Shown here: one piece after another, positions 1 to 64,000 of the stretch
Layout of the letters: every line of letters starts with the position of its first letter
How positions within the stretch are numbered: position 1 is the first letter of the stretch
NCBI GenBank assembly: GCA_039931165.1
Contig: JBDTSL010000003.1
Span: forward strand, 10,349-74,348
Reading direction: 5' to 3'
DNA from: Candidatus Doudnabacteria bacterium
Lineage (GTDB): Bacteria; Patescibacteriota; Doudnabacteria; UBA920; O2-02-FULL-48-8
Length of the DNA stretch: 64,000 nt
The notes under the pieces: generated by a model
What the model was told of the DNA's origin: nothing
The model's input: the letters and a program-made list of their open reading frames with translations, nothing else
The model's database searches: none
Position numbers and translations under genes: made by a program

Positions 1-764
<764 letters not shown>

Positions 765-803
765 AAAAGTATAACGGGGCAAGTATCAAGGGATAAGGAA
801 ACG

Positions 804-834
804 AAAAAGGCTGGCAATTCGCCAGCCTTTTATA
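804..834. terminator. Bidirectional rho-independent terminator between convergent rpoD and the response-regulator gene
   Basis: AAAAAGGCTGGC-aatt-GCCAGCCTTTTAT: perfect 7-bp GC-rich stem flanked by an A-run and a T-run. Confidence 0.7.
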
Positions 835-843
835 TTTGCCCCT

Positions 844-1248
844 TTATACTTTCTGCGCTTTCTTCGCCAGAATTTCTTTGACTTTGGAAAATATTTCTTC
901 GGTTGTGTAGTAGGCCTTGACCATGTACTCGTCGATTTTTAGGTCTTTTGCCCGTTGGATCTCGGACTGGCTGTAAAGATTGCTTAATACTATCACCGAT
1001 GCGTTGGCGACCACAGGATCTGGGTCTTTGCGGATGGTCTCCAGAACCTGGAAGCCGTCCATTTCCGGCAGGCTCAGGTCCAGCAGGACGATGTCGGGTT
1101 TTTCCTTTTTCCAGACTTCCAAAGCTTCCTTGCCGTCAGAGGCCTCTATCACGGTAAAGCCGGGCGTAGCCGACAGTTTGTGGACCATGATCTCCCGCAT
1201 GGTCACGTCGTCTTCGACTGTCAGGATTTTGGTTAGTTTTTCAGCCAT
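844..1248 (-). CDS. Stand-alone response regulator receiver (CheY-like) protein
   Basis: The minus-strand ORF 844..1269 begins with TTG. The internal ATG gives 'MAEKLTKILTVEDD...IVLLDLSLPEMDGFQVL...KAYY', a typical REC-domain N-terminus with the acidic pocket. No output domain and no adjacent kinase. Confidence 0.8.
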   Translation of the reverse strand: MAEKLTKILTVEDDVTMREIMVHKLSATPGFTVIEASDGKEALEVWKKEKPDIVLLDLSLPEMDGFQVLETIRKDPDPVVANASVIVLSNLYSQSEIQRAKDLKIDEYMVKAYYTTEEIFSKVKEILAKKAQKV

Positions 1249-1317
1249 TGGTAGGTTTCTGAAGCTCAATATTGAATATAATAACTTTAACAGAAGTTGA
1301 TTTTTTTGGCAATATTC

Positions 1318-2097
1318 TCACCTTTTGATTTTTTTATCTAACCTTTTAGCTTCTTCCCAGGCCAGGTCGAAGCTATTTTTAAGCATGTCCGCAATTTCTT
1401 GGCTTTCGATAATGATCCCAAAATTATCTTTTGGCGAAACTATAGCAATTTTATCTCCAAATATTCCCATATCGGAAGAAAAATTATATTTGTCTTTTGG
1501 GATCAACACTTGTTCATAAGGCTTATTTGGTTTAACATATTTAACTAGTTCTAGCATTTCTTTTGTTGCAGGACTTATTGCGAACATTTTTATTCCTTTT
1601 TTAGCTCTCTCACTATCTTGGGTCTGAAAATCAGGAACATGTTTGAAAATCTCAGCAGGATTTGCAAAAACTCTGAGTTCTTTCGTTTTTGTTTCCAAAA
1701 GACTCCAATATACTTCTCTGGCGCCATCCTTGCCTTCAAATATTTTTACAATCGGTCTTCGTTTTGTGGCCTTATGTAAAGCCTTGAGCTCAGGTAGGAT
1801 TGATTCTACCTTGGCTTTTATATCTTCCTGTTTTTTAGCGGCTGTTTTGACTGTTTGAAGTAAAATCTCCGGGGAAGCCGCCACGTATCGGCGGACATTT
1901 TTGTCGTCAGAAATTCCTGCTAAACCTTTCTTTTTCAGGGCTTCCAGGACCACATAAGCTGAGCTTCGGTTAATGCCGGAGTGTTCAGCGACCTCAAAAA
2001 CAGTAGCCAATTCAAGCTCCAGAAGGCTTAGATAGATCTTAGCCTCTTTATCCGATAGGCCGGAACCAATGAGTTGTTTAAGCAGGGGAGTGTTCAT
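1318..2097 (-). CDS. TrmB-family transcriptional regulator (N-terminal wHTH plus C-terminal effector domain)
   Basis: 'LSDKEAKIYLSLLELELATVFEVAEHSGINRSSAYVVLEALKKKGL' is a TrmB-type HTH. 259 aa. Confidence 0.75.
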   Translation of the reverse strand: MNTPLLKQLIGSGLSDKEAKIYLSLLELELATVFEVAEHSGINRSSAYVVLEALKKKGLAGISDDKNVRRYVAASPEILLQTVKTAAKKQEDIKAKVESILPELKALHKATKRRPIVKIFEGKDGAREVYWSLLETKTKELRVFANPAEIFKHVPDFQTQDSERAKKGIKMFAISPATKEMLELVKYVKPNKPYEQVLIPKDKYNFSSDMGIFGDKIAIVSPKDNFGIIIESQEIADMLKNSFDLAWEEAKRLDKKIKR

Positions 2098-2190
2098 ATT
2101 TACTGTTAGAGTATAACAACAAGTTGACTTAAACGCAAGCCAGGGCTCAATATTATGCTGTCAGGCATTGACAACAATCATATTCGGACT
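2098..2190. promoter_or_regulatory. Repeated promoter/operator module, copy R1, between divergent trmB-like gene and membrane-protein gene
   Basis: Contains the palindrome TACTGTTAGAGTA (2101-2113, TACT-N5-AGTA, the site type reported for archaeal TrmB). Also the conserved block AACGCAAGCCAGGGCTCAATAT and the palindrome TGTCAGGCATTGACA (2159-2173), which includes TTGACA. Near-identical copies lie at 2800-2898 and 12795-12886. Confidence 0.6.
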
Positions 2191-2293
2191 AATACTTAAA
2201 TGATGTTTGAGGCCCCTTACCCACCCAAAAAAGAAGATTTGCTAAAAACTTGTGTTTTCTGCTAGAGTTAAGTCATAATATAACTTATATTAA

Positions 2294-2695
2294 ATGAAAA
2301 AATCTAAATTGGGTTTTGCGTCAAAACTTATTTTAATTTTTATTGCCGAATTGCTCATCGCCGGGTTTGTGGTTACTCCTTTAACAAAGTTGTTGCTTCC
2401 TAATATTACCGTCGCAGTTAAATCCTGGGTAGCCATTCTGCAGTTGGCTGTGGCCTTGAGCTTAAGTTTAGGTTTGGTTAAATACTTTGTGGAATTCGAC
2501 CCAAAGGAAGGATACAAAATCGGCAAAGTTTTAGTGGTGCTTAATATAGCTCTCGTTTTGGCACAGTTTTTTATTTTAAATCCGCTACCATTAAGATTCA
2601 CTGCCGCTATTTTAATTTTTGATATTGTAAGGTTAATTCTTAGTAGTGCAATTACTTACTATGCTTGCGTGTTTATACTGTCAGAATCTCGTTAA
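2294..2695 (+). CDS. Hypothetical integral membrane protein (4 predicted TM segments)
   Basis: ORF of 133 aa, hydrophobic throughout. No recognisable motif. Confidence 0.45.
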   Translation: MKKSKLGFASKLILIFIAELLIAGFVVTPLTKLLLPNITVAVKSWVAILQLAVALSLSLGLVKYFVEFDPKEGYKIGKVLVVLNIALVLAQFFILNPLPLRFTAAILIFDIVRLILSSAITYYACVFILSESR

Positions 2696-2799
2696 TTTTC
2701 CAGATACCAAAAAAAAATTAAGATTAAAGCGGCATAAAAAAAATGATTGAAAAAATCGTAGTCAGTTATTTAGCATAAGATAGGTTTGATCAAAGGACC

Positions 2800-2898
2800 A
2801 TTCATATTTACTGTTAGAGTATACCAACAAATAGATCGAAACGCAAGCCAGGGCTCAATATTACGCCGTCAAGGATTGACAACAATCGACCTAATGAT
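2800..2898. promoter_or_regulatory. Repeated promoter/operator module, copy R2
   Basis: Carries TACTGTTAGAGTA (2809-2821), the conserved AACGCAAGCCAGGGCTCAATAT block and the palindrome CGTCAAGGATTGACA. It also copies the first ~7 codons of the trmB-like gene on the minus strand (MNGPLIK... then stop), so it arose by duplication of the trmB 5' region. Confidence 0.6.
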
Positions 2899-2903
2899 AA
2901 AAT
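2876..2903 (+). promoter_or_regulatory. Sigma70-like promoter inside R2 driving the GC-rich cassette
   Basis: TTGACA, then 16 nt, then TAAAAT. Confidence 0.5.
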
Positions 2904-3118
2904 CAATTGAAGATATAGTCTCATTCAGATGGCTATGTTTTGTTTATATTTTGTTGATCATCGCAGGAGGATCTTTGGAAGCAATGATGTGGGTGATCTG
3001 AGGCTGGGTTAGGTAAGGACATGGACCCAATCCTGGTCAACTCACGGTCGAACGCGGACACACGCGCTGGTCAATCAGTTGCGTCAGTTGCGCTCACGTC
3101 GGTGTCGAGAGGACAGCA

Positions 3119-3610
3119 ATGCTAAGTCTCAAAGAAACGCTGGGCTATACGAACGACCAAGTACTCAACAAGTTTCGTACGCTGTACGAATTCTCACGGC
3201 CAGACGCCGAAGAGATCGCTCGAGAGACAAACCGATGGCTTTGGCTGAACGCTCGCCTTAAGGCAGACAGAAAAGAAGGACGCCAGAATATCCCGCGCGT
3301 TCTTGTAGTGCATGAAGGGATGGTGGTGCTGGACGAATACTGGCACACTTTCATTCTTCACACGCGCGATTACAGAGAGTTCTGCGATAGCCATCTGGGG
3401 TTTTTCATCCACCACTCCCCATCCTTTCCAGGGTTTCAGCCACCTTCTCAAGAGGAGGCAGAGGAGCAGCTGAATTACATCTGCGACAGAGTCGGCGACG
3501 AAACACTCATCAAGTGGTACGAAGAGTACCCCGTCAGATACTCGGCTGATGTACTGACGAAACTTCAGAGGCCGAAACAGTTCGGCCGGCCCTGTGAGGC
3601 GATTACATGA
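3119..3610 (+). CDS. DUF1399 / glycine-rich-domain-protein (GRDP)-like protein, paralogue 1
   Basis: 'RWLWLNARL...VVLDEYWHTFILHTRDYREFCDSHLGFFIHH' aligns with the paralogue at 12962-13441 ('RFLLLNATHPHIVPTREIDQFWHMHILDTYKYTQDCEDLFGHYLHH'). The W-H-x-H ... Y..DC pattern matches my recollection of Pfam DUF1399. Confidence 0.55.
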   Translation: MLSLKETLGYTNDQVLNKFRTLYEFSRPDAEEIARETNRWLWLNARLKADRKEGRQNIPRVLVVHEGMVVLDEYWHTFILHTRDYREFCDSHLGFFIHHSPSFPGFQPPSQEEAEEQLNYICDRVGDETLIKWYEEYPVRYSADVLTKLQRPKQFGRPCEAIT

Positions 3611-4281
3611 TGAAACAACCCGCAGCGTCACCAGAGCTCTGCGCGTCGCAAGTTCGAGAGCAAATTGATTTGGTGGGGTTCTCGATTGCGGAAGTCGGCG
3701 ATAGGGAAAACTATCTGACAATTTGCGGCATGTTAGGCTGCATTACCGGGACAAGAGATCTCAGTATACAGCCTGACAAGGTCGAGCGGTTTACTGGGTA
3801 TTCGTACAAGCCTGACGAAGTGCCGTTCCACACAGATAACCCGCTTGTCAATATCGTTGGGCTGTTCTGTGTGACGCCTGACGCGATTGGGGGTGAAAAC
3901 CTCCTCATTGATTCTCGGGACATCCTGAAAGAACTGACGGAGCAGGAGCGTGAGTGCCTGAAGCAGGTGCGTGTGCCCCTGCCCAAGAAAGAAGAGTGTC
4001 TCCCAGTTCTAACCGAGATCGATGGTCGGCCTCCGCATGTTTATTGGCTACCGGCGTTCACGTTAGCGATGACGGCGAAACTCGAGAAGGAGTACTCAGA
4101 AGCTGTTAATCGCTTCGACGAAGTGCTTCAAAATCATCGTGCTGCCAAGAGATGTCGTTCGATTCGGCTGAACACTGGTGAGGCGCTTTGGTTTGACAAT
4201 TTCGTCATGTTGCACGGGCGAGACCGACTCGAGGCATCCAGCAAACGGGCCCAAGTGCGGGTTTTCATCAAGTACGTTTGA
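3607..4281 (+). CDS. Fe(II)/2-oxoglutarate-dependent dioxygenase, TauD/TfdA (clavaminate-synthase-like) family
   Basis: 'PFHTDNP' is the HxD iron-binding motif. The C-terminal 'WFDNFVMLHGRDR' is the distal His plus Arg, as in the WDNR...H family motif. ATGA overlap with the upstream gene. Confidence 0.65.
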   Translation: MMKQPAASPELCASQVREQIDLVGFSIAEVGDRENYLTICGMLGCITGTRDLSIQPDKVERFTGYSYKPDEVPFHTDNPLVNIVGLFCVTPDAIGGENLLIDSRDILKELTEQERECLKQVRVPLPKKEECLPVLTEIDGRPPHVYWLPAFTLAMTAKLEKEYSEAVNRFDEVLQNHRAAKRCRSIRLNTGEALWFDNFVMLHGRDRLEASSKRAQVRVFIKYV

Positions 4282-4313
4282 CTGGAAATTTAAAATGGGA
4301 GGAGGTGATTTGC

Positions 4314-4397
4314 GTGACCCGTAAGGAGCGAATCAAGCGCATCGTGAAGAAGCTCAGCGCTAGCGACTGCTCTGCCTGCCAAGGCTGCACTAGCTAG
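4314..4397 (+). CDS. Unlisted 27-aa Cys-rich peptide (VTRKERIKRIVKKLSASDCSACQGCTS), candidate modified-peptide precursor
   Basis: Strong Shine-Dalgarno GGGAGGAGGTGA (4297-4308) lies 8 nt before a GTG start. Basic N-terminal half and a C-terminal core with three Cys and several Ser/Thr. A strong terminator follows immediately. Confidence 0.4.
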   Translation: MTRKERIKRIVKKLSASDCSACQGCTS

Positions 4398-4412
4398 CAT
4401 CGGCGTCGACGG

Positions 4413-4455
4413 TGTATCATGTATGTGAGTATACATGATACACTGTCATTTTTTT
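4413..4455 (+). terminator. Rho-independent terminator ending the GC-rich cassette
   Basis: GTGTATCATGTAT-gtgagt-ATACATGATACAC: perfect 13-bp stem followed by TGTCATTTTTTT. Confidence 0.8.
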
Positions 4456-4475
4456 GCATATTATTTTTTTAATAT

Positions 4476-5063
4476 ATGATCAGTAAGCTAAAAAAAGATT
4501 GGACGGAATATTTTGAGAATACAAAAGAGTACCCACCCTCAAAACTTCTTATTGAGGCTCTTTGCTATGTAAACAATAAACACAAGGCTATAGATATCGG
4601 TGGCGGGGCTCTGAAAGATACCCGTTATTTACTGTCACAAGGTTTTGATACTACAGTAATTGACAAAGAGGATCAAATGGCTACTTTTGCTCGAAAGTTA
4701 AAATCTGATAGATTGCATTATTTTATAACCACTTTTGCCAACTTTGATTTTCCAGAAAATGAGTATGATATTGCCTCGGCTATATATTCATTACCATTTA
4801 ATCTACCTGAAGATTTTGATTATGTTTTAATGAAAGTAAAAAATTCTTTGGTTAAAGGTGGTATTTTTTGTGGGCAATTCTTCGGAGAGCGCGATGATTG
4901 GCATATTAATCCGACAATGACTTTCCACTCAGGGGAAAAAGTTAAGACTTTACTCGCTGATATGAATATTCTTTTATTTGAGGAAAAAGAGTTTAAAGGT
5001 AAAACTGCGAATAATTCTCCTAAATATTGGCATGTGTTTAATGTCATAGCTAGAAAAAAATAG
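4476..5063 (+). CDS. Class I SAM-dependent methyltransferase (TehB/TPMT-like small-molecule methyltransferase)
   Basis: Motif I 'AIDIGGGALKDTRYLLSQGF' and an acidic motif II 'VIDKED'. 195 aa, AT-rich coding. Confidence 0.65.
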   Translation: MISKLKKDWTEYFENTKEYPPSKLLIEALCYVNNKHKAIDIGGGALKDTRYLLSQGFDTTVIDKEDQMATFARKLKSDRLHYFITTFANFDFPENEYDIASAIYSLPFNLPEDFDYVLMKVKNSLVKGGIFCGQFFGERDDWHINPTMTFHSGEKVKTLLADMNILLFEEKEFKGKTANNSPKYWHVFNVIARKK

Positions 5064-5170
5064 AAATATCCTGATTCCTCTTTTTAGACCCTTTTTTTAT
5101 TTGCTTGATTTTTTTGGCAAGATTCAGTAGAATAAATGGGTAAACTAAGAAAATAAGGAAACCAATATAA

Positions 5171-6721
5171 ATGAAAACTATCAATATTGACGGAAAAAGT
5201 TTGGACCTGGATTCAATCCTGTCGGTTTTAAACGATCCCGGTACAAAAGTAAATATCAGCGCCTCGACTCTCAAAAAGATCCAAAAGTCTGCTGATTTTT
5301 TAGGTAAAGAGATAATCAACTCAAAAGTTATTTACGGCATCAATACGGGATTTGGCCCCATGGCCTCTCATCTGATGGCCAGAGATCAGATAGTACAACT
5401 ACAGGAGAACCTGATCAGAAGCCATGCGGTGGGGGTAGGAGACCCTATGCCGGAAAAATTTGTTTTAGCAGCGATGATAATCCGGCTCAACACTTTGGCA
5501 GAAGGATATTCCGGAGCCTCGCAGGAATTGATCCAACAGCTCAAAATTTTCATCAATAAAAGAATAATCCCTGTGATTTTAGAACATGGGGGAGTGGGTG
5601 CCAGCGGCGATTTGGTCCAGCTGGCCCATATTGCTTTGGCTCTGATCGGTGAAGGCAAGGTTAATTATCAGGGAAAGACCCGGCCGACGTCCGATGTTCT
5701 GAAACAGTTGAAGATCAAGCCTTATCAGCTGAGACCGAAGGAAGGACTATCTCTGATTAACGGAACGTCTTTTATGTCCGGTATCGGGTCAGTGATATGC
5801 CATGACAGCGACATGCTTTTGAACTTAGCTATTAAAACCGGCGCGTGGTCTCTGGAACTGGTGAATGGTTATACCGACGGCTTTTCGGAAAAACTACATT
5901 CGTTGCGCCCGCATAAAGGCCAGGTGGCTGTCGCCCGGAAATTGAGGGAACTTTTGGCTAGCTCAAAGTTGCTGAAATCCCGCGAGTTGATAAACAAGCA
6001 GGTTAATCTTGGTTCTGATGTGAAAGAGATCCCGGAGTTTGTCCAGGAAGTTTATTCCATCCGCTGTATCCCGCAAATTTTGGGCCCAATTTACGATACG
6101 CTCCAGAAAACCAAACAGGTCATCGAAACCGAGATTAATTCCGTCACGGACAACCCGATCGTCTATGTGGATAAAAAGACATTCCTGCATGGAGGCAATT
6201 TCCACGGTGATTATATTTCATCCTCATTGGATCAGCTGAAGATGACATTGGTCAGGTTGACCATGCTGTCGGAGAGACGAGTCAACTTTTTTTTAAATCA
6301 CAATGTTAATAGATTTTTGCCCCCATTTATCAATTTAAACAAAATTGGATTAAACTTGGGCTTGCAAGCTCTGCAGTTTCCTGCAACTTCGACTACCGCG
6401 AAAAGCCAAACATTAGCATACCCCCAATATGTCCACTCCATCCCCACGAACGCGGACAACCAGGACATTGTCAGCATGGGCACAGACTCCGCACTTATCA
6501 CTACCCAAGTGGTGGATAATGCTTTTGTGGTTTTGGCTATAGAGTTGGTAACCTTGGCCCAGGCAGTGGATTATCTCAAATATCAAAACAAACTTTCTAA
6601 ATCCTCAAATGAACTTTATAAAGCAGTACGCCGGATCTTGCCCAAGGTTGTGGAAGACCGGATGATCGGATATGACCTAACAATGCTGGTATCAGAAGTA
6701 AAGAAAGGCGTTATAAAATAA
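5171..6721 (+). CDS. MIO-dependent aromatic amino acid ammonia-lyase / aminomutase (HAL/PAL/TAL family)
   Basis: 'HGGVGASGDLVQLAHIALALIGEG' carries the Ala-Ser-Gly triad that forms the MIO cofactor. 'YGINTGFGPMASHL' is also present. 516 aa. Confidence 0.85.
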   Translation: MKTINIDGKSLDLDSILSVLNDPGTKVNISASTLKKIQKSADFLGKEIINSKVIYGINTGFGPMASHLMARDQIVQLQENLIRSHAVGVGDPMPEKFVLAAMIIRLNTLAEGYSGASQELIQQLKIFINKRIIPVILEHGGVGASGDLVQLAHIALALIGEGKVNYQGKTRPTSDVLKQLKIKPYQLRPKEGLSLINGTSFMSGIGSVICHDSDMLLNLAIKTGAWSLELVNGYTDGFSEKLHSLRPHKGQVAVARKLRELLASSKLLKSRELINKQVNLGSDVKEIPEFVQEVYSIRCIPQILGPIYDTLQKTKQVIETEINSVTDNPIVYVDKKTFLHGGNFHGDYISSSLDQLKMTLVRLTMLSERRVNFFLNHNVNRFLPPFINLNKIGLNLGLQALQFPATSTTAKSQTLAYPQYVHSIPTNADNQDIVSMGTDSALITTQVVDNAFVVLAIELVTLAQAVDYLKYQNKLSKSSNELYKAVRRILPKVVEDRMIGYDLTMLVSEVKKGVIK

Positions 6722-6722
6722 A

Positions 6723-7826
6723 ATGTTGGAGCCACCGAGAATATTTAAGGACAAAAAAGATGCTCCGGCGAATGCCAAGGTCATAGACGCATTTTCGTCT
6801 TCACTGACAGAGCTTTTTTTTATTGCTCATCCTCATTTGAAGAAAGGAATGCCGGAGGTGGATGCTGAACTGCAAAAATATCTGGAAGCAAATACGATCC
6901 CGGATATTTGGATTTATTACCCCGAAACAAATACCCTAGTGCGTACCTTGCCGGAAGAGGAATATTTCAGGCTTCGGACGGCAAGAAATAGAGATTTAAT
7001 TTCAGAGCAGGAACAAAACAATTTTCGCAGCATTACCGTGGGCATCGCCGGATTATCGGTTGGGTCGTCGGTGTTAAATATCCTTGTTCTGAGCGGGGGC
7101 CCGAAAGTTCTGAAGATAGCCGATTTTGATACTTTAGAAGTCTCCAATTTAAACCGCATCAGAGCGGGCCTGGCCGATGTTGGCACAAACAAAACCGAGA
7201 TAGCGGCGAGGGAAGTTTGGGAGCTGGACCCTTTTGCACAGCTTAAGCTGTACCACGACGGACTGAACAAGGAAAATATTGAGGAATTTATCTTGGGAGA
7301 ACCTCGACTCGGGGTCTTCGTAGATGCCATGGACAGCATTGATCTTAAAATTTTAGCCAGATTGATATGCAAAAAAAATAAAATTCCCGTGCTTTCTGCT
7401 ACGGATAACGGCGACAGCGTAATTCTGGACATAGAAAGATTTGATCTGGAGCCCGGCCGGGAGATTTTTCACGGGCTGGTTAAAGATATAGAACAATTAG
7501 ACCTGGACCATCTTGATTATAAGTCTTGGCTTAATTTGGCTGCCCAGATAGTTGGCCCGGAATATTTAACCGAGTCAATGCAGGATTCAGTTCTTAAAAT
7601 CGGCAAATCATTGGCCAGCGTCCCGCAGTTAGGCGCCTCTGCGGCAATCGGGGGATCTGCTTGCAGTTTTGCTATCAGAAGGATTGCTAACAAGCAAGCT
7701 CTAAATTCAGGCCGCTCTATCATCAGTCTGGAAGAAAAATTAATCCCAGGGTTCGGCGACCCGGAGAGTGTTTTGTCGAGAAGCACAAAAACAGAACAAT
7801 TTGTCCGATCTTTCGGGCAAAAATAA
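6723..7826 (+). CDS. E1-like / ThiF-MoeB family adenylyltransferase with ~75-aa N-terminal extension
   Basis: 'RTARNRDLI...ITVGIAGLSVGS' is the Rossmann motif. 'KIADFDTLEVSNLNRI' is the canonical DxDxVExSNLNRQ motif. Confidence 0.8.
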   Translation: MLEPPRIFKDKKDAPANAKVIDAFSSSLTELFFIAHPHLKKGMPEVDAELQKYLEANTIPDIWIYYPETNTLVRTLPEEEYFRLRTARNRDLISEQEQNNFRSITVGIAGLSVGSSVLNILVLSGGPKVLKIADFDTLEVSNLNRIRAGLADVGTNKTEIAAREVWELDPFAQLKLYHDGLNKENIEEFILGEPRLGVFVDAMDSIDLKILARLICKKNKIPVLSATDNGDSVILDIERFDLEPGREIFHGLVKDIEQLDLDHLDYKSWLNLAAQIVGPEYLTESMQDSVLKIGKSLASVPQLGASAAIGGSACSFAIRRIANKQALNSGRSIISLEEKLIPGFGDPESVLSRSTKTEQFVRSFGQK

Positions 7827-7827
7827 T

Positions 7828-9267
7828 ATGACGCAAGAAATAAAAAATATACTGAATATTTTTCACACTGCCGCCAGGGAAGTGCCTGCTTACAGAAGTT
7901 TTTTGAAGGCCAATAAGATAGATCCGAAAAAAATAAAAATGTTCGAGGATTTTGAACGCCTGCCGATAATGGATAAACATAATTTTATTCATAAATATCC
8001 GTTTGAGCAGTCGTTCAGCAGAAAAAAAATTCCCGCCATGATCTCCGCTTCATCGGGCTCATCCGGCAAGCCCACATTTTGGCCGCGGGATGATTTACAG
8101 GAGCAGCACGGAGGCGAGATCCACCTGCGGATCTTCAGGGATATTTTCGGCATCAAGCCAGACCAGCCGACCCTGGTAATTGACTGTTTTGCTACCGGCA
8201 TCTGGGTAGCGGGTAATTTTACCCTGTCATCCTGCCGTTACGTCTCGCGCCAGGGGTATAATTTGACCTCCGTAACGCCGGGCATTGAAATAGAGGATAT
8301 CCTCAGCTGTATTAAAATTTTAGGGCCCCATTTTAAAAACGTGATCATAGCCGGATATCCGCCGTTTATGATGGACGTCTTCGTGGAAGCGATCAAAAGG
8401 GGAATTAAAATTCCAAAAAATCTCAAGGTTATGACTTCCGGAGATAAGTTTTCCGAAGAATGGAGAGATGCCGTGTTAAAATTGCTTCATCTGGACGGCT
8501 TGAGTTCTGTCATAAGCGTCTACGGCTGCGCCGACGCGTCATTGCTGGGATTTGAAACTGCCGCGAGCATTTTTTTACGAAGAAAATCCCTTGAGGTTCC
8601 TCAACTTTACCATCGCCTATTCGGTTCCGAAAAATCACTGCCGACTATTTTGCAATACGATCCCAAATACGTATTTTTTGAAGAAAATGGCCAGGAATTG
8701 ATTTTTACCGCCAACACCAGCATCCCTTTGATCCGCTACAATATTCATGATGTGGGAAACGTACTTACTCATCAGGAAGCTGCTGCGATCTTATCCGAAT
8801 ATAAGCTTTTGGAAGAAGCAAATCGTCACGGATTTAAGGATTGGCAGCTGCCGTTTGTGGTAAAAAAGGGACGAACCGATGTCGCGGTAACTTTTTACGC
8901 ATTAAATATTTATCCCGAGGACATCCTAGCCGGAATTGAGGATCGCAGAGTAAAAAAGTTTTTAACTGGAGACTTTTTTTCATACAACCAAGATATCAAG
9001 AACCACAAACAGCAAAAATTGTTCATTAAGCTGCAGCTTTCGCCAAAGACAAAACTTTCCGCAAAAATAAAAGAACTGATAGGCAACAGCATTGTTGAGA
9101 ATTTGAAAAAGACCAGCACCGAGTACCGCAAATTATTTGCAGCTATCGGCAATAGAGCATTGCCAGAAATTTTATTTACCAAAAGCAAGGATTTTAAGAT
9201 CGATCATCACCGAGGCCTGATTGATATTCAAGGGAAAAAACCGAAAGTCACATTGGGGGAAAAATAA
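7828..9267 (+). CDS. PaaK-like adenylate-forming enzyme (phenylacetate-CoA ligase / coenzyme F390 synthetase family)
   Basis: 'ISASSGSSGKPTFWP' is the ANL P-loop, placed near residue 80 as in PaaK. The ORF-track start at 7768 overlaps the upstream gene. The internal ATG at 7828 ('MTQEIKN') abuts the upstream stop. Confidence 0.65.
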   Translation: MTQEIKNILNIFHTAAREVPAYRSFLKANKIDPKKIKMFEDFERLPIMDKHNFIHKYPFEQSFSRKKIPAMISASSGSSGKPTFWPRDDLQEQHGGEIHLRIFRDIFGIKPDQPTLVIDCFATGIWVAGNFTLSSCRYVSRQGYNLTSVTPGIEIEDILSCIKILGPHFKNVIIAGYPPFMMDVFVEAIKRGIKIPKNLKVMTSGDKFSEEWRDAVLKLLHLDGLSSVISVYGCADASLLGFETAASIFLRRKSLEVPQLYHRLFGSEKSLPTILQYDPKYVFFEENGQELIFTANTSIPLIRYNIHDVGNVLTHQEAAAILSEYKLLEEANRHGFKDWQLPFVVKKGRTDVAVTFYALNIYPEDILAGIEDRRVKKFLTGDFFSYNQDIKNHKQQKLFIKLQLSPKTKLSAKIKELIGNSIVENLKKTSTEYRKLFAAIGNRALPEILFTKSKDFKIDHHRGLIDIQGKKPKVTLGEK

Positions 9268-9277
9268 TTAGAACTTT

Positions 9278-10333
9278 ATGGAAACAAACATTAAAAAAAT
9301 TTTGGAAATAGCGGTTCTTGCTCCTTCTGGGGACAATTCCCAACCTTGGAAATTTTCTATCAAAGACGATACATTGTATGTGATTCTTGTTCGAAATGCT
9401 GATGATTCAGCTTATAATTTTATGGAGCGAGGATCTTTGATCGGCCATGGGGCAGTATTAGAAAATATTAATATTATTTCGCGGCATCTAGGCCTCAATG
9501 CCAATATACAACTTTTCCCGGAAGGCAAAAATTCAGACCTGGTTGCTAAAATTTCATTTCTGCCTACCGCAAACCAAGACACTGGTCTGTTTGAAGCTAT
9601 AGAAAAGCGTTGCACTAATAGGAAGCAGTATAAAGCACTGAATATTTCAGCAAATCATGAAAAGGAAATTCTTTCAATACCATTAGAAAAACCACTACTT
9701 AACTTTTCTTTATTGAAAGATAGGGCGAAAATTACAGATTTGGCCAACACCATAAATCTCAACGAAAGAATGTTTCTGGAAAATTATTATGTACATAAAG
9801 GATTATTTGGTTTTATCAGATGGACAAAGGAAGAGGAGCTGAAATATAAAACAGGTATGTATATAAAAACCTTGGAGCTCCAACCTCCTCAGGAATTTGC
9901 GATGAAGATATTTAGAAGGTGGCCGATAATTAATTTTTTTAACAAATTTAACATTGCGGCTATGGTAGCGAAAGACAGCGCTAAACTTTACACCACTTCG
10001 GCTGCGTTTGGTTTAATTACGGCTCCAGATTTATCCGAAGAAAGTTTAATCGCTACGGGCAGAATGATGCAGAGGATTTGGCTCACCGCTACAAAATTAG
10101 GTGTGAGTATGCAGCCTACTGCAGGCTTGCTTTATTTGGCTCAAAGAGTAAACGAGGAGGGAACCAAAATATTTTCGGCCAAACACGTTGAAATGCTAAA
10201 GACTGCAGAACAAAAAATAAAAGGAATATTTAAATTGTCAAACGAAGTTCCAACTTTGCTTTTTCGTTTGGGATATGCCGATCCTCCTTCCGCCACATCA
10301 ATAAAACATCCTTATTTATTAAAAAATATATGA
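9278..10333 (+). CDS. Nitroreductase-family flavoprotein, tandem-domain (~350 aa) type
   Basis: The N-terminal 'VLAPSGDNSQPWKF' matches the nitroreductase signature. The length is roughly twice a canonical NfsB fold. Confidence 0.7.
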   Translation: METNIKKILEIAVLAPSGDNSQPWKFSIKDDTLYVILVRNADDSAYNFMERGSLIGHGAVLENINIISRHLGLNANIQLFPEGKNSDLVAKISFLPTANQDTGLFEAIEKRCTNRKQYKALNISANHEKEILSIPLEKPLLNFSLLKDRAKITDLANTINLNERMFLENYYVHKGLFGFIRWTKEEELKYKTGMYIKTLELQPPQEFAMKIFRRWPIINFFNKFNIAAMVAKDSAKLYTTSAAFGLITAPDLSEESLIATGRMMQRIWLTATKLGVSMQPTAGLLYLAQRVNEEGTKIFSAKHVEMLKTAEQKIKGIFKLSNEVPTLLFRLGYADPPSATSIKHPYLLKNI

Positions 10334-11058
10334 AAAACAAATTGTTTTTTCCAAAAAGGATTCCCGAACCTACCGCTATGGGAAAAATTGAATCAGAGGT
10401 CTTCGAAAAAATGTCCAAAGAAAATTATCAAAGATGGATCCTGCCTCTTGTGGATGATCTGGAACGATTTATGGATAATAAAAACCGTACTATCCTTGAT
10501 ATTGGCTCAGGACCGGGGCTTTTGGTCAAAGAGATAGCAATACGCTTCAAGCAGTCGAAAGTAATTGGGCTGGATAATTCTGCAGTTGCAGTAAAATTAG
10601 CTAGAAAGAATTGCATAAAACAAAGAAATGTCAGCTTTGTTGTCGGGGACGCTACCAAATTACAATTCAAGAGCCAATCTTTCGATCTTGTCGTATGTAA
10701 AGATACCCTGCACCATTTTCCGAAAGTTAAGACTTGTATCAAAGAGATGCTTCGGGTCCTGAAAGATGGAGGAACTCTATATATCCAAGACTTAAGAAGA
10801 GATTTACCTCATTATTTGCTGAAGCAGGCGATGCCGCCGGACACGGTTATGAAAAAGCTCCAATATTATTCCGCACGCGCTGCTTATACTAAAGATGAGT
10901 TGAAAAAAATACTGAAGGAATTAGGTGTGCGCAAACTGAATATTCAAACAAAAAAAGTCACACCTCAAATGGCTAAAAAGTACAGGAAATTGAACGTGGA
11001 CCTGACCAGACTTAAGCAAAGTTTTATTACCCGGTACGTGGCAACAATAAAAAAATAG
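10330..11058 (+). CDS. Class I SAM-dependent methyltransferase
   Basis: Motif I 'ILDIGSGPGLL', motif II 'VIGLDNS' and 'LRVLKDGGTLYI' are present. ATGA overlap with the nitroreductase gene. Confidence 0.8.
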   Translation: MKNKLFFPKRIPEPTAMGKIESEVFEKMSKENYQRWILPLVDDLERFMDNKNRTILDIGSGPGLLVKEIAIRFKQSKVIGLDNSAVAVKLARKNCIKQRNVSFVVGDATKLQFKSQSFDLVVCKDTLHHFPKVKTCIKEMLRVLKDGGTLYIQDLRRDLPHYLLKQAMPPDTVMKKLQYYSARAAYTKDELKKILKELGVRKLNIQTKKVTPQMAKKYRKLNVDLTRLKQSFITRYVATIKK

Positions 11059-12738
11059 ATGAATCCAAGCATTTTTCAGAACATACGGAACATTGACCTC
11101 TTGTCGGTCGGAATTGCCACTGCTTCTATTGGGATAATGGGTTTTATCATTTATTTTAATGATAAAAAGAACAGCATCAATCAGACTTTTCTGGCCCTGT
11201 CCGTGATGGGCATTTTTTGGAGTGCTTTTAATTATTTAAGTTATCAATTTTACGACCCGGTTGTGGTAATTTGGCTGATCCGAATTGCCGTCTTTTTTGC
11301 AGTGTGGTTTTCTTTTTCTATTTTTAGGTTATTTTATATTTTTCCAAATAAAAGCCCAGAATTTGTAAAGGCATATTATTACTTATTTATTCCGATAACA
11401 GTTGTTTCGTCACTGCTAAACTTAACCCCATTGGTGTTTACCCGAGTGACTGCATTTACTGAGGGGCGGGTGTCGGAAGTGGCCAACGGACCTGCTATTG
11501 CTTTGTTTGGAATCGTTGTATTCGGGTTGGTCGGATGTGGCATATATTTGTTAGTTAAAAAAATCAGGCGGACTAAAGGAGTTGAAAGAAAGCAACTCGA
11601 CTTAATATTTTTCGGAATAACCATTACTTGTTTATTGCTGATAATTTTCAATTTTATTTTACCGGCCTTTTTAAACAATGCCGCTTATATTTCTTTTGGC
11701 GCGGTATTTTTGTTTCCTTTCATAGCTCTTACCGCTTACTCTATAATTAAACTGCATTTGTTTGATGTAAAAGTGTTTGCGACCGAAGTATTAACTTTTG
11801 TGCTCTCAATAGTTAATTTAATTGAGATTGTGACCGCAAAAGATACCCTGACGTTTGTTTTTCGTCTATCTATGTTCGCATTAGTATTAGGTTTTGGAAT
11901 TTTGCTGATAAGGAGCGTGCAAAAGGAAGTAGAGCTTAGGCGTCAACTGCAAATCTTAGACAAAGAACTTGAGGCCGCGAATGCGCAGCTGAAGATTTTG
12001 GACCAGGCCAGGGCCGAGTTTATCACTATCGCGTCCCATCAGCTTCGCACGCCGCCGGCCACTATCAAGTGGTATTTGGCCTCCATTCTGGACGGGGATT
12101 ATGGCAAGATGGACGCGGCAGTGCATGAACAGCTTCGTAAAACCGCTTCAACCAATGGTTCAATGATCTCGCTGATCGACGATCTGCTGAATGTTTCTAG
12201 GATTGAGCGGGGCAAGATGGAATTTATTTTCCAGCCCACGGATATGGCGGAGATCACCCAGATCACGGTTGACCAGCTCCTGCCGCAGGCGGAAATGAGA
12301 AAACTGCAGTTGATCTACGAAAAGCCGAAAGTACCCCTGCCGATAATCAACGCCGATAAAGAAAAACTGCGCCAGGTTATCAATAATTTGATTGATAATG
12401 CTATTAAATATACCCCGAAAGGTTCGATCACGGTCCAGCTCAGCCAGACCAAGGATGACATCATGGTGAAAGTCACCGATACGGGCAAAGGAGTAGATAA
12501 GGAACATCTCAAAAACGTATTTATAAAATTCGAACGCGGTAAAATTCCCGCTAAAAACTCCACCGGTCTGGGACTGGGGCTGTATGTGGCCAAAGTCATA
12601 GTCGAACAGCATAAAGGCAAGATCTGGGTCGAGTCGCCGGGCGTGGGTAAAGGCTCGAGCTTTATTTTCACCGTGCCGATCAAAGGCGAGGTCAACACCA
12701 CGGAATTCGACCTGACCAAGACCCAAACACCGGCTTGA
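11059..12738 (+). CDS. Sensor histidine kinase with polytopic (~7 TM) N-terminal sensor domain
   Basis: H-box 'ITIASHQLRTPPATIKWY', N-box 'NNLIDNAIKYT' and G-boxes 'DTGKGV' and 'GLGLYVAKVIVEQHKG'. Starts 1 nt after the methyltransferase stop. Confidence 0.85.
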   Translation: MNPSIFQNIRNIDLLSVGIATASIGIMGFIIYFNDKKNSINQTFLALSVMGIFWSAFNYLSYQFYDPVVVIWLIRIAVFFAVWFSFSIFRLFYIFPNKSPEFVKAYYYLFIPITVVSSLLNLTPLVFTRVTAFTEGRVSEVANGPAIALFGIVVFGLVGCGIYLLVKKIRRTKGVERKQLDLIFFGITITCLLLIIFNFILPAFLNNAAYISFGAVFLFPFIALTAYSIIKLHLFDVKVFATEVLTFVLSIVNLIEIVTAKDTLTFVFRLSMFALVLGFGILLIRSVQKEVELRRQLQILDKELEAANAQLKILDQARAEFITIASHQLRTPPATIKWYLASILDGDYGKMDAAVHEQLRKTASTNGSMISLIDDLLNVSRIERGKMEFIFQPTDMAEITQITVDQLLPQAEMRKLQLIYEKPKVPLPIINADKEKLRQVINNLIDNAIKYTPKGSITVQLSQTKDDIMVKVTDTGKGVDKEHLKNVFIKFERGKIPAKNSTGLGLGLYVAKVIVEQHKGKIWVESPGVGKGSSFIFTVPIKGEVNTTEFDLTKTQTPA

Positions 12739-12794
12739 AACGTATCTAGAGATAACAAAAAAACCTCGACATTAGTCGGGATTTTTTTAAATAT

Positions 12795-12886
12795 CCATAC
12801 TGTCAGTATATTCCAACTACTTGCATAAAACGCAAGCCAGGGCTCAATATAACGCTGTCAAGTATTGACAACAATCGACCCAATGC
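12795..12886. promoter_or_regulatory. Repeated promoter/operator module, copy R3
   Basis: TACTGTCAGTA (12798-12808, TACT-N3-AGTA), the conserved AACGCAAGCCAGGGCTCAATAT block and the palindrome TGTCAAGTATTGACA (12856-12870). Confidence 0.6.
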
Positions 12887-12961
12887 TTACACTTCATAAT
12901 GATTTGGTCGGCAATTCCGCAGGCCGCAATCACTCGTAAGCAACAATCGAAAAGAGGAATC

Positions 12962-13441
12962 ATGGAAATTCCGTCGACATTGGAAAACAAGTTGGCGAAT
13001 CTCGATCTCGAGCCGATCAAGGTCAAGCTCATGGATGCCGAAGAAGGGCCGGGTTGGTCGCTCAAGATGTGCGACTCGGTGGAGGTGCTTTACAAGCGCT
13101 TCCTGCTGCTCAACGCAACACATCCGCACATCGTTCCGACGCGAGAGATTGACCAGTTCTGGCACATGCACATTCTCGACACTTACAAGTACACCCAGGA
13201 CTGCGAAGACCTGTTCGGCCACTACTTACATCACTTCCCGTACTTTGGTATGCGGGGTGCCAGTGATGCCAGCGATTTGAAGCTGGCATTTGCCAATACG
13301 CTGGCTCTGTACGCTGCCAAGTACGGCGAACCGCTTGAAACGGCAGCGGCGATGTGCAACTGCTGTGACGATGGCGGCGGAGTGACACAGGGTGATCTCA
13401 AGGCCATTCGACCGACAATCGACCGATCACTCGCGATGTGA
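12962..13441 (+). CDS. DUF1399 / GRDP-like protein, paralogue 2 (GC-rich)
   Basis: 'YKRFLLLNATHPHIVPTREIDQFWHMHILDTYKYTQDC'. The RBS AAGAGGA precedes the ATG at 12962, so the longer 12899 start is unlikely. Confidence 0.55.
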   Translation: MEIPSTLENKLANLDLEPIKVKLMDAEEGPGWSLKMCDSVEVLYKRFLLLNATHPHIVPTREIDQFWHMHILDTYKYTQDCEDLFGHYLHHFPYFGMRGASDASDLKLAFANTLALYAAKYGEPLETAAAMCNCCDDGGGVTQGDLKAIRPTIDRSLAM

Positions 13442-13452
13442 AGGCTCATACA

Positions 13453-13487
13453 GGGGGATAAGTTGCTTTCCCCCTCTTTTTTTAAAT
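13453..13487 (+). terminator. Rho-independent terminator
   Basis: GGGGGA-taagttgctt-TCCCCC followed by TCTTTTTTTT. Confidence 0.6.
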
Positions 13488-13496
13488 CTATTAGAT

Positions 13497-14168
13497 ATGA
13501 TCACATTCTATACTAAATTAGCGAATTTATATGATAAAACCTATCTGAAAAAAGATTATCAGAAAGAAGTTTTATATTTGAAAAAATTTATTAAAGGTTC
13601 AGTTTTGGATGTTGGTTGTGGAACAGGTCGACATTTACAATATTTGAAAGATCACATACGAATTGGATTAGATAAAAGTTTGCAATTAATTAAACTTGCG
13701 AAACAAAATAATCCAGGGATTAAGTTTTTGCAAGGGGACATTGTTAATTTTAAAATTAATCAGAAATTTGATACGATTATCAGTTTGTTTACAGTGATTG
13801 CTTACCTAAATTCTAAGCAACTTGAGGAAGCTATTAATAATTTAGTCAGTCATTTGAACTCTAAAGGAATTTTAATTTTAGAACCTTTCGCTGAACCAAA
13901 AACCTTGTCATTGAAACCTTGGTTTAATTCCTATAATTCACCAACTTTAAAATTTACTCGATATGTGACTCTCAAAAAAATTAGAAATATAGCTAAACTA
14001 AATATTCAATGGTGGGTTAATGGAAATACTATTAAAGAAGTTCAACATTTATCATTATTTAAGCATAAACATATCATCAAATTATTAAATAAATATTGTG
14101 TTAAAGTCGAGTATTTGCCACCAACGCATTTATTTAGATACGGACTATTTGTGGCTAGAATTTCTTGA
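13497..14168 (+). CDS. Class I SAM-dependent methyltransferase (AT-rich)
   Basis: Motif I 'VLDVGCGTGRH' and motif II 'RIGLDKS'. The internal start 'MITFYTKL' was chosen because the longer ORF overlaps the upstream gene in a different frame. Confidence 0.7.
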   Translation: MITFYTKLANLYDKTYLKKDYQKEVLYLKKFIKGSVLDVGCGTGRHLQYLKDHIRIGLDKSLQLIKLAKQNNPGIKFLQGDIVNFKINQKFDTIISLFTVIAYLNSKQLEEAINNLVSHLNSKGILILEPFAEPKTLSLKPWFNSYNSPTLKFTRYVTLKKIRNIAKLNIQWWVNGNTIKEVQHLSLFKHKHIIKLLNKYCVKVEYLPPTHLFRYGLFVARIS

Positions 14169-14239
14169 ATATAAAAATAGTTAAGGGAACTATATACCTA
14201 AATCGGCTGGATCGCTTCACAAAAATATCTTTTCTTGAA

Positions 14240-14345
14240 TCGAACAGCGTAAAGGCAAGATCTGGGTCGAGTCGAAAGGGGAGGTAAAGGCGAGGTCAAC
14301 ACCACGGAATTCGACCTGACCAAGACCCAAACACCGGCTTGAAAT
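14240..14345 (+). pseudogene. Truncated duplicate of the 3' end of the histidine-kinase gene (direct repeat of 12602-12740 with a 35-bp internal deletion)
   Basis: 'CGAACAGCGTAAAGGCAAGATCTGGGTCGAGTCG' and 'AAAGGCGAGGTCAACACCACGGAATTCGACCTGACCAAGACCCAAACACCGGCTTGAAA' recur at 12602-12740. Confidence 0.8.
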
Positions 14346-14411
14346 ATATCGCCCGATTTGTTAGAATTGGTTAGCGTTCGGGCGTAGCTCAGCGGTAGAG
14401 CAGCTGACTGT

Positions 14412-14981
14412 GAACAAGTTCTTAAAGGCGGCATAAAGGTCTTATTTTATGCCAAAAGAGAAGAGAACATATTCCGACCGTTCTCAATACATTATCCAGG
14501 CGGTTACCAAGAGACGTAAAAAGCTCAGGGAAATGGCTAGGGTGTATAAAGGCGGTAAATGTATGATCTGTGGTTACGATCGCTGTCTAGGAGCGCTTGA
14601 TTTTCACCACATTGATCCTTCCAAGAAAAAGTTTGGAATATCCATGAACGGATTAACCAAATCTTGGGATAAGATCAAAGGCGAACTGGATAAGTGCATC
14701 TTAATTTGCGCGAATTGCCACAGAGAAATCCATGCAGGAATTACGCAGCTTCCTGGGGAAACCCAGGTTGAAAAACGAGGTGAACTCGGGGAAGCCCTGC
14801 ACCAGTAATCGGTACAGGGTAATCCCGAGCCAAGCTCCGACTTTTCAGTCGGAGAAGGTGTAGAGACTATCCCGCAAGGGAGTACTCCCAGCCCTTTCTT
14901 CGAAAGTGCTGGGCGGAAGCGCCTCGGACCCCTAATAGGGTTATGATATAGTCCATACTAAAGGCGACTTTAGATTAAATG
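14412..14981 (+). ncRNA. Group I self-splicing intron (570 nt) carrying an HNH endonuclease ORF
   Basis: Conserved core elements: R-like 'GAGACTA' (14863-14869) and S-like 'GATATAGTCC' (14944-14953), which form P7 (GACTA/TAGTC). Terminal G (omegaG) at 14981. Confidence 0.65.
14449..14808 (+). CDS. HNH homing endonuclease encoded within the group I intron
   Basis: 'CMICGYDRCLGALDFHHIDP...CILICANCHREIH' gives CxxC ... HH ... CxxCH, the HNH zinc-finger and catalytic motif. Confidence 0.8.
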   Translation: MPKEKRTYSDRSQYIIQAVTKRRKKLREMARVYKGGKCMICGYDRCLGALDFHHIDPSKKKFGISMNGLTKSWDKIKGELDKCILICANCHREIHAGITQLPGETQVEKRGELGEALHQ

Positions 14982-15025
14982 TAATCAGCGGGTCGCTGGT
15001 TCGAATCCAGCCGCCCGAGCCAAAT

Positions 15026-15056
15026 AAAAAAACCTGACTTCTGTCGGGTTTTTTTA
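15026..15056. terminator. Bidirectional terminator after the tRNA
   Basis: AAAAAAACCTGAC-ttct-GTCGGGTTTTTTT (one G-U pair in the stem). Confidence 0.7.
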
Positions 15057-15182
15057 TTTGTTTGACAGGCTGGATTCGAAGGGCAGAAGTGAGGCAAGAC
15101 CCCAGTCGCAGCCGAACGTCGACGGAAGCGAGGGCTCGCAGCTTCCGTCGCTGCCCCGGACATGAGCGCATCAGCGCGAATC

Positions 15183-15240
15183 CGAATCCAGCCGCCCGAG
15201 CCAAAAGAAAGAAACTGACTTCTGTCAGTTTCTTTCTTTT
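15183..15240 (+). repeat. Second copy of the tRNA 3' end (CGAATCCAGCCGCCCGAGCCAAA) plus a second terminator (AAAGAAAGAAACTGAC-ttct-GTCAGTTTCTTTCTTT): att-like scar
   Basis: A 21-nt exact repeat of 15002-15022. Both terminators share the core CTGACTTCTGTC. Inverted T-arm fragments GGCTGGATTCGAAGGG (15068-15082) and GGCGGATTCGAAGGG (15262-15273) follow each unit. Confidence 0.6.
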
Positions 15241-15284
15241 CGATTCCCGGCGGCGGATTCGAAGGGTTGAAGTCATACAATTAA

Positions 15285-16256
15285 TCAGACGCCAACTGAA
15301 TGTCGTACATGCTGTATCATTTTTACAATCGCTGCGACCACAGCTTCAGGCTGTTCAATTTGAATGCGGTGACCACTTTGATCTGCAAAGAACTGTTGGC
15401 TGTCAGTCGATAACTCTAAGAGGCTGGCCTGCGCGGCGGTGTGTTTGGCATCCTTATCTTTGCCGCGCGATAGAACGATTAAAGGCAATGCTCCCAGCGT
15501 GGTCACAGCCCTGGCTTGGGCTCCTCCTTCGGACATCCCCATGCCTTCGTCTAGGAAGGTTTGGACGGAACGGGGAGCCACGGAAAAAGCTGTAAAAGCT
15601 TGCTTATTCTCTGACGGTAGGTTTTCAATCGCGCCGAGCGGGCCTGCCAGCAAACGCACCAAACCGATGCGAGCCATCAAAGACGGCAAGGAATTTTTAC
15701 CAGGTTGCGGAGCTGGCTTAGGATTGGCACCGGAAGCGGGCAGGTCTTGGGCATCAATCAGCACCAACCCGGAGACTTCGGCCGGATAGTCATGAGTATA
15801 CACCCGCACGGTATATCCTCCGAGCGAATGGCCAACTAGTACATACGGTCCGTGTTCGTTGTCCTTAGCCAGTAAGGTATGTAATTCTTCAGCGAATTTA
15901 CGGGCGGTTCGCGGCTCGGGACTGGTCTCGCTCCATCCCATTCCTGCTCGATCATAACTGCAAACACGAGTGGTCTTAGCAACTTCGGGCTGCACCCAAC
16001 CCCAGACGGCGGACGAATCCCCCCATCCAGATTCGATTATCACAGTAGGGCTGCCAGTACCGGTGCAATTGATATGCAGGCGGTATCCGCCGACGTCAAC
16101 CATACGACCTGGAGGCGGGTAGGTACGCGCATCAGCCGCTTCAGATTTATTCTCGTAAATAGTGCCTGTTATTATTAAAAATAATAGAACCAGCACCGCT
16201 CTTGCGAGCCAAACTAACAGTTTTTGACCTCTACGGGCTAGAGTGAGTTTATTCAT
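15285..16256 (-). CDS. Alpha/beta-hydrolase fold protein (esterase/lipase-like), N-terminal membrane anchor, GC-rich
   Basis: Nucleophile elbow 'GHSLGG' and N-terminal TM 'LLVWLARAVLVLLFLIITG'. GC content is clearly above the surrounding sequence. Confidence 0.75.
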   Translation of the reverse strand: MNKLTLARRGQKLLVWLARAVLVLLFLIITGTIYENKSEAADARTYPPPGRMVDVGGYRLHINCTGTGSPTVIIESGWGDSSAVWGWVQPEVAKTTRVCSYDRAGMGWSETSPEPRTARKFAEELHTLLAKDNEHGPYVLVGHSLGGYTVRVYTHDYPAEVSGLVLIDAQDLPASGANPKPAPQPGKNSLPSLMARIGLVRLLAGPLGAIENLPSENKQAFTAFSVAPRSVQTFLDEGMGMSEGGAQARAVTTLGALPLIVLSRGKDKDAKHTAAQASLLELSTDSQQFFADQSGHRIQIEQPEAVVAAIVKMIQHVRHSVGV

Positions 16257-16453
16257 TTCTTTACAATAGCATTGTTTATGATAATACCATAACGCATCTT
16301 CGAATTTTTTACCCCTTTGTTTTAGTGCGTATTAGCGGTTCTGCGAATCAGAACAGCTCGAGCCATGAAAAAATCATTAACACGTTTGATGATTTTTTTG
16401 TTGTTTGAAATGCATGCTATACTTAAGAGCATCATTAAATACCAGAATAAACA

Positions 16454-17140
16454 ATGGCAATCGAATCAACGAGAAAAATATCTTTACTTGCAGGCGTGTT
16501 CTACGTACTAACTTTTATCTCGATCCCGACACTCGCGCTTTATGGTCCGATACATGATCCAAACTACATCGTGGGCTTGGGTCCCGATACTAAAGCACTT
16601 ATCGGTGCCGTTCTGGAGGTGATCGTGGCCCTGGCCGGCATCGGCACTGCCATTGCACTTTATCCGATGGTAAAGAAGCAGAATGAGGGAATGGCTTTGG
16701 GTTTTGTCATTACCCGGACATTGGAAGGCGCCACTATTTTCGCTGGCGTAGCTTGTCTTTTGTCGGTGGTGAGCCTCAGGCAAGCTGGAGCCGGAGCTGG
16801 TGCGTTGGTCACGGGGCATGCGCTGATGGCTCTATATGACCGCCTGTTCCTCCTCGGACAAAGCCTCATGCCAGGGATAAATGCCGTGTTACTCGGTACA
16901 TTATTATATCGATCGCGCCTGGTCCCTCGGTTTCTTCCTGTGCTCGGATTGATCGGAGCGCCATTGCTCCTCGCAGCCGACCTCGCCGTATTGTTTGGCC
17001 TCATCGACCGGGTATCTACGTTGGCACTGGTCACCGCACTGCCGATCGCACTGTGGGAGTTCTCGTTGGGCATCTGGCTGATTATAAAAGGGTTCAATCA
17101 ATCCGCAATAAATTCTTTAGAGGCAAAGACAGGCAATTAG
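16454..17140 (+). CDS. Integral membrane protein (DUF4386-like), GC-rich
   Basis: 228 aa with ~6 TM segments and 'LYRSRLVPRFLPVLGLIGAPL'. The family assignment is from memory. Confidence 0.45.
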   Translation: MAIESTRKISLLAGVFYVLTFISIPTLALYGPIHDPNYIVGLGPDTKALIGAVLEVIVALAGIGTAIALYPMVKKQNEGMALGFVITRTLEGATIFAGVACLLSVVSLRQAGAGAGALVTGHALMALYDRLFLLGQSLMPGINAVLLGTLLYRSRLVPRFLPVLGLIGAPLLLAADLAVLFGLIDRVSTLALVTALPIALWEFSLGIWLIIKGFNQSAINSLEAKTGN

Positions 17141-17273
17141 ATATTCTCAGTGTTTTTTGTTATTATGTAAATATGAAAACTAACTCAAGCCAAAAACTGA
17201 AAGACGGCGCCAAATGCAAGGTCATCGCCGCGCTTCTGTCTTACGCCAGTTTTCAGCTGGCTTATAAATCGCG

Positions 17274-17603
17274 ATGAGTCTGGTTTTCCGGAATATTCTG
17301 AAAACAAAGGGAGAAGGAAAGCCGCCTCTGCCGGCGCCGGGCTGGATCAAGAAACTTTTTCTTGACGATATGGCGTATGTGATCGGGGTCCTCTCCGCAG
17401 TTTTTAATATTCCCCAGTTGGTTGAGATCTGGGTAAATAAAAACGCCACCGGCGTATCATCATTGTCATGGACCGGATTTAGTTTGGTTTCGGTTTTCTG
17501 GCTTTATTATTCCATCGTCCATAAAGAAAAAGCCCTGATCCTGACTTTTTCCTTGACCCTGATCTTGCAGGCAGCCATCGCCTTGGGGAGTTTTATTTAT
17601 TGA
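17274..17603 (+). CDS. PQ-loop / SemiSWEET-like small transporter
   Basis: 'FNIPQLVEIW' PQ motif and three TM helices. Possible shorter start at 'MAYVIG'. Confidence 0.65.
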   Translation: MSLVFRNILKTKGEGKPPLPAPGWIKKLFLDDMAYVIGVLSAVFNIPQLVEIWVNKNATGVSSLSWTGFSLVSVFWLYYSIVHKEKALILTFSLTLILQAAIALGSFIY

Positions 17604-17800
17604 AATACCAATCCTCGCTTGCGGTGACGATGCCGAAGTCAATCATGATTCATCTGAAGTGGAAAGAGCATCAGAAAGTAGTGGTAAAAAAAATCCGTGG
17701 AGGGGTGCAGGTTAAGTATTGGAAGAAAAAACACTAGCCTAAGCTCGTGTTTTTTGTTATGATTATAATATTAAGGGTCAGCTGTCTGAAATAAAAATCC

Positions 17801-18223
17801 ATGCTAATAAAATTTTTCGACAAACTTGAGGATAAGGTGCGACGACGGCTAAGCCATTACCCGATTTGGTACGGCATTGCCGGCGGCATCGGCGTAGTGC
17901 TGTTTTGGCGCGGTGTCTGGCATACCACCGACTATATTATGCTCAGATTCGTTTACGCGAGGTTTTACGACTCCAGCACCAACCTTTCGGAATTGATATG
18001 GTGGGATGGGCCGCTTTCAATAGTATTGGGGTCGGGATTGCTGTTGATGATCGGTTTGTTTGTCTCCAACTTTGTCGGCAACGAAATAATAATCTCCGGC
18101 CTTAAAGGCGAACAAAAACTTTCGGAAAAAACCGTAAAGCAGCTTAAATCTGAAAGTGAGGCGACCAGAGAAATGAGAAGGGATATCAAGAAAATATCAG
18201 CCAAGCTCGACAGCCTAAAATAA
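17801..18223 (+). CDS. Hypothetical membrane protein with C-terminal coiled-coil
   Basis: ORF of 140 aa with two TM segments and a charged C-terminus. Confidence 0.45.
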   Translation: MLIKFFDKLEDKVRRRLSHYPIWYGIAGGIGVVLFWRGVWHTTDYIMLRFVYARFYDSSTNLSELIWWDGPLSIVLGSGLLLMIGLFVSNFVGNEIIISGLKGEQKLSEKTVKQLKSESEATREMRRDIKKISAKLDSLK

Positions 18224-18260
18224 GGCGCGCGTTTATGGGAACGGTAAGTATTATAAATAC

Positions 18261-18692
18261 ATGAACATGTTTAAAAAAGTTAAAGCGAATAGTGTTGGAA
18301 GCTACCTTAAGGCCGTACCAAAGGACCGCCAGGAAGCTGTTCTTTTCCTGCATAATTTTATAAAAAAGACTGTACCGAAACTCAAACCGCACTTTGCCTA
18401 CAATATGCTTGGCTACGGATCGTTTAAGGTCCGCAACTACAAAAAGAACTTGGTTGATTGGCCCACTATCGCTTTGGCCAACCAGAAAAATTATATCAGC
18501 CTGTATATTTGCGCTGTGGACCACGGCCAATATATCGCCGAAAAGAATAAAAAGGAATTAGGGAAGGTCAGTGTCGGCAAAAGTTGTATCCGTTTTAAAA
18601 AGGCAGAAGATCTGAATTTGCCGGGGTTACAAAAAGTCCTGCTGTTTGCCCAAAGATCACCGGGGCTTGCCGGCGTCGGAGCCAGAAAATGA
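18261..18692 (+). CDS. DUF1801 (YdhG-like) domain protein
   Basis: Resembles DUF1801: 'YLKAVPKDRQEAVLFLHNFIKKTVPKLKPHFAYNMLGYG'. Confidence 0.55.
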   Translation: MNMFKKVKANSVGSYLKAVPKDRQEAVLFLHNFIKKTVPKLKPHFAYNMLGYGSFKVRNYKKNLVDWPTIALANQKNYISLYICAVDHGQYIAEKNKKELGKVSVGKSCIRFKKAEDLNLPGLQKVLLFAQRSPGLAGVGARK

Positions 18693-19066
18693 ATTTTAAT
18701 AAGGCTCTCGCGGCCAACCGCAAAGCCAAGGCCCAATGGAAAGATCTAACCCCGCTCGCGCGGATGGACTTTGTGTATTGGATAGAGTCAGCCAAGAAGG
18801 GGGAAACACATGACCGCCGCATTACCAAAGCCTGCTCGATCCTGGCCGAGGGCAAGCGCCGGCCATGCTGCTATTCCATAGTGCCGATGAATCTTTATAA
18901 AAAACTTACAGCTACGCCTAAGGCTAAAGCTGCTTGGAAAAATCTTACGCCGATAGAACGTAGGGAATTTGTTTATAGGATAGATTCTGCTAAGGATTCG
19001 GAAGCCCGCGAGGTTCGGATTGAGAAAACCTGTACGATGCTTGCGGCAGGAAAGCGGCGGCCGTGA
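18689..19066 (+). CDS. YdeI/OmpD-associated (OmdA) family protein with two tandem copies of the domain
   Basis: Internal duplication: 'KAKAQWKDLTPLARMDFVYWIESAKKGETHDRRITKACSILAEGKRRP' and 'KAKAAWKNLTPIERREFVYRIDSAKDSEAREVRIEKTCTMLAAGKRRP'. Confidence 0.6.
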   Translation: MNFNKALAANRKAKAQWKDLTPLARMDFVYWIESAKKGETHDRRITKACSILAEGKRRPCCYSIVPMNLYKKLTATPKAKAAWKNLTPIERREFVYRIDSAKDSEAREVRIEKTCTMLAAGKRRP

Positions 19067-19075
19067 TCAGGATAC

Positions 19076-19951
19076 TTAGGGACCGGCAAGCGCCACGTCT
19101 ATTTTTGGACTTACCAGGCCGGCCAAATATTTGGTATCGTCAAAGGCCGAATACATATGCGGTTCGCCAAGCAGGACCACAACCAGCTGATGGCCGTTGT
19201 TATATTTTAGGACGGAAGCGAAATTATACATTGACTCGTTCAGGTAACCGGTTTTGGCCCCCAGCATCTGCAGGCCTTCGCTGTCCAGAAGTTTGTCTGA
19301 ATTTTTGATGGTCTGAGTATATTTTGAATTATTGGCTGCCACCAGAACGTAGCTGGTTTGCTGGGCGATAGTTCGCAAATATTGATTGGCAAAAGCGGCT
19401 GATACGATTTTCGCGTAGTCGGACGCCGTGATGACGTTGCGCGGATCCATGCCGGTCGGTTCGTTAAAATTGCTGTTGCTGGCGCCCAGAGATCTGGCCT
19501 TGGCGTTCATTTTTTTTGCGAACTGTTTGGGCGTGAGGCCGGTTGACCTGGCCAAAGCGTTGGCCGCGTTATTGGCCGAAGGCATAAGGGCGGCATGGAA
19601 CAAGCCGTCTACGGTAAATTTGACCCCTGGTACCGCCTTGACGCAGGAGCCGCCATGGCCGCAGCCGCCGGCAATCTGGTCCGCTTTTGTGATCGCGACA
19701 GATTTTGTAAGTTTGGTTTTGGCATCGAGCACCACCAACGCGGTGACAAGTTTGGTTAAAGACGCCGGAGTCCAGGCCAGATCGCTGTTTGCCGCGGCCA
19801 CGACTTGCTTGGTCTCGGCATCCATTATTACATAAGCCTTGGCGCTGACTTGGGCCGAGGCCAGTCCCGGTAAAAACGCGAATCCCGCGATTATGAGGCC
19901 GATGATTTTTTGTTTCAGAAGAAATTTTATCATGAATTTAGTATAACACAA
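19076..19951 (-). CDS. Serine-type D-Ala-D-Ala carboxypeptidase / penicillin-binding protein (S11-like)
   Basis: SxxK 'ASLTK', SxN 'PSANN', KTG 'AKTGY' and a signal peptide. Confidence 0.75.
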   Translation of the reverse strand: MCYTKFMIKFLLKQKIIGLIIAGFAFLPGLASAQVSAKAYVIMDAETKQVVAAANSDLAWTPASLTKLVTALVVLDAKTKLTKSVAITKADQIAGGCGHGGSCVKAVPGVKFTVDGLFHAALMPSANNAANALARSTGLTPKQFAKKMNAKARSLGASNSNFNEPTGMDPRNVITASDYAKIVSAAFANQYLRTIAQQTSYVLVAANNSKYTQTIKNSDKLLDSEGLQMLGAKTGYLNESMYNFASVLKYNNGHQLVVVLLGEPHMYSAFDDTKYLAGLVSPKIDVALAGP

Positions 19952-19967
19952 TAACTATTTCGCCCTT

Positions 19968-21716
19968 TTACCAGCCACCCCCGCCACCGCCACCCCCGCC
20001 ACCGCCGGAGAAACCTCCACCGGAAAATCCGGAGCTTGAGCCGGGAGGAGTGGAACTGGACGCCACAACGCCGGTAAAAGAATGGCCTAAGGACGAGGCG
20101 AAGTCATCCGGAGCAAAGTGCGCGAACGAACCATAGTACCAGACAGGGGAGTAAACAACGCCCTGTTTTTCCAGCTTCGCAAAGACATCGGCAAATTGCT
20201 GGGCCCATTCGTGTTCCACTCCCAAAGCCAGAGCATAGGGCAGCATCCGCTCGAACAGTTCAGGCGTCTTGTCCGGCGGGTTATGAAAAGCCAGCCGGTC
20301 TTTCTCTGTCACCGACAAAAACAGTTTAAAGCCTTCAATTTCATCGGTGAGCCGGCGTCCTTCCTCCGTATAAGCCCGGAGCAGCCTGGCAAAAATAATA
20401 TTGAGCGACAAGAATGCCAGAACCAGAACCGGCAAAAAAAGCATCTGAAGAGCCGAGCCGACGGAGTATCGCGTAATTACAGAAGCGGAAATTACACCGA
20501 CCACAGTGACTATGGACAGAAAAATACCCAAGGCCAAAGCAAGGACGTTTTTCGAAAAATATTTTTTGCCCGCCTGCAGTGTAAGGTGGTTGGCGAAATC
20601 TTGTCGGACCTTGGAAATAACCGTGGCATTTTCTGTTTCCAGCTGGAAAATATTAACTAGCGCGAAAAATCCGTCCTCAAGCAATTTTTCTTCCTGGGGC
20701 AAGTTTGCCTGTTTTTCGGCTGTTTTGGTTAAAGTGTAGCTTGTTTTTCCGAGAAACCCCTTTTCTTCCGTGATCTTGAGCCGGCCTTTTACGCCCAAAT
20801 CTATGATAGCCGATGCAAAATTCCGGCTATCAGTTCCCATGCGCTGTATATACCTTAGAAATGCCGGCGAAAATCCCTGCGGCGGCTCGTATTGCGCAAT
20901 AATTGTGTTTTTTTTCGGATCGCGGCCGAATTTATTCCAAACAAAAAGAAAATAACCAAGAATGATGATAAATCCCAAAATCCCGATGATATAATCAAGG
21001 TTGGAGGAAATCGCATTCCGGAAATTTTCCGCTTTTGAGGGCGGGGTGACAATGCCTTTCGGCCAGCCGACCACGATGGTCAGGCCTTCGTATGAGCCCA
21101 AAGAAGCTGTAGAAGAGAATTCCGCACCGCCGTCTGTAATTTGCGCAGTGCCTTCTTGGGCAGTCGATCCTTGGGCTCCGGTATACAGCGCTGCTGTGAT
21201 CTGTTCTTTGGGCACCGGTTTGGGCAGCGTAACTTTAGCGGTAACTTTATCAATCGGAAAAACCCAGCCATTACCCGTGACGTTCCAATACAATTCATCG
21301 TGATCGCCAAAAAAACCCAATTGCCTGTCGGTCTTGTAGCTGATGGTATAATCATATTCTCCGGGGGGAATAGAGACATCTTGCGAGCCGATGTAGATGC
21401 GGATCCCGTTGCCGGCGCGCTGGGTATGATAAGGTTCCGGCGATCCATTTTTGCTGACGCCGAGCAGATGAAAACCCACCATATATCGGTGGCCCAAGCG
21501 GTCGCTGTAAGCGATGGGGAAGTCCCGGTATATCCCGTGCTGGATCTGATCGCCGCTGCTTATCACATGGATAGTTTCCGTCACCTCCATGGACGCGTCT
21601 TGGGATATTTTTATGGCGCTGTCAAAAGATACGATCCGTTCCTGGGTTTGGGCCAAAGCCAGCAAAGGGAGGGCCAGAATCCCCAAAAATATTGATATTC
21701 CCAAAATCTTTTTCAT
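19968..21716 (-). CDS. DUF2207 family membrane protein with C-terminal poly-Gly tail
   Basis: Signal peptide '[22 protein letters not shown]', '[12 protein letters not shown]', internal TM segments and the tail '[17 protein letters not shown]'. Confidence 0.65.
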
Positions 21717-21948
21717 ACCCAGTATATCAACTTCGATAATGGTTTTTGAGTTCGCTTTTGCGAACCAGAAAAACTTTATCATTAATAGTATCTAAAATCA
21801 TTGATTTCAGTTTAATTATTCAAAAACCATTAAAAGCAAAAGCATCGAAGTTGTATTACTGGGATACCCGTATTATAGACTGCATATTGTTTTTTTGCTA
21901 TGATATATTCGTTATTATTAAAGCAATATTAAAGAAACAAATAAAAAT

Positions 21949-22260
21949 ATGCCCAATGCGGGTCAAAAAAATACCGGTATGGCGGTATTAGCCTATCTAT
22001 ATATTTTGGTCATTATTCCTCTGATCAGCGACGCCAAAAACGATCCTTTCGTGAAATTTCATGCCAAGCAGGGGCTGGTTCTTTTGATTTGCGAAATCGT
22101 TGCCTCTTTCATATGGACGTTCCATGTCATATGGATATTCGGTTCTTTATTACAACTTTTTTTTCTGATCTTGATAATTATGGGCATCATGAACGCGGTC
22201 AACGGGAAAACGCAAGAGCTTCCGGTCATCGGCCAGTTCGCCTCTAAATTCAATTTTTAA
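21949..22260 (+). CDS. Small membrane protein (DUF4870-like)
   Basis: 'NDPFVKFHAKQGLVLL' and two TM helices. Confidence 0.45.
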   Translation: MPNAGQKNTGMAVLAYLYILVIIPLISDAKNDPFVKFHAKQGLVLLICEIVASFIWTFHVIWIFGSLLQLFFLILIIMGIMNAVNGKTQELPVIGQFASKFNF

Positions 22261-22279
22261 TCCGAAGATTTAGAAAAAA

Positions 22280-22317
22280 ACACAAAAAAACCTCCGTTAA
22301 AACGGAAGGTTTTTTTA
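22280..22317. terminator. Bidirectional terminator between convergent genes
   Basis: AAAAAAACCTCCGTT-aaa-ACGGAAGGTTTTTTT (one bulge). Confidence 0.65.
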
Positions 22318-22328
22318 ATTTTTGACTA

Positions 22329-22577
22329 TTAGCGGCGCAGAGCTTTGACGATGGTGATAAGCACGACCGCGCCGATGAGCGCCACTATGAAACTGTAGAG
22401 ATTGAAACCGCTTATTCCGCCCTGACCTAAGAGGCTCATGATAAAGCCTCCGAGAAGTGCTCCGATAATGCCGACAACTATGTTGGCCAGCAAGCCCATT
22501 TGGGCATTCGTGCCCATGAACATCGAAGCCACCCATCCGACCAATGCGCCGAAAATGATCCAGAGAATTAATCCCAT
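22329..22577 (-). CDS. GlsB/YeaQ/YmgE family transglycosylase-associated membrane protein
   Basis: 'GLILWIIFGALVGWVASMFMG...IVVGIIGALLGGFI' is the typical family sequence. 82 aa. Confidence 0.8.
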   Translation of the reverse strand: MGLILWIIFGALVGWVASMFMGTNAQMGLLANIVVGIIGALLGGFIMSLLGQGGISGFNLYSFIVALIGAVVLITIVKALRR

Positions 22578-22601
22578 AGATTTTGGTTTTTAATAATAAC
22601 T

Positions 22602-22958
22602 TTACCTGTCCTGCCGGTCGAGTTTGGCCGCGGCCTCCGGAGTGGAGACCGTCTTGCCCATCACAAACAGCCGGATTATGCCCCAGGCCACCAGCCAATA
22701 GACCAGCATGGCCAGAAGTGTGGTCCATTCGAGGATGTTGCCTTCTACCTGAGATATTTTGAAGACACTCAGAAACGGCGCCGCGAAAGGAGCGGTAATG
22801 GCATAAATAAAGCTGCTGAAGCCGGCCTGCGGGTTGGCAGCCAGGAGTTTGAGCACGAAGCGGAAAAGCAGCAGCGCCTCGAGAATAGCCAGGATATACC
22901 AGACGACTTGCGTGCCCCGGTAAAGGGGTTTGGTTGAGGGAGAATTCGATGCTTCCAT
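22602..22958 (-). CDS. YggT/Ycf19 family membrane protein
   Basis: Two YGGT-type repeats: 'WYILAILEALLLFRFVLKLL' and 'YWLVAWGIIRLFV'. Confidence 0.55.
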   Translation of the reverse strand: MEASNSPSTKPLYRGTQVVWYILAILEALLLFRFVLKLLAANPQAGFSSFIYAITAPFAAPFLSVFKISQVEGNILEWTTLLAMLVYWLVAWGIIRLFVMGKTVSTPEAAAKLDRQDR

Positions 22959-23032
22959 ATAATTTATATTATAAATGGTGGATAAAATAAGTCAAGTTTA
23001 ACCGGTTTAGTATTGCTTTTCGGCCGGGTTTT

Positions 23033-23425
23033 TTGTATGATTTAATTATGCCAGAAATATTATCAAAGGAATCAAATACTGAACGACCGGAACAGCCAAT
23101 GGCAGATGGTGAGAAATTATTTGTTTTTTCCAAGGAATTTTCGGTCAAATATCCTGAAAAAGCCGGATTGTCGGCAATTATTTATGATTATAACTCAAGC
23201 GAACCGGATGAAGTAATATCAAGGTATGAACGAATAGTTAAATTTGCCAAGGGACATCCGGAATATCGTAATTATATTTTGTTCCATTTACTGATCGGGA
23301 GTGGGCTCAGTCGAGGACAAATCGTCAAAATGGAATTGGACACCGGGGATCATGCTATAGAGAATTTTATTCTTGGTTTAAAATCTTCCGTTTCGGAGAC
23401 CCTTCCCCCTGCTAAGGCGGCATGA
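23033..23425 (+). CDS. Hypothetical protein, tandem paralogue A
   Basis: Shares 'HPEYRNYILFHLLIGS' with 'HPDYEKYVLYHVLIGS' in the next gene. Confidence 0.45.
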   Translation: MYDLIMPEILSKESNTERPEQPMADGEKLFVFSKEFSVKYPEKAGLSAIIYDYNSSEPDEVISRYERIVKFAKGHPEYRNYILFHLLIGSGLSRGQIVKMELDTGDHAIENFILGLKSSVSETLPPAKAA

Positions 23426-23468
23426 CCGCGGGTATAGAGTATTTCCTAATCGTGATTTTTAATATGAT

Positions 23469-23849
23469 TTGATCATGTCAGAAAAATTATCAGATGACCC
23501 GGGTGAAGGCATGCGAAAAGAGTCCGCTCCAAATACTGACGCGCCCGAACTTGGTCCAAACGAACAAATTAAAGCTAAAGAAGCGCAAATAGCCGAACTG
23601 AAAGCAATTGTGCTGCGTTTTATTCTCCCGGAATCCGATGACGAATTAGAAAAAAATAATGATCAAATAATTAATTTCACTAAAAAGTTTCAGCACGAGC
23701 ACCCCGATTATGAAAAATATGTTCTATACCATGTATTGATCGGCAGCACTCCCAGAGCATCGGCAACATTTATGGACACCGATGATCTCGAACTAGAGAA
23801 TTATATCCGTTCTCTAATAACCTCCGGCCCTGACACCCCTCACCTCTAA
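23469..23849 (+). CDS. Hypothetical protein, tandem paralogue B
   Basis: See paralogue A: same domain and an acidic N-terminus. Confidence 0.45.
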   Translation: MIMSEKLSDDPGEGMRKESAPNTDAPELGPNEQIKAKEAQIAELKAIVLRFILPESDDELEKNNDQIINFTKKFQHEHPDYEKYVLYHVLIGSTPRASATFMDTDDLELENYIRSLITSGPDTPHL

Positions 23850-23892
23850 TTGCGCGTTATCCACTTTTCGAAGTAATTTTCTAGAGTAACAA

Positions 23893-23926
23893 GAAACCGC
23901 CCATAAAAATTGCGGGCGGGTTTTTT
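23893..23926. terminator. Terminator
   Basis: AAACCGCCC-ataaaaattgc-GGGCGGGTTTTTT. Confidence 0.65.
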
Positions 23927-23958
23927 AAAGACAGATTAAATCCTGTTTCGAAGAGAAT

Positions 23959-25086
23959 TTAAATTTCAGCGCCGATTGCCTGCGATATGTTGTGATAGCC
24001 GTCTTTGCGCATTAAATCCACCAGGCCGGCGTTTATGGACGAAACCGCCTGAGGCCCTTCGAAAATCAACCCTGTGATCATCTGAACCAATGTCGCGCCT
24101 TTTTTAATTTTCTTGTAGGCATCTTCAGCCGTAAAGATGCCGCCGCAGCCTATCATGATAAATTCTCGGCCGTATTTTTTGTAAATATGGCTAATGAGAT
24201 TGTCCGACAGTTTCTGAACTACTTTGCCGCTCATTCCGCCGACGTCCGGCACAAATGAATCCTTGATCATCGGATTTGAGCGGTTCTTGGCCAGGTTGGT
24301 GCAGATAAAACCGGTTATATCATATTTTTTTGATACTTCAACTATCCTGTCCACTGTTTCAAAAGTCAGTTCTGCCGGCATTTTAAGAAAAATCGGCTTG
24401 CCCGGATGCGGGTCTTGCGCCCGGATTGCTTTCAGCAGGCGGTCAAGTTTCTCCGGATCAGTGAACGGTTCGCCGCCGAAAGTATTGGGGCAGCTGATGT
24501 TAATGGTAAAGTAGTCTCCGACGCCAATCTTGCGAAATGTCGCATAGGCTTTTACATAATCTTGGATGCCTTCGGCTTCGGTCACCGTATCCTTGCTGTT
24601 GGTTTTGGCAATACTTATTCCGATAGGGAATTCGAATTTCAGCTTATTCATCCGTTCCGCTATGGCCTCACAGCCGTCGTTTTTCAGGCCATAATAAACC
24701 ACCAAGCTCTGAGAGTCTTTCAGCCGCCACAGGCGCTGGCCGGTATTTCCTTCGCATGGTTCGCCGGTAATTGATCCAACTTCCTCAAACCCAAATCCCA
24801 CCTCAGGCAGGATTCGGGTCAGCCGGGCGTTTTTGTCGAATCCCGCGGCCAGCCCGACCGGGTTTTTAAAATGAATTCCCGCCACAGACTGTTCGAGGCT
24901 TGGGTGGCTAAAGCCAAGCAGAGCCCTGGTCATTCCTCTTCCGGGTCCAAATTTCCCAAGAATGACGCCAATATTCGTCACCGAATCATGGACATACTCC
25001 GGGTCAAACTTGAAGAACAATTGTTTCAGAATATTTTTATATAAGAACCGTTCGATAGAATTGCGGATTTTTATTATTTTGTTCAT
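23959..25086 (-). CDS. pyrD: Dihydroorotate dehydrogenase (quinone-type, class 2)
   Basis: 'FKNPVGLAAGFDKNA...GFGFEEVGSIT', 'NISCPNT' and 'IGCGGIFTAEDAYKKIKKGATLVQ'. Confidence 0.85.
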   Translation of the reverse strand: MNKIIKIRNSIERFLYKNILKQLFFKFDPEYVHDSVTNIGVILGKFGPGRGMTRALLGFSHPSLEQSVAGIHFKNPVGLAAGFDKNARLTRILPEVGFGFEEVGSITGEPCEGNTGQRLWRLKDSQSLVVYYGLKNDGCEAIAERMNKLKFEFPIGISIAKTNSKDTVTEAEGIQDYVKAYATFRKIGVGDYFTINISCPNTFGGEPFTDPEKLDRLLKAIRAQDPHPGKPIFLKMPAELTFETVDRIVEVSKKYDITGFICTNLAKNRSNPMIKDSFVPDVGGMSGKVVQKLSDNLISHIYKKYGREFIMIGCGGIFTAEDAYKKIKKGATLVQMITGLIFEGPQAVSSINAGLVDLMRKDGYHNISQAIGAEI

Positions 25087-25294
25087 AGCTAAATTAAGAC
25101 ATATTTATATCAAATTGCAAGGCGCGGAAGAAATTGGGATAATTAAGTCTTGACTTAATAATTAAGCTGCTTTAATATCCGGAAGGGTTGCTGGAAGGCC
25201 CGATGAAGGGCATGGAAGGACAGCGATTCATGGCTAATGAAGAAAATTATCATCAAGGATTTGCAAGAAGCTTAAGGCAAAGAAAGGAAAATCT

Positions 25295-25783
25295 ATGTCA
25301 AAGAATAAAACCAAGATCACGGCCGAGCCGGGCAAACAAGAAACCATTATTGAACGGGAATTTGACGCGCCCCGGGACCTGGTATTTAAAGTAACAACAG
25401 ATCCGCAATATTTGCCTCAGTGGTGGGGGCCAAGAGAGCTGACTTTAGAAATTGATAAAGCCGAGATCAGAACCAATGGTTACTGGAGGTACGTTCACAC
25501 GGATAAGCTCGGCAATAAGTCTGGATTTCACGGTGTGTATCATGAAGTACTCGCGCCCGAAAGAGTGATTGGTACTTTTGAATGGGAAGGATTGCCGGAG
25601 AAAGGCCATGTAATTTTGGAAACCACAAAATTTCAGGAGCTGCCCGGCAACCGGACGAAAATGACGATCCAGCAGGTTTTCCAGTCCGTGGCGGACCGCG
25701 ATGGCATGCTTGCCAGCGGAATGGAAAAAGGCATGGATGAATCACACGAGCGCCTGGATGAACTTCTGGAAAAAAGTAAATAA
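25295..25783 (+). CDS. SRPBCC-superfamily (AHSA1/START-like) protein
   Basis: '[28 protein letters not shown]' is typical of AHSA1-type SRPBCC domains. Confidence 0.65.
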
Positions 25784-25791
25784 CAATATTG

Positions 25792-26247
25792 CTATTTCTT
25801 ATACCATCCCAGAATCCTGGCGATTATCCGCTCGATGGCGCTCAGCGCCAGAAATAAGGCGACGATCAGAGTTTGGGCCGGCCAAAAGATATAAAAATAA
25901 ACCAGGGCCGCGGCCAGCCAGACTCCGGTACAGGACGGGCAATAGATCAGAGTGCCAAAGAATCCGGTAAAGCCGGATTTTTTCGGTTTTTCTACGACCT
26001 TGCCGTGAACTTTCGTTTCATCCACAAAAGGTGTGCGCAACGGCTTGGTCACGGGTTCATTTGAAAGTATATTGGCGGCTCGGTAGGCGGCCAATCCGAG
26101 GATGAATAGTTTGAGAAAGCTGAGGTCGCTTAGCGCAGACACGCGGCTAGATCCAATAATTTTTGCGATCAAGACAGCATTGAGCGCCAGGAACACGATC
26201 ATGTCCAACGTCAGCCAGCCGAAGAATTTGTGAGTTCTTGCGCGCAT
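25792..26247 (-). CDS. Hypothetical membrane protein (possibly DUF1360)
   Basis: Four TM segments and a 'YCPSCTGVW' CxxC motif. Confidence 0.4.
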   Translation of the reverse strand: MRARTHKFFGWLTLDMIVFLALNAVLIAKIIGSSRVSALSDLSFLKLFILGLAAYRAANILSNEPVTKPLRTPFVDETKVHGKVVEKPKKSGFTGFFGTLIYCPSCTGVWLAAALVYFYIFWPAQTLIVALFLALSAIERIIARILGWYKK

Positions 26248-26321
26248 ATGTTTATCAATTAATTATAACATAAGATGAAGATGACAAGAGCTGGTGTTTT
26301 TTGTTAGTATGTTATTAGAAA

Positions 26322-26684
26322 GTGAGAAATAAAATGAGGAAAATTGCCGCCGATAAAAAGAAAAACGGTCTTGTAAAAACTTACTATAACAATGGCGTGC
26401 TGGCAAGCGAGACACATTTCAAAAACGGCAAAAAACATGGGCTTTGCAAGATTTATTTGCGCAACGGGCAGCTGCGGGCAGTGGGGAAATGCCTGGGCGG
26501 CGAAATGACCGGAGAGTGGAAGTGGTACCGCGAGAACGGCAAGCTGTGGCAAGTGGGAAGTTTTATAGGAAACATAAAAGACGGAAAATGGACAAGATAT
26601 AATCCGAACGGAACACTTTATGACGTCGGTTCGTTTTCGAAAGGCAAACTTATAAAAATGAAAAAAAATAACCTCAAACGTTGA
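26322..26684 (+). CDS. MORN-repeat / YwqK-family protein
   Basis: Repeated 'YYNNGVLASETHFKNGKKHG', 'YLRNGQLRAVG', 'WYRENGKLWQVG' and 'YNPNGTLYDVG'. Confidence 0.6.
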   Translation: MRNKMRKIAADKKKNGLVKTYYNNGVLASETHFKNGKKHGLCKIYLRNGQLRAVGKCLGGEMTGEWKWYRENGKLWQVGSFIGNIKDGKWTRYNPNGTLYDVGSFSKGKLIKMKKNNLKR

Positions 26685-26703
26685 GTACTTAATCAGAATA
26701 AAT

Positions 26704-27450
26704 ATGCCAATAGCCAATTTATACGCGATTTTAAGCGTCTTGGTAGTCAGCCTGATCTCTTTGGTCGGGGTATTTACGATCTCCATCCATTCCCGTTGGG
26801 GAGAAAAATTTTTGCACCTCATGGTCAGCTTCGCTGCTGGCGCGCTTCTGGGAGACGTATTTATTCACCTCTTACCGGAGCTTTCGGCAGGGGGCAAGCT
26901 TAACCTTCAGGTTTCTTTGATCATCCTGGCTTCAATAATCGCATTTTTTACCACCGAAAGATTTTTACACTGGCATCATCATCACCATGAAACCGCCGAA
27001 AATGAACAGCGCAATCATCCGGTGGTGCTTCTGAATCTCGTGGGGGACGGGATGCACAATATTATAGACGGGTTGATCATAGGCGGGGCGTACCTGATCG
27101 ATATTAAACTCGGGTTCGCCACTACCCTAGCCGTCATCCTCCATGAAATACCGCAGGAGATCGGTGATTTCGGGGTTTTAATTTACGGTGGGTTAAGCCG
27201 GAACAGGGCCTTGCTTTATAATTTCCTTTCAGCCATAACTTCCATAATCGGTGTAATTATCGCATTGACGGTGGGTAATGTGGAAAATTTCGCGTACATT
27301 CTCGTGGCGATCGGCATCGGATCGTTCATATATATCTCGGTCGCGGATCTGATACCGGAGATCCACAAATCAAAAACCAATATATTGCCCCAATCCCTAG
27401 CCATGTTGTTTGGGATCGGGATTATGTTTGCTCTTCTGCTGCTGGAGTAA
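26704..27450 (+). CDS. ZIP-family divalent metal transporter (ZupT-like)
   Basis: 'HWHHHHHE' His-rich loop and the 'HEIPQEIGDFGVLI' signature. Confidence 0.85.
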   Translation: MPIANLYAILSVLVVSLISLVGVFTISIHSRWGEKFLHLMVSFAAGALLGDVFIHLLPELSAGGKLNLQVSLIILASIIAFFTTERFLHWHHHHHETAENEQRNHPVVLLNLVGDGMHNIIDGLIIGGAYLIDIKLGFATTLAVILHEIPQEIGDFGVLIYGGLSRNRALLYNFLSAITSIIGVIIALTVGNVENFAYILVAIGIGSFIYISVADLIPEIHKSKTNILPQSLAMLFGIGIMFALLLLE

Positions 27451-27469
27451 ATTAAGTATAATGTGAAGT

Positions 27470-28348
27470 ATGAAAAAGCTATTCGTCATTGTTGTTGCCG
27501 CAGTCATTCTCGGCGGGCTTTACTTCGCTTATAAGCATGATCCCAGCCCAAATAAAGCTTCGGACACCATGGCCGGTATGAATATGGCCGGAATGATGAT
27601 GGGCGGGGATGCCAGCAGAAGATATACCGTAAGCTTCGCTACCAATCCGGCAAACCCGAAGCCAAATCAGGACACCCAGCTAAAGTTTAAAATATACGAC
27701 GCGGCCAGCGGTAATGAAGTCACGGATTACAGCGCGGTTATGACCAAACTGATGCATTTGGTCATCGTTAATTCAAACCTGGATTATTTCGAACACATTC
27801 ATCCGGCACAGAACGGTTCCGAGTTTACCGTCACCACCAGTTTTCCAAAAGCGGACAACTACCATCTTTACATTAATTTTCAGCCCAACAGCGCGACCGA
27901 ACAGCAGATCGGGTTTTCTCTGCCCGTAGGTGTTCCGGCATCCCACACTTCTTCGCACATTCCTTTAGACAGCACTCTTACAAAAACCTTCGGCAATTAC
28001 AAGGTTACTTTAAGCAGCGCAAGTTCACAATTTAACGCCAATGACATGAACAATATGGCGGAAGTTTTGAATTTTCATATTGTTGATGCCAAAACCGGCC
28101 AGCCCGTATCCGATCTGCAGCCTTATTTGGGGGCTTTCGGCCATTTGGTGATGATCAATGAGCAAACCTATAAATATGTGCATATTCACCCCGTAGCTTC
28201 GGACAATACGATGGCAGGCGGACCTGACGTGAAATTCTTGCCGGCAGCGCTTTTCGATAAGATCGAGCCGGGAATTTACCGGGTGTTTGCTCAGTTCCAG
28301 CACAACGATATGGTTTTTGTGGCTGACTTTACGATTAAGATAAATTAA
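27470..28348 (+). CDS. Secreted/anchored protein with an internal duplication carrying an H-x-H-P motif (possible metal-binding)
   Basis: Repeat 1 'MHLVIVNSNLDYFEHIHP...YHLYINFQPN' and repeat 2 'GHLVMINEQTYKYVHIHP...YRVFAQFQHN'. N-terminal TM segment. Confidence 0.45.
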   Translation: MKKLFVIVVAAVILGGLYFAYKHDPSPNKASDTMAGMNMAGMMMGGDASRRYTVSFATNPANPKPNQDTQLKFKIYDAASGNEVTDYSAVMTKLMHLVIVNSNLDYFEHIHPAQNGSEFTVTTSFPKADNYHLYINFQPNSATEQQIGFSLPVGVPASHTSSHIPLDSTLTKTFGNYKVTLSSASSQFNANDMNNMAEVLNFHIVDAKTGQPVSDLQPYLGAFGHLVMINEQTYKYVHIHPVASDNTMAGGPDVKFLPAALFDKIEPGIYRVFAQFQHNDMVFVADFTIKIN

Positions 28349-28360
28349 TGAAGCGGATCT

Positions 28361-28430
28361 GTCGAATTTGCGAGGAGTCCCGACTTGTCGGGACGACGAA
28401 GCAATCTGCTCCTTAGAAATAGACTGCCAC
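28361..28430 (-). repeat. Family-A palindromic dispersed repeat, short intergenic copy (reverse orientation)
   Basis: Reverse complement: GTGGCAGTCTATTTC...AGATTGCTTCGTCGTCCCGACAAGTCGGGACTCCTCGCAAATTCG. Confidence 0.7.
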
Positions 28431-28486
28431 ACCCCGCCTTTGACTAATATTATTTTAATTTATGTTGGCGGGGCTCGCAGATTCGT

Positions 28487-29074
28487 GTGATGTTGAATAT
28501 TTATCATACTAGAATGAAGACATTAATAAAACGAATTGCAGTTTGTTCTTTCACGATCATCTTTGCTTTCGGCTTTATTCGGAGCGCTTCAGCGCATCTT
28601 TATGAGACGGACGGGTCGGTAACCGTGCTTTTGCACAGCAATCCGGATGACGATCCGATTGTGGGAGCGGCGGCAGCTTTGTTTTTTCAGATCGATGATA
28701 CTGCCAATCGTTTTGATCAGGCCCAATGCGACTGCAGCGTGGAGATCTCCAAACAAGGTAAAAAATTATTTTCAAGTTCATTACTGCGAATCGGGGGAGC
28801 GAGCATTTATGCCTACACCGTGCCGTTCACTTTCCCCGAAAAAGCGGTATACAGCATTGTCGTGACCGGCAAGCCGAAAGAATCCGAATTGTTTCAGGAT
28901 TTTCAGGTCAAATATGACCTGCGGGTCGACAGGGACCAAGGCCAAGAAGCAACCCCGGCCACCAACAGCACATCCGGCCGGTCCGCTAAACTTATCGCGA
29001 TAATTGCCGTTGGGTTTGTCGTCTTGGCTGGTTTAGTCATTTTCTTCAAAAGTAAAAGAAAATCGAAGCAATAG
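28487..29074 (+). CDS. Secreted protein with C-terminal TM anchor (possible periplasmic metal-binding)
   Basis: Signal peptide followed by 'AHLYETDGSVTVLLHSNPDDDP' (His directly after the predicted cleavage site). C-terminal TM plus a KRK stop-transfer. Confidence 0.4.
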   Translation: MMLNIYHTRMKTLIKRIAVCSFTIIFAFGFIRSASAHLYETDGSVTVLLHSNPDDDPIVGAAAALFFQIDDTANRFDQAQCDCSVEISKQGKKLFSSSLLRIGGASIYAYTVPFTFPEKAVYSIVVTGKPKESELFQDFQVKYDLRVDRDQGQEATPATNSTSGRSAKLIAIIAVGFVVLAGLVIFFKSKRKSKQ

Positions 29075-29075
29075 C

Positions 29076-29567
29076 ATGAGAAAGATATTTTATGCCATCC
29101 TCGGACTTTTCGCATACTTTCTGACCGCGGTCCCGGCGTCCGCCCACACAATACCCGCGGTCGATACGCCCGTTGCCGCACAAGGAAGCCTTGTGCCGTT
29201 TTTTTTAATGCTTTGGACGGTATATGTTGCGGCTATATTTTTATACTTCGTATATAAATCTCAACAGGCCAATAAATCGGAACGCGCGAACTCATATCGC
29301 CGATTCGGCAATGGTTTGATCGCAGTTTTCGCGGTTTTAGCTCTATTTTTGTATGCGACTCACCTGGGTTGTACATGCTTCGGCGACAACCAGTTCGGTT
29401 TAGAGAAACACACACAACATGAGTGCTGCCTTACTCCTGTTGTTATTTTAACCTCAACAGCCGAAATTCGCCCTGAAGTCGGTTTGTTCGCTGCCGTACC
29501 GTTTATACCGGCATATAAATCGCATCTATTTTCATTTTCAATAAACAACAAGTCACCACCCGCATAG
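29076..29567 (+). CDS. Hypothetical membrane protein
   Basis: Signal peptide then 'SAHTIP' and two TM segments. Confidence 0.4.
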   Translation: MRKIFYAILGLFAYFLTAVPASAHTIPAVDTPVAAQGSLVPFFLMLWTVYVAAIFLYFVYKSQQANKSERANSYRRFGNGLIAVFAVLALFLYATHLGCTCFGDNQFGLEKHTQHECCLTPVVILTSTAEIRPEVGLFAAVPFIPAYKSHLFSFSINNKSPPA

Positions 29568-29609
29568 GCCCGGTCCCGTGCTTGAGCAATAAAATTAAAG
29601 CATTAAATC

Positions 29610-30239
29610 ATGAGAAATTATAAGGTTCTTGGTTTTGGTTTGGCTGGCTTATTTCTGCTGATGGCACAAGTAGTATCGGCGCATGTAGTGGTAAAACCAA
29701 ACTCGGTTGGCATTGGCGCGTTCCAGGTATTCACAATGGGAGTGCCTTCGGAAAAATCGGTTGCCACGGTAAGCCTTCGGCTGCTGCTTCCAGAGGGTTT
29801 GAATTTCGTCACTCCGAACGTCAAGCCGGGTTGGAAGGTGGAAGTTAAGACCCAGGCCACGGGCAGGAAGATCACGGATGACGACGGTATGATGGTCGAC
29901 GAAATGAAGCCGGTGGAGATCGACTGGACCGGAGGTTCGGTGCCTGCCGGCCAAAGAGACGAGTTCTCGTTCCAGGCGCAAGTGCCAGCTGCAGCGACTA
30001 CCTTGGCATGGAAAGTTTATCAGACATACGCCGATGGCAGTGTGGTTGCCTGGGACCAAACACCCAGCAACGATGCCAAAAATCCATACTCGAAAACTCA
30101 AGTTATTGATGATCTATCCGCGCGAACAGAGGCACAAGAGTCCTGGTGGATAAAAAACGGGACTAAATTTACGGCTATCCTGAGCATCGTCGCAATAATT
30201 CTTGCCGGGTACGCGGTGATGAAAAACAAGACTGTTTAA
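29610..30239 (+). CDS. YcnI-like (DUF1775) copper-binding protein with C-terminal TM anchor
   Basis: The mature N-terminus 'AHVVVKPN' matches the YcnI His-brace start. Sec signal and C-terminal TM. Confidence 0.6.
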   Translation: MRNYKVLGFGLAGLFLLMAQVVSAHVVVKPNSVGIGAFQVFTMGVPSEKSVATVSLRLLLPEGLNFVTPNVKPGWKVEVKTQATGRKITDDDGMMVDEMKPVEIDWTGGSVPAGQRDEFSFQAQVPAAATTLAWKVYQTYADGSVVAWDQTPSNDAKNPYSKTQVIDDLSARTEAQESWWIKNGTKFTAILSIVAIILAGYAVMKNKTV

Positions 30240-30253
30240 CTCAAGTTAATTAA

Positions 30254-30288
30254 AACACCCTGCTTTGCGCAGGGTGTTTTTTTGATTT
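30254..30288. terminator. Bidirectional terminator
   Basis: AAAACACCCTGC-tttg-GCAGGGTGTTTTTTT: perfect 9-bp stem. Confidence 0.8.
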
Positions 30289-30291
30289 TTA

Positions 30292-30936
30292 TTACTGCTT
30301 TAGAGCGTCGTCGATTGCTTTTTTGAGGTCGTCGTAAGTGGAAGCGCTGGTTTTCTTGCCGTTCAAAAACAGAGTCGGCGTCGAGTTTACTCCCAGGGCG
30401 TTGCCGTCAGCCAGATCTTCGCCGGTGATCTTGTTGTCATACTGATTTTTCTGGACAGCGGCTGTAAACGCATTGACATCAAGCTCCAGACTCTGCGCGT
30501 AGCCGGTTAAGATATCCATCGGCTGGGCGGCACCCGTCCATTGGCTTTGGTTGTCAAAAATTAAATTATGCATTTCCCAATATTTGCCCTGAGCCCCGGC
30601 CGCTTCGGCGGCTTCGGCCGTAAGTTTGGCCCACTGGTGCTGAGGGAGCGGGAAGTTGCGGTAAACGAAATTAAAATCTTTGTTTCCCTTATAATTATCA
30701 ATTATTTTTTCGAGCGCCGGGTTTATTGAGCCGCAGAATGGGCATTGATAATCGCCGAATTCAACCAAAGTGACCTTGGCGGTTATAACGCCGGTCATAT
30801 TACTGGCGTCCCGCACCAGCTTGCCTGGGTCGGCTACTGTTGTGGTCTGGGGCGCGTTGCCTTTGAAAAATAGCAACACCGCGCCTGCGATGACCAGGAC
30901 CACGATCCCGCCCATGATTTTTAATTCTTTTGTCAT
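30292..30936 (-). CDS. DsbA/BdbD-family thiol:disulfide oxidoreductase
   Basis: 'EFGDYQCPFCGS' CxxC thioredoxin-fold active site and an N-terminal TM anchor. Confidence 0.8.
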   Translation of the reverse strand: MTKELKIMGGIVVLVIAGAVLLFFKGNAPQTTTVADPGKLVRDASNMTGVITAKVTLVEFGDYQCPFCGSINPALEKIIDNYKGNKDFNFVYRNFPLPQHQWAKLTAEAAEAAGAQGKYWEMHNLIFDNQSQWTGAAQPMDILTGYAQSLELDVNAFTAAVQKNQYDNKITGEDLADGNALGVNSTPTLFLNGKKTSASTYDDLKKAIDDALKQ

Positions 30937-31101
30937 CGGGTAGTAGAAATTTGATTAATAGTAATAAAATTTAGTTATCGAAGATTTTACCGAGCAGTGA
31001 AAAATAGTCTAAATTAGAGTATTTTTTAGTTCCAGCAAAGCTGGAACTATCAAATTTCACTACCCGACAGGTGTTCCTATTTTAGTATATCAATACATTT
31101 A

Positions 31102-31557
31102 ATGCAATATGTTATAATGTATGTGATGAAATTTCTCAAAAATAACTCATTATATCTGGCCTTTGCGACATCTCTGATCGCGACACTGGGAAGCTTTTAT
31201 TTCAGTAATGTCATAAATTTGCCGCCGTGCGTGCTTTGCTGGTATCAAAGAATCTTTATGGTTCCTTTGGCTTTTATTTTGGCTGTAGGGATTCTGAAGA
31301 AAGACAAGAATTTGCCTTATTATTTTTTTCCTTTAAGTTTGGCAGGACTTTTGATTTCCGTATACCATAATTTGTTGTATTTTAAGATTTTGCCGGAAGC
31401 TCTTTCTCCTTGCGTTGCCGGTGTGTCCTGTCTGACTAAATTTGTAAAAGTTTTTGGTTTTTTGGACATCCCGCAATTATCATTTTTTGGTTTTTTGACA
31501 ATAAACTTACTGATGCTTATATATCTGAAATCAAAAGATTCGGCTGAACAAAACTAA
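31102..31557 (+). CDS. DsbB/BdbC-family disulfide bond formation protein
   Basis: 'LPPCVLCWYQRIFM' first Cys pair and 'LSPCVAGVSCL' second Cys pair. Four TM segments. Confidence 0.7.
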   Translation: MQYVIMYVMKFLKNNSLYLAFATSLIATLGSFYFSNVINLPPCVLCWYQRIFMVPLAFILAVGILKKDKNLPYYFFPLSLAGLLISVYHNLLYFKILPEALSPCVAGVSCLTKFVKVFGFLDIPQLSFFGFLTINLLMLIYLKSKDSAEQN

Positions 31558-31564
31558 GAATCGC

Positions 31565-33211
31565 ATGGATCTTCTAAAACAAATAAAACAGGTTATAAAA
31601 GGCGACGCCAGCTCCGATGAAAAAACATTGGCCGATTTCAGCAAAGACGCCAGTTTATTTAAAGTTAAGCCGGCGCTGGTTGTTTTCCCGAAAAATACGG
31701 AGGATATTAAGAATTTGGTTAAGTTTGTGATCGAACGGAACAAGGCCGGCGACAAATTGTCTTTGACGCCGAGATCAGGCGGCACGGACATGACCGGGGG
31801 ACCGCTGACCGAGTCGATCGTCCTGTCTATGACCAAGTATTTCAATCATATAAATAAAATCGGCAAAGATTTTGCGATCACCGAACCCGGAGTATTTTAC
31901 CGGGATTTCGAAAAACAAACCCTGAAACAGGGCTTGCTTCTGCCGAGCTACCCGGCCAGCAGGGAGATCTGCACGGTAGGAGGCATGGCCGCGAATAATT
32001 CCGGAGGCGAGCTGAATTTGAATTACGGCAAAACCGAAAAATACGTGCTGGAGCTAAAAATGGTTTTGGCTGACGGCAATGAATATACTTTCAAGCCCCT
32101 GACCCTGGCTGAACTTGAAAAAAAGAAGCAGGAAAGGGGATTGGACGCGGAGATTTATAAAAAAATGTTCGAGCTGATCAACGTCAATTATGACGCTCTG
32201 GCCGAAGCCAAGCCGAATGTTTCGAAAAACTCCGCCGGCTATTATCTTTGGAACGTATTTGATAAGCAAAAAGGGATTTTTGATCTGACGAAAATGATCG
32301 TCGGATCGCAAGGGACATTCGGTATTATTACCGGGATAAAATTCAGGCTGATCAGGCCGAAAACCCATGAACATCTGCTGGTGGTTTTTCTGAATGACCT
32401 GAAAACTTTGCCCGAGATCACCAATCATCTGCTCAAATTCAAGCCGCAAAGCATTGAGTCTTATGACGACCAGACATTCAAAGTCGCGATGAAATTACTG
32501 CCGGATCTGATAGCCAAGCTTAAGGGCAACGCGATTAAATTATTTTTAAGCTTTATTCCCGAGGCTTGGATGGCGCTGACCGGCGGGATTCCTAAATTAG
32601 TGCTTTTGGCCGAATTTGCGTCAGATTCGGAAAAAGACGCTCTACGGCGGACGAAAGAAGCGCAAGAAAGCTTGAAGATATTTAAACTGAGCACCAAGCT
32701 GATCAGGACTGACGCGGCCGCCGCCAAGTATTGGGTCATACGCCGGGAAAGCTTCAATATGTTGCGTCATCATGTCCGGGGCATGCGTACAGCCCCTTTC
32801 ATCGACGATTTCGTGGTCAGGCCGGAAGCGCTGGGCGAATTTTTACCGAAGCTTTACGCGATTTTGGATAAATATAAATTACTGTACACGATCGCGGGTC
32901 ATGTCGGCGACGGCAATTTTCATATCATCCCTCTGATGAAACTCGGAGACGCGGAAGGAGCTAAAAAAATCATCATAGATTTGGGGAAGGAAGTTTACGA
33001 TCTGGTTTTCGAATATAAAGGTTCAATGACCGGCGAACACAACGACGGACTGGTGCGGAGCCCATACCTTGCGCAGATGTATGGGGAGAAAATCTACGGC
33101 AAGTTTGTCGAAGCCAAACGGATATTTGACCCGGAAAATTTGTTTAACCCCGGCAAAAAAGTCGATGCGTCGCTGGAATATGCCATGAAACATCTTGATT
33201 TTAAAGCTTAG
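31565..33211 (+). CDS. FAD-binding oxidoreductase (FAD-linked oxidase, GlcD/D-lactate dehydrogenase-like)
   Basis: 'PRSGGTDMTGGPL' FAD-binding PCMH-domain motif. 548 aa. Confidence 0.8.
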   Translation: MDLLKQIKQVIKGDASSDEKTLADFSKDASLFKVKPALVVFPKNTEDIKNLVKFVIERNKAGDKLSLTPRSGGTDMTGGPLTESIVLSMTKYFNHINKIGKDFAITEPGVFYRDFEKQTLKQGLLLPSYPASREICTVGGMAANNSGGELNLNYGKTEKYVLELKMVLADGNEYTFKPLTLAELEKKKQERGLDAEIYKKMFELINVNYDALAEAKPNVSKNSAGYYLWNVFDKQKGIFDLTKMIVGSQGTFGIITGIKFRLIRPKTHEHLLVVFLNDLKTLPEITNHLLKFKPQSIESYDDQTFKVAMKLLPDLIAKLKGNAIKLFLSFIPEAWMALTGGIPKLVLLAEFASDSEKDALRRTKEAQESLKIFKLSTKLIRTDAAAAKYWVIRRESFNMLRHHVRGMRTAPFIDDFVVRPEALGEFLPKLYAILDKYKLLYTIAGHVGDGNFHIIPLMKLGDAEGAKKIIIDLGKEVYDLVFEYKGSMTGEHNDGLVRSPYLAQMYGEKIYGKFVEAKRIFDPENLFNPGKKVDASLEYAMKHLDFKA

Positions 33212-33220
33212 GATTAGCGT

Positions 33221-33796
33221 ATGTGGTTTAACCTCAATGACATTATCCAATGGCTGATACACTATAAGTATTTGGTGATTTTTCCGTTTGCGGTCTTTGA
33301 AGGGCCGATTATTACGATCATTGCCGGTTTCTTAGCATCAATGGGCCAGCTTAATTTTTGGGTGGCTTTTATGGTTGTGGCAGCAGGAGATTTGTTTGCG
33401 GACAATCTTTATTATTTTATCGGCTACTACGGCCGCCTGAGGTTTATCTCCAAATTCGAGAAATATTTAGGCATGAGTCCGGCCAGGGTCGAACTGTTGG
33501 AAAAGCATTTCGAGAAACATCCCTGGAAAACCTTTATCTTCGGCAAAATTGCCCACGGGACCGGCTCACTCATCCTGGCCGCCGCGGGCTTAGGCCGGGT
33601 TCCGTATTGGGAGTTTATCGGCTATAATATACCTACCTCACTGGTCAATTCATTCATCCTGATAGTGATCGGGTTTTATTTTGGCCACGCATACGCTTAT
33701 ATAAATACTTTCTTCGGTTATTCCAGTCTTGTGTTTGTAGCCTTGCTTGCCGGCGCTTATATTTATTTTATTTACCGGTCTAAAAAATATCTGTAG
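33221..33796 (+). CDS. DedA-family (SNARE-associated) membrane protein
   Basis: 'VIFPFAVFEGPIITIIAGFLASMGQLNFWVAFMVVAAGDLFADNLYYFIGY'. Confidence 0.8.
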   Translation: MWFNLNDIIQWLIHYKYLVIFPFAVFEGPIITIIAGFLASMGQLNFWVAFMVVAAGDLFADNLYYFIGYYGRLRFISKFEKYLGMSPARVELLEKHFEKHPWKTFIFGKIAHGTGSLILAAAGLGRVPYWEFIGYNIPTSLVNSFILIVIGFYFGHAYAYINTFFGYSSLVFVALLAGAYIYFIYRSKKYL

Positions 33797-35014
33797 ATGA
33801 AAATACTGATTGTCGCGGACAATTATTATCCCAACGTCAACGGTTCGTCTTACTTTACCCAGAGGCTGGCTTATTATATGAAAAACCGCGGCCACGAGAT
33901 TTTGGTGATGTCCGCATCCAGAAGCATGCGCAACGAGCTGTTTTCGCACAATGGGATCGATGTTTTCGGCCTGCGTTCGTTTCCGCTCTCTTTTTTCTAC
34001 CGGGATTTTCGCTTTTCGCTCCCGATAGGAATTGCGGGGGATGTGGAAGCCGAGATAAAGCGGTTTGGGCCGGACGTCATCCATATCCAGGACCATTTTG
34101 TCATAAGCCCCATCGTCCAGAAGGTTGCCCAAGATCTGGGAATCCCAATGATCGGGACCAATCACTTTATGCCGGAAAATGTTCTGCATTATCTGCATCT
34201 GCCGAAAAAATTGGAGCAAATCGCCAAAAATTGGGCATGGGCCCAATTCCGTGTGATTTATGAACAGCTTCAGACCGTGACCACCCCGACCCGCACCGCG
34301 GCCCGGCTTTTGGAAGAGGTAAAATTGACCAAGCCTGTTCTGGCGGTCTCAAACGGCATTGATCTTCAGAAGTTCAAGCCGGACAACAACGGCGAATACC
34401 TGAAAAAACGCCTGAATCTTCCCGACAAGCCCATCCTTTTGTATGTCGGGCGCCTGGACAAAGAAAAAAATCTCGACTTGGTCATTAAATCTTTGCCCGA
34501 TGTGCTGGCGGAGGCTGAAATGCATTTTGTCATTGCCGGCAAGGGCGCTGAAACGGAAAGGTTGCAGAACCTGGTCCAAAGCTTGGGGTTGACCCGGGCC
34601 GTGACATTCGCCGGGTTCATCCCCGATGAAGATCTGCCGAATTTGTATCCGATCGCTGAATGTTTCGTCATCGCCGGCATCGCGGAGCTGCAAAGCCTGG
34701 TGACGATGGAAGCAATGGCCACAGGATTGCCGGTGGTTGCGGTCAATGCCATGGCCCTGCCGGAGCTTGTCCGGCACGGGGAGAATGGTTATTTGTTTGA
34801 TCTGAGCCGGACGGACTTGCTAACGCGTCATCTGATCGATGTATTTTCCGATGAGATGCTGCGCAAGAGAATGGGGGAGCGCAGTTTGGAGTTGATCCAG
34901 ACCCATGACATCAATAAAACCATGGCAATTTTTGAATCTATTTATAAAAATTCAATTGGCAACGAGAAACAAAAAACAGCCGAACCCGGCAGGCTTTATG
35001 AAATGGTTAATTGA
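33797..35014 (+). CDS. Glycosyltransferase family 4
   Basis: The C-terminal 'ELQSLVTMEAMATGLPVVAV' is the EX7E-type GT4 motif. Confidence 0.85.
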   Translation: MKILIVADNYYPNVNGSSYFTQRLAYYMKNRGHEILVMSASRSMRNELFSHNGIDVFGLRSFPLSFFYRDFRFSLPIGIAGDVEAEIKRFGPDVIHIQDHFVISPIVQKVAQDLGIPMIGTNHFMPENVLHYLHLPKKLEQIAKNWAWAQFRVIYEQLQTVTTPTRTAARLLEEVKLTKPVLAVSNGIDLQKFKPDNNGEYLKKRLNLPDKPILLYVGRLDKEKNLDLVIKSLPDVLAEAEMHFVIAGKGAETERLQNLVQSLGLTRAVTFAGFIPDEDLPNLYPIAECFVIAGIAELQSLVTMEAMATGLPVVAVNAMALPELVRHGENGYLFDLSRTDLLTRHLIDVFSDEMLRKRMGERSLELIQTHDINKTMAIFESIYKNSIGNEKQKTAEPGRLYEMVN

Positions 35015-35639
35015 TACCCACAAAAAAATCTGGTCCCAGGAATTTTTTTGGTCTGTCATCGCAGGCGTGATTTTATTTTTTTTAAGCCTGGTCGTCAATT
35101 ACTATGCGGCTTCCTATGCCTCAGAACGGGTCAGCTTGCCCGTAACTGATGTTATATTAAGCAATATCAGAGCCTATGACGTGGACTGGATAATATTGTA
35201 TGGCGCGTTGATCTTGATCGCTTTTACAGTTCTTGTTTTGATTTATCAGCCGAAAAGAATACCATTTGTCCTGAAATCTTTGGCGCTTTTTATCATAATT
35301 CGATCGACTTTTATAAGCCTGACCCATCTGGGGCCTTTCCCCACACAGATAACTTTTGATCCAAGCCGGCTCTTTAATATCCTTAGCCTTAACACTACGG
35401 CGGACCTGTTTTTCTCCGGGCATACGGGCATACCATTCCTGCTGGCTCTCATCTATTGGGACAGAATCGCATTGCGCTGGATTTTTTTGGCCACTTGCGT
35501 GGTTTTTGCGGTCAGTGTTTTGCTCGGCCACCTTCATTACTCAATTGACGTTTTTGCCGCTTTTTTTATCACCTACTCTATATTTGCGATTTCTCAAAAA
35601 ATATTCCGCGAGGACTGGAAGTTGTCACGAAGTAGATGA
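34998..35639 (+). CDS. Integral membrane protein with weak PAP2-like motifs
   Basis: 'FFSGHTG' and 'GHLHYSIDV'. The start at 'MKWLID' was chosen over the longer overlapping ORF. Confidence 0.35.
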   Translation: MKWLIDTHKKIWSQEFFWSVIAGVILFFLSLVVNYYAASYASERVSLPVTDVILSNIRAYDVDWIILYGALILIAFTVLVLIYQPKRIPFVLKSLALFIIIRSTFISLTHLGPFPTQITFDPSRLFNILSLNTTADLFFSGHTGIPFLLALIYWDRIALRWIFLATCVVFAVSVLLGHLHYSIDVFAAFFITYSIFAISQKIFREDWKLSRSR

Positions 35640-36649
35640 AAAATCTATATAGGATAATTTTGTTTTTTTTAGGACTTCTGCTGCCTTATGCCGTTTCCGC
35701 GCACGAAGCATATGTCCTGCCCCGTGCCCAATTTGAAGCGGGTCTTCGCCAAATCGGCCCGAATGTCTTTATATCCTTGCACGACCCGGGAAATTTGAGG
35801 GTATTTTTTTGGCTGAGCCTGGGAATCCTGGCGGTTTTAACAGCTAATTTTTTCTTTTCCAGAACCAAATTGGCGCTTAAGCTTTCCCGCGGATTGGAAC
35901 ACTTCAGCCACTTTGGGCCTTGGCTGATCCGCATCGCCATCAGCGCCGCGTTTTTCTTCTCCGCGGCAAGCAACACATTTCTTGGGCCGGAGATCCAGCT
36001 TGATTCCCTTCCGTCCGGCCCGCTGCTGCGAATTCTTCTTTTCCTGATCAGTTTTTTATTTCTGTTCGGGGTGCTTACGGAATTGGCGGCCATTTTGGCC
36101 TTGATAATATTTATCGCGGCAGCGGCTTCATATCACTGGTATATGCTGACCTATCTGAATTATTTGGGTAAATTGATCCTGCTGATATTGTTGGGGGCCA
36201 GGGAATGGTGGTCGGTAGACAATCGGTTTTTCGGAAATGCCATCCGTTTTCCCGCAATAAGAAAATACGAAATGGATATCGTTCGGATATTTTACGGCAT
36301 TGGCCTGGCCTACTCGGCGATCGATATCAAATTATTGCACTCAAGCCTTACGATAGATGTCGTTAACCAATATCATCTGACAAGATTTTATCTGCTGTTC
36401 CCTCATGATCCGATATTCGTGACCTTGGGCGCGGCATTCGCCGAATTTGTCATCGGTTTGTTCATTGCCCTGGGTTTTCAGCTGCGCCTGACCGTCCTGG
36501 TCAGTTTGTTTTATATCACATTGTCCCTGTTCTTTTTCCGGGAACTGGTTTGGCCGCACTTTTTGCTGTACGGTATTTCGCTGAGCCTGCTGATCACTCC
36601 TCAAAAATTATCTTTGGATAACTGGCTTATTAAAAAATTTAAACTGTAA
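35636..36649 (+). CDS. Hypothetical polytopic membrane protein
   Basis: 337 aa with ~9 TM segments. ATGA overlap with the upstream gene. Confidence 0.4.
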   Translation: MKNLYRIILFFLGLLLPYAVSAHEAYVLPRAQFEAGLRQIGPNVFISLHDPGNLRVFFWLSLGILAVLTANFFFSRTKLALKLSRGLEHFSHFGPWLIRIAISAAFFFSAASNTFLGPEIQLDSLPSGPLLRILLFLISFLFLFGVLTELAAILALIIFIAAAASYHWYMLTYLNYLGKLILLILLGAREWWSVDNRFFGNAIRFPAIRKYEMDIVRIFYGIGLAYSAIDIKLLHSSLTIDVVNQYHLTRFYLLFPHDPIFVTLGAAFAEFVIGLFIALGFQLRLTVLVSLFYITLSLFFFRELVWPHFLLYGISLSLLITPQKLSLDNWLIKKFKL

Positions 36650-36658
36650 TATTTATCT

Positions 36659-37186
36659 ATGAACATCCATCCGATTTTCGTCCATTTTCCGATTGCCCTT
36701 CTGTCGACCTATGCCGTCCTTGAGCTGATAAGATTTAAAATCGTTAAAAATCAGCTGTACTGGTTTTATGTCAAGTCAGTTTTAGTCATTTTGGGAACCT
36801 TGGGCGGATTAGCCAGCTTGCTGACAGGAGATATAGCCAAGGAACTGGTAACGGACAACAGCTATTTGCCGCTGATCAATACCCATGAATTTTGGGCCAA
36901 AACTTCCGTTGTTATTTTTTCGATCCTGGCCTCGGGGTATGCGGTGGCCTGGATCAGAAAGTATGATCGGGCTTTTATAAAAAATATTTCTATGTTCAGC
37001 GGAGTTTGGCAGGTAATCCTTAGAATTCAGGTTCTTATTACCGATACCCGGCTGGTTGTGGTTTTGGCTCTGGCTGGGATCGCGGCACTGTTCATCACCG
37101 GCGCCTTGGGCGGCTCGATCGTGTACGGGCACGAAGGAGATCCGGTGACGAACTGGATTTACCGTTTGTTTGTCCCGGGTTCTTGA
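36659..37186 (+). CDS. Membrane protein (DUF2231-like)
   Basis: N-terminal 'IHPIFVHFPIALL'. Confidence 0.4.
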   Translation: MNIHPIFVHFPIALLSTYAVLELIRFKIVKNQLYWFYVKSVLVILGTLGGLASLLTGDIAKELVTDNSYLPLINTHEFWAKTSVVIFSILASGYAVAWIRKYDRAFIKNISMFSGVWQVILRIQVLITDTRLVVVLALAGIAALFITGALGGSIVYGHEGDPVTNWIYRLFVPGS

Positions 37187-37235
37187 CTTTAGGCCGGATA
37201 TTTATTAAACTTACGAAACCTTAATATATGAATTT

Positions 37236-37634
37236 ATGAATTTTTCGGACGAAGAACTGAAGAAAAAACTGACCCCCGAGCAGTATAAGATCATGCGCGA
37301 AAAAGCGACCGAAGCTCCGTTCTCAGGTAAATATTACGATTCCCACGAAAAAGGGATGTATGTTTGCGCGGTATGCGGCAACCAGCTTTTCTCTTCCGAC
37401 ACGAAATTCGATTCGGGCACCGGCTGGCCGTCTTTTACCGATCCCGTCAATCTGAAAAACATCGAATTGCGGGATGACTCTGAACTCGGCATGCATCGCA
37501 CGGAAGTGGTTTGTAAGAATTGCGGCTCCCATTTGGGTCATTTATTTGACGACGGTCCTGTCGATAAAGGCGGTAAAAGATATTGTATCAACTCCGCCTG
37601 TCTGATGCTTAAAAAAGATACGGGGTTGACTTGA
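37236..37634 (+). CDS. msrB: Peptide-methionine (R)-S-oxide reductase
   Basis: 'CAVCGNQLF', 'GWPSF' and 'RTEVVCKNCGSHLGHLFDDGP'. Confidence 0.9.
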   Translation: MNFSDEELKKKLTPEQYKIMREKATEAPFSGKYYDSHEKGMYVCAVCGNQLFSSDTKFDSGTGWPSFTDPVNLKNIELRDDSELGMHRTEVVCKNCGSHLGHLFDDGPVDKGGKRYCINSACLMLKKDTGLT

Positions 37635-37693
37635 AGAACTTCAAAGTCTAAGATAAAAATATATTAAGGCGGCAAGAAAGCCGTCTTTTTATT

Positions 37694-37939
37694 ATGCTTG
37701 AACAAATCAATGAGCCAATCGATGTGATTGTCAGGTTTGCGGGAAACAAGGCAATTCCGGCGAAGTTTCTTTGGCATGACAGGGAAATTCTGATCCAAAA
37801 GATCAATTTGGTTTACAGCAGTTTTGTGGGTCGCACCAAATTCTACTACTTTGCGGTATCGGACAGCGTGAATTATTTTAAGCTCCAGTTTAATACTGAA
37901 ACGTTGGGTTGGACCTTGTTGGAAGTTTATAGTGAGTAG
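37694..37939 (+). CDS. Hypothetical small protein
   Basis: 81-aa ORF with an AGGCGG RBS-like sequence upstream. Confidence 0.3.
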   Translation: MLEQINEPIDVIVRFAGNKAIPAKFLWHDREILIQKINLVYSSFVGRTKFYYFAVSDSVNYFKLQFNTETLGWTLLEVYSE

Positions 37940-37954
37940 AAAATTTTAAAGCTT

Positions 37955-39172
37955 ATGAAAAAACTACAAACTCTTCCCCGAATCATGCTGGTGGACATGA
38001 ACTCGTTTTTCGCAAGCGTGGAACAGCAGGCTAATCCGGCCTTGCGAGGGAAACCCCTGGGCATATCCAACAGCCGCCTGGAGGCATCGTGTTTGATCGG
38101 CACCTCGAAAGAAGCCAAGGCGCTGGGCATTAAAAACGGCACTCCTCTTTATAAAGCCCGCCAACTCTGCCCGAAAATCCTGGTGGTGGAATCCGAACCC
38201 GAAAAATACCGGGAAGTTAACCGCCGGATCAACAGGATTTTTGGGGATTATACCGAGGTTTTGGAAGCTTACAGCGTTGACGAATCGTTTTTGGATCTGC
38301 GTATGTCGAAACTCAATCCATTGCTGATCGGCTCACAGATCAAAAAAAGGATCAGGCAGGAGGTCGGGGAGTGGCTGACTTGCTCGGTGGGCATCGCCGA
38401 AAATAAATTTATGGCCAAGCTGGCCGCTAGTATGGAAAAACCGGACGGCCTTTCGGTGCTTTGGCGCGAACATTTGCCCGAGGTTTATAAAAATAAAAAG
38501 CTGACCGATCTATGGGGGATCAGTCACGGCTGGAAGAACCGTCTGGAAAAACTGGGCATTACCAATCCCGGCCAATTGTTGGGCTATCCGGTTGCCAATC
38601 TGATCGCATTGTTCGGCAAGCCAGGATATTTTATTTGGCAGCGCGTGAATGGGTTAGAAACCGATTCCTTACATTCCTCATTGAGAACTTCCTGGGTAGC
38701 ATCCGAGGAACCCAAATCATTCGGTCATTCATGGGTTTTAAATTTCCGCACTACGGACAGGGAGCGGCTGAAAACGGCGGTCTTGAGGCTGGCTGAGAAA
38801 GCGTCCCGCAGAATGCGCGCCGCGGGATTTGTGGCAAACGGCATGTATTTGTCCGTGGCTTTGGTGGATGGCAATTATTTGCACCGGTCGAAAAAACTGA
38901 AATATAGGATCGAAACCGGCCTGGAGCTGTACCGGGAAGCTTTGGATATCTGGAAGCCGTGGCAGTTCGAACAGGATGTCATGCATATCGCCGTCGGGTT
39001 TACTTACTTATCGGTCAAAACCTGCCAGCTGGCATTATGGCCGGATAAATTTTCCACACTGACCGCAACTTTGGATCGGCTTAACGATAAATACGGGGAA
39101 TTCACGGTCCGCTCCGGCTTGCTGACGGATACCAGGAGCTTTGCTCCCGACGCGATCGCGTTCGGCAAGTGA
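37955..39172 (+). CDS. dinB: DNA polymerase IV (Y-family)
   Basis: 'MLVDMNSFFASVEQ' and 'SVDESFLDL'. 405 aa. Confidence 0.9.
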   Translation: MKKLQTLPRIMLVDMNSFFASVEQQANPALRGKPLGISNSRLEASCLIGTSKEAKALGIKNGTPLYKARQLCPKILVVESEPEKYREVNRRINRIFGDYTEVLEAYSVDESFLDLRMSKLNPLLIGSQIKKRIRQEVGEWLTCSVGIAENKFMAKLAASMEKPDGLSVLWREHLPEVYKNKKLTDLWGISHGWKNRLEKLGITNPGQLLGYPVANLIALFGKPGYFIWQRVNGLETDSLHSSLRTSWVASEEPKSFGHSWVLNFRTTDRERLKTAVLRLAEKASRRMRAAGFVANGMYLSVALVDGNYLHRSKKLKYRIETGLELYREALDIWKPWQFEQDVMHIAVGFTYLSVKTCQLALWPDKFSTLTATLDRLNDKYGEFTVRSGLLTDTRSFAPDAIAFGK

Positions 39173-39181
39173 GGCTAACTA

Positions 39182-39210
39182 TTGACAAAATTACCAAAAA
39201 GGAGTACAAT
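39182..39210 (+). promoter_or_regulatory. Consensus sigma70 promoter for the GC-rich orphan gene
   Basis: TTGACA, then 17 nt, then TACAAT. RBS AGGAGG 7 nt before the ATG at 39291. Confidence 0.6.
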
Positions 39211-39290
39211 TACTTGTTAATATTGGCATAGCTTAAAATTTTGCAATCCCGCAGGATATAAAGCAAAGCCACTGGCAAGGAGGATAGATA

Positions 39291-39857
39291 ATGGCTACTT
39301 CAGCGGCAGTTCAGGGAGCAGGGCTACTGACGGCGGTATGGAAGAAGATCGAAAAAGCCGTATACGCGGCTGGCGGTACGGATGAGCACATCGCTCGTCT
39401 GGACAAGTCCGAAGCGATCGCGGTCATCGAAAGGTTCGCGGCCGATCTCGTGGCCACGATCCACGTAGCGATCGACTCATTGTTCCGCGAAATTATAAGC
39501 GACGGCAAATACGATTACCTCTACGGCTTCGCGGAGAAGCCAGGCGAGATCGAGGGGCAAACGTTCCACACGGTGACGAGAGAAACTATCCTCGAGCACC
39601 CGGCCGTTATTCTCACCACTACAGAGGTGTATGAGAAGTGCGGCGACAAAATGGCCGACCTCTCGGAACTTCTGGATTATGGGAAAAAAAACCCCGAAAC
39701 CCAGCGTAAGTTCCCGATCGCGATAGTATGGAAAGTCGGCGATCAGAGCTGGTTTGCGATCCTCGACGGTAACGAATTGTACCGCGAGCTGGTCATCAGC
39801 CGGGATCGTCCCGATTTCCAATGGAGCGTCCGCTATCGCTTCCTCGTGCGTAAGTAG
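39291..39857 (+). CDS. Hypothetical protein, GC-rich orphan
   Basis: 188 aa with no recognisable motif. GC content well above the neighbours, followed by ~560 bp non-coding sequence. Confidence 0.5.
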   Translation: MATSAAVQGAGLLTAVWKKIEKAVYAAGGTDEHIARLDKSEAIAVIERFAADLVATIHVAIDSLFREIISDGKYDYLYGFAEKPGEIEGQTFHTVTRETILEHPAVILTTTEVYEKCGDKMADLSELLDYGKKNPETQRKFPIAIVWKVGDQSWFAILDGNELYRELVISRDRPDFQWSVRYRFLVRK

Positions 39858-40416
39858 CATTTGGGACCTTGGATTCTTGAACCTTTTTGGTTCTCGATCC
39901 TTGGTCCCTTTTGATTTGTGTTAATGTGGGAAGGATAGTACACGAACCAAGCCAGAATGGCCGTCGATGCATTTCGGCGAACGTACCGATGTAAAGCTTA
40001 ATATACGTCCGGCCAGCCCGACATGAACATTGTCGTTCTGGCGGGTACGGGCGGGGAACCTGGTAAATCTAAAATAAAAAGATTAGGCGAGAGAACCTAA
40101 TCTTTTTATATGTGTCGAAAGCCAGACTTGGAAAATTACGATTTTGGCAACTCCATGTCAGAGCTTTCAATTTGGTATTCCCTGTCCAGAACAAATCTTC
40201 GGTGGTTAAGCCTAATGATTGTGTTCCAGGCCGGAAATAAGCGAATGTAAAGAAGCGGTCTTTGTGTTTCAGTTGGTCGGGAGCAGAACTTGGCAGAAAT
40301 CAAAACCATCCTTCATATGTTAGGATCGTTTTGTTTATCTGACTTGATGCCCTTTTGCCATGTTGTCTTTTTTGTTTCTGCTGGAGTACTTACTCTATAG
40401 ACATTATAGCAGAAAA

Positions 40417-41133
40417 TTATGAGCTTGTAAAGGGGATTATCATACTTTTAAAGTTTTTGGGTATTTTTGAAAAGATTTTGGATTTGGTGCCAACCAAAAT
40501 CATGTCTTCGATCCGCACGCCGAATTTGTCCGGCAGGTAAATTCCGGGTTCCACGGTCACGATATCATTTCTTGCCAGAACGTCGCCAGAGTTGGGCTTG
40601 AAGTTCGGAGCTTCGTGGATTTTGTTGCCGACGCCGTGGCCGGTGCCGTGAACGTAAAATTTTCCGTAGCCTGCCCGGTTGATAATGTGCCGGGCGGTGA
40701 AATCAATCGTGTCTCCGGACTTGCCCGCGGCAATTTGCCTGATCGCCGAAAGCTGTGCTTTTAAAACAATGTTATAGATCTTTTCTTGAAATTTATTCGG
40801 TTTGCCCAAAAATATAGTTCGCGTGAAGTCGGAACAAAAGCCCCGGACCTTGACGCCATAGTCGAGCATCAGAAAATTATTTTTGCCGATGGTTCTGTTC
40901 GAAGGGGAGTGGTGGATCTCCACGGCATTTTTTCCAAACGAAACAATCGGCGGAAAGGCCATGCTCTTTGCTCCCAATTTTTTTGCTGTTCGTTTTATGA
41001 AATCGGCGATCTTAATTTCGGTCAAGCGAGTCGATTTGCTTTTCAACAGTTCGACTATCTCTAAGAAAATTTGATCGATAATTAAAGAGCCACGTTTAAT
41101 GGCTCTTATTTTTTGTGAAATGGAATTACTCAT
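40417..41133 (-). CDS. M24-family metallopeptidase (aminopeptidase P / Map-like catalytic domain only)
   Basis: 'SFGKNAVEIHHSP', 'LMLDYGVKVRGFCSDFTRT', 'HGTGHGVGNKIHEAP' and 'VTVEPGIY'. Confidence 0.7.
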   Translation of the reverse strand: MSNSISQKIRAIKRGSLIIDQIFLEIVELLKSKSTRLTEIKIADFIKRTAKKLGAKSMAFPPIVSFGKNAVEIHHSPSNRTIGKNNFLMLDYGVKVRGFCSDFTRTIFLGKPNKFQEKIYNIVLKAQLSAIRQIAAGKSGDTIDFTARHIINRAGYGKFYVHGTGHGVGNKIHEAPNFKPNSGDVLARNDIVTVEPGIYLPDKFGVRIEDMILVGTKSKIFSKIPKNFKSMIIPFTSS

Positions 41134-41138
41134 GGATT

Positions 41139-41253
41139 AGATTGCTTCGTCGCCGCCAAGATTAAGCCTAGGTTATTAAAGCGGCTCCTCGCAAATGCGC
41201 CTCTGCGAGTGACTGCCATATTAGAAGGGATTATTCTGGGCAGTCGCGTGGCA
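41139..41253 (+). repeat. Family-A repeat, long intergenic copy with extra inverted repeats
   Basis: AGATTGCTTCGTCGCCGCCAAGATTAAG...AAAGCGGCTCCTCGCAAATGCG, then CTCTGCGAG...GACTGCC...GGCAGTCGCGTGGCAGTCTATTTC. Confidence 0.7.
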
Positions 41254-41255
41254 GT

Positions 41256-41600
41256 CTATTTCATTGACGTTACTACCGCCTCAAAGGCTTTGGGATTGCG
41301 CACCGCCAGTTCCGCCAACATTTTTTTATTCAGGCCGACATTGTTTTTATGCAGCAATGCCTGCAGTCTGCTGTAGCTTAATCCTTGCTCGCGTGAAGCG
41401 GCATTGATGCGGATGGTCCAAAGTTTTTTCATGTCGCGCTTGCGCAGCCTGCGGTGGCCGTAAGCATAGGAGTCGGCGTGCAGCAGGGCTTCTTTGGCCG
41501 CGATCGCATTTGTGCGCCGGCGGTTGGTAAACCCTTTTGTTCTTTTTAAAACATATTTTCGGCGTTTGTGCGCGGCAACTCCGCGTTTAACTCTTGTCAT
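41256..41600 (-). CDS. rplT: 50S ribosomal protein L20
   Basis: 'MTRVKRGVAAHKRRKYVLKRTKGF...SYAYGHRRLRKRDMKKLWI'. Confidence 0.95.
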   Translation of the reverse strand: MTRVKRGVAAHKRRKYVLKRTKGFTNRRRTNAIAAKEALLHADSYAYGHRRLRKRDMKKLWTIRINAASREQGLSYSRLQALLHKNNVGLNKKMLAELAVRNPKAFEAVVTSMK

Positions 41601-41663
41601 AGTCGTGTAGCGTGTAGCGTGTAGCGTGCAACGTTATACGTTACAAATCACACGTTACACGAT

Positions 41664-41855
41664 TTATCCTCTCATTAATAATGCTAGTTTAAGATTCGTT
41701 TTGTGCACAGTCAGGTCCCGGCGCTTGTTTTTCGTGGTTTTGCCCGATTCGCGGGAATTAAAATGCGCCTGGCCTGATTTTCGGCTCATTAGTTTTCCGG
41801 ATCCGGTTTTCCAGAAAGTCTTCGCTACTCTCTTGTTGGTCTTCTGTTTGGGCAT
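41664..41855 (-). CDS. rpmI: 50S ribosomal protein L35
   Basis: 'MPKQKTNKRVAKTFWKTGSGKL'. Confidence 0.9.
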   Translation of the reverse strand: MPKQKTNKRVAKTFWKTGSGKLMSRKSGQAHFNSRESGKTTKNKRRDLTVHKTNLKLALLMRG

Positions 41856-41872
41856 ATCTTCGTAATCAGTAG

Positions 41873-42460
41873 TTAATTCTTTGTTATTGGTCCAATTATT
41901 ATAGATACCGTATTGCCCATTCTGGTGGGGCCTGCTTCTTTATTGAAGGGGATTGTGACTAAAGTTTGGAATTTTCTGATAAGATCGAAAGCCAATTCCG
42001 GATGAGCTTGTTCTCTGCCGCGCATGACCACGTCTACCTTTACTTTGTTCCCCGCGGTCAAGAATTCTCCTGTCCGCTTGGCTTTGAAATCTAGGTCATG
42101 CACCCCGATGCGGACTGAGAGACGAATGCCTTTCATTGTCACCTTCTTTACCTTTTTTTTGGCTTCCTGGGCGGCTTTTTCCTGCTGGTAGCGGTATTTG
42201 TCGTAGTTGAGGAGTTTAACCACGGGTGGACGGGCTTGCGGAGAGATTTCGACAAGATCAACTTCCTGTTCCCGCGCCAAAGCCAGCGCATCTTCGATTT
42301 TCATAATGCCGACCATTTTGCCGGCCGCATCGATGACCCGGACTTCCGGGCCCCGTATTTGGTTGTTGATCCGTGTTCTGAGTGCTATTTGTGTATTTTT
42401 AATTAAATCAAGTAAATTATAGGGATTTTCACTCTTACGGTCAATATGGCCACGAACCAC
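41873..42460 (-). CDS. infC: Translation initiation factor IF-3 (start codon uncertain: GTG at 42460, or an internal AUU as in other bacteria)
   Basis: 'RINNQIRGPEVRVID...EVDLVEISPQARPPVVKLLNYDKYRY'. Confidence 0.85.
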   Translation of the reverse strand: MVRGHIDRKSENPYNLLDLIKNTQIALRTRINNQIRGPEVRVIDAAGKMVGIMKIEDALALAREQEVDLVEISPQARPPVVKLLNYDKYRYQQEKAAQEAKKKVKKVTMKGIRLSVRIGVHDLDFKAKRTGEFLTAGNKVKVDVVMRGREQAHPELAFDLIRKFQTLVTIPFNKEAGPTRMGNTVSIIIGPITKN

Positions 42461-42548
42461 TCACTAATCGTTCGGGTTCATGGCATAAACTATTCGCAAG
42501 TTTTGGCTGTGCCATAAACTTGAGCGAACGAAGTTCGCGAATAGTTTA

Positions 42549-42932
42549 TGGTGGAGCTGGGGAGAATTGCACTCCCGTCCAAGAGATTTCAATAAATATT
42601 TCTACAAGTTTAGACCGCTTGAATTGTTACCCAAAACCATAGAAGCGGACTAAAGCGGTTTTGGCTAAGCCCTTAGTGTCCTTTGTCAGTCGGGCGTCAG
42701 ACAAAGTGAGTCCGAATAATATAACACCCGTATTCCACGCACAGACTTTGCGGAGCGGATGGGTTATCGCTTATTAAGCAACAGCCATAGCCGGAGAGAA
42801 CGCAAAAGCATTCTTTACGGTTTTTACCAATGAATTGGCATTTATGATTTGCCTTATCTTTTTAACCGAGAGATTAGGCTAATCGGACTTGCAATATTTA
42901 TCAAAGAACTCTTGTCGAATCTGAGCAGCCCC
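42549..42932 (-). ncRNA. ssrA: tmRNA (ssrA), 384 nt, immediately downstream of smpB
   Basis: 5' end GGGGCUGCUCAGAUUCGACAAG. 3' end GGACGGGAGUGCAAUUCUCCCCAGCUCCACCA. The acceptor stem has the G3-U70 Ala identity pair. An internal tag-like ORF reads ...AFAFSPAMAVA followed by TAA TAA. Confidence 0.85.
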
Positions 42933-42993
42933 ACATTTCCCTTGTTTTTAGGGTCAGTTTAGTTTATCAAAAAAAGAGTTGTTTAGCAAGCCC

Positions 42994-43443
42994 TTATACC
43001 CTGGTTCGAATCGTCCTGTCGACATTGCGTTTCATCTCTTTTTTCTTGATCGATTCCCGTTTATCGTATTGTTTTTTGCCTTTTGCCAGGCCGATTTTGA
43101 GCTTGATCAATCCTTTTTTGGTATAAAGCTCCAGAGGGACCAGGGTCAGGCCTTTTTCTTTGGTTCTTATCTGCAGGCGTTCGATCTCTTTTCTGTGGAG
43201 CAAGAGTTTTCGTTCCCGGCTTTCGTCGTGACTCTCCAGATTGGACGCTTGTTTGTACTTGCCGATATAGGCATTGCGCAAGAATCCTTCTCCGGCACGG
43301 ATCGTGACATAAGCTCCGGCCAACGACGCCTGGCCGGTTTTGGCGCTTTTGACTTCATGTCCGGCCAAGACCAAACCCGCCTCTACCGTGGATTCAATAG
43401 AGTAATCGTGAAAAGCTTTTCGGTTGTTAGCAAGCGTTGTCAT
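42994..43443 (-). CDS. smpB: SsrA-binding protein
   Basis: 'AFHDYSIESTVEAGLVLAGHEVKS...KLLLHRKEI' and a basic C-terminal tail. Confidence 0.9.
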   Translation of the reverse strand: MTTLANNRKAFHDYSIESTVEAGLVLAGHEVKSAKTGQASLAGAYVTIRAGEGFLRNAYIGKYKQASNLESHDESRERKLLLHRKEIERLQIRTKEKGLTLVPLELYTKKGLIKLKIGLAKGKKQYDKRESIKKKEMKRNVDRTIRTRV

Positions 43444-43466
43444 ATCCTTAGTTTATCAGATATAAT

Positions 43467-45110
43467 GTGCTTATGTTAATGAGAGAAAAGATAGCCCAAC
43501 AAGTGCTTGCCGCAGTCGGGAGTTTAGGCATAAAACCAACTGATGAGCAGAAAGCAAAAATCACAGTCACATATCCGGATTTCAAGCTTGGAGATTATTC
43601 GTCCAACGCCGCTTTGATTTTGTCCAGAGAAGCCAAGCTGAAGCCCTTGGATTTAGCCAATAAAATAGTCGGGAAATTGGATAAGGGCATGTTCGAAAAA
43701 GCTGACGCAGTGGCACCCGGCTTTATTAATTTTAAACTTATACTACCCGAACTACAATCTACAACCTATAACCTACAACCTAAAACCGAGGGCAAGATAC
43801 TGCTCGAATATTTTCAGCCGAACATCGCCAAGCCGCTTCATATCGGCCACCTGGAAACCGCCATAATCGGCGACACGATAAAAAGACAGCTTCTGTATAT
43901 GGGCAAAACAGTTGAATCCGACACCCACATGGGTGATTGGGGCACGCAGTTTGGTTATTTGATCTTGGCGTATAAAAAATTCGGGGAAGTGAATGATAAA
44001 TTATACGCTCAGCTCAATGCCGATGATTCGCAAAAAGAAGCGGCTAAGCATGAGTTTGTCAAACTCGAACAAGGTGATGTTGAAAATCGGAAGATTTGGC
44101 AGCAACTGGTTGAAGCCAGCATGAAAGAATTCCTCAAGATCAACGATCTGATGGATATCTTGCGGTTTGAGCATCATTGGCCTGAAAGTTTTTATGAAGA
44201 CAAGATGCCGGTTGTTTTGGAGGACCTTAAGCAAAAGAAATTATTGGTGGAATCGCAAGGCGCGCAGATTGTGGATCTTGAACAAGAAAAACTAGGGGTC
44301 GCGATTATCGTTAAGTCTGACGGCGGCACAACTTATCTGCTTCGGGATCTGGCAACATTTTTGTTTGTTAAAAAAGAGGGATTTACGAAACATTTGTATG
44401 TCGTTGATAACCGGCAGAGCTTGCACTATAAACAACTTTTTTCGATTTTGAAATCTATGGGCAAGTTCGAAGAGAATGAAGGGATACATATTGATTATGG
44501 ATTTATCAGCTTTAAGGGTCAGGCTCTGTCTACGCGAAAGGGCAACATGGTTTTGGCCCAGGATGTGATCGCCCAGGCAGAAGAAAAAGTGTCGAAGATA
44601 ATCGCGGAAAAAAATCCGGATCTGAAAAACAAACAAGAAGTGATCAAGGCCGTGACTAAAGGAGCCTTGAAATATTTTATTCTCAAGCATAACCGCCACA
44701 GCGACATTGAATTTGACTGGAACGAGGTCCTGGATTTTGAAGGAGACAGCGGTCCGTACCTCCAGTATGCCTACGCGAGAATGGCCAGTATTTTGCGCAA
44801 GGCTGGGAATCTGGAATCTGGAATCTGGAATTTAGAATCAATCACTCCCACTGAAAGGCAAATACTTTTCCAGTCATCAATTTTGTCAGAGATTGTTTCC
44901 GACGCCACCAAAGATTATCTGCCGAATATCCTGGCCAATTATTTGTACGGTTTTGCAAAACTTCTGAATAAGTTTTACCACGAAAGTCCGGTGACCCAGG
45001 AAAAGGACGAAAAAGTCCGAAATTTCCGGTTGGCCTTGGTTTCAAACGCCAAAGCCACGCTGGGAAAAGGCTTGGATCTTTTGGGAATTAAAGCTTTGGA
45101 AGAAATGTAA
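43467..45110 (+). CDS. argS: Arginine--tRNA ligase
   Basis: 'KPLHIGHLETAIIGD' HIGH motif and a DALR-type C-terminus. Contains an in-frame heptamer-repeat segment 'TTYNLQP' (43751-43787). Confidence 0.9.
   Translation: MLMLMREKIAQQVLAAVGSLGIKPTDEQKAKITVTYPDFKLGDYSSNAALILSREAKLKPLDLANKIVGKLDKGMFEKADAVAPGFINFKLILPELQSTTYNLQPKTEGKILLEYFQPNIAKPLHIGHLETAIIGDTIKRQLLYMGKTVESDTHMGDWGTQFGYLILAYKKFGEVNDKLYAQLNADDSQKEAAKHEFVKLEQGDVENRKIWQQLVEASMKEFLKINDLMDILRFEHHWPESFYEDKMPVVLEDLKQKKLLVESQGAQIVDLEQEKLGVAIIVKSDGGTTYLLRDLATFLFVKKEGFTKHLYVVDNRQSLHYKQLFSILKSMGKFEENEGIHIDYGFISFKGQALSTRKGNMVLAQDVIAQAEEKVSKIIAEKNPDLKNKQEVIKAVTKGALKYFILKHNRHSDIEFDWNEVLDFEGDSGPYLQYAYARMASILRKAGNLESGIWNLESITPTERQILFQSSILSEIVSDATKDYLPNILANYLYGFAKLLNKFYHESPVTQEKDEKVRNFRLALVSNAKATLGKGLDLLGIKALEEM
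43751..43787. repeat. (ACAACCT)n heptamer repeat, family B, coding copy inside argS
   Basis: ACTACAATCTACAACCTATAACCTACAACCTAAAACC is the reverse complement of the intergenic copies at 52696-52777 and 63152-63196. Confidence 0.7.
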
Positions 45111-45129
45111 CTAAATCGTATCGACAAAT

Positions 45130-48100
45130 ATGGATAAAAAATTATTTAAGCCAATAGACGCGAAACCGGACTTCCCCAAACTTGAGGAAGAGGTCTTGAA
45201 GTTTTGGGAAGAGAATCAGATTTTTGAAAAATCTTTGGAACAGACGCAAGAAGGGAAGCCGTATACTTTTTATGATGGTCCGCCTTTTGCCACCGGCTTG
45301 CCGCACTATGGCCATATTCTCGCGTCAGTGGTAAAAGATCTGTTCCCGCGCTACCAGACCATGAAAGGCAGATTTGTCCGCCGCAGATGGGGCTGGGATA
45401 CCCACGGTTTGCCGATCGAAGAATTGGTGGAACGCAAGCTTGGGATATCGGGCAAAAAAGACATAGAGCGAATCGGAATAAAAAAATTCAACGAAACCTG
45501 CCGCTCCATGGTCCTGGAGTATGTGGCAGAATGGCGTAAAATGGTCCGTAGAGTCGCGCGCTGGGTCGATTTTGATAATTCCTACAAGACCATGGACCGG
45601 GATTATATGGAATCGGTCTGGTGGGCTTTCAAGAAAACCTATGATAAAGGATTGATTTACGAAGGACGGAGAGTGCTTCTTTACTGCCCGAGGTGCGAGA
45701 CGCCTATTTCCAACTTTGAAGTGGCCATGGACAATAGTTATAAAGAAGTCACGGAAGAAGCGGTGACGGTGAAGTTTAAAGTGAAAGGACAGGAGAATAC
45801 ATATTTGTTGGCTTGGACGACCACGCCGTGGACTTTGCCCGGTAATGTGGCTTTGGCAGTGGGGGAGGATATTGAATATGTAAAAGTAGAAAAGGGTGGG
45901 GAGTTTTATATTGTGGCCAAAGAAAGAGTAAACTCTGTCTTTGCGAGCGAAGCGAAGCAATCTCAAAACAAGAAAGAGATTGCTTCGTCGCCGCCCAAGA
46001 TAGTCCTTGAGAATAAAGCGGCTCCTCGCAAAGACGTAGAGGCAGAATTCAAAGGCTCGGAACTTGTCGGCCTCGAATACGAGCCCTTGTTTGACGTGCC
46101 GTCTGTGGAATCCGATAAATCCTTTAAAGTTTATGCTGCGGATTTTGTAAATACCGAAGACGGCACCGGCATCGTCCATACAGCCGTGGTTTACGGCGAG
46201 GATGACTATAATCTCGGCATGAAAGTGGGTTTGCCAGTAGTTCCGCTACTTGATGAAAAAGGAATTTTTAACGACAAATCGCCAGAATTAGTTCGGGGAA
46301 AATATTTCAAAGACTCGGAAAAATTCATTAAGAAAGACCTGGAAAGCAGGGGATTGCTGTTCGCAAGAAAAATGCATCAGCATTCGTACCCGCACTGCTG
46401 GCGATGCGGGACCACGCTTTTTTACAATGCCATTCCCGCCTGGTTTATAAATATCCAAAAGATAAAGAAAGGCTTGCTTAAAACCAATGAAAAGGAGATC
46501 AATTGGTTTCCCGACCATCTGAAGCATGGCCGCTATCAGAAATCCGTGGAAGCTGCTCCGGATTGGAACATTTCCCGTAACAGGTATTGGGGCAATCCGA
46601 TTCCGGTCTGGAAGTGCGAAGCGGGACACAATACAGTCGTCGGAAGCATCAAGGATTTGGGTTTGTCAAAAAATACTTTTTATTTCATGAGGCACGGGCG
46701 CGCGGAAAACAATCTTTTGGGGTTGGTTGATTCTTGGCCGGATATTAAACATTATCCTCTAGTTCCTGAAGGAATCGAACAAGCCGAAACAAGCGCCAAA
46801 AAAATTAAGGAACTAGGCGGACTGGATTTAATATTTTCTTCGGATATTACCAGAACCAAACAAACCGCAGAAGTTGTTGGAGAAATATTTAATGTCAAAG
46901 TAAATTTTGATGAAAGAATAAGAGAGGCAAATAGCGGTGATTATAACGGGAGGACTTACGAGGACGTTAATCGAGATTTTCCATTTGAGTCCAGATGGGC
47001 TAAAGCTCAAAATGGCGGAGAGACAAATATCGAAATTCAGAAACGAATGCTCGATTTTGTCAAAGAAATTAATGCTAAATACCGGGGCAAGAAGATTTTA
47101 ATCGTCGGTCATGGCGACCCTTTGTTTATTTTGCAAAAATATTTCGGTTCAGAACGAAGTTATCCAAAATACGGCCAGGTTTACGAAATGGAGGTCAGTA
47201 TTGTTGATCTTCATCGCCCTTATATCGACGATGTCGTTCTCAAATGCGAGAAATGCGGCCAAGACGCGCGCAGAACGCCGGAAATATTCGATTCCTGGGT
47301 TGAGGCAGGCTCCATGCCTTTTTCCGAATATCATTATCCCTTCGATCAAAAAGAAACTTTCGAATCCCGGTTCCCGGGCCAATTCGTAGTCGAGTACATC
47401 GCCCAAACCCGGGCTTGGTTTTATGTCATGCACGTCATCTCATATATTTTGTTTGGCAAGGCTCCATTTGAAAATGTCGTGACCACGGGCACGATCCAGG
47501 CCGAGGATGGATCAAAAATGAGCAAATCCAAAAATAATTTTCCGGACCCGTGGATCGTCATTGAAAAATACGGAGTTGATGCCTTGCGGTTCTATCTGAT
47601 GAATTCACCCGTAATGCTGGCGGAAAATTTGGATTTCAGCGAGCGTGAGCTGGCCGTGGTTTACCGCAAGAATATCCTGATTCTTTGGAATGTTTATAAT
47701 TATTTCGTCACTTACGCCAATGAAGCGGGCTGGGAGCCGAAGCCCCCGGGATATAAGCCGGTGCTGGATAATGTATTGGACAAATGGATCGTGGCGAAAA
47801 CCCAGGAGTTGATTCTAGAGGTTACTCTGGAGTTGGATAATTACAATACTGTTAAAGCAACCCGCGCCATTGAGGCTTATATCAACGAGCTTTCAACTTG
47901 GTACCTGCGCAGGAGCAGGGGACGGAAAGATTCTCACTTTTTCGGCACCTTGCGCCACGCGCTGACGGTCCTGGCCAAAGTTTCCGCGCCGGTCATGCCC
48001 TATATGTCCGAATTGGTTTATTCGAATTTGAATAAAAATCCCGAAACCATATCCGTGCATTTGGCCAAGTGGCCGGAAAAGAAGGAATTGGACCAAGAAC

Positions 48101-48570
48101 AAAAGAAAATATTGGAGCAGATGCAGCAGGTAAGAGATCTGGTAGAGCAGGGACATGCGCTTCGCAAAGCTTCCAATATCCGCTTGAGGCAGCCATTGGA
48201 GTCATTTACTTATGATAAACAGCTATTGGCAAAGGATTTCGAAGAGATTTTGGCGGATGAATTGAATGTAAAATCGGTTAAATTCGGAAGCATTCTAGAA
48301 TTTGATCTCAAAATTACGCCTAAACTGAAAAATGAAGGCTTGGCCCGGGAGCTTGAACGGACAGTGCAGGAAATGCGGAAAAAGTCGGGCTTTAAGGTTG
48401 GCGAAAAGGCCAATTTATCGTATGATACAGAGGACAAGGAATTAAAAGCCGCTTTTGAGCTGTTTGACACAAAAAAGACATATATAGGGAAGATATCTCA
48501 AGGAAAAGGCGGGGAAGATGCGGAAATTGACGGAAAAAAAGTGTTTCTGTCTTTGCGAGGAGGCCAGTAG
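45130..48570 (+). CDS. ileS: Isoleucine--tRNA ligase (type 2, HYGH variant of HIGH)
   Basis: 'PPFATGLPHYGH' and 'KMSKSKNN'. 1146 aa. Carries an in-frame family-A repeat insertion (45976-46035). The last 6 codons and the stop lie within another family-A copy (48551-48605). Confidence 0.9.
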   Translation: MDKKLFKPIDAKPDFPKLEEEVLKFWEENQIFEKSLEQTQEGKPYTFYDGPPFATGLPHYGHILASVVKDLFPRYQTMKGRFVRRRWGWDTHGLPIEELVERKLGISGKKDIERIGIKKFNETCRSMVLEYVAEWRKMVRRVARWVDFDNSYKTMDRDYMESVWWAFKKTYDKGLIYEGRRVLLYCPRCETPISNFEVAMDNSYKEVTEEAVTVKFKVKGQENTYLLAWTTTPWTLPGNVALAVGEDIEYVKVEKGGEFYIVAKERVNSVFASEAKQSQNKKEIASSPPKIVLENKAAPRKDVEAEFKGSELVGLEYEPLFDVPSVESDKSFKVYAADFVNTEDGTGIVHTAVVYGEDDYNLGMKVGLPVVPLLDEKGIFNDKSPELVRGKYFKDSEKFIKKDLESRGLLFARKMHQHSYPHCWRCGTTLFYNAIPAWFINIQKIKKGLLKTNEKEINWFPDHLKHGRYQKSVEAAPDWNISRNRYWGNPIPVWKCEAGHNTVVGSIKDLGLSKNTFYFMRHGRAENNLLGLVDSWPDIKHYPLVPEGIEQAETSAKKIKELGGLDLIFSSDITRTKQTAEVVGEIFNVKVNFDERIREANSGDYNGRTYEDVNRDFPFESRWAKAQNGGETNIEIQKRMLDFVKEINAKYRGKKILIVGHGDPLFILQKYFGSERSYPKYGQVYEMEVSIVDLHRPYIDDVVLKCEKCGQDARRTPEIFDSWVEAGSMPFSEYHYPFDQKETFESRFPGQFVVEYIAQTRAWFYVMHVISYILFGKAPFENVVTTGTIQAEDGSKMSKSKNNFPDPWIVIEKYGVDALRFYLMNSPVMLAENLDFSERELAVVYRKNILILWNVYNYFVTYANEAGWEPKPPGYKPVLDNVLDKWIVAKTQELILEVTLELDNYNTVKATRAIEAYINELSTWYLRRSRGRKDSHFFGTLRHALTVLAKVSAPVMPYMSELVYSNLNKNPETISVHLAKWPEKKELDQEQKKILEQMQQVRDLVEQGHALRKASNIRLRQPLESFTYDKQLLAKDFEEILADELNVKSVKFGSILEFDLKITPKLKNEGLARELERTVQEMRKKSGFKVGEKANLSYDTEDKELKAAFELFDTKKTYIGKISQGKGGEDAEIDGKKVFLSLRGGQ
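45976..46035 (+). repeat. Family-A repeat inserted in frame in ileS (encodes EIASSPPKIVLENKAAPRKD)
   Basis: GAGATTGCTTCGTCGCCGCCCAAGATAGTCCTTGAGAATAAAGCGGCTCCTCGCAAAGAC. Only this frame of the element is open. Confidence 0.75.
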
Positions 48571-48682
48571 AATTGGGTCAAATTGTCTGGCCGACGAAGC
48601 AATCTTTTTACTCAAAAAACGAGATTGCTTCGCGACCGCCCAAGATTAAGTCTCATCGATAAAGCGGTCGCTCGCAAAGACA
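48551..48682. repeat. Two family-A repeat copies in opposite orientation: 48551-48605 (reverse, overlapping the ileS stop) and 48621-48682 (forward), between ileS and recO
   Basis: CTTTGCGAGGAGGCC...CGACGAAGCAATCT, then GAGATTGCTTCGCGACCGCCCAAGATTAAG...AAAGCGGTCGCTCGCAAAGAC. Confidence 0.7.
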
Positions 48683-48700
48683 GTAAGCAGTCCAAAAATT

Positions 48701-49243
48701 ATGCGATACAAAAAACTCACGGGCATAATCCTAAAGAAACAAAATTACAGGGAAGCCGATCAAATAGTCAGCGTCTGGACCAGAGAGGCCGGGAAAGTCA
48801 GAGTTTTGGCCAAGTCCCTGCGCAAACCGGCAAGTAAGCTCAGTTATGCCATGCAGGATCTGTCGGAAGCGGAAATCCACTGCGCCGGAAACCACTTGCC
48901 GACCTTGATCGGAGCCAAACCGATACGGCAGTTCAAAAGCCTGACCCAGGACCTGAAAAAAACCGCGATCGCATTCTATGCCGCGGAACTGATGCTGAAT
49001 ATGACGGCAGACGAGCATCCACACCGGCAAGCTTATGATTTGTTGAGCGATTTTTTATGTCAGCTCGACGAACAAACAGTGGGAGGGCACTATGCTTTCA
49101 TTGACGGGTTTGCCTTGGCTCTGGCGCAGGTTTTGGGATTTGGCGTTCCGAAAAACGCCCATTCCCACCGCGACGTCAACCAATTCATGGAGCACATTTT
49201 GGAACGCAGTGTTAAATCCGAATTATTTTTAATGCAGATATAA
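48701..49243 (+). CDS. recO: DNA repair protein RecO (short form)
   Basis: RecO N-terminal OB fold 'LTGIILKKQNYREADQIVSVWTREAGKVRVLAKSLRKPASKL'. 180 aa. Confidence 0.75.
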   Translation: MRYKKLTGIILKKQNYREADQIVSVWTREAGKVRVLAKSLRKPASKLSYAMQDLSEAEIHCAGNHLPTLIGAKPIRQFKSLTQDLKKTAIAFYAAELMLNMTADEHPHRQAYDLLSDFLCQLDEQTVGGHYAFIDGFALALAQVLGFGVPKNAHSHRDVNQFMEHILERSVKSELFLMQI

Positions 49244-49303
49244 GATTGAAGATATAAGTCTAAAATCTTTAATCTATTATTTTTTAATCTTTAATCTATC
49301 TTT

Positions 49304-51094
49304 ATGGAAGATCAAATTTTAGACGCACAAACCAGAGAAGAACTTCCGGTGGATATTGCCGCCCCGGCCAATGCCCCGGGCTCTGAGTCCGGATGGAAAA
49401 GGTTTTTCAAAAACAAGAAAATAATCATTCCTTCTGCCGTGGCTATCGTTTTGCTGGCCGGCATAGCCGGATATTTTTTGACCCATAAAGCCGCAGCTCC
49501 GAATCCGACCTCGACCAACGTACTGCTTACTGTAAAAGGGCCTGACCAGCTGACGAGCGGCAATGAAGCCGAATACCACATTGTTTACCTCAACGGCGAA
49601 AATGCGGATCTGGTCGGGATCTCCATGGAAGTTTTTTATCCGACCGGCTTCCAGTTTAAATCTTCAACGCCTACTGCCACCACATCTTCGGGCCAGACGT
49701 TTAATTTACCCGTGCTTAAGCAGGGGCAGAGGTTTGAAGTAGTTATCCGCGGAAAACTTTCGGGTTCTACCGGAGAAGATAAGGAGATAAAAGCCAGGCT
49801 TCATTACCGGCTGTCCAATTTTAATTCCGAATTTTTAGTGGAACAAAGCGTCCACACCGGCATTCTTCCGCCGAACCTGACCATGGACATCAATGGCCCG
49901 GTGGATGTGGTCAATGGACAGGATACGACTTTTACCGTCAATTTTACCAACGTTTCGCCCCAGGATTTTGACAATTTGGCTATTCAGCTGACATATCCCG
50001 AGGGTTTTACGTTTACTTCATCCAGTCCGCTGCCCGCGAAAAACAAGAATTACTGGACCATTCCCAAAGTTGCCAGCGCAAGCTCGTCCAGCATCAGTAT
50101 TACCGGGAATTTTTCCGGAGATCCGACCGCGGATAAACTGGTCAGAGCGGATCTTGGTCAGATCATAAACAATAATTTCGCTCTCCAGATCAGCTCGACC
50201 GCCACTTTTAAAATTATCCCGTCGTCACTGGCCCTGGCCGTTTCCGCCCAGCCGGATAATTTCGTCAAACTGGGCGATACTGTCAACTATAAGCTGAAAT
50301 ATACCAATCAGGGATCAATCGGCCTGAGCAACCTCGTGGTTGTACTGACCCTCGACGGCCCGGCTCTGGATTTTGTCAGGCTGAATACCCAAAACGGGAT
50401 AGTAACCGGCAATACGCTGACCTGGAAAGCGGCAACCACTTCAGCTCTTGCGGCACTGTCCCCGAACGAAACCGGAGAAATTGTTGTTTCGGTCCCGGTT
50501 AAGGATAATTTGACGACTAATCTGAAAAATCAAACCATTACCGCAAAAGCCATCATCTCTTCCGATGAAATTACCCAGCCGACCAAAGCCGACCCAATCG
50601 TGCTGAAGCTGATCTCGGGGATGGACCTGACAGTGGACGGAAGCTATTCTTCCGGTGCCTTACCTATGACGGTCGGCCAGTCAACTTTGTTTGATATCAC
50701 GTTTACGCTTTCCAATTTAAGCAATGACCTGTCCGGCACTATTGTCACGGCCTCTCTGCCCCTGCCGCCAACTGCCTGGAAAAATGTGGTCTTGCCGGAT
50801 TCGGAAAAGCAGCGCCTGACCTATGACCCGAATTCCGGAAAGATCACCTGGCGCATCGAAACCCTGCCTGCGTTCACCGGCCGATTTATTCCGGCGCTGA
50901 GGGTCACCTTCCAGATCGAAGTCACCCCAACCGAATCCAATCGCGGCAATACCGTAAACCTGCTTTCCGATGTGCAGGCCACAGGCACCGATAGCTTCGT
51001 CAATCAGCCGATCCAAACCCAAAACATCAGCACAATATCGACCTCGACTATCAATGATGATGTTTTGAACGCAAAAGGAACGACAGTGCAGTAG
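49304..51094 (+). CDS. Cell-surface protein with N-terminal TM anchor and repeated DUF11-like beta-sandwich domains
   Basis: The TM 'IIIPSAVAIVLLAGIAGYFL' is followed by repeats of the pattern 'GD/QxxxYxLxYxNxG' with Thr/Ser-rich beta strands. Confidence 0.5.
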   Translation: MEDQILDAQTREELPVDIAAPANAPGSESGWKRFFKNKKIIIPSAVAIVLLAGIAGYFLTHKAAAPNPTSTNVLLTVKGPDQLTSGNEAEYHIVYLNGENADLVGISMEVFYPTGFQFKSSTPTATTSSGQTFNLPVLKQGQRFEVVIRGKLSGSTGEDKEIKARLHYRLSNFNSEFLVEQSVHTGILPPNLTMDINGPVDVVNGQDTTFTVNFTNVSPQDFDNLAIQLTYPEGFTFTSSSPLPAKNKNYWTIPKVASASSSSISITGNFSGDPTADKLVRADLGQIINNNFALQISSTATFKIIPSSLALAVSAQPDNFVKLGDTVNYKLKYTNQGSIGLSNLVVVLTLDGPALDFVRLNTQNGIVTGNTLTWKAATTSALAALSPNETGEIVVSVPVKDNLTTNLKNQTITAKAIISSDEITQPTKADPIVLKLISGMDLTVDGSYSSGALPMTVGQSTLFDITFTLSNLSNDLSGTIVTASLPLPPTAWKNVVLPDSEKQRLTYDPNSGKITWRIETLPAFTGRFIPALRVTFQIEVTPTESNRGNTVNLLSDVQATGTDSFVNQPIQTQNISTISTSTINDDVLNAKGTTVQ

Positions 51095-51095
51095 A

Positions 51096-51200
51096 AGAGT
51101 ATAAAGGGGAAAGTATAAAGTATAAAGGCCGAGCTCTAATGCTTGGCCTTTAAAATTTCCTATATACTTTATACTTGTCCCTTTATATTTTTTATGGCTT
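51096..51200. terminator. Extended palindromic bidirectional terminator
   Basis: Central hairpin AAAGGCC-gagctctaatgctt-GGCCTTT. It is flanked by inverted GTATAAAG-type repeats: GTATAAAGGGGAAAGTATAAAGTATAAAGG ... CCTATATACTTTATACTTGTCCCTTTATAT. Confidence 0.55.
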
Positions 51201-52340
51201 CACATATGCCAGGGGGTTTTGATGCACACCATTTTTTATGACCTCAAAGTGCAGATGAATGCCGGTGGTGCCGCGGACGCGGCCGGTGTGGCCTTGTTTC
51301 GCGATCTGCTGGCCCTTCTTCACATAATCACCGGCAGAGACGTATAGCGTCGAGGCATGCCCGTAGCGGGTTTTAAAGCCGCTGCCATGATTGATGACAA
51401 TTGTGTTGCCGTAGCCGTTGGACTGAAAACCGGAAATTTCCACGAATCCGTCGGCAGCCGCATAAATCGGCTCTTCTTTGCTGTCCGATATATCAATTCC
51501 CGAATGGCGGCTCGAGAAACCCTGGGTAATCTTTCGCACTGTCGTCGGCCATACAAAGCTTATTGGACCTGCCGTAAAATCCGCCGGTGTCTGAGCTGTC
51601 TTCAAGGCAATTTTATTGCTTTCGTCTTTGACGAAAGTTGAAGGCGGTTTGGGCTTGGTTGGAAGAGTGACATTGTGCAAGGGGATAACGACAGTGGCTC
51701 CCACATCCAAATCGTCAAATGATTCAATGTTGTTTGCATCCAAAAAATCTTCTTCCAAAACTTTATATTTGCTCAAGATCGAATCCAAGGTATCGCCGGC
51801 TTTGAGGGTATAGGTAATTCCTGTGGTCGGCAAGATGGTCAATTCCTGCCCCGGCTTGATAATGCTGGTAGTGTCCAATTTATTTTCCATCATTATCGTC
51901 TGCGGCGAGATGCCGAAGCTTGAGGCAACGCTGATCAGCGTGTCGCCGGATTGGACATTGTATTTGGTCAGCCCCAGGCGGGATGTGTTCTGAGTATCCG
52001 CCGGGTTGGTTTTCATGATCACGTCAGCCTGAATGGTGGTCGGATCGGAGATCGGAGTTTTGGCCGGAGCCGCGGAGGCCAGAACAATGCCGAATACCGA
52101 CTGGGCCGAAACTTTGGAAACCTGCCGGTCGCTTTTTGCCAAAATGGTGGTGGTGTCACTGGAAGACAGAAGCCGGGGATTCATGTTTGGGTTGGCCTTA
52201 AGAAACGAAAAAATCACGCTTTGGTCCGATGATGAAATCAGGTTGGCGTGATTGCTTAGTGAAAAATTTACGAAAACCGCAAGGCAGCCGATCGTTAAAA
52301 CGACCAACTCCAGGCTGAAACGGGCAACATAGTCCGGCAC
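51192..52340 (-). CDS. LysM-domain M23-family peptidoglycan endopeptidase
   Basis: Two LysM repeats ('YNVQSGDTLISVASSFGISPQTI' and 'YTLKAGDTLDSILSKY') and the M23 motifs 'HSGIDI...' and 'GHTGRVRGTTGIHLHFEV'. Confidence 0.85.
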   Translation of the reverse strand: MPDYVARFSLELVVLTIGCLAVFVNFSLSNHANLISSSDQSVIFSFLKANPNMNPRLLSSSDTTTILAKSDRQVSKVSAQSVFGIVLASAAPAKTPISDPTTIQADVIMKTNPADTQNTSRLGLTKYNVQSGDTLISVASSFGISPQTIMMENKLDTTSIIKPGQELTILPTTGITYTLKAGDTLDSILSKYKVLEEDFLDANNIESFDDLDVGATVVIPLHNVTLPTKPKPPSTFVKDESNKIALKTAQTPADFTAGPISFVWPTTVRKITQGFSSRHSGIDISDSKEEPIYAAADGFVEISGFQSNGYGNTIVINHGSGFKTRYGHASTLYVSAGDYVKKGQQIAKQGHTGRVRGTTGIHLHFEVIKNGVHQNPLAYVKP

Positions 52341-52695
52341 GGAAAGGGGGAGCAGGGTCCGCGAGTGGAGGGATTTGAAGGGATGAATTGTGAACTTGCT
52401 ATTCGATTTCCAGGATTCAGTGAACTTTTTGAGTGAGGAAATGAGAAGTAAAATAAGAACTCCTTATAAACACCAATCATGGCTTGCTTTATCAACTCAA
52501 CCACAGAAATGGAAATTTATTCCGTAAAAGCAAGCTAATCTTGGGCTAACTGTTCTTCATAAAGCAACAATAATCACAGCCCAAATCTTATCAAAATCAG
52601 CTTAATCGGTCAATACTTTTTGTGCTGTTTTCGGTGTATAAGTCGGAATAAAGCCTGTTTTAAAGGTTATTATTCATAGGCAATATCCACAGAAG

Positions 52696-52777
52696 ATAGG
52701 TTATAGGTGGTAGGTGATAGGTTATAGTAAAAAAAGCCATATTTTTCTACAACCTACAACCTAAAACCTATAACCTG
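52696..52777. repeat. Family-B heptamer repeats arranged as an inverted pair upstream of pcrA
   Basis: ATAGGTTATAGGTGGTAGGTGATAGGTTATAG, then a 20-nt spacer, then CTACAACCTACAACCTAAAACCTATAACCT. This can fold into a long imperfect hairpin. Confidence 0.65.
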
Positions 52778-52792
52778 TATACTGCTTAAGCT

Positions 52793-54802
52793 ATGAAAGA
52801 TAATTTGGGCCTGAATCAGGCGCAACTTGAAGCCGTAACCGCTCCCATGGGGCCGGTGTTGATCTTGGCCGGCGCCGGCAGCGGAAAAACCCGTGCTTTG
52901 ACCATGCGCATAGTTTATCTGATAAAAAAGATCGGATTGAACCCGCGGAACATTTTGGCCGTGACTTTCACGAATAAAGCCGCAGGCGAAATGAAAGCAA
53001 GGATCAATAAATTGCTTGGGAAAAATTTAACAGGCCTGCCGACAATGGGAACTTTTCACTCCATCGGGGTCAAGATTTTGAGGATCGAAGGAAAGTTGGT
53101 GGGATTGGATCCCAATTTTTTGATCAATGACAATCAGGATCAGGAAAGCCTGCTGAAGGATATTCTGATCCGTCTGCGGGTGGACCCGACCAAATACAAG
53201 CCTTCGGTATTCGCCAATATCATCGACCGGGCAAAAAATAATCTGGAAGAACCGGAAGACCTGCCCGATGATGATAAGACATTCTCAAGAACGGCAAAAA
53301 AAGTTTACGCGGAGTACCAGGAACAATTGCGTAAAAATAACGCCGTGGACTTCGGCGATCTTTTGGTGCTGCCGGTCCGGATCTTCCAGAAGCACCCGGA
53401 GGTTTTGAAAAAATATCAGCAGCTCTGGCAATATATTTTGGTCGATGAGTATCAGGACACCAACTATGCCCAATATATTTTTACCAGGCTTTTGGCCGCG
53501 GCCCATGAAAATATTTTTGTGGTCGGGGATGACGCCCAGGCGATTTACGGTTTTCGGGGGGCCAACCTCCAAAACATCCTTGATTTCGAAAAAGATTATC
53601 CCAAATCCCGTGTCATCAGATTGGAACAGAATTACCGCTCCACGGCTCCGATCCTGGCGGTTGCTGAGAAGATCATTGAATTAAGCCCGCGGCAGCACAA
53701 AAAAAAGCTCTGGACAGAAAACGAGCAGGGTAAAACCCCGACTTTATTCATTGCCGAGGATGAATTGTCTGAAGCCTACTTTGTGGCCGGCAAGATCATT
53801 GAACACCAAGACGGCAAGCCTGAAGGCATGACTTATGACTATGATAATGACGATGACCAGACAATATTGGGCAGGATTATGCGCAATGCCCGCTCCAAAG
53901 TCTTGCCCAAGCTTAAGAACCGGATCGGACTGAATAATATCGCTATTTTATACCGCACGCATGCCCAATCCCGTGTTTTGGAAGAGGTCATGATCGAAGC
54001 GTCTATTCCGTACCAGATCGTCGGCGGCCTGAAATTTTACGAGAGAAAGGAAATCAAGGATATTTTAAGTTACTTGCGGCTTTTGGTGAATCCGAATGAC
54101 CTGATCAGCCTGAAACGGGTGATCAACACCCCTCCGCGCGGCATCGGGCCCAAAAGTTTTGATCTGCTGAAGGAATCTTTGATCGAAAGAGACGAAAAAT
54201 TATTGAATGAGCTGATGGCTGCCAAGCCCGCTGTCAAGAATTTTTTTGAGATGCAGGACCTGCTGAATAGGCTCGACGAGTCGGGAAATCTGCTCGATCT
54301 ACTGCGAAGTGTCCTGAAGCTGACCGGCTACGAAAGTTTTTTGCGCGACGGGTCGGAAGAAGGTGAAGGACGGTGGGAGAACGTCCAGGAATTGTTTAAC
54401 GTTGCCGGAAGTTTTCGGGGATTGCCCTGGAAAGAAGGCTTGAATCAGTTTTTGGAGGAAGTGGCGCTGATGACGCAGGCGGATGAGGTCGATTTAAATT
54501 CACCGAAAGTAACTCTGATGACATTGCATCAGGCCAAGGGTCTGGAATTTGATCTGGTGTTTTTAGTCGGGCTTGAGGAAGGATTGCTGCCGCACGCCCG
54601 TTCGCTGCTCGAATCGAAAGACATTGCCGAAGAAGTGCGCCTGGCGTATGTCGGAGTGACGCGCGCGCGCAAGGTTCTGTACTTGGTGTATGCTCAATCC
54701 CGTAAGCAATACGGGTTACGCAATGTCAGCATCCCTTCAAGGATCCTGAAAGCGATCCCGGAAGAACTGCTTGATATTCAGCAGGGACTTTCATCGTGGT
54801 AA
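52793..54802 (+). CDS. pcrA: ATP-dependent DNA helicase PcrA/UvrD
   Basis: 'LILAGAGSGKTRALTMRIVYLI' Walker A, 'VDEYQDTN', 'VGDDAQAIYGFRGA' and 'VTLMTLHQAKGLEFD'. Confidence 0.9.
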   Translation: MKDNLGLNQAQLEAVTAPMGPVLILAGAGSGKTRALTMRIVYLIKKIGLNPRNILAVTFTNKAAGEMKARINKLLGKNLTGLPTMGTFHSIGVKILRIEGKLVGLDPNFLINDNQDQESLLKDILIRLRVDPTKYKPSVFANIIDRAKNNLEEPEDLPDDDKTFSRTAKKVYAEYQEQLRKNNAVDFGDLLVLPVRIFQKHPEVLKKYQQLWQYILVDEYQDTNYAQYIFTRLLAAAHENIFVVGDDAQAIYGFRGANLQNILDFEKDYPKSRVIRLEQNYRSTAPILAVAEKIIELSPRQHKKKLWTENEQGKTPTLFIAEDELSEAYFVAGKIIEHQDGKPEGMTYDYDNDDDQTILGRIMRNARSKVLPKLKNRIGLNNIAILYRTHAQSRVLEEVMIEASIPYQIVGGLKFYERKEIKDILSYLRLLVNPNDLISLKRVINTPPRGIGPKSFDLLKESLIERDEKLLNELMAAKPAVKNFFEMQDLLNRLDESGNLLDLLRSVLKLTGYESFLRDGSEEGEGRWENVQELFNVAGSFRGLPWKEGLNQFLEEVALMTQADEVDLNSPKVTLMTLHQAKGLEFDLVFLVGLEEGLLPHARSLLESKDIAEEVRLAYVGVTRARKVLYLVYAQSRKQYGLRNVSIPSRILKAIPEELLDIQQGLSSW

Positions 54803-54803
54803 T

Positions 54804-55751
54804 ATGACCAATGAAATTGAATTAAAAAATTATTTTCGCGCTCACGGACTTAAACCCAAAGATTATTTGGGACAGAATTTTTTGATTGACGAAGATGTGC
54901 TGAGAGAGATGATCGGGATCGCGGAATTAAAGCCGACCGATGTCGTGCTGGAGGTCGGTCCGGGTTTGGGTGTTTTGACAAAAGAACTCGCGGCCCGGTG
55001 CAGGGAAGTACTAGCGGTGGAAAAAGACAGCAAACTTTTCAAATTGCTTAAAGAAGAACTTATCGCATCTGCGAGCGGCCGATTAGTTGAGGATAAATCT
55101 CAGCGGCCGCGTGGCAGTCTAATCCTGGGTCAGATTGCTTCGTCGCCGCCAGAGATCACTCTTAGAGAAAAAAGCGGCTCCTCGCAAATTCGATTGTTCA
55201 ATGATGATATTTTAAAATTCCATGTTGCTGAAAATATCAAAGGCGAATACAAAGTCGTGGCCAATATCCCATATTATCTGACCTCAAAATTAATTCAGAA
55301 TTTTTTGGAAAATGTTCATCAACCGAAGTTACTCGTGATCATGATCCAGAAAGAAGTAGGGGAGCGGATAGTGGCTGGCCCGGGGAAACTTTCAATGCTC
55401 GGCATCTCCGTGCAGATTTACGCCGATGCGGAAATAGCGGCCCAGGTTCCCAGGCAAAGCTTCTGGCCGGTCCCGGAAGTTGATTCGGTGATCCTTAAAA
55501 TATTACCGCGAAATAAATATTCACAGATCACCGACCATAGATTATTCTTCCGCATCCTGAAAATGGCCTTTGCCGGAAAAAGAAAACAGATCGCCAATAG
55601 TTTAAGCAATGGATTGAATAAACCGAAGGAAGATATTACGAAGATGTTGCGCCTTGCAAGCATCGATCCTACCACAAGACCGCAAGATGTGAAAATAGAA
55701 CAGTGGATAGAGTTGTATAAGGTAGCTCAGATGGTTGTTGACGTAAAATAG
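54804..55751 (+). CDS. rsmA: 16S rRNA (adenine1518/1519-N6)-dimethyltransferase, with a ~45-aa repeat-derived insertion
   Basis: 'GQNFLIDEDVL...VLEVGPGLGVLTKEL' and 'VANIPYYLTS'. Confidence 0.9.
   Translation: MTNEIELKNYFRAHGLKPKDYLGQNFLIDEDVLREMIGIAELKPTDVVLEVGPGLGVLTKELAARCREVLAVEKDSKLFKLLKEELIASASGRLVEDKSQRPRGSLILGQIASSPPEITLREKSGSSQIRLFNDDILKFHVAENIKGEYKVVANIPYYLTSKLIQNFLENVHQPKLLVIMIQKEVGERIVAGPGKLSMLGISVQIYADAEIAAQVPRQSFWPVPEVDSVILKILPRNKYSQITDHRLFFRILKMAFAGKRKQIANSLSNGLNKPKEDITKMLRLASIDPTTRPQDVKIEQWIELYKVAQMVVDVK
55066..55192 (+). repeat. Family-A repeat inserted in frame in rsmA/ksgA (encodes ...GQIASSPPEITLREKSGSSQI...)
   Basis: TCTGCGAGCGGCC...GCGGCCGCGTGGCAGTCTAATCCTGGGTCAGATTGCTTCGTCGCCGCCAGAGATCACTCTTAGAGAAAAAAGCGGCTCCTCGCAAATTCG. 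Confidence 0.7.
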
Positions 55752-55966
55752 CTGTTTTTCTTAAACCAACAGCACATAATCAGGAATCTTTCTTTTGGGA
55801 CTAGACAAGTCTCTTTTTTTGTGCTATAATATATATATAGTCAGTTGAGTATTCGAAACAAAAATACAAAAAATAAACGCTATTAAGGCCATATTTAATC
55901 AAATTTGGCGGCAGGAAGGCAACTTATTTTTTAGGTTGCTTATGGTAAATTTGAGAGGATTGCTAA

Positions 55967-56341
55967 ATGCAAAGAAATAGAAACAAACTGGTGGTTAGTC
56001 TTATTGCTTTAGCTATTTTTTTTATCGGCGTTTTATCTATATCCGCGCGTGAGGCAAAAGCCCAGGCAACCGGCCTGCCATTCGGCGGCCGGCTATTATT
56101 TTTTTCTCCGGTGATTATAACTACCTTTGTTAATTGTCCGGCTTTAGCTCATGTTATTAATTTTGGCCCAGGCCCGAAATATCTGAACCTCCTTCTTCCA
56201 CCATACCAGCCAAGGTTATTTTATAATTACTATACTTCCGGGGTAGCTGTCCTGGGCTCCTACTATCCGACACCGATCCCGTTTAATTGTCCTTTTCAGC
56301 CGATTTTTCCGTCGTTTTATTTTGGAACCAGCGCCAGATAA
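55967..56341 (+). CDS. Small secreted Pro/Tyr-rich protein with two 'NCP' motifs
   Basis: Signal peptide, 'FVNCPALAHV' and 'FNCPFQP'. An RBS GAGAGG lies upstream. Confidence 0.4.
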   Translation: MQRNRNKLVVSLIALAIFFIGVLSISAREAKAQATGLPFGGRLLFFSPVIITTFVNCPALAHVINFGPGPKYLNLLLPPYQPRLFYNYYTSGVAVLGSYYPTPIPFNCPFQPIFPSFYFGTSAR

Positions 56342-56352
56342 TAAATAAAAAA

Positions 56353-57285
56353 ATGTTCAGAAATAAAAAGCAAAATAAAAACCAATACGGGACGTTCAAT
56401 ACCAAGCCGGAAAACAAGAAAAATGTCCGCGTTTTGATGACGGCCTTTGCGGCCGTGATTTTTGTTTTGGGAGTCGGGATTGTTTTGTATAAAAATCATA
56501 ATCAACCAAAAATCCAAAGCGCGGTTGTTGAAACCGCTGCCGAACCGATACCCGGCTGGTGGTACAAGCATTTTTTTAACTCAAGTGTTTGCGATCAGGA
56601 TAGCTGCAAACCCGAATCCGATCCTGATAATGACAAGCTTTCAAATTTGCAGGAATATTATTATGGGACCGAACCTCTAAACCCGCGCACAGTCGGCGAT
56701 AAGCTTTCGGACGGAGAATTAGTATCTCAGGGATTTGATCCTTCTAAAACCGGTCATCAAACTTTTGACGAAACTCTGAACCCGGATAATATTATGGGAG
56801 AGAGCCTGGTTTTTAACACAGACGTAAAACAGATCATCGGAAGCTTGACTGATATCACAAAAGTTAAATTGCCGGAGATTAAAACCCAGGATGTCATTGT
56901 CTCGGGGGATAATTCAAAGCAAGCCGTCGCTGACTATTTAAACAGAGTTAATCTCGCGGCTTTTAAATATTTTAACTTTAATGTCGAGCAGTCCCTTAAA
57001 ACAGCCCAAATAACCGGGAGCAGCGATGAGATTGATAATATAAAATTCAGAGCGGCCCGGTTGCTCATTGATCTAAAAACCATCTCTGTTCCCAAAGACG
57101 CCGTGCAGCTGCACAAATACTACATAGGTTTAATGAGCCTTGTCCCGAGCGTTATTTCTTTGCCGCAAAGCGACCCGGACAATACGGCAAATACTTCTTT
57201 AGCTGACGATATTTGGTACGATAACGCGCAGGCTTATCTGGTGCTGATCCAAAAAATTGCCATAGAAAAACAAAAACTCAAATAG
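56353..57285 (+). CDS. Hypothetical single-pass membrane protein
   Basis: 'MFRNKKQ...' then the TM 'VLMTAFAAVIFVLGVGIVL'. Starts just after the upstream stop. Confidence 0.4.
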   Translation: MFRNKKQNKNQYGTFNTKPENKKNVRVLMTAFAAVIFVLGVGIVLYKNHNQPKIQSAVVETAAEPIPGWWYKHFFNSSVCDQDSCKPESDPDNDKLSNLQEYYYGTEPLNPRTVGDKLSDGELVSQGFDPSKTGHQTFDETLNPDNIMGESLVFNTDVKQIIGSLTDITKVKLPEIKTQDVIVSGDNSKQAVADYLNRVNLAAFKYFNFNVEQSLKTAQITGSSDEIDNIKFRAARLLIDLKTISVPKDAVQLHKYYIGLMSLVPSVISLPQSDPDNTANTSLADDIWYDNAQAYLVLIQKIAIEKQKLK

Positions 57286-57286
57286 C

Positions 57287-58903
57287 ATGAAAAGTTTCCG
57301 CAAAAAATCTTTTGCTTCGGCCGCGCTTGGCGTATTCCTGCTAAGTCAGTTGTTTTTTGTCGCGTCGGTGACGCTCATTCCGAATCCACAGCCTGCCCAG
57401 GCCCAAGCCGCAGCCGCGGCCTTGGCCACTGTCCCTACCGCGGACTTGCCTACGGTTTATGAAAGGATAGCCATAGGGATTGCCAGAGCGTTCCTGCAAA
57501 AATTCACCGAGAAATTCCTGACCAAATTTACGAATCTGCTGGTGAATAAATATAAGATCAGAAATTTTCTTTATTACGATCAGGTTTTAACCGACTATTA
57601 CCTGAATAATTATATATACGACAAAATTCAAGACCCCGATCTGCGGAATATTTATACTTTATTGGAGCGGGCATATGTGAGCGGGGCTTCAACAGGAACT
57701 ACGAATGCCCCTGATCCGAACAAGGCCTTGATCCCGCAGCTAAACAAAGCAGTCAGCGATTATTATAAAAAAATTGGCGGGATTGACCCGAATAAAGTTT
57801 ATTATCCCGCCCGCAATGTCAGTGATAGGGAATACTTTGCCACCGCTCAGGCATATTTTGCCAATCCACCCAGCTTTACCGAACAAAACTTGCGCGGGCA
57901 ATTCGGCGCGTTCCAAACTTCGGCGACCACAGCGGCGCAACTGGAAATTATCGTAGGCAATAGCCTGAAAGCCGGCCGCATCATCGGCGGCACCTGCGAT
58001 TTTTCTGGCCCTATTCCAGCCGGCCAGGTCGACCCGAAAACTTCGCCGGCGGCCTGTCAGTCATTGGGAGGAAGTTGGACGCCTTCACTTTTGGATAAAG
58101 CCCGTTCTTTCATAGACAACCCTTCTGGTTTCGTCCAAAATACCTTAGATGCTTTTATCAGCCAGCACATCGGCAATCTTTATAATCCGAGCACCGATTT
58201 TTGGACCCAAGTCGGCGGGGCATTCGGCTCCTTCATTTGGAATCAGCTCGGACTGAATAAGTCCTCCCAGGATATATTAATCGAAGACCCGAGGGGTTAT
58301 GTGGGCGAGGACTTTGGCGCAGCAACTCAAACAGACAATACATTGTCGCTGGAGAAAGGCCAGATTGATATAGACACAGATGGCATCTCGGACGGAGTTG
58401 ACTACGACGGTGACGGCAGAATTGATATTTGTTCTTACGGCGGCAATCCTCCGGATGCTTGCGTGGGATCCAGAACGCTCATTACTGCCGGATCGGGGGG
58501 CGGAGGGTTGACTTGCACCGATGTTCCTACTGCCATGGCATGTCAAGCGCCAAACCACACTGATTTAGTGGCTCGGGTAAAAACTTACCTTGTTTCGCGA
58601 GGCCAGCAATTTAATACCTTGTGCGACGCTTTCGAAATTGTGAAGCGCGTGGCTTGGGCTCTGCGAGGGGAGGGCGCGGGATTAATGACCACCTTCCACT
58701 CAACCCAATGTAATGGGCTTTCGGCTGATATTGTCGCTTATACTGACGGTTCGGGCGTTGATGTGCTTGGTAGCGCCGGACCACCGCCATCAGATGGAAG
58801 CGCGTATGATATTCCGGTATGGCTGCCCGGTCCTGATAACCCGGAAGCCGGAGTTGATTATGCCCCGCCCGCCGATCCGGGCGATCCGCCGGGAAGTTAT
58901 TAG
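57287..58903 (+). CDS. Large secreted protein with Asp/Gly-rich (calcium-binding-like) segment
   Basis: Signal peptide and 'DTDGISDGVDYDGDGRIDICSYGG'. Contains multiple Cys. Confidence 0.45.
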   Translation: MKSFRKKSFASAALGVFLLSQLFFVASVTLIPNPQPAQAQAAAAALATVPTADLPTVYERIAIGIARAFLQKFTEKFLTKFTNLLVNKYKIRNFLYYDQVLTDYYLNNYIYDKIQDPDLRNIYTLLERAYVSGASTGTTNAPDPNKALIPQLNKAVSDYYKKIGGIDPNKVYYPARNVSDREYFATAQAYFANPPSFTEQNLRGQFGAFQTSATTAAQLEIIVGNSLKAGRIIGGTCDFSGPIPAGQVDPKTSPAACQSLGGSWTPSLLDKARSFIDNPSGFVQNTLDAFISQHIGNLYNPSTDFWTQVGGAFGSFIWNQLGLNKSSQDILIEDPRGYVGEDFGAATQTDNTLSLEKGQIDIDTDGISDGVDYDGDGRIDICSYGGNPPDACVGSRTLITAGSGGGGLTCTDVPTAMACQAPNHTDLVARVKTYLVSRGQQFNTLCDAFEIVKRVAWALRGEGAGLMTTFHSTQCNGLSADIVAYTDGSGVDVLGSAGPPPSDGSAYDIPVWLPGPDNPEAGVDYAPPADPGDPPGSY

Positions 58904-58913
58904 GAATATTTAA

Positions 58914-61490
58914 ATGGGAAACCTAAAGCACAAAGCAATAGTTATAGCGATGCTCGCGATCACGGCAAATATTTTATTTGCCAATTTTGCTTTGGGGCAG
59001 GCACCGGCTACAAGTACTCCCGCTACCACATCAACGATAACAAAACAAATGCTGCTTGATGCTTTGCAGAGCCAATCAGCCTGTGCTTCCTTGAGCACAG
59101 CTATATCCAATTTGACTCCGGCAAGAGGAATTGGAAGTTATATTACTTTTTGGGATCCTTCTGCAGCGCAGAAATGCAGTTTTCAACGTATATATCGTTT
59201 TCGAGCTGATGGCAGTCCAGATACACGCTCCGATGCTTCTACTGTTGCTGCATGGGAAGCTTATATGAAGCAAGATGAATCTCTTATAAACAGTTTTGTT
59301 ACAACGACTCAAAAAAATGATGCAACAGTAGCAAAACTTAATGCTCAAGAAACCCAAGCCAATCCTTTAAGCATCTTTATTGCTTGGGTGCTTATCCCTA
59401 TCTTTGGCGTCGTGAACGCGTTTTTAGCCGGTATTGCAGTTATGGCTGGGGCAATTTTTAACCAAGCAATTATTCCAGTTATCAGTATAACTACGATGCC
59501 GACGATTGTTAATACCGGTTGGATGATAGTGCGTGATGTCTGTAATATGTTTTTTATTCTGGCTTTGATCGTGATTGCTTTAGGAATGATTTTAAGATTA
59601 AAAGAATACCAAGAATACGGGACTCTTTTGCGGAACCTGATTATAGCAGCGATTTTGGTAAACTTTAGCCAAGTCATAGCGGTAACTATAATGAATGCGG
59701 TTAATTTTTTGGCTTCGGTATTCTGGGGTGATGGTACAGGAATAGTTCATGTTTTTGCGACTTTTATGCGAATTGCCAACCCTGTTGGTGATTTTAGCCT
59801 TACTATACAGGGAGGAGCTCCTGCGGAGCTGGCTTTAGGCTTGGGTAGACTTACTTTTATGTTAGTGGCTACTGTGGTCTTCATTGCTTTGGCTGGCATG
59901 TTTGTAATTCGTCTTGTAGGATTATATGTCTTGATTATTTTTTCGCCTGTTGCTTTTGTCGCAAATATATTGCCTGTTTCGAAGAAATTTGCAGAACAGT
60001 GGTGGAGCAGTTTTTTTAAATATTTGATCTGGGCGCCAGTGGCATTATTTATGCTTAGATTAGTTATACTTGTGGTAGATAATGATTCTCAATTTAATTT
60101 TATAGGCGGCGGGGGCCATGATTCTGTTTTCATTTATTTTATTCTGACAGCTTTTATTGGCGCCGCGCTTTTGTTGGCCCAGAAGGCGGGGATGGTGGGG
60201 AGCGACATGGTGGTTAATGCGGCCAAAGCAACCGGGAAATTTGGTTTGCATGCCGCTGACCGTAAATTGGCCTCATGGTCAGATTCTTCAAGTAGAGTTA
60301 AGAAGGGATTGTCCTATTTAAGCTTTGGGGCTGCGAAAAAAGGTTATGAACTGCGTCAGCACCACAAAGAAGAAGAATCCTATACTGTTGCCGCGGGTAA
60401 AAGAGCAAATACTTTTGCTGCTGTTATGAGTGGAGGTAGAGAAAAAGGCGACTTCGAAAGATTAGCCCGATACCAGAGAGTAGCGCAGGAAAAAAAGCGG
60501 TTTGAAAATATCACAGATAAAGACGAATTAACGGCAATCGCAACTCATGCTTATGAAAATAAGGAATACGATAAGTTTATGGGCGCTTGGTCCAAACTTG
60601 CGGCTCAGGGCGATATGAATGAAGTTGCTTTAGCAATGGTGGACAAGGAAGCCAGTGCCGAGAACGTGCAAAAAATTGTTCAAAAAATGGTAGATGAGAC
60701 CGGAAATAAAGAATGGTCCCGATTAGCGGCGGATACTACTAAAATAGCGGAAGGCCAAGGAGATTATATTTTTGCCGGAGCATTTGAGCGGGACGGAAAG
60801 ACAGGAGATTACGGTGCGAGAGGTGAAGACGAAAGAAGAAATTATGTGAATACCCAGAGAGCAAAGAACAGCGACCAATCGAATGTCAGAAATTTGGGCA
60901 GGCGAGGATTAGGGTTTATAGAAGCAAATGGAATCAATCCTAATACTGCCAAATCAGTGTGGTATGTTAAAAAGATCGAGGCCGACGGGACAGATTATGC
61001 GAGCCGATTGAAGGACATCAGCGGATGGAGAAATAACGGCAATAAAAATGCCAAAGCTAATGTGGCTATAAGTGGTTCTAAAGAATGGCTTGAAGCAAAT
61101 CCGGAAGCTTGGGCAGCTGCAGCTAGCGAATATGCGGAGCTTGACAAGGATAAAAGTACCGCAGGCCGAGAGCGTCTAGTTGAATTTAGAAAATCAGTTG
61201 CTGCTCCAAATATAGAAGAAAATTATAATACCCCTAGCACGGTAAGCCCTGCACAGGCAAAAATATTCTTTGAAAGTAAAGAAATAGGACGGCAAATTAA
61301 GGCCAAGATTGAAAGTGGCGATCAGAAAGATAAAGAAGCTACTCGGAAAGACTATGGTGTTTTGTATGACTATGCTTATGGGTCTTCTCCAACTCGCACA
61401 CCATCAACTACACCGTTTTCGACCCCGACCCCAACGATTTCTCCAAGTGGAGGCATAAGACCCCCAACTAGCTCTCCTCCTATAATGTAA
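58914..61490 (+). CDS. TrbL/VirB6-like polytopic membrane protein with a long hydrophilic C-terminal extension
   Basis: Signal peptide and an N-terminal soluble region, then a block of ~7 TM helices (about residues 150-400), then a ~450-aa charged tail ending in a Pro/Ser/Thr-rich segment. This layout is that of VirB6/TrbL. Confidence 0.45.
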   Translation: MGNLKHKAIVIAMLAITANILFANFALGQAPATSTPATTSTITKQMLLDALQSQSACASLSTAISNLTPARGIGSYITFWDPSAAQKCSFQRIYRFRADGSPDTRSDASTVAAWEAYMKQDESLINSFVTTTQKNDATVAKLNAQETQANPLSIFIAWVLIPIFGVVNAFLAGIAVMAGAIFNQAIIPVISITTMPTIVNTGWMIVRDVCNMFFILALIVIALGMILRLKEYQEYGTLLRNLIIAAILVNFSQVIAVTIMNAVNFLASVFWGDGTGIVHVFATFMRIANPVGDFSLTIQGGAPAELALGLGRLTFMLVATVVFIALAGMFVIRLVGLYVLIIFSPVAFVANILPVSKKFAEQWWSSFFKYLIWAPVALFMLRLVILVVDNDSQFNFIGGGGHDSVFIYFILTAFIGAALLLAQKAGMVGSDMVVNAAKATGKFGLHAADRKLASWSDSSSRVKKGLSYLSFGAAKKGYELRQHHKEEESYTVAAGKRANTFAAVMSGGREKGDFERLARYQRVAQEKKRFENITDKDELTAIATHAYENKEYDKFMGAWSKLAAQGDMNEVALAMVDKEASAENVQKIVQKMVDETGNKEWSRLAADTTKIAEGQGDYIFAGAFERDGKTGDYGARGEDERRNYVNTQRAKNSDQSNVRNLGRRGLGFIEANGINPNTAKSVWYVKKIEADGTDYASRLKDISGWRNNGNKNAKANVAISGSKEWLEANPEAWAAAASEYAELDKDKSTAGRERLVEFRKSVAAPNIEENYNTPSTVSPAQAKIFFESKEIGRQIKAKIESGDQKDKEATRKDYGVLYDYAYGSSPTRTPSTTPFSTPTPTISPSGGIRPPTSSPPIM

Positions 61491-61506
61491 CAATAAGTAT
61501 AGAGCT

Positions 61507-63150
61507 ATGAATAATAAATTTACACTAAATAAAACTGAGTTCAATGGCGATTTGGCCGATCCTAAAATCTTTGCTGAGATCGTTTTTCTTACTGATTTAG
61601 TTAAAGACAGTGAGTCAAAAGGGGATACATATAAAGTATTGCAAGAATTGGATCACTTGCTGAAAAAAAATACAGCCCAGCTCGGAGAATTGAAGCAAGG
61701 CTATGATAATTTGCTACTAGACCTGCGATTGACTTGTTTCCAACTGCTATCGGATGACGAAAAAGAGGTTATTTTGAAAAGCAAAATGTCTGTAGCTTAT
61801 AAAAATAACATTGATTTGACACGTTCCATCGCTTTAATGTTTATCCCGTATTTTACTCAGGATGATTTTGTAAAGTTAAACAGAATTACTCGATATTTGG
61901 AGGAAAATGACGAACTGATCGGGACGAATAATATTACAACATCGGATGGAAAGACAGTTGGTCCCTTAGTATCAAACTGGATTAAAGATTATAAATCAAA
62001 AGCTATAGAAGATAAAGGGACACTTAACATAGTTTCTTATTTTACCCAAAGCCCGAACTCCAAGGGATTAACCAAAGGACAACTCGATTTCCTAAAATAT
62101 ATATTGGATTTTTATGACTGGTTGAGATTCAAGGCTAGTAATACGTCGCTTATTCCTGAAGAAGAACCCGTAGCGCCGAGACCTTCTGCACCGCTGAGAA
62201 ATGTCACGCCAAACAGGACTACTATACCAGCCGTTTCTTCATCACCAGTTAGACCTCCGCAGCAGGCACAAGCAAAACCCGCCGCGCCTAGAGCTCTGCC
62301 AACCGAGTTTGAGAAGAAGCTGGCTCAAGTTTCGGCTCCTCCTCAAAGGCTCAACCCTGCTCCAAAGCCAGTTTTTCAGGAAGTTAAACCCGCCGCTCCA
62401 AAGCCACCGGCTACCGAATTTGAGAAAAAACTGGCCCAAGTTTCGGCTCCGTCTTCCCACGGCCAGGATTTGGAGATTATCCGCAAGCAAATGGAAAGTT
62501 CCAACCCGCCGGTTTCCGGCGTGCCTCGGTCGCTTACAAGGGGAGAAGGGCGAATTGAAAGCGCCAATTTGACGCCGGAAGAGATCAAGCGGGAAATCAA
62601 CACGCCGGAATTGCCACAATATAAAGAACCGGTGCGGCCTGTTGTTAAGCCAGTCTTGCCGCCAATTGTTGTGGCGCCGAAACCCGTGATATATAAACCT
62701 GTGGCGCCCAAGGCGGTTTCCGCGCCCGCACAAGTGGCGCCAATCCATAAAGAGATTGCTTCGTCGCCTCCAAAATTAACCCAAAGAACCGAGGCTCCTC
62801 GCAAAGACGGGTTAACTTCTTTAGATAAAATCAGCATTGTCGATGATTTAAAAAAGGTTGACCTGGAACTTTTCAGGCAAGCTCCGGTACAAAAACAGAT
62901 AGCGGATATAAAATACCAGGTATCAAGATTAGCTGCGGCCAATAAGCTTTTGCCTTACTATACGGTCAGCGCTTTTGAACAAAGCCCGCTATTCCAGGCC
63001 TACCTGCGGGTTGGTTTGGCGATAATCGAAGACAGCGCCACGGACCGGGCGGTGGCATTCAGAAACGCGGCCAACAAGGTAGGCAGCAATCTGACTTTGC
63101 AGGAGTTTGAAGCAATCGCGGATCTGCGGAAAGAAATAGAGCGGTTATAG
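61507..63150 (+). CDS. Hypothetical protein with Pro-rich tandem repeats (LPTEFEKKLAQVSAP, two copies)
   Basis: 547 aa. DNA direct repeat at 62298-62348 and 62410-62460. Also carries the family-A in-frame insert. Confidence 0.5.
   Translation: MNNKFTLNKTEFNGDLADPKIFAEIVFLTDLVKDSESKGDTYKVLQELDHLLKKNTAQLGELKQGYDNLLLDLRLTCFQLLSDDEKEVILKSKMSVAYKNNIDLTRSIALMFIPYFTQDDFVKLNRITRYLEENDELIGTNNITTSDGKTVGPLVSNWIKDYKSKAIEDKGTLNIVSYFTQSPNSKGLTKGQLDFLKYILDFYDWLRFKASNTSLIPEEEPVAPRPSAPLRNVTPNRTTIPAVSSSPVRPPQQAQAKPAAPRALPTEFEKKLAQVSAPPQRLNPAPKPVFQEVKPAAPKPPATEFEKKLAQVSAPSSHGQDLEIIRKQMESSNPPVSGVPRSLTRGEGRIESANLTPEEIKREINTPELPQYKEPVRPVVKPVLPPIVVAPKPVIYKPVAPKAVSAPAQVAPIHKEIASSPPKLTQRTEAPRKDGLTSLDKISIVDDLKKVDLELFRQAPVQKQIADIKYQVSRLAAANKLLPYYTVSAFEQSPLFQAYLRVGLAIIEDSATDRAVAFRNAANKVGSNLTLQEFEAIADLRKEIERL
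62752..62808 (+). repeat. Family-A repeat inserted in frame in the hypothetical gene 61507-63150 (encodes EIASSPPKLTQRTEAPRKD)
   Basis: GAGATTGCTTCGTCGCCTCCAAAATTAACCCAAAGAACCGAGGCTCCTCGCAAAGAC. Confidence 0.7.
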
Positions 63151-63151
63151 A

Positions 63152-63196
63152 GAGGTTGTAGGTTGTAGGTTGTAGGTGGTAGGTTATAGGTTGTAG
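63152..63196. repeat. Family-B heptamer repeat (AGGTTGT)n, intergenic
   Basis: GAGGTTGTAGGTTGTAGGTTGTAGGTGGTAGGTTATAGGTTGTAG. Confidence 0.7.
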
Positions 63197-63282
63197 AATA
63201 AAAGGACCAGATGGTTCTTTTTTGATATAATGGATATCCACCCCAGACTTGATCTGGGGTCCATTTCAATTATTAATATCAA

Positions 63283-63567
63283 ATGGTTTTTTGTGTTTAT
63301 ATTATGGCTAGCAAAAGGAGAGGGACTTTATATATTGGTATGACCTCAGATTTGCCCAAAAGAGTTTACGAGCATAAAGATGATTTAGTTGAAGGATTTA
63401 CGAAAAAGTACGGTTGTCATACCTTGGTTTATTTTGAACCTATTGAAGATTTTGATTCGGCACTCAAAAGAGAAAAACAAACGAAAGCCTGGAATCGAAA
63501 CTGGAAAATAGAATTGATCGAGAAAACCAATCCGGCGTGGGAAGACCTGTCAGGTAAATTAATGTAG
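63283..63567 (+). CDS. GIY-YIG nuclease-domain protein
   Basis: 'VYIMASKRRGTLYIGMTSDLPKRVYEH'. Confidence 0.85.
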   Translation: MVFCVYIMASKRRGTLYIGMTSDLPKRVYEHKDDLVEGFTKKYGCHTLVYFEPIEDFDSALKREKQTKAWNRNWKIELIEKTNPAWEDLSGKLM

Positions 63568-63634
63568 CGGATCCCAGCTTTCGCTGGGATGGGAACCCTT
63601 GATAAGCTTTCGAGAGTTACGGAAAGTTTAAACT

Positions 63635-64000
63635 ATGTACAAAGTAGTTATTGATACCAATCTTCTGATTGACGGTGCTTCTGATTTTTATAATTTCGGG
63701 AATCGGATCATTGATCTGGTGATTGGCGGACAGATTGAGGCTTATGCCAATGCCGGCACCCTGAGGGAAAATAAGTTTTTGGCCCATAAGAAAATTGAAG
63801 ACGAAGGTTATCTCAAGAAACTGGAATATTTTTTCGATGTCGTCCAAAAAGTTGAAGCAGGCGACAGACTGGATGTCGTGGAGGACAGCGAAGACAACAA
63901 AATTTTGGAATCAGCCGTTGCCGCCGGCGCGGATTATCTGATCACGTCGGACCATCATCTGCTGAAATTGGAAAAATTTCGAGGGATCCGCATGGTCCGT
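63635..64000 (+). CDS. PIN-domain (VapC-like, TIGR00305-type) protein, 3' end lies outside the window
   Basis: 'MYKVVIDTNLLIDG' and 'DNKILESAVAAGADYLITSDHHLL'. Open to the window end. Confidence 0.65.
   Translation, partial: MYKVVIDTNLLIDGASDFYNFGNRIIDLVIGGQIEAYANAGTLRENKFLAHKKIEDEGYLKKLEYFFDVVQKVEAGDRLDVVEDSEDNKILESAVAAGADYLITSDHHLLKLEKFRGIRMVR

What the first reader, a model, noticed from the sequence alone, without database searches (positions are those of the whole stretch)
12602..14345. 1.5-kb cassette inserted behind the histidine-kinase gene, flanked by a duplication of the kinase 3' end
The last ~140 bp of the kinase gene, including its stop (12602-12740), recur at 14240-14345 as a truncated copy missing 35 internal bp. 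The copies bracket the third R-type promoter module, the GC-rich DUF1399 paralogue and an AT-rich methyltransferase.

The arrangement suggests the cassette entered by recombination at the gene end, with the original terminus preserved as a remnant. Direct repeats of this length would also permit precise excision.

The duplicated copy explains the antisense ORF 14198-14434, which mirrors antisense ORF 12315-12758.
Basis: seen in the sequence. Interest (0 to 1): 0.65.

Follow-up and report, generated by a model that had tools for sequence, protein, structure and literature searches.

The report
Kinase-gene end duplicated around inserted genes
In this Candidatus Doudnabacteria genome a 1.5-kb patchwork of foreign-looking genes sits between a sensor-kinase gene and a tRNA gene, flanked by two copies of the kinase's last ~140 bases; it is a real but ordinary recombination scar, not a mobile element.

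Summary
The last 137 nt of the histidine-kinase (HK) gene, its stop codon and a few following bases (12602-12746) recur at 14240-14350. The match is 34/35 nt, then 59 nt identical, against none expected by chance.

The distal copy is a dead fragment. It has a 33-nt deletion between AAAGGC repeats, a 1-nt frameshift, and His-to-Arg at an invariant residue. It still carries the codons of the nearest orthologues (ESKGEG), whereas the live gene reads ESPGVG. Its stop codon overlaps the conserved -35 box of the tRNA-Asn promoter.

Between the copies lie:
- the HK terminator;
- the third copy of a lineage-specific promoter module;
- a 54% GC GRDP/UCP032817-like gene, whose relatives include Proteobacteria;
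- a 27% GC orphan methyltransferase.

An independent Logan assembly reproduces the methyltransferase-to-remnant junction exactly.

No recombinase, terminal inverted repeats or phage/plasmid similarity were found. None of about 80 related HK loci shows such a duplication. No close relative exists in public data, so no empty site could be found. In relatives the HK-to-tRNA-Asn interval varies from 37 nt to 6.6 kb.

Best reading: one illegitimate or one-ended homologous recombination event in a rearrangement hotspot. This is a known kind of scar, and its interest is low to moderate.

The parts
11059..12738 (+). Sensor histidine kinase gene (559 aa; HisKA_7TM, HisKA, HATPase_c), a conserved orthologue in Candidatus Doudnabacteria
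   Evidence: Pfam hits. The protein search returned a 100% self hit from an NCBI Doudnabacteria MAG and 2440 homologues. Upstream synteny is conserved in L001-L004 and L087.
12602..12746 (+). Repeat copy 1: the live 3' end of the kinase gene (codons for VEQHKGKIWVESPGVGKGSSFIFTVPIKGEVNTTEFDLTKTQTPA*), its stop codon and 8 further nt
12765..12790 (+). Intrinsic terminator of the kinase gene (stem-loop CTCGACATTAGTCGGG followed by a T-run). It resembles the terminator after the orthologue in L087.
   Evidence: Terminator scan. Alignment with the L087 post-stop region scores 13 against 6.8 +/- 1.2 for shuffles.
12773..12893 (+). Promoter module, copy 3 of 3. It contains a TACTGTCAGTA palindrome, the invariant core AAACGCAAGCCAGGGCTCAATAT, a -35 box TTGACA (12865-12870), a 17-nt spacer and a -10 box TACACT (12888-12893).
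   Evidence: Repeat family D1, alignment A1, promoter scan 10/12. A related -35 motif occurs near TrmB in L003, L042 and L069.
12962..13441 (+). GC-rich (about 54%) gene for a 159-aa UCP032817-like / GRDP-like protein of unknown function. It is only distantly related to the second such gene at 3119-3610.
   Evidence: Homologues are at most 63% identical and carry PF27765, some also PF07173; one is named Betaproteobacteria. The two window genes share 39% identity over 33 aa. Weak DNA matches to Variovorax and Azospirillum plasmids. GC content.
13453..13482 (+). Terminator-like hairpin with T-run between the GC-rich gene and the AT-rich gene
13497..14168 (+). AT-rich (about 27% GC) class I SAM-dependent methyltransferase, 223 aa. 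It is an orphan: the best non-self homologue is 33-34% identical.
   Evidence: Pfam Methyltransf_25/31/11, homologue search, GC content
14169..14239 (+). AT-rich spacer ending at the illegitimate junction 14239|14240. It has no similarity to the kinase gene.
   Evidence: Local alignment scores no better than shuffles. The Logan contig L086 covers this stretch at 100% identity.
14240..14350 (+). Repeat copy 2: a dead remnant of the kinase 3' end. It has a 33-nt deletion, a 1-nt frameshift and H518R, and it retains the orthologue-type K-G-E codons.
   Evidence: reproduced in the independent assembly L086
14339..14367 (+). tRNA-Asn promoter: TTGAAA, 17-nt spacer, TG-extended TAGAAT. The -35 box overlaps the remnant's stop codon (GGCTTGAAA).
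   Evidence: Promoter scan 10/12. Both boxes are conserved at the same distance from the tRNA in L003 and L007.
14378..15022 (+). tRNA-Asn(GTT) gene. It is interrupted at anticodon position 35/36 by a 570-nt group I intron (14412-14981) that encodes an HNH endonuclease (14449-14808). This is the right-hand neighbour of the scar.
   Evidence: ARAGORN with introns allowed, Rfam RF00028 at 57.6 bits, Pfam HNH

Best explanation
This is a recombination scar. At some point in this lineage the kinase gene ended directly in front of the tRNA-Asn gene, with its stop codon lying inside the tRNA promoter's -35 box.

A single recombination event then placed about 1.5 kb between the two genes. The inserted DNA comprises a kinase-type terminator, a lineage-type promoter module, a GC-rich GRDP-like gene and an AT-rich methyltransferase.

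The incoming DNA was joined on its left through homology with the kinase 3' end, and so supplied or reconstituted a complete gene end. On its right it was joined illegitimately at 14239|14240, about 140 nt upstream of the resident stop codon. The resident gene end was therefore not replaced. It was pushed downstream as a duplicate.

That duplicate is now a decaying pseudogene fragment. It still provides the -35 region of what is, within this window, the only detected tRNA-Asn gene.

Because kinase stop codon and tRNA promoter overlapped, only an insertion that duplicated this stretch could keep both functions. This may be why such an event survived.

The event type is one-ended (homology-facilitated illegitimate) recombination, or equivalently Campbell-type single-crossover integration of a fragment carrying a kinase end.

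What is shown: the repeat, its anatomy, the decay of copy 2, the ancestral-type codons in copy 2, the promoter overlap, the mosaic composition, and the absence of mobility genes.

What is inferred: the order of events, the donor, and the enzymology.
For: - The repeat is real and sharply bounded.
- Copy 2 has a frameshift, a 33-nt deletion and H518R at an invariant residue.
- Copy 2 keeps the K-G-E codons AAAGGGGAGG, shared with L001 and L055. The protein motif KGEG is shared with the nearest orthologues P0002 and P0004-P0008. Copy 1 has P-G-V instead.
- The tRNA-Asn promoter boxes are conserved in L003 and L007, and the -35 box overlaps the remnant's stop codon.
- The blocks differ strongly in composition: 35.7% GC (terminator plus module), 53.5%, 27.3%, against 45% for the window.
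- The GRDP-like gene's relatives include Proteobacteria. The methyltransferase is an orphan.
- Logan contig L086 from SRR26386599 equals window 13299-14315 at 100%, so the junction and the remnant's deletion exist in reads.
- The kinase-to-tRNA-Asn interval is variable in relatives: 37 nt, about 2 kb, and 4.9-6.6 kb with different cargo.
- The literature describes one-ended recombination that leaves displaced 3' ends behind a conserved gene (PMC5361080; PMC3240628).
Against: - No empty site, donor or sister strain is available. The nearest kinase is 74% identical in protein, and exact-pattern scans found nothing. The direction and order of events therefore rest on inference.
- The promoter module in the insert is of a type native to this lineage. 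The insert was therefore not imported whole from a distant donor.
- Five substitutions clustered in 12 nt of the live copy, next to 94 nt with a single difference, are not explained by simple duplication. They need a second allele, a short conversion tract or a multi-base mutation.
- Homology-facilitated illegitimate recombination as described usually deletes resident DNA rather than duplicating it.
Confidence: 0.55

Rival explanations
1. The imported piece is the right-hand one. A donor segment carrying a kinase 3' end, the tRNA promoter and the intron-containing tRNA-Asn (about 14240-15182) was copied in. This happened during repair of a double-strand break made by the intron's HNH homing endonuclease in a resident intron-less tRNA-Asn, by co-conversion of flanks with illegitimate resolution. 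The kinase remnant hitch-hiked with the intron. The truncated tRNA 3' end at 15183-15203 would be what is left of the resident tRNA.
For: - The remnant starts only 172 nt from the intron insertion site.
- An HNH ORF lies in the intron, with 87-88% identical versions in L003 and L055.
- Intron-plus and intron-less tRNA-Asn alleles both occur in the clade.
- A second, truncated tRNA 3' end plus terminator lies just downstream, at 15183-15280.
- tRNA-Asn changes orientation and distance relative to the kinase among relatives.
Against: - The two tRNA-end units are only about 83% alike, with compensatory changes in their hairpins. The kinase copies are 97-100% alike. The two duplications therefore look different in age.
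- This model needs a donor in which the kinase abuts tRNA-Asn in the same orientation, and none was seen among the fetched loci.
- Most Patescibacteria tRNA introns appear to have limited mobility (PMC13011429).
Confidence: 0.13
2. A larger tandem duplication once produced two kinase copies. The second copy lost all but its last approximately 110 nt through deletion or replacement by the AT-rich DNA. The cassette accumulated between the copies in several steps.
For: - The intervening DNA is a mosaic of at least three compositional blocks, which suggests more than one event.
- Other duplications occur nearby: modules 1 and 2, and the tRNA 3' end.
Against: - It needs more steps than the alternatives.
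- No trace of kinase sequence lies upstream of 14240.
- The near-identity of the copies argues for a young duplication, leaving little time for stepwise accumulation.
Confidence: 0.12
3. The scar is the remnant of a site-specific integrative element. Like e14 or phage 21 in the E. coli icd gene, such an element would carry a substitute 3' end for its target gene. Its integrase and most of its cargo would since have been lost.
For: - The topology is identical: an intact gene with a substitute end, and the original end displaced to the far side.
- The AT-rich orphan methyltransferase is typical cargo of a mobile element.
- The location next to a tRNA gene, with variable cargo in relatives, fits an integration hotspot.
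Against: - No tyrosine or serine recombinase lies in the segment or in the flanking ORFs scanned (1318-5063 and 9278-25086).
- There are no phage matches and only gene-level proteobacterial plasmid matches.
- None of about 80 related kinase loci shows a second copy of its own 3' end, so the site is not used recurrently.
- The segment carries a promoter module native to this lineage.
Confidence: 0.07
4. Assembly artefact. The path through the 59-nt identical block was mis-resolved. The true structures would be kinase directly followed by tRNA-Asn, plus a separate 1.6-kb circle or strain variant.
For: - The window comes from a metagenome-assembled genome.
- The Logan k=31 contig stops 30 nt into the 59-nt block, as expected at a repeat. 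Connectivity across the block is therefore not independently confirmed.
Against: - The remnant has its own mutations and its own unique left flank, and these are reproduced exactly by an independent assembler.
- A 59-nt repeat is shorter than standard reads, so it is normally resolved.
- The alternative pairing would simply be the excised form of the same structure.
Confidence: 0.05

Closest known systems
Homology-facilitated illegitimate recombination and 'C-terminal displacement' scars (Rhs, CDI and T6SS effector-immunity arrays)
   Same: New DNA enters behind a conserved gene, using that gene as a one-sided homologous anchor. The far end is joined illegitimately. The previous 3' end is shifted downstream and persists as an orphan fragment (PMC5361080; PMC3240628).
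   Different: - The new and old gene ends are nearly identical here, rather than alternative toxin tips.
- There is no effector-immunity logic.
- It is a single event, not an array.
- Resident DNA was duplicated rather than displaced together with a different domain.
- The donor is unknown.
e14 / phage 21 integration into the icd gene of E. coli (from my own knowledge, not checked in the paper library)
   Same: The insertion lies at the 3' end of a protein-coding gene. A substitute 3' end keeps the gene intact. The original end remains as a diverging direct repeat on the far side.
   Different: There is no integrase, no phage or element genes, and no recurrent use of the site in about 80 related loci.
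Campbell-type single-crossover integration of a circular molecule carrying a short homologous segment
   Same: It yields exactly this topology: the homologous segment becomes a direct repeat on both sides of the inserted DNA. Recombination between the repeats reverses the integration.
   Different: There is no evidence of a circular donor or replicon. The repeat copies differ by a clustered patch and deletions.
tRNA-linked genomic islands / variable regions
   Same: The scar lies immediately upstream of a tRNA gene, in an interval whose gene content differs in every relative. A duplicated tRNA 3' end lies just downstream.
   Different: The repeats that flank this insert derive from the kinase gene, not from the tRNA. 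The insert is only 1.5 kb and has no mobility genes.

Membership tests
Site-specific integrative element (prophage, ICE or island with att repeats in a gene's 3' end) | Tyrosine or serine recombinase encoded at one end of the element | tested here: not met
   Pfam scans of the cassette ORFs and of flanking ORFs between 1318-5063 and 9278-25086 returned only a methyltransferase, HNH, a hydrolase, DUF4386, a PQ-loop protein, DUF1801, OmdA, Peptidase_S11, DUF2207 and DHO_dh.
Site-specific integrative element (prophage, ICE or island with att repeats in a gene's 3' end) | Direct repeats derived from the target gene's end flank the inserted DNA | tested here: met
   12602-12746 and 14240-14350
Site-specific integrative element (prophage, ICE or island with att repeats in a gene's 3' end) | The same attachment site is used recurrently in related genomes | tested here: not met
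   No second copy of the locus's own kinase 3' end in 76 loci with a full kinase end. No second copy of this kinase's C-terminus in any of 84 loci.
Transposon / IS / MITE | Terminal inverted repeats, a short target-site duplication, and a transposase | tested here: not met
   No inverted repeat pairs the two ends of 12747-14239. The flanking duplication is about 110-145 nt, not 2-15 nt. There is no transposase domain.
Integron gene cassette | An attC recombination site at the cassette's 3' end and an IntI integrase nearby | tested here: not met
   No imperfect palindrome lies at the 3' boundary, and no integrase is present. No dedicated attC model was run.
One-ended (homology-facilitated illegitimate) or Campbell-type recombination scar | Homologous anchor at one border of the foreign DNA | tested here: met
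   The live kinase end is continuous with the insert. It shares 34/35 and 59/59 nt with the displaced end.
One-ended (homology-facilitated illegitimate) or Campbell-type recombination scar | Illegitimate junction, with no extended homology, at the other border | tested here: met
   Similarity stops abruptly at 14239|14240, and upstream alignment scores equal those of shuffles. Microhomology at the joint cannot be judged without the donor.
One-ended (homology-facilitated illegitimate) or Campbell-type recombination scar | The inserted DNA is of foreign origin | tested here: inconclusive
   The GC blocks of 53.5% and 27.3%, against 45% for the window, point outward, as do the homologues: the GRDP-like gene has relatives in Proteobacteria and the methyltransferase is an orphan. 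The promoter module, however, is of a type native to the lineage.
One-ended (homology-facilitated illegitimate) or Campbell-type recombination scar | An unoccupied site exists in sister genomes | not testable with these tools
   The nearest relative is 74% identical in protein. Exact-pattern scans of metagenome, genome and viral collections were empty.
Group I intron at tRNA-Asn position 35/36 of Patescibacteria (neighbouring feature) | A group I ribozyme core inserted between anticodon positions 35 and 36 of tRNA-Asn(GUU), sometimes with an HNH gene | tested here: met
   RF00028 at 57.6 bits, above the gathering score of 50. ARAGORN reports intron (35,570). Pfam HNH. The family is described in PMC13011429.

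The most novel reading that the evidence does not exclude
The kinase-to-tRNA-Asn interval may be a hotspot in this Doudnabacteria clade because the HNH homing endonuclease of the tRNA-Asn intron repeatedly breaks the locus. Error-prone, one-ended repair in these reduced genomes would then capture foreign DNA and duplicate about 100-140 nt of flanking functional sequence.

Three such duplication-flanked scars lie within 15 kb of this window:
- promoter modules 1 and 2 around ORF 2294-2695;
- the kinase end;
- the tRNA 3' end.

On this reading they would be footprints of one general gene-capture route in CPR bacteria. In that route, only insertions that duplicate overlapping signals survive.
Probability: 0.1. 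Interest if true: 0.6.

Novelty: new member of a known kind. Interest (0 to 1): 0.3.

Why it matters
The scar is a clean, datable footprint of how a reduced CPR (Doudnabacteria) genome took up foreign genes without any visible mobile-element machinery. It also shows how tightly packed signals constrain which insertions survive: here a kinase stop codon lies inside a tRNA promoter. In addition it marks the kinase-to-tRNA-Asn interval as a rearrangement hotspot in the clade. On its own it is a single, ordinary recombination scar. It would gain weight only if population data showed excision, or if the same kind of scar proved common in CPR genomes.

Tried and rejected
- **Exact-protein look-ups.** Look-ups of the window's kinase, GRDP-like protein and HNH protein found nothing on record. 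Only the methyltransferase returned a Logan contig.
- **Exact-pattern scans.** I scanned for the kinase end and the promoter-module core in metagenome, genome and viral contig collections. All were empty, so no strain variant, empty site or donor was found.
- **Scan of related kinase loci.** No locus had a second copy of its own kinase 3' end or of this kinase's C-terminus. No kinase remnant lies upstream of tRNA-Asn in L002, L003 or L007.
- **Closest relative's downstream gene.** I tested whether the gene downstream of the kinase in L001 matches the hydrolase at 15285-16256. It does not.
- **Methyltransferase orthology.** I tested whether the cassette methyltransferase is the orthologue of the one next to tRNA-Asn in L003. 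It is not; that one matches window 4476-5063 at 43%.
- **Recent duplication of the GRDP-like genes.** The two GRDP-like genes share only 39% identity over 33 aa, so they are not recent duplicates.
- **Context of the closest GRDP-like homologue.** L005 was uninformative.
- **Mosaic origin of the kinase.** The per-segment identity profile is suggestive: the N-terminus is closest to P0002, while the catalytic part is equally close to P0003-P0008. This is also explicable by domain-specific rates, so I did not pursue it.
- **Phage and plasmid similarity.** Only short gene-level matches to proteobacterial plasmids were found.


Full report
**Source and setting.** The window comes from a Candidatus Doudnabacteria (CPR/Patescibacteria) metagenome-assembled genome. 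The kinase, the GRDP-like protein and the methyltransferase each have a 100% self hit from an NCBI Doudnabacteria MAG contig of 102,960 nt. ORF 11059-12738 encodes a 559-aa histidine kinase with HisKA_7TM, HisKA and HATPase_c domains. It is a conserved orthologue. Its upstream neighbours (response regulator, ThiF, a 499-aa protein, a nitroreductase-like protein) recur in relatives L001-L004 and L087.

**The observation.**
- Two blocks of the kinase 3' end recur 1.6 kb downstream. Block 12602-12636 matches 14240-14274 at 34/35.
- Block 12682-12746 matches 14286-14350 at 63/65. Of this, 59 nt are identical through the stop codon.
- Neither block is expected even once more by chance.
- The flanks on both sides are unrelated, with alignment scores equal to shuffles.
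- The internal difference is 34 nt net. It consists of a 33-nt in-frame deletion between two AAAGGC hexamers, a 1-nt deletion, and five substitutions within four codons.
- In the kinase's reading frame, copy 2 reads IEQRKGKIWVESKGEVKARSTPRNST*. It is therefore a frameshifted fragment.

**Which copy is the old one.**
- The live gene encodes ESPGVGKGS. The remnant encodes ESKGE-.
- The closest orthologues P0002 and P0004-P0008 all have ESKGEGKGS (P0003 has ESTGEGKGS). At DNA level, L001 and L055 share AAAGGGGAGG with the remnant. The remnant thus keeps the ancestral state of this patch.
- The remnant also carries CAT to CGT (His518Arg) at a residue invariant in 30 orthologues. That is expected of a sequence released from selection.
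- The live copy's five clustered substitutions lie next to 94 nt with a single difference. They look like a second allele, a short conversion tract or a multi-base mutation. P-G-V occurs in more distant kinases of the family. I could not resolve this detail.

**The right-hand neighbour.**
- Thirty-three nt after the remnant's stop codon begins tRNA-Asn(GTT), 14378-15022.
- A 570-nt group I intron splits the gene after anticodon position 35. RF00028 scores 57.6 bits, and ARAGORN finds the gene only when introns are allowed. The intron carries an HNH ORF.
- This intron class is already described for Patescibacteria (PMC13011429).
- A promoter-like site, TTGAAA-17-(TG)TAGAAT, lies at 14339-14367. 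Its -35 box is the remnant's stop region, GGCTTGAAA.
- The same two boxes, at the same distance from the tRNA, are conserved in L003 and L007, where no kinase end is adjacent.
- Kinase stop codon and tRNA promoter therefore overlapped. An insertion between them could preserve both only by duplicating the overlap. This is my inference.

**What lies between the copies.** There are four compositional pieces.
1. The kinase terminator (12765-12790). It resembles the terminator after the L087 orthologue.
2. Copy 3 of a roughly 104-nt promoter module.
 - The other copies are at 2076-2179 and 2784-2887.
 - The module has an invariant core and a TTGACA-17-TACACT promoter.
 - A related -35 motif occurs twice near the TrmB gene in L003, L042 and L069, so the module is of a type native to the lineage.
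 - The exact core was not found in any public collection scanned.
3. A gene in a 53.5% GC block encoding a 159-aa UCP032817/GRDP-like protein.
 - Its best non-self homologues are 57-63% identical. One is named Betaproteobacteria.
 - DNA-level matches fall on Variovorax and Azospirillum plasmids.
 - Direct Pfam support for DUF1399/GRDP-like is sub-threshold at E = 0.08.
 - It is only distantly related to the second such gene at 3119-3610.
4. After a terminator-like hairpin, a 27% GC block holding an orphan class I methyltransferase. Its best non-self homologue is 33-34% identical.

The 'cassette' is thus a patchwork, not a unit from one donor.

**Is it real DNA?** Logan contig L086, assembled independently from run SRR26386599, is 100% identical to window 13299-14315. 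It covers the end of the GRDP-like gene, the methyltransferase, the spacer, the junction and the remnant with its deletion. It stops 30 nt into the 59-nt identical block, as a k=31 unitig must at a repeat. The remnant and its left junction therefore exist in reads. Only the pairing of entries and exits across the 59-nt block remains unconfirmed.

**Is it a mobile element?** I found no evidence that it is.
- No recombinase or transposase lies in the segment or in the flanking ORFs scanned.
- No inverted repeats pair its ends.
- It has no phage similarity and only gene-level plasmid similarity.
- Among 84 related loci, none carries a second copy of this kinase's C-terminus. Among 76 loci with a full kinase end, none repeats its own 3' end.
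- No kinase remnant precedes tRNA-Asn in L002, L003 or L007.

**Comparative context.** The nearest kinase is 74% identical (L001, a 3.6-kb contig) and the next are about 61%. No empty site can therefore be found. In the clade, tRNA-Asn stays near the kinase but the interval is fluid:
- 37 nt, convergent, in L055;
- about 2 kb, on the opposite strand, in L087 and L056;
- 4.9-6.6 kb, on the same strand, in L002, L003 and L007, with a cytochrome-oxidase operon or chitin-related genes as cargo.

Downstream, DUF1801 and OmdA genes recur. The interval is a rearrangement hotspot.

**Mechanism.**
- The topology is an intact gene end, then the insert, then the displaced old end. One-ended homologous plus illegitimate recombination produces this. 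So does a Campbell-type single crossover of a fragment that carries a kinase end.
- The same logic is invoked for orphan 3' ends behind rhs, CDI and T6SS effector genes (PMC5361080; PMC3240628).
- It also matches e14 and phage 21 in icd (my own knowledge), but without an integrase.
- I give this reading a confidence of 0.55.

**Rivals.**
- The remnant-plus-tRNA/intron piece was the incomer, via homing-endonuclease break repair (0.13). A truncated tRNA 3' end at 15183-15203 fits this. However, the two tRNA-end units are only about 83% alike, against 97-100% for the kinase copies.
- A larger tandem duplication followed by loss (0.12).
- A degraded integrative element (0.07).
- Misassembly across the 59-nt block (0.05).

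**Excision.** RecA-type recombination within the 59-nt identical block would restore an intact kinase directly upstream of the tRNA promoter. It would release a 1,604-bp circle. A crossover in the 35-nt block would instead give the kinase the remnant's deletion and frameshift. No data here bear on whether excision occurs.

**Verdict.** The feature is an ordinary recombination scar in a variable region, not a discrete mobile cassette. Its interest is low to moderate.

Noticed in passing
window 14378-15022: tRNA-Asn(GTT) is split at anticodon position 35/36 by a 570-nt group I intron (14412-14981) that encodes an HNH endonuclease (14449-14808). Default ARAGORN and the Rfam gathering run on the whole window both missed it. 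The same intron position occurs in relatives L003 (557 nt, HNH 88% identical in protein), L055 (543 nt) and L007 (218 nt, no endonuclease gene). L002, L087 and L056 lack the intron. This intron class is already published (PMC13011429).
   Followed up: yes
window 15002-15097 and 15183-15280: The last 21 nt of tRNA-Asn, its terminator hairpin and about 35 further nt are duplicated at about 83% identity, with compensatory changes in the hairpin. The two units flank 85 nt of GC-rich filler just before the stop codon of the convergent alpha/beta-hydrolase gene. This looks like an older scar of the same general kind, or an att-like remnant.
   Followed up: partly
window 2076-2179, 2784-2887, 12773-12876: Three copies of a promoter module. 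Each has a TACT-N3/5-AGTA palindrome, the invariant core AAACGCAAGCCAGGGCTCAATAT, and TTGACA-16/17-TAnAnT. Copy 1 abuts the start of the divergent TrmB-family regulator gene (1318-2097, minus strand). Copy 2 keeps a remnant of that start codon. Copies 1 and 2 bracket an AT-rich 133-aa membrane ORF (2294-2695), which is another insertion flanked by a duplication of about 100 nt. This is possibly a TrmB operator/regulon. Related -35 motifs lie near TrmB in L003, L042 and L069.
   Followed up: partly
window 41132, 45970, 48615, 55125, 62746 (each about 70 nt): A dispersed repeat family, GAGATTGCTTCGTCGCCGCC...(about 15 nt)...AAAGCGGCTCCTCGCAAA, with five good copies. At least some appear to lie inside or next to coding regions. 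Its nature is unknown.
   Followed up: no
window 5171-9267: An aromatic amino-acid lyase gene (Lyase_aromatic, E = 1e-163) sits where relatives L002, L003 and L087 have a Glu/Leu/Phe/Val dehydrogenase. The order of the ThiF gene and the 499-aa gene is swapped relative to those relatives. An extra methyltransferase (10330-11058) precedes the kinase, as in L001.
   Followed up: no
window 2990-4281: A second GC-rich island (about 53% GC) lies behind promoter module 2. It encodes another GRDP-like protein (3119-3610) translationally coupled to a TauD/TfdA-family dioxygenase (3607-4281).
   Followed up: no
L038 10225-10479 (minus strand): A GRDP-like homologue (34% identity in protein) lies about 0.8 kb downstream of, and convergent with, the kinase orthologue of another Patescibacteria genome. 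This may be coincidence or a loose functional link.
   Followed up: no
L003 and L007, downstream of the kinase orthologue: In these Doudnabacteria relatives, a complete cytochrome-oxidase operon (COX2, COX1, COX3, COX4) plus UbiA fills the kinase-to-tRNA-Asn interval. This is unusual cargo for CPR bacteria.
   Followed up: no

What the first reader, a model, noticed from the sequence alone, without database searches (positions are those of the whole stretch)
14378..15022. tRNA-Asn(GUU) split by a group I intron encoding an HNH homing endonuclease
At 14378-14411 there is a tRNA 5' half: acceptor stem, D-arm, 5' anticodon stem and CUGU. About 570 nt downstream (14982-15022) lies the matching 3' half: UAA, 3' anticodon stem, variable loop, T-arm, complementary acceptor strand and CCA. 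Joined, they give a canonical 75-nt tRNA with anticodon loop CUGUUAA.

The intervening sequence has group I hallmarks. The 5' exon ends in U and the intron ends in G. R-like GAGACUA and S-like GAUAUAGUCC elements form P7. A 119-aa HNH endonuclease ORF lies upstream of the catalytic core.

The ORF track alone suggested an HNH gene next to a tRNA fragment. The insertion site, after nucleotide 35 of the anticodon, differs from the classic cyanobacterial tRNA-Leu(UAA) and tRNA-fMet group I intron sites.
Basis: partly seen in the sequence, partly recalled or inferred. Interest (0 to 1): 0.8.

Follow-up and report, generated by a model that had tools for sequence, protein, structure and literature searches.

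The report
Intron-split tRNA-Asn gene with HNH endonuclease
The asparagine tRNA gene of this Patescibacteria (Doudnabacteria-like) genome is interrupted in its anticodon by a self-splicing group I intron that carries its own HNH homing-endonuclease gene; the reading is correct, but this class of intron was described in 2020-2026, so this is a further example, not a discovery.

Summary
Exons 14378-14411 and 14982-15022 join into a canonical 75-nt tRNA-Asn(GUU). The 570-nt insert (14412-14981) lies between anticodon nucleotides 35 and 36, follows a U and ends in G.

The insert scores 57.6 bits on Rfam RF00028 (gathering score 50). Comparison with 12 related introns supports P1-P10: 88.7% of cells pair, against 33-43% when the 3' partners are slid by 1-3 columns, and 24 pairs change on both sides. 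P7.1 and P7.2, typical of subgroup IA, are present.

The 119-aa HNH ORF (14449-14808) is intact and under purifying selection (dN/dS 0.04-0.14). It lies in the P1 loop and reads through the P1 3' strand, P2, P3, P4 and into P5.

The class is already published. Williams (2020 preprint) introduced the tFind tool, and Nakagawa et al. cite it for a tRNA-Asn intron class. Nakagawa et al. (mSystems 2026) describe tRNA-Asn(GUU) 35/36 IA introns in Patescibacteria, four with HNH genes, and showed in vitro splicing of an ORF-less relative.

Modest additions come from 93 related loci. Every HNH homolog with enough flanking sequence lies in or beside a tRNA-Asn gene, and nine are free-standing. Most intron-borne copies carry an extended -10-like motif that pairs with the start codon.

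Interest is low to moderate.

The parts
14339..14367 (+). Promoter-like site for the tRNA gene: TTGAAA, 17-nt spacer, TAGAAT with a TG before the -10. It ends about 10 nt before the tRNA 5' end.
   Evidence: Consensus scan, 10 of 12 matches. This is a consensus match only; function is inferred.
14378..14411 (+). tRNA-Asn 5' exon: acceptor 5' strand, D arm, anticodon stem 5' strand and C32 U33 G34 U35. Its last four bases, CUGU (14408-14411), are the 5' strand of P1.
14412..14981 (+). Group I intron, 570 nt, inserted between anticodon positions 35 and 36. It is IA-like, with P7.1 and P7.2 present.
   Evidence: RF00028 at 57.6 bits, above the gathering score of 50. ARAGORN intron mode. Covariation. 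67% identity to the in-vitro-validated intron of GCA_016700035.1.
14430..14453 (+). 9-bp hairpin GGCAUAAAG / UUUUAUGCC that pairs the ORF start codon (14449-14451). Its 5' strand (CGGCATAAA, from 14429) is a degenerate copy of the extended -10-like motif TGGTATAAT/TGGTATACT seen in relatives.
   Evidence: Fold of 14412-14470: -14.2 kcal/mol, z -3.8. Motif and pairing in relatives. The regulatory role is inferred.
14449..14808 (+). HNH homing-endonuclease ORF, 119 aa including stop. It lies in the P1 loop (L1) and runs through the P1 3' strand, P2, P3, P4 and into P5.
   Evidence: dN/dS 0.04-0.14 against close relatives.
14740..14743 (+). P10 5' strand AUUA, complementary to the first four bases of the 3' exon (UAAU, 14982-14985).
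   Evidence: Sequence. Only 59% of cells pair across relatives, so P10 is weak and variable.
14745..14748 (+). Internal guide sequence GCAG, the 3' strand of P1. It pairs with exon CUGU and makes the U35-G wobble at the 5' splice site.
   Evidence: GCAGC is invariant in all 13 aligned introns, with or without the ORF. It lies directly 5' of P2.
14752..14767 (+). P2 hairpin: CCUGGG, GAAA loop, CCCAGG.
   Evidence: All 6 pairs change on both sides among relatives; 98.7% of cells pair.
14776..14829 (+). Four elements lie here. P3 5' strand: CGAGGUG, 14776-14782. P4: CUCGGG 14785-14790 with CCCGAG 14824-14829. P5: GCCCUG 14794-14799 with CAGGGU 14815-14820.
   Evidence: P4 has 5 of 6 pairs with changes on both sides, 97.4% paired. 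P3 is 94.6% paired. P5 is 70.8% paired. RF00028 alignment.
14835..14854 (+). P6 hairpin: CUCCGACU, UUUC loop, AGUCGGAG.
   Evidence: Sequence and RF00028 alignment. Lengths vary among relatives, so pairs were not counted.
14865..14869 (+).
   Evidence: Invariant in 13 introns and pairs with 14949-14953.
14870..14913 (+). P7.1 (UCCC-GCAA-GGGA, 14870-14881) and P7.2 (CCCAGC 14887-14892 with GCUGGG 14908-14913). These extra helices are typical of subgroup IA.
   Evidence: The region appears as a 48-nt insertion relative to RF00028. P7.1 has 3 of 4 pairs with changes on both sides. P7.2 is read from the window sequence only.
14920..14926 (+). P3 3' strand CGCCUCG.
14928..14941 (+). P8 hairpin: ACCC, loop, GGGU.
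   Evidence: RF00028 alignment. Not counted across relatives because lengths vary.
14949..14953 (+).
   Evidence: Invariant.
14958..14973 (+). P9 hairpin: CUAAAG, GCGA loop, CUUUAG.
   Evidence: 5 of 6 pairs change on both sides.
14981..14981 (+). Terminal guanosine (omega-G) of the intron.
   Evidence: A G precedes UAA in all 14 genome loci examined and in 60 metagenome loci.
14982..15022 (+). tRNA-Asn 3' exon: U36 A37 A38, anticodon stem 3' strand, variable loop, T arm, acceptor 3' strand, discriminator G and encoded CCA.
15032..15056 (+). Terminator-like hairpin ACCUGAC-UUCU-GUCGGGU followed by a T run.
   Evidence: Read from the sequence. Not called by the strict scan.

Best explanation
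This is the tRNA-Asn(GUU) gene of a Patescibacteria (Doudnabacteria-like) genome. It is interrupted between anticodon nucleotides U35 and U36 by a mobile, self-splicing, IA-type group I intron.

Splicing (inferred). The gene is transcribed as one precursor from a promoter-like site just upstream. The intron folds so that its internal guide GCAG (14745-14748) pairs with exon CUGU. This forms P1 with a U35-G wobble at the 5' splice site. An exogenous guanosine bound at P7 attacks after U35. The terminal G14981 then takes the same site, and the exons are ligated to give a 75-nt tRNA. None of this has been shown for this locus. Precise splicing has been shown in vitro for a homolog.

Homing endonuclease (inferred). 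The P1 loop carries an intact 119-aa zinc-finger HNH endonuclease gene. Its product most likely cuts or nicks intron-less tRNA-Asn genes near the anticodon, so that repair copies the intron in (homing). Because the ORF's 3' end overlaps P1', P2, P3, P4 and P5, ribosomes translating it and ribozyme folding should exclude each other.

Expression control (inferred). The start codon is held in a 9-bp hairpin, which should keep translation from the precursor low. In most relatives the 5' strand of that hairpin is an extended -10-like motif 3-10 nt before the ATG. That suggests a separate, near-leaderless transcript. In the window this motif is degenerate.
For: tRNA. The joined exons give a canonical tRNA-Asn(GUU) with discriminator G and CCA.

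Intron.
- RF00028 scores 57.6 bits, above the gathering score of 50.
- On 13 related introns, 88.7% of cells pair, against 33-43% when the 3' partners are slid by 1-3 columns. 24 pairs change on both sides, and none of 500 shuffles reaches the covariation score. P2, P4 and P9 covary strongly. P1 and P7 are invariant.
- U at -1 and a terminal G are conserved in 14 genome loci and 60 metagenome loci.
- The ribozyme part, from the guide sequence to the terminal G, is 67% identical to the GCA_016700035.1 intron that PMC13011429 showed to splice precisely at 35/36 in vitro.
- The published HNH-bearing WWE3 intron has a closely matching guide-P2-J2/3 stretch.

HNH ORF.
- More than 1000 homolog clusters are 64-87% identical, mostly from Patescibacteria.
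- All invariant CxxC, HH and CxNCH residues are present.
- It resembles the HNH domain of a group II intron maturase and McrA.
- dN/dS is 0.04-0.14.
- In all 79 homolog loci with enough flank, the gene is inside or beside a tRNA-Asn(GUU) gene.

Expression. The hairpin over the AUG folds at -14.2 kcal/mol, z -3.8. The extended -10-like motif occurs in 36 of 69 intron-borne ORFs and pairs with the start codon region.
Against: Neither splicing nor endonuclease activity has been tested for this sequence.

- The Pfam HNH score (20.5 bits) is just below the curated cut-off of 21.4.
- P1 has only 4 base pairs here because A31 faces C14749. P10 is weak (4 A-U pairs) and poorly conserved, with 59% of cells paired.
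- P1 and P7 never vary, so covariation says nothing about them.
- Whether this is the only tRNA-Asn gene in the genome cannot be told from a 64-kb window.
- The promoter and hairpin roles rest on consensus matches and predicted folding. The -10/ATG inverted repeat could instead be a DNA binding site.
- The window's own -10-like motif is degenerate (CGGCATAAA), so how its HNH gene is expressed is unclear.
Confidence: 0.9

Rival explanations
1. The gene is a tRNA-Thr(UGU) with the intron at 33/34: the same exons, with both splice sites shifted two bases upstream.
For: ARAGORN gives this reading (Thr tgt/cgt, intron at 33/34) for 8 of the 17 genome-collection and Doudnabacteria loci. PMC13011429 reports the same miscalls by ARAGORN and tFind.
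Against: - In the window ARAGORN itself calls Asn(gtt) at position 35.
- The shifted reading makes the intron end in A (…UUAAA|UGUAA), not G.
- The invariant guide GCAG pairs with CUGU and puts the G-U wobble at U35. U33 pairs with A.
- The discriminator is G, which fits bacterial tRNA-Asn (own knowledge).
- Sequencing of spliced products of a homolog confirmed 35/36.
Confidence: 0.02
2. The intron is a decaying or immobile relic. It still splices, so the tRNA works. The HNH gene, however, is no longer an active homing endonuclease: it is not expressed, or has been co-opted, for example as a splicing helper.
For: The window and its closest relatives (L001, L018, L019) have lost the extended -10 consensus. 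The AUG is buried in a 9-bp hairpin. [quoted passage not shown]
Against: - The ORF is full length with all catalytic and zinc ligands.
- dN/dS of 0.04-0.14, with synonymous sites near saturation, shows the protein is under selection.
- Sequence clusters of the same family number over a thousand, across many Patescibacteria lineages and some other phyla. That spread fits ongoing mobility.
- Selection alone cannot separate nuclease from maturase function.
Confidence: 0.15
3. The tRNA gene has been inactivated by insertion of a mobile element that does not splice. It is a pseudogene, and a functional tRNA-Asn lies elsewhere.
For: Only 64 kb of the genome is visible. No splicing data exist for this locus.
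Against: - Both exons are intact and fold perfectly.
- All ribozyme helices are maintained by compensatory changes across relatives.
- The same interrupted arrangement is kept in at least 70 independent loci.
- PMC13011429 found such genes to be the sole tRNA-Asn copy in complete genomes.
Confidence: 0.03

Closest known systems
Group I introns at position 35/36 of tRNA-Asn(GUU) in Patescibacteria (Nakagawa et al., mSystems 2026, PMC13011429; bioRxiv 10.1101/2025.07.03.662931). That paper cites the tFind work (Williams 2020, bioRxiv 10.1101/2020.01.27.920355) for a class 'Asn.4Ug'.
   Same: - Host gene, anticodon and insertion site are the same, with U at -1 and a terminal G.
- The architecture is IA-type, and some members carry an HNH (PF01844) gene.
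- The host phylum is the same.
- Standard tRNA finders and filtered Rfam scans miss these genes.
- The window's ribozyme part is 67% identical to their experimentally spliced intron. Its guide-P2-J2/3 stretch closely matches that of their HNH-bearing WWE3 intron.
   Different: - This locus is from a Doudnabacteria-like genome. The one Doudnabacteria genome I found in their tables has Phe and Tyr introns; its Asn gene was not checked, and the stored supplement is truncated.
- The spliced member lacked an ORF.
- The paper does not discuss where the ORF sits in the fold, its overlap with the core, its expression signals or free-standing relatives ('free-standing' does not occur in its text).
- It infers limited mobility from 4 HNH-bearing cases, whereas the protein family has more than 1000 sequence clusters.
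Cyanobacterial tRNA-fMet group I intron encoding I-Ssp6803I, and the tRNA-Leu(UAA), tRNA-Arg(CCU) and tRNA-Ile(CAU) introns (Anabaena, Agrobacterium, Azoarcus)
   Same: They are self-splicing group I introns in the anticodon loop of a bacterial tRNA gene. P1 is formed with anticodon-loop bases. One of them (tRNA-fMet) carries a homing endonuclease that targets the tRNA gene (own knowledge; sites and endonuclease families as listed in PMC13011429).
   Different: Their sites are 33/34, 34/35 and 36/37, and PMC13011429 assigns 81% of bacterial tRNA introns to subgroup IC. Here the site is 35/36 and P7.1/P7.2 point to subgroup IA. The endonuclease is HNH, not PD-(D/E)XK or LAGLIDADG.
Phage IA group I introns with endonuclease genes (T4 td/I-TevI, SPO1 and SP82 DNA polymerase introns with HNH I-HmuI/I-HmuII)
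   Same: They are IA-type ribozymes with an ORF in a peripheral loop. The SPO1 and SP82 enzymes are HNH. In T4 td a hairpin hides the translation start in long transcripts and an internal promoter gives a translatable RNA. That is the logic proposed here. All of this is from own knowledge and was not tested.
   Different: The host genes are protein-coding and the enzymes are larger, with separate DNA-binding domains. Here the ORF is in L1 of a tRNA intron, encodes only ~105-120 aa, and overlaps five ribozyme helices.
Free-standing homing endonucleases next to their target gene ('collaborative homing', e.g. cyanophage psbA F-CphI; T4 seg/mob genes)
   Same: Nine homologs of the window's HNH are stand-alone genes. 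Eight end within 70 nt upstream of a tRNA-Asn gene or overlap its first 10 nt, and one lies 118 nt downstream. Five of these tRNA genes carry an ORF-less 35/36 intron.
   Different: In the window the gene is inside the intron. The comparison with the phage cases is from own knowledge. No cleavage data exist.

Membership tests
Group I intron (Rfam RF00028) | Covariance-model score at or above the curated gathering score | tested here: met
   57.6 bits against a gathering score of 50, E 8e-14, model positions 1-253. Missed by the filtered whole-window scan.
Group I intron (Rfam RF00028) | P1 formed by the 5' exon end and an internal guide, with a U-G wobble at the splice site | tested here: met
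   CUGU (14408-14411) pairs with GCAG (14745-14748). The U-G pair occurs in 13 of 13 introns. These pairs never vary, so support comes from conservation and position, not covariation.
Group I intron (Rfam RF00028) | Terminal guanosine at the 3' splice site | tested here: met
   G14981. A G precedes the 3' exon in all 74 related intron-bearing loci examined.
Group I intron (Rfam RF00028) | Conserved core helices P3-P9, with the P3/P7 pseudoknot, maintained by compensatory changes | tested here: met
   P2, P3, P4, P7.1 and P9 show changes on both sides. Overall 88.7% of cells pair, against 33-43% slid. P7 is invariant. P6 and P8 are read from the window only.
Group I intron (Rfam RF00028) | Guanosine-dependent self-splicing | not testable with these tools
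   Shown in vitro for a homolog 67% identical over the aligned ribozyme part (PMC13011429). Not shown for this sequence.
Subgroup IA | Extra helices P7.1 and P7.2 between the P7 5' strand and the P3 3' strand | tested here: met
   A 48-nt insert at that place forms two hairpins. P7.1 covaries. Three HNH-bearing relatives (L012-L014) lack these helices, so the trait is not universal in the clade. Subgroup covariance models were not available.
tRNA-Asn(GUU) | Cloverleaf with anticodon GUU after exon joining; discriminator G; 3' CCA | tested here: met
   ARAGORN calls tRNA-Asn(gtt), 75 nt, with seven perfect acceptor pairs.
tRNA-Asn(GUU) | Charged with asparagine; sole or functional copy in the genome | not testable with these tools
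   Only a 64-kb window is available, and no other tRNA is found in it.
HNH endonuclease (PF01844) | Profile match at or above Pfam's gathering score | tested here: not met
   20.5 bits against 21.4, E 5e-4. This is a near miss. Several close homologs (e.g. P0010, P0023) carry a precomputed PF01844 hit.
HNH endonuclease (PF01844) | Catalytic His and Asn plus the two CxxC zinc-binding pairs | tested here: met
   C38, C41, H53-H54, C87, N89, C90, H91 and H95 are present; all but C90 and H95 (at least 90% conserved) are invariant in 20 homologs. They align with the HNH domain of a group II maturase and McrA.
Homing endonuclease | Encoded within a peripheral loop of the intron it mobilises | tested here: met
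   The ORF lies in L1, between the 5' splice site and the internal guide.
Homing endonuclease | Cleaves the intron-less allele near the insertion site | not testable with these tools
   The only support is indirect: every homolog with enough flank is linked to a tRNA-Asn gene.
Patescibacteria tRNA-Asn 35/36 intron class (PMC13011429) | Insertion between positions 35 and 36 of tRNA-Asn(GUU) and sequence homology to published members | tested here: met
   Position. 67% identity to the GCA_016700035.1 intron, and a closely matching guide-P2-J2/3 stretch in GCA_000503835.1.
Patescibacteria tRNA-Asn 35/36 intron class (PMC13011429) | Host is a member of Patescibacteria | tested here: met
   The closest locus (82% nucleotide identity, with the same histidine-kinase gene upstream) is Candidatus Doudnabacteria GCA_019659045.1. 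The best protein hits are from Doudnabacteria. The window's own record was not found.

The most novel reading that the evidence does not exclude
The HNH gene may be a self-contained cassette that targets tRNA-Asn(GUU) genes independently of the intron. The cassette would be an extended -10 promoter, a near-leaderless ORF, and an inverted repeat joining the promoter to the start codon.

It occurs free-standing beside intron-less tRNA-Asn genes, including in an Actinomycetes MAG. It also occurs beside tRNA-Asn genes with ORF-less 35/36 introns (Saccharibacteria, Chloroflexota). Most often it sits inside the P1 loop.

These could be stages of endonuclease-intron partnership ('collaborative homing' followed by invasion of the intron). 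If so, HNH-driven spread of this tRNA intron would be far more common, and would cross phyla more often, than the published survey of complete genomes concluded.
Probability: 0.35. Interest if true: 0.5.

Novelty: new member of a known kind. Interest (0 to 1): 0.3.

Why it matters
For annotation: default tRNA finders and filtered Rfam scans both miss this gene. The genome would be scored as lacking tRNA-Asn. This repeats the point already made in PMC13011429.

For biology: the locus adds a Doudnabacteria-like example of an endonuclease-bearing tRNA intron. The comparison also gives three testable leads.
- The endonuclease family is tied to tRNA-Asn genes in every context seen, which predicts its target.
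- The ORF overlaps the ribozyme and its start codon is sequestered, which predicts competition between translation and splicing.
- Free-standing relatives exist beside intron-less and ORF-less-intron alleles, which bears on how endonuclease genes and introns come together.

None of these changes the classification of the finding itself.

Tried and rejected
- I first placed the P1 3' strand at GCA (14432-14434), just before the ORF, giving a 3-bp P1 with a small hairpin GAA-CAAG-UUC. ORF-less relatives (L015, L016) show the guide GCAGC directly 5' of P2. The same invariant GCAGC lies after the ORF in all HNH-bearing introns. The ORF is therefore in L1, and I rejected the first placement.
- The conserved TGGTATA motif was first taken as a possible guide sequence. 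I rejected that for the same reason and re-read it as an extended -10-like motif.
- The window's exact HNH protein is not on record in the contig index, so the source record was not identified. Taxonomy rests on relatives.
- A literature search for 'group I intron' plus 'tRNA-Asn' returned only organelle-genome papers. The relevant papers came from the search with 'candidate phyla radiation'.
- The Williams 2020 preprint text as held does not show its Table 1 (an image), so 'Asn.4Ug' is cited through PMC13011429.
- P6, P7.2 and P8 could not be counted across relatives because their lengths vary and MAFFT does not align them.
- No structure prediction or fold search was run for the HNH protein, because the motif evidence was sufficient.
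Full report
OBSERVATION

Bases 14378-14411 read UCGGGCG UA GCUC AGCGGUA GAGC A GCUGA CUGU. Bases 14982-15022 read UAA UCAGC GGGUC GCUGG UUCGAAU CCAGC CGCCCGA G CCA.

ARAGORN in default mode reports no tRNA in the whole 64-kb window, only a tmRNA at 42549-42932. On the joined exons it calls a 75-nt tRNA-Asn(gtt) with a perfect cloverleaf. In intron mode it calls the same gene with a 570-nt intron at position 35. The junction is unambiguous: the 5' exon ends in U14411 and the insert ends in G14981.

The Rfam scan of the whole window at gathering threshold also reports only the tmRNA. When 14300-15250 is searched alone, RF00028 (group I intron) matches 14706-14974 at 57.6 bits. The gathering score is 50 and the E-value 8e-14. 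The hit is genuine and passes the curated threshold. The fast filters lose it in the larger search.

THE RIBOZYME

I collected relatives through the HNH protein.
- Four Doudnabacteria loci.
- Thirteen loci from the species-representative genome collection.
- One close Doudnabacteria locus, L018, which is 82% identical at the nucleotide level to window 14356-15029.
- Eighty metagenome loci.

In every intron-bearing locus the 5' exon ends CUGU and the intron ends in G before UAA.

Two ORF-less relatives (L015, L016) show the simple architecture: exon GCUGU, a 5-6-nt loop, the guide GCAGC, then P2. The same invariant GCAGC lies directly 5' of P2 in all HNH-bearing introns, but after the ORF. The ORF is therefore an insertion in the P1 loop.

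Window elements:
- P1: CUGU 14408-14411 with GCAG 14745-14748. U35-G is the wobble pair at the splice site.
- P10: AUUA 14740-14743 with the 3' exon UAAU.
- P2: 14752-14767, with a GAAA loop.
- P3: 14776-14782 with 14920-14926.
- P4: 14785-14790 with 14824-14829.
- P5: 14794-14799 with 14815-14820.
- P6: 14835-14854.
- P7: 14865-14869 with 14949-14953.
- P7.1: 14870-14881.
- P7.2: 14887-14913.
- P8: 14928-14941.
- P9: 14958-14973.
- Terminal G: 14981.

I counted pairs on a 13-sequence alignment (A1; counts).
- 88.7% of cells form standard pairs, against 33-43% when the 3' partners are slid by 1-3 columns.
- 24 of 48 pairs change on both sides.
- None of 500 shuffles reaches the observed covariation score.
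- P2 has 6 of 6 pairs with changes on both sides, P4 has 5 of 6, and P9 has 5 of 6. P7.1 and P3 also carry compensatory changes.
- P1 and P7 are invariant, so they are neither supported nor contradicted by covariation.
- P10 is weak, with 59% of cells paired.

The two hairpins between P7 and P3' are the hallmark of subgroup IA. This agrees with the published classification of Patescibacteria tRNA introns. Three HNH-bearing relatives (L012-L014) lack these hairpins.

THE ORF

ORF 14449-14808 encodes 119 aa.
- Pfam HNH matches at 20.5 bits, just under the 21.4 cut-off.
- The PDB search aligns it with the HNH domain of a group II intron maturase and with McrA.
- The large protein database returns 1073 clusters at E <= 1e-3. 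The best 120 are 63-87% identical, and the named ones are Doudnabacteria, Uhrbacteria, Berkelbacteria and other Patescibacteria.
- In a 20-sequence alignment the window protein has all invariant residues: C38, C41, H53, H54, C87, N89, H91 and others.
- Over codons 1-96, upstream of the overlap with the ribozyme, dN/dS is 0.04 against L018 and 0.14 against L019. Synonymous sites are near saturation. The protein is under purifying selection.

The last ~65 nt of the ORF are also P1', P2, J2/3, P3, P4 and the 5' strand of P5. The conserved C-terminal 'ITQLPxExxVEK' of intron-borne copies is missing in the free-standing copies L015 and L017 that were aligned. That fits an RNA constraint on this stretch, not a protein constraint.

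LINKAGE TO tRNA-Asn

Of the 13 genome-collection loci, 10 have the gene inside a tRNA-Asn intron at 35/36 and 3 have it free-standing just upstream of a tRNA-Asn gene.

Of the 80 metagenome loci:
- 60 are inside a tRNA-Asn(GUU) intron at 35/36.
- 14 are cut by a contig end.
- 6 are free-standing next to a tRNA-Asn gene.

No locus with enough flank lacks the link.

The nine free-standing genes break down as follows.
- Eight keep the HNH motifs. L016 has lost the HH pair.
- Five sit beside tRNA-Asn genes that carry an ORF-less 35/36 intron.
- Four sit beside intron-less tRNA-Asn genes. One is in a 71% G+C Actinomycetes contig, where the HNH domain is fused to an N-terminal extension of ~120 residues whose nature was not tested.

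This pattern is what a homing endonuclease specific for the tRNA-Asn gene would produce. Cleavage itself is untested.

EXPRESSION SIGNALS

A promoter-like site (TTGAAA, 17 nt, TG-n-TAGAAT) ends about 10 nt before the tRNA 5' end. A hairpin plus T run follows the CCA.

Inside the intron, 36 of 69 relatives have TGnTAWAMT (typically TGGTATAAT or TGGTATACT) 3-10 nt before the conserved ATG. Seven more have only a -10-like hexamer, and some others have a Shine-Dalgarno-like AAGGAGG instead.

The motif and the start region form an inverted repeat, TGGTATA with TATGCCA. A few pairs change together, for example TGATATA with TATGTCA. As RNA this folds into an 8-12-bp hairpin that buries the AUG.

In the window and its nearest relatives the motif has decayed to CGGCATAAA, but the hairpin is kept and is even stronger. 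It spans 14430-14453, has 9 bp, and the 59-nt region that contains it (14412-14470) folds at -14.2 kcal/mol, z -3.8.

My reading is inference only. Precursor and excised-intron RNA would translate the endonuclease poorly. In many relatives a short internal transcript would lack the 5' strand of the hairpin and be translated without a leader. In the window lineage that route may be lost.

WHAT IS KNOWN

Nakagawa et al. (PMC13011429; preprint 10.1101/2025.07.03.662931) surveyed 95 complete Patescibacteria genomes.
- They found 15 tRNA-Asn(GUU) and 3 tRNA-Asp genes with group I introns at 35/36.
- They showed precise GTP-dependent splicing in vitro for one tRNA-Asn and one tRNA-Asp intron.
- They classified nearly all as subgroup IA.
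- They reported four tRNA-Asn introns with HNH (PF01844) genes.

They state that tFind (Williams 2020, 10.1101/2020.01.27.920355) had already listed such a site. That preprint expands the interrupted-tRNA classes from 4 to 21.

From their Table S3, the window's ribozyme part, from the guide sequence to the terminal G, is 67% identical to the spliced GCA_016700035.1 intron. It carries nearly the same guide-P2-J2/3 stretch as the HNH-bearing WWE3 intron. The window locus is thus a further member of a published class.

What I did not find in that paper:
- the position of the ORF in L1 and its overlap with the core;
- the promoter-like motif and the hairpin;
- the free-standing relatives;
- the size of the HNH family.

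The size of the family sits uneasily with the paper's inference that mobility is limited.

VERDICT

The mechanism (self-splicing, homing) is well supported by homology, covariation and a published experiment on a relative. It has not been demonstrated for this sequence. Novelty: new member of a known kind. Interest is low to moderate.

Noticed in passing
window 12602-14350: The last ~145 bp of the histidine-kinase gene (12602-12746) are repeated at 14240-14350 (97% identical, with a 34-bp gap), just upstream of the tRNA. Between the copies lie ~1.5 kb with two ORFs: 12899-13441, which has no Pfam hit, and 13392-14168, a SAM methyltransferase. In the Doudnabacteria relative L018 the kinase gene abuts the tRNA directly. 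This looks like an insertion with duplication of the flank.
   Followed up: partly
window 15002-15280: The last 21 nt of the tRNA plus a terminator (15002-15059) are repeated at 15183-15240 (84% identical). 15072-15097 is repeated at 15255-15280. In L018 the second terminator copy lies 1.1 kb downstream of the tRNA, after a 'GAGCCA' remnant. In L001-L004 a serine recombinase and a D5-type primase gene follow the tRNA. The 3' end of tRNA-Asn appears to be an integration site, and the window keeps a scar.
   Followed up: partly
L015 1980-2654; L016 2001-2692; L017 1596-2382; L075, L086, L088, L094, L096, L098: There are nine free-standing homologs of the intron HNH gene. Eight end within 70 nt upstream of a tRNA-Asn(GUU) gene or overlap its first 10 nt. 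The ninth lies 118 nt downstream. Five of the tRNA genes have an ORF-less 35/36 intron and four are intron-less. Hosts include Saccharibacteria, a Limnocylindria (Chloroflexota) MAG and a 71% G+C Actinomycetes MAG.
   Followed up: partly
L098 1469-1556: An 88-nt tRNA with a long variable arm (class II body, like Leu or Ser) carries a GUU anticodon. ARAGORN calls it tRNA-Asn. It lies in a cluster of seven tRNA genes, directly after a free-standing HNH homolog.
   Followed up: no
introns of L005-L013 and 60 metagenome loci; window 14429-14437: An extended -10-like motif TGnTAWAMT lies 3-10 nt upstream of the HNH start codon in 36 of 69 intron-borne copies, and also before several free-standing copies. 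It forms an inverted repeat with the start codon region (TGGTATA with TATGCCA). It is degenerate in the window and its closest relatives.
   Followed up: partly
L012, L013, L014: Three HNH-bearing tRNA-Asn introns have the same P1, P2, P7 and P9 sequences but lack P7.1 and P7.2: P3' follows P7 directly. The IA-type extra helices are therefore present or absent within one clade.
   Followed up: no
window 42549-42932 (-): A standard one-piece tmRNA (RF00023, 125 bits) with tag peptide ANSLVKTVKNAFAFSPAMAVA. ARAGORN finds no tRNA gene in the 64 kb in default mode.
   Followed up: no
window 14300-15250 versus the whole window: The RF00028 match exceeds the gathering score (57.6 against 50) but appears only when a short stretch is searched. 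The filtered whole-window scan drops it. Routine annotation would miss both the intron and the tRNA.
   Followed up: yes

Follow-up and report, generated by a model that had tools for sequence, protein, structure and literature searches.

A split tRNA-Asn gene with a repeated 3' end

The window, that is, the whole 64,000-nucleotide stretch of Candidatus Doudnabacteria DNA that was analysed, carries on its plus strand a tRNA-Asn(GUU) gene that is split by a 570-nt group I intron. With introns allowed, ARAGORN placed the gene at 14378-15022, with the intron after position 34; no tRNA was reported at this locus by ARAGORN in default mode or by Rfam at the gathering threshold, and the lesson for annotation is that tools at default settings overlook tRNA genes split by introns in these bacteria. 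Exon 1 (14378-14411, plus strand) comprises the acceptor 5' strand, the D arm and the anticodon stem up to anticodon nucleotide 35, and exon 2 (14982-15022, plus strand) ends with the 21 nt from C56 to CCA (15002-15022) that form the first copy of the repeat described below. The intron (14412-14981, plus strand) interrupts the anticodon loop and was recognized by Rfam RF00028 with 57.6 bits over 14706-14974 (gathering score 50). Its 5' splice site follows a U and it has a terminal G, and joining 14411 to 14982 restores tRNA-Asn(GUU). It contains an HNH-like ORF (14449-14808, plus strand; Pfam HNH, E=5e-4), and the same intron and ORF are shared by two other loci, L214 and L216.

A sigma-70-like promoter match (TTGAAA-17-TAGAAT, with TG upstream) was detected just 5' of the tRNA at 14339-14367 on the plus strand. 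This was the sole promoter-like site when the plus strand was scanned over 14200-15500, and none was detected for the element described below. Directly after the tRNA follows hairpin T1 (15021-15060, plus strand), a terminator-like palindrome flanked by an A-tract and a T-tract, whose 18-nt arms (15021-15038/15043-15060) are 94% complementary (inverted repeat I3). In L052, a locus without the element, the terminator of tRNA-Asn shows 93% identity to T1. Further downstream, Pfam confirmed a hydrolase on the minus strand (15285-16256) and a DUF4386 protein (16454-17140), and a weak PQ-loop/MtN3 match agreed with the assignment of a SemiSWEET-like gene (17274-17603).

As proposed in the earlier note, the last 21 nt of the tRNA are duplicated: the exact 21-mer CGAATCCAGCCGCCCGAGCCA occurs at 15002-15022 and again at 15183-15203, against 0 occurrences expected by chance (100 shuffles). 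The similarity extends through the terminator, so that 15002-15059 and 15183-15240 match over 58 nt with 84% identity at a spacing of 181 nt. Each copy of the 21-mer is followed by a similar hairpin (T1 or T2), in which the terminator core CTGACTTCTGTC is present as described, and then by GGATTCGAAGGG. A third copy, which had been suggested as a possible border of an island, was not found on either strand of the 64 kb window with up to three mismatches.

Integration into tRNA genes usually leaves a partial copy of the tRNA 3' end as its mark (PMC9897764), and the copy found here is genuine and typical of such insertions in size and position. The repeats had been interpreted as att scars of an integrase-mediated insertion, with the hydrolase and the DUF4386 protein as a decayed, compositionally foreign island, a reading that we regard as very unlikely. 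The two repeats lie on the near side of these two genes (15285-17140) and do not bracket them; the interval between the 21-mers amounts to only ~160 bp and is occupied by a structured element that is conserved and co-varying in other genomes, instead of by a scar. The claimed compositional departure was not borne out either, as the GC contents of the hydrolase (0.526) and the DUF4386 gene (0.521) exceed the average of the genes in the window (0.461, sd 0.053) by only ~1.2 sd, with GC3 values of 0.488 and 0.559, respectively. About 17 other genes of the window reach a GC of at least 0.50, and the true compositional outlier is a low-GC methyltransferase gene upstream of the tRNA. The expected lack of an integrase was confirmed: when the 64 predicted ORFs that reach 100 aa were searched with Pfam, at a cut-off of E 0.01 for ten of them (12899-19951) and of 1e-6 for the remaining 54, neither an integrase nor a transposase, resolvase or reverse transcriptase was found, a result that also counts against the island. 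In its favour, the corresponding loci of relatives lack homologues of the hydrolase, DUF4386 and SemiSWEET-like genes, but the same is true of two ORFs upstream of the tRNA, which are equally lineage-specific. In the loci compared, the interval around tRNA-Asn is variable among Doudnabacteria.

Structure of the element between the repeats

The sequence between the repeats, together with the second copy of the tRNA tail, forms a complete element on the plus strand, unit A (15064-15203; 159 bits with covariance model R1). In the consensus structure, the closing helix P1 is formed by a 5' arm (15068-15078) and a 3' strand (15183-15193), the latter belonging to the second copy of the tail (15183-15203), which constitutes the 3' end of unit A. 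P1 encloses P2 (15081-15086 with 15151-15156), P2a (15089-15095 with 15111-15117), which holds a tandem G.A, P3 (15098-15107), P4 (15120-15129 with 15141-15150) and P5 (15166-15177), and is followed by the single-stranded tail GCCCGAGCCA (15194-15203), all on the plus strand. The minimum-free-energy fold of unit A reproduces this structure, with z = -3.5.

Unit A is followed by a second terminator-like palindrome, hairpin T2 (15203-15240, plus strand), whose 17-nt arms (15203-15219/15224-15240) are 100% complementary (I4). Tail copy, hairpin and arm together build a long palindrome with 35-nt arms (inverted repeat I1). Beyond T2 lies unit B (GGCGGCGGATTCGAAGGGTTGAAGT, 15249-15273, plus strand), a diverged second unit reduced to its 5' stump, which was recognized from repeat family D4 and by comparison with loci L012 and L045; its similarity stops 11 nt before the stop codon of the hydrolase. 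Besides the P1 arm, unit B has P2 in its GGGTTG form, as do L012 and L045; in unit A, this segment reads GGGCAG, as in L143. Therefore, the two units are not the result of a fresh local duplication.

The inverted T-arm fragments that had been reported beside each repeat do exist (GGCTGGATTCGAAGGG, 15068-15083, and GGCGGATTCGAAGGG, 15252-15266), but their interpretation as scars does not hold. They are the 5' strands of the closing helix of the element, and they co-vary with the type of the tRNA (Asn, Val or Gly-like), as att scars would not. The layout of a MITE or IS, with terminal inverted repeats and an abutting short target-site duplication, was not observed: P1 arms of 8-12 nt exist, but the 3' one is itself part of the 21-nt repeat, whose upstream copy is parted from the 5' arm by T1.

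Model R1 scored 159, 144, 130 and 73 bits on its four members and gave no other match among ~220 loci. In the alignment of these four sequences, which was itself fitted to the model, 95.4% of the cells were paired and 14 of the 39 pairs had changed on both sides; none of 500 shuffles was as good, and sliding the 3' partners left only 28-41% of the cells paired. The plus-strand minimum-free-energy folds of the members match the consensus, with z values from -3.5 to -6.4. The plus strand folds better than the minus strand in three of the four members, the minus strand of L045 folding even better, and this strand signal is weak, as the helices of the model contain only one G.U pair. Because folded single-stranded DNA would give equal covariation, the covariation is compatible with either an RNA or a single-stranded DNA. 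The element is not coding, as the differences between copies (an 11-nt insert in P3 and 1-nt gaps) are not multiples of three; since these indels break every frame, the candidate ORFs 14941-15276 (minus strand) and 15062-15595 (plus strand) were rejected.

When Rfam 15 was searched with 15064-15203, only chance-level matches to hairpin-like families, below their gathering scores, were obtained (E at least 0.018), and the elements of L012, L045 and L143 gave no match. No cloverleaf with D, anticodon and T arms was found in the element, ARAGORN and the Rfam tRNA model detecting the upstream tRNAs only. Inspection by eye for a hammerhead core, an SRP RNA helix 8 or a kink-turn failed for lack of the required conserved bases or bulge, in agreement with Rfam. 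Likewise, blastn against phage and plasmid collections gave no match, and no described equivalent was found in the literature searched.

The conserved fold also bears on the possibility that the locus is a functionless by-product, in which slippage or unequal crossing-over duplicated the tail and terminator, and template switching at a palindrome generated the inverted T-arm pieces. The near-perfect palindromes of the terminator hairpins and the 84% likeness of T1 and T2 are compatible with such events, but they would leave unexplained both a conserved core of ~100 nt with compensatory changes in four genomes and its presence behind different tRNAs, so that this origin appears extremely unlikely.

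Copies, remnants and empty sites in other genomes

In all full copies, the element measures ~120-150 nt and lies directly behind a tRNA gene, in the same orientation. Its 3' end is the exact last 21 nt of the tRNA just upstream, from C56 of the T-loop through CCA, and its 5' start is complementary, in reverse, to the 8-12 nt with which this tail begins. Between these ends, every full copy encloses four or five helices, namely P2, P2a with its tandem G.A, P3, P4 and an optional P5, arranged as two nested three-way junctions with the conserved junction sequences GAAGyGAGGCAAG and GmAGCynGArCG.

Outside the window, full copies lie behind intron-less tRNA-Asn genes in L012/L191 (Ca. Doudnabacteria) and in L045, a locus labelled as Ca. 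Saccharibacteria; contigs from five samples carry the L012-type copy in identical form. In L143, a Doudnabacteria-like contig, the element follows a tRNA-Val(CAC) gene, its end matches the Val tail at 21/21 positions, and its compensated 5' arm TGGACTCG pairs with CGAGTCCA. As the T-arms of the Asn and Val tRNAs differ by one base, this case provides only one compensatory change in P1. When an antisense pseudo-ORF of the element was used as a protein query, one cluster (the L012 population) and one new protein, P0242, were retrieved. P0242 is itself such a pseudo-ORF: it fits the 21-mer CGATTCCCGTATCCCGCTCCA at two places ~175 nt apart, in two frames, and it also fits the 5' arm GCGGGAATCGA with the conserved core behind it, but not the Asn or Val versions. 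Its contig would thus carry the element behind a tRNA-Gly-like gene, with CGATTCCCGTATCCCGCTCCA twice and the arm GCGGGAATCG. This case is stronger than that of tRNA-Val for a change of the arm, although it is deduced from amino acids alone. The known full copies are therefore four seen as DNA and one deduced from protein.

Several candidates were discarded. Scans of metagenome and viral contigs with the core motif GAAGGGNNGAAGNGAGGCAAG returned almost exclusively purine-rich chance matches, L143 and L191 being the only real ones, and a second pattern matched viral contigs twice, both times within coding sequence. L140 and L198, despite an initial resemblance, lack the P2 partner and scored 12-16 bits; a 15-bit covariance-model match in L068 (Tagaea) lies inside a GC-rich coding region. 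A second protein match, P0243, is a tandem-repeat protein and was set aside.

Syntenic loci of Doudnabacteria were reached through histidine-kinase homologues; this route yielded empty sites, intron-bearing tRNA-Asn genes and one remnant, but no new full copy. Empty sites, without the element, were found behind tRNA-Asn in L216, L213 and L052 and behind tRNA-Val in L229, and three loci hold remnants: L024 retains a 3' part, L214 an internal one, and L227 a 3' part that is degenerate. The distribution is patchy, the same site is occupied in related lineages, tandem copies can occur, and the element decays to 5', internal or 3' remnants.

That the site is occupied or holds remnants in several Doudnabacteria would also fit vertical descent with loss, as expected for a resident, non-mobile small RNA gene that arose by partial tandem duplication of the tRNA, kept its tail by function or gene conversion and was repeatedly lost by deletion. 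The 5' arm of L045 supports such an origin, as it resembles a fusion of the acceptor 5' strand with that of the T-stem (UAGGGCG+GCUGG) and yields a 12-bp minihelix plus GAGCCA. In the window, P1 has 11 bp, a 10-nt tail and only 3 further possible pairs upstream, and in L143 it has 8 bp and a 13-nt tail. Against such an origin, a near-identical P2/P2a core is found at tRNA-Asn in the window, at tRNA-Val in L143 and apparently at a Gly-like tRNA, the two tandem units of the window are of different subtypes, and one copy is in a genome labelled Saccharibacteria, so that we consider this reading improbable.

Proposed role and likeness to known systems

The repeat and the inverted fragments are the two pairing ends of a folded element and not scars that bound an island of foreign genes. 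The reading that we favour, with a probability of roughly 0.6, is that of a small non-coding RNA gene directly behind the tRNA, a conserved folded element whose ends are a copy of the tRNA tail and the arm complementary to it. The element is probably a dispensable small RNA element that mimics the tRNA tail and was once mobile. Its transcription would proceed in the direction of the tRNA, through read-through or an unrecognized start of its own, and its transcript may end at CCA or at the following hairpin. The closing helix and the single-stranded NCCA tail would then imitate the T-stem and the acceptor 3' half of the cognate tRNA, a mimicry that could let enzymes that recognize tRNA ends handle or bind the element. 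It may have spread as a dispensable, non-autonomous insertion through recombination at the shared tRNA tail, although neither an excised form nor a circle, the junction of which would read ...GCGCGAATC joined to CGAATCC...CCA-T1, was seen.

Mobility could also be explained by a miniature, non-autonomous integrative DNA element, inserted at the T-loop of tRNA genes by a recombinase encoded at a distance. The 21-mer would be the att identity block, and the helices would act in folded single-stranded DNA and not in RNA: the hairpin made by the tail copy and its complementary arm would rebuild a double-stranded tRNA T-arm, as do CTX-phage attP(+) and integron attC. This proposal draws on the repeat itself, which runs from the T-loop to CCA in all copies, even in L045, where its first 3 nt lie outside P1, on the I1 palindrome, on the patchy, tandem and decaying distribution over three tRNA species, and on the covariation, which fits single-stranded DNA as well as RNA. 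Nevertheless, no recombinase was found adjoining any copy, and the multi-branched interior, with its conserved unpaired junction bases and tandem G.A helix, is unlike known attC or dif-type sites. The constant orientation with the tRNA and the hairpin right after CCA rather suggest a transcript, and the better folding of the plus strand in three of the four copies points the same way. Overall, we consider a DNA-level element unlikely.

A more speculative reading, to which we give little weight, is a programmable, self-targeting unit, in which the 5' arm would act as a guide that pairs with the T-loop and T-stem of a chosen tRNA or tRNA gene, and the 21-nt tail would represent a copy of this target. 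A change of the arm would then redirect the element from tRNA-Asn to tRNA-Val or tRNA-Gly. In one version, insertion behind tRNA genes would be guide-directed, with no enzyme gene adjacent; in another, the element would act like an 'external guide sequence' RNA, its unpaired acceptor-strand-plus-CCA tail pairing with the 5' strand of the tRNA and recruiting RNase P or other tRNA-end enzymes.

Patescibacteria have tiny genomes with scarce non-coding DNA. If confirmed, the element would represent an undescribed class of structured RNA or mini-element in this group, of an unusual design in which a literal copy of the last 21 nt of the neighbouring tRNA and a complementary arm surround a conserved core. 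It would link tRNA mimicry with insertion at tRNA genes and offer a test case for the persistence and movement of very small elements that lack an enzyme gene. For annotation, it illustrates that a partial tRNA repeat need not signal the boundary of an island.

Among known systems, the attL/attR repeats of tRNA genes, including those of integrase-less CIMEs, share with the element a direct repeat that covers the tRNA 3' end from the T-loop onwards, an intact tRNA on one side of it, and a patchy, tandem and decaying occurrence among relatives; Williams reportedly distinguished in 2002 a T-loop sublocation class of such integration sites. In contrast to them, the insert has only ~160 bp, contains no gene and is itself a conserved fold; at the end away from the repeat it is complementary to the repeat and changes in step with the type of tRNA, and the search for an integrase in the vicinity was negative. 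Small size, lack of coding sequence, terminal inverted complementarity and a position beside a terminator hairpin recall attC sites, CTX-phage attP(+) and MITE or REP sequences, from which the element differs in its multi-branched interior with conserved junction bases, in having no short target-site duplication abutting its arms, and in being known here without an integron or Xer context.

As compared with TnpB omega-RNA, IS110 bridge RNA and the guides of group I and II introns, the element may be likened to a ~115-nt scaffold with a 3' segment of ~21 nt that is identical to the target, and to an RNA with an internal target-complementary segment that changes with the target. Unlike those systems, it has no TnpB, IS110 recombinase or intron core, its putative guide is partly paired internally, and its target is duplicated, which is not known to happen in them. 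Finally, the tRNA-like domains of tmRNA, bacterial YrlA/Y RNA, viral 3' tRNA-like structures and mascRNA imitate the acceptor/T-arm half and an NCCA end, as the element would, and the end of the L045 element is a 12-bp minihelix. The element differs from them in having the core in place of a T-loop, an acceptor 3' strand that is mostly unpaired and no Rfam match, and in that its tail copies the neighbouring tRNA literally and is not a general mimic.

The repeat and the split tRNA-Asn gene

A repeat search revealed a direct repeat of 58 nt (15002-15059 and 15183-15240, 84% identity, spacing 181 nt), in which the 21-mer CGAATCCAGCCGCCCGAGCCA, the last 21 nt of the upstream tRNA from C56 to CCA, was identical in both copies. 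Each copy was followed by an A-tract/T-tract palindrome with CTGACTTCTGTC, giving the terminator-like hairpins T1 (arms 15021-15038/15043-15060) and T2 (arms 15203-15219/15224-15240), and further downstream by GGATTCGAAGGG, at 15072 and 15255. The tandem duplication of the tRNA 3' end with its terminator, and the inverted fragment behind each copy, were therefore present as the earlier note had described. A third 21-mer copy that would delimit an island was absent from the 64 kb on both strands with up to three mismatches allowed, the chance expectation being none.

No tRNA was detected in the window by ARAGORN in default mode or by Rfam at gathering threshold, and the only RNA gene returned was a tmRNA at 42549-42932 on the minus strand (Rfam 125 bits), with a long tag peptide, ANSLVKTVKNAFAFSPAMAVA. 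The 5' half of the tRNA was found at 14378 by reading upstream of the repeat, and a tRNA-Asn(GUU) at 14378-15022 was called by ARAGORN once introns were allowed; a promoter-like site lies at 14339-14367. The intron (14412-14981, 570 nt) follows anticodon nucleotide 35, is preceded by U and ends in G. It contains an HNH-like ORF (14449-14808), and a permissive Rfam search detected a group I intron (RF00028) at 14706-14974, with 57.6 bits against a gathering score of 50. Intron and ORF are shared with the tRNA-Asn of two other Doudnabacteria, loci L214 and L216 (85-88% amino-acid identity), whereas the tRNA-Asn of the relatives L012, L213 and L069 lacks the intron. A literature search returned no paper describing a group I intron in the tRNA-Asn of these bacteria.

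Homologues and fold of the element

The repeats and inverted fragments are, with high confidence, the ends of one conserved folded element, present in the window as unit A (15064-15203) and as unit B (15249-15273), the 5' stump of a further unit, which has the GGGTTG subtype and breaks off 11 nt ahead of the stop codon of the hydrolase. An exact-match scan with one genome per species identified the 21-mer as the usual ending of tRNA-Asn in Kiritimatiellia, Lentisphaerae, Verrucomicrobia and Patescibacteria. Among the matches listed (81 of at least 119 loci), it was present twice only in L012, from Ca. Doudnabacteria RIFCSPHIGHO2_01_FULL_45_18, and in L045, from a MAG with the label Ca. Saccharibacteria. 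The tRNA-Asn of each has no intron and was followed by a hairpin and by a stretch alignable with window 15064-15203, ending in the second 21-mer; the second hairpins after it were unrelated. Two more loci came from scanning metagenome contigs for a motif: L191, identical in sequence to L012, and L143, in which the gene upstream of the element is a tRNA-Val(CAC). The L143 element ends in the last 21 nt of this tRNA-Val (CGAGTCCAGCATCATCCACCA), its 5' arm (TGGACTCG) is complementary to the start of the Val tail, and the nearest proteins to the neighbouring signal peptidase are from Doudnabacteria.

When an antisense pseudo-ORF of the element was used as protein query, the L012 population was recovered, with the element identical in contigs of five samples, and one further protein, P0242 (102 aa), was retrieved from 1.8 billion representatives. 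Back-translation showed that one and the same 21-mer, CGATTCCCGTATCCCGCTCCA (acceptor tRNA-Gly-like, U73), fits P0242 as its reverse complement in two frames about 175 nt apart, and that P0242 also fits the arm GCGGGAATCGA with the conserved core GGGCAGAAGUGAGGCA after it; Asn or Val versions of tail and arm were incompatible with the peptide. As the peptide includes a second, partial unit, the arrangement is again tandem. Judged by back-translation only, the copy encoding P0242 would lie behind a third, Gly-like tRNA type. A coding explanation for the ORFs running through the element was ruled out by length differences between copies (an 11-nt P3 insert and 1-nt gaps).

Three copies served to build a covariance model, which in a search of about 220 loci scored the four members at 159, 144, 130 and 73 bits, with no other locus above 18 bits. 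In the four-sequence alignment, standard pairs occupied 95.4% of cells and 14 of the 39 pairs had changed on both sides; none of 500 shuffles matched this pairing and covariation, and pairing fell to 28-41% when the 3' partners were shifted by 1-3 columns. A neutral duplication of the tRNA tail is largely excluded. Helix P1 joins the 5' arm to the opening 8-12 nt of the tail copy. For P2, the window and L143 share the form GGGCAG/CUGCCC, and L012 and L045 the form GGGUUG/CAACCC. P2a (GU[GA]GGC with GCC[GA]AC) includes a tandem G.A, and in L045 a U-A pair of this helix is replaced by C-G. Besides P3, the fold includes P4, whose sequence is wholly different in L045 and L143, and P5, missing in L045. 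No member matched an Rfam 15 family, and no phage or plasmid record resembled the element.

Single-sequence folds of the plus strand recovered the consensus fold (z -3.5 to -6.4), and the minus strand folded more poorly in three of the four members. As the element always lies in tRNA orientation, has a CCA end, mostly has a hairpin behind it and folds better as the plus strand, it is most likely a small RNA, whose 3' half is predicted to imitate the T-stem and acceptor 3' strand of the cognate tRNA. A recombination site acting as folded single-stranded DNA, which would give the same covariation, is a less probable alternative. In the fold of a read-through transcript, each of the two tail copies is able to complete the tRNA, so that the whole insert can be drawn as a T-loop insertion.

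Empty sites, remnants and the variable interval

Empty sites were found in L216, behind the intron-bearing tRNA-Asn, in L213, in L229, behind a tRNA-Val, and in L052, from a genome labelled Saccharibacteria. The terminator hairpin after the L052 tRNA-Asn (4734-4770) is about 93% identical to T1 and T2 (window 15023-15060 and 15204-15240), although its flanks are unrelated to theirs; the tail of a tRNA and its terminator may move as one. Remnants comprised the final ~60 nt of an element in L024 (Asn tail and hairpin, no tRNA nearby), GAGTGAGGCAAG with the P3 hairpin directly after the tRNA-Asn terminator in L214, and, in L227, which is closely related to L143, a degenerate 3' portion that lies between the tRNA-Val and lepB genes. 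A second, independently assembled version of the window sequence, L001 (a Logan contig of SRR26386588, matching 15152-16915), stops at 15152 within unit A, near the start point of the L024 remnant; the break may stem from a branch, a population variant, in this sample.

The element appears to be dispensable and to have been mobile in the past: it is associated with three tRNA species, its tandem units belong to different subtypes, and its occurrence is patchy, with decayed copies. An RNA gene that is purely resident is a less probable alternative. Insertion by recombination at the tRNA tail would fit the 21-nt repeat from C56 to CCA, but leaves the complementary arm and core unexplained.

Integrase-mediated insertion of a GC-rich island, with the repeats as att scars, is largely excluded. 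The hydrolase (GC 0.526) and DUF4386 (0.521) genes, claimed to depart in composition, lie only about 1.2 sd above the gene mean of the window (0.461, sd 0.053), like many other genes; the compositional outlier at the locus is a methyltransferase just upstream of the tRNA (13392-14168, GC 0.297, GC3 0.243), with no homologue in the relatives' loci. As the earlier note had stated, no integrase was found, nor any transposase or reverse transcriptase, by Pfam among the 64 predicted ORFs that reach 100 aa. The histidine kinase of the window, which ends at 12738, is 100% identical to an NCBI protein under the name Ca. Doudnabacteria, in line with the window's origin in a MAG of this group. Between this kinase and OmdA/Peptidase_S11 (from 18689), Doudnabacteria vary on both sides of the tRNA, the gene content of 12739-18688 differing in every genome compared (L191, L213, L214, L216). 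The genes of the hydrolase/DUF4386 region are therefore accessory, yet they lie outside the repeat boundaries. Relative to the kinase gene, the tRNA and element segment is inverted between the window and L191.

At several Doudnabacteria loci, a haem-copper oxidase operon (COX2, COX1, COX3, COX4_pro) adjoins the kinase gene (L214 11674-16273, also with UbiA; L215 7034-10776; L218 3678-5672), an unexpected finding in Patescibacteria, a group usually described as lacking respiratory chains. Elsewhere in the window, an ORF for a class I aminoacyl-tRNA synthetase of the Ile/Leu/Val/Met family (45130-48570, 1146 aa) carries a His_Phos_1 (histidine-phosphatase) domain at residues 517-694, inserted within the catalytic tRNA-synt_1 domain, and three consecutive large ORFs at 57287-63150 (538, 858 and 547 aa) had no Pfam match at E 1e-6.

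Comparison with known systems

Integrating elements leave partial tRNA copies (PMC9897764), and the repeat anatomy here is alike, although the content between the repeats differs. The tail of the element is similar to tRNA-like domains, with the T-loop replaced by the core. Guide RNAs of mobile elements would offer a similar layout, a scaffold plus a target-identical 3' segment, but their protein is absent near the element; by this analogy, a new guide-bearing element is conceivable as a minority reading.
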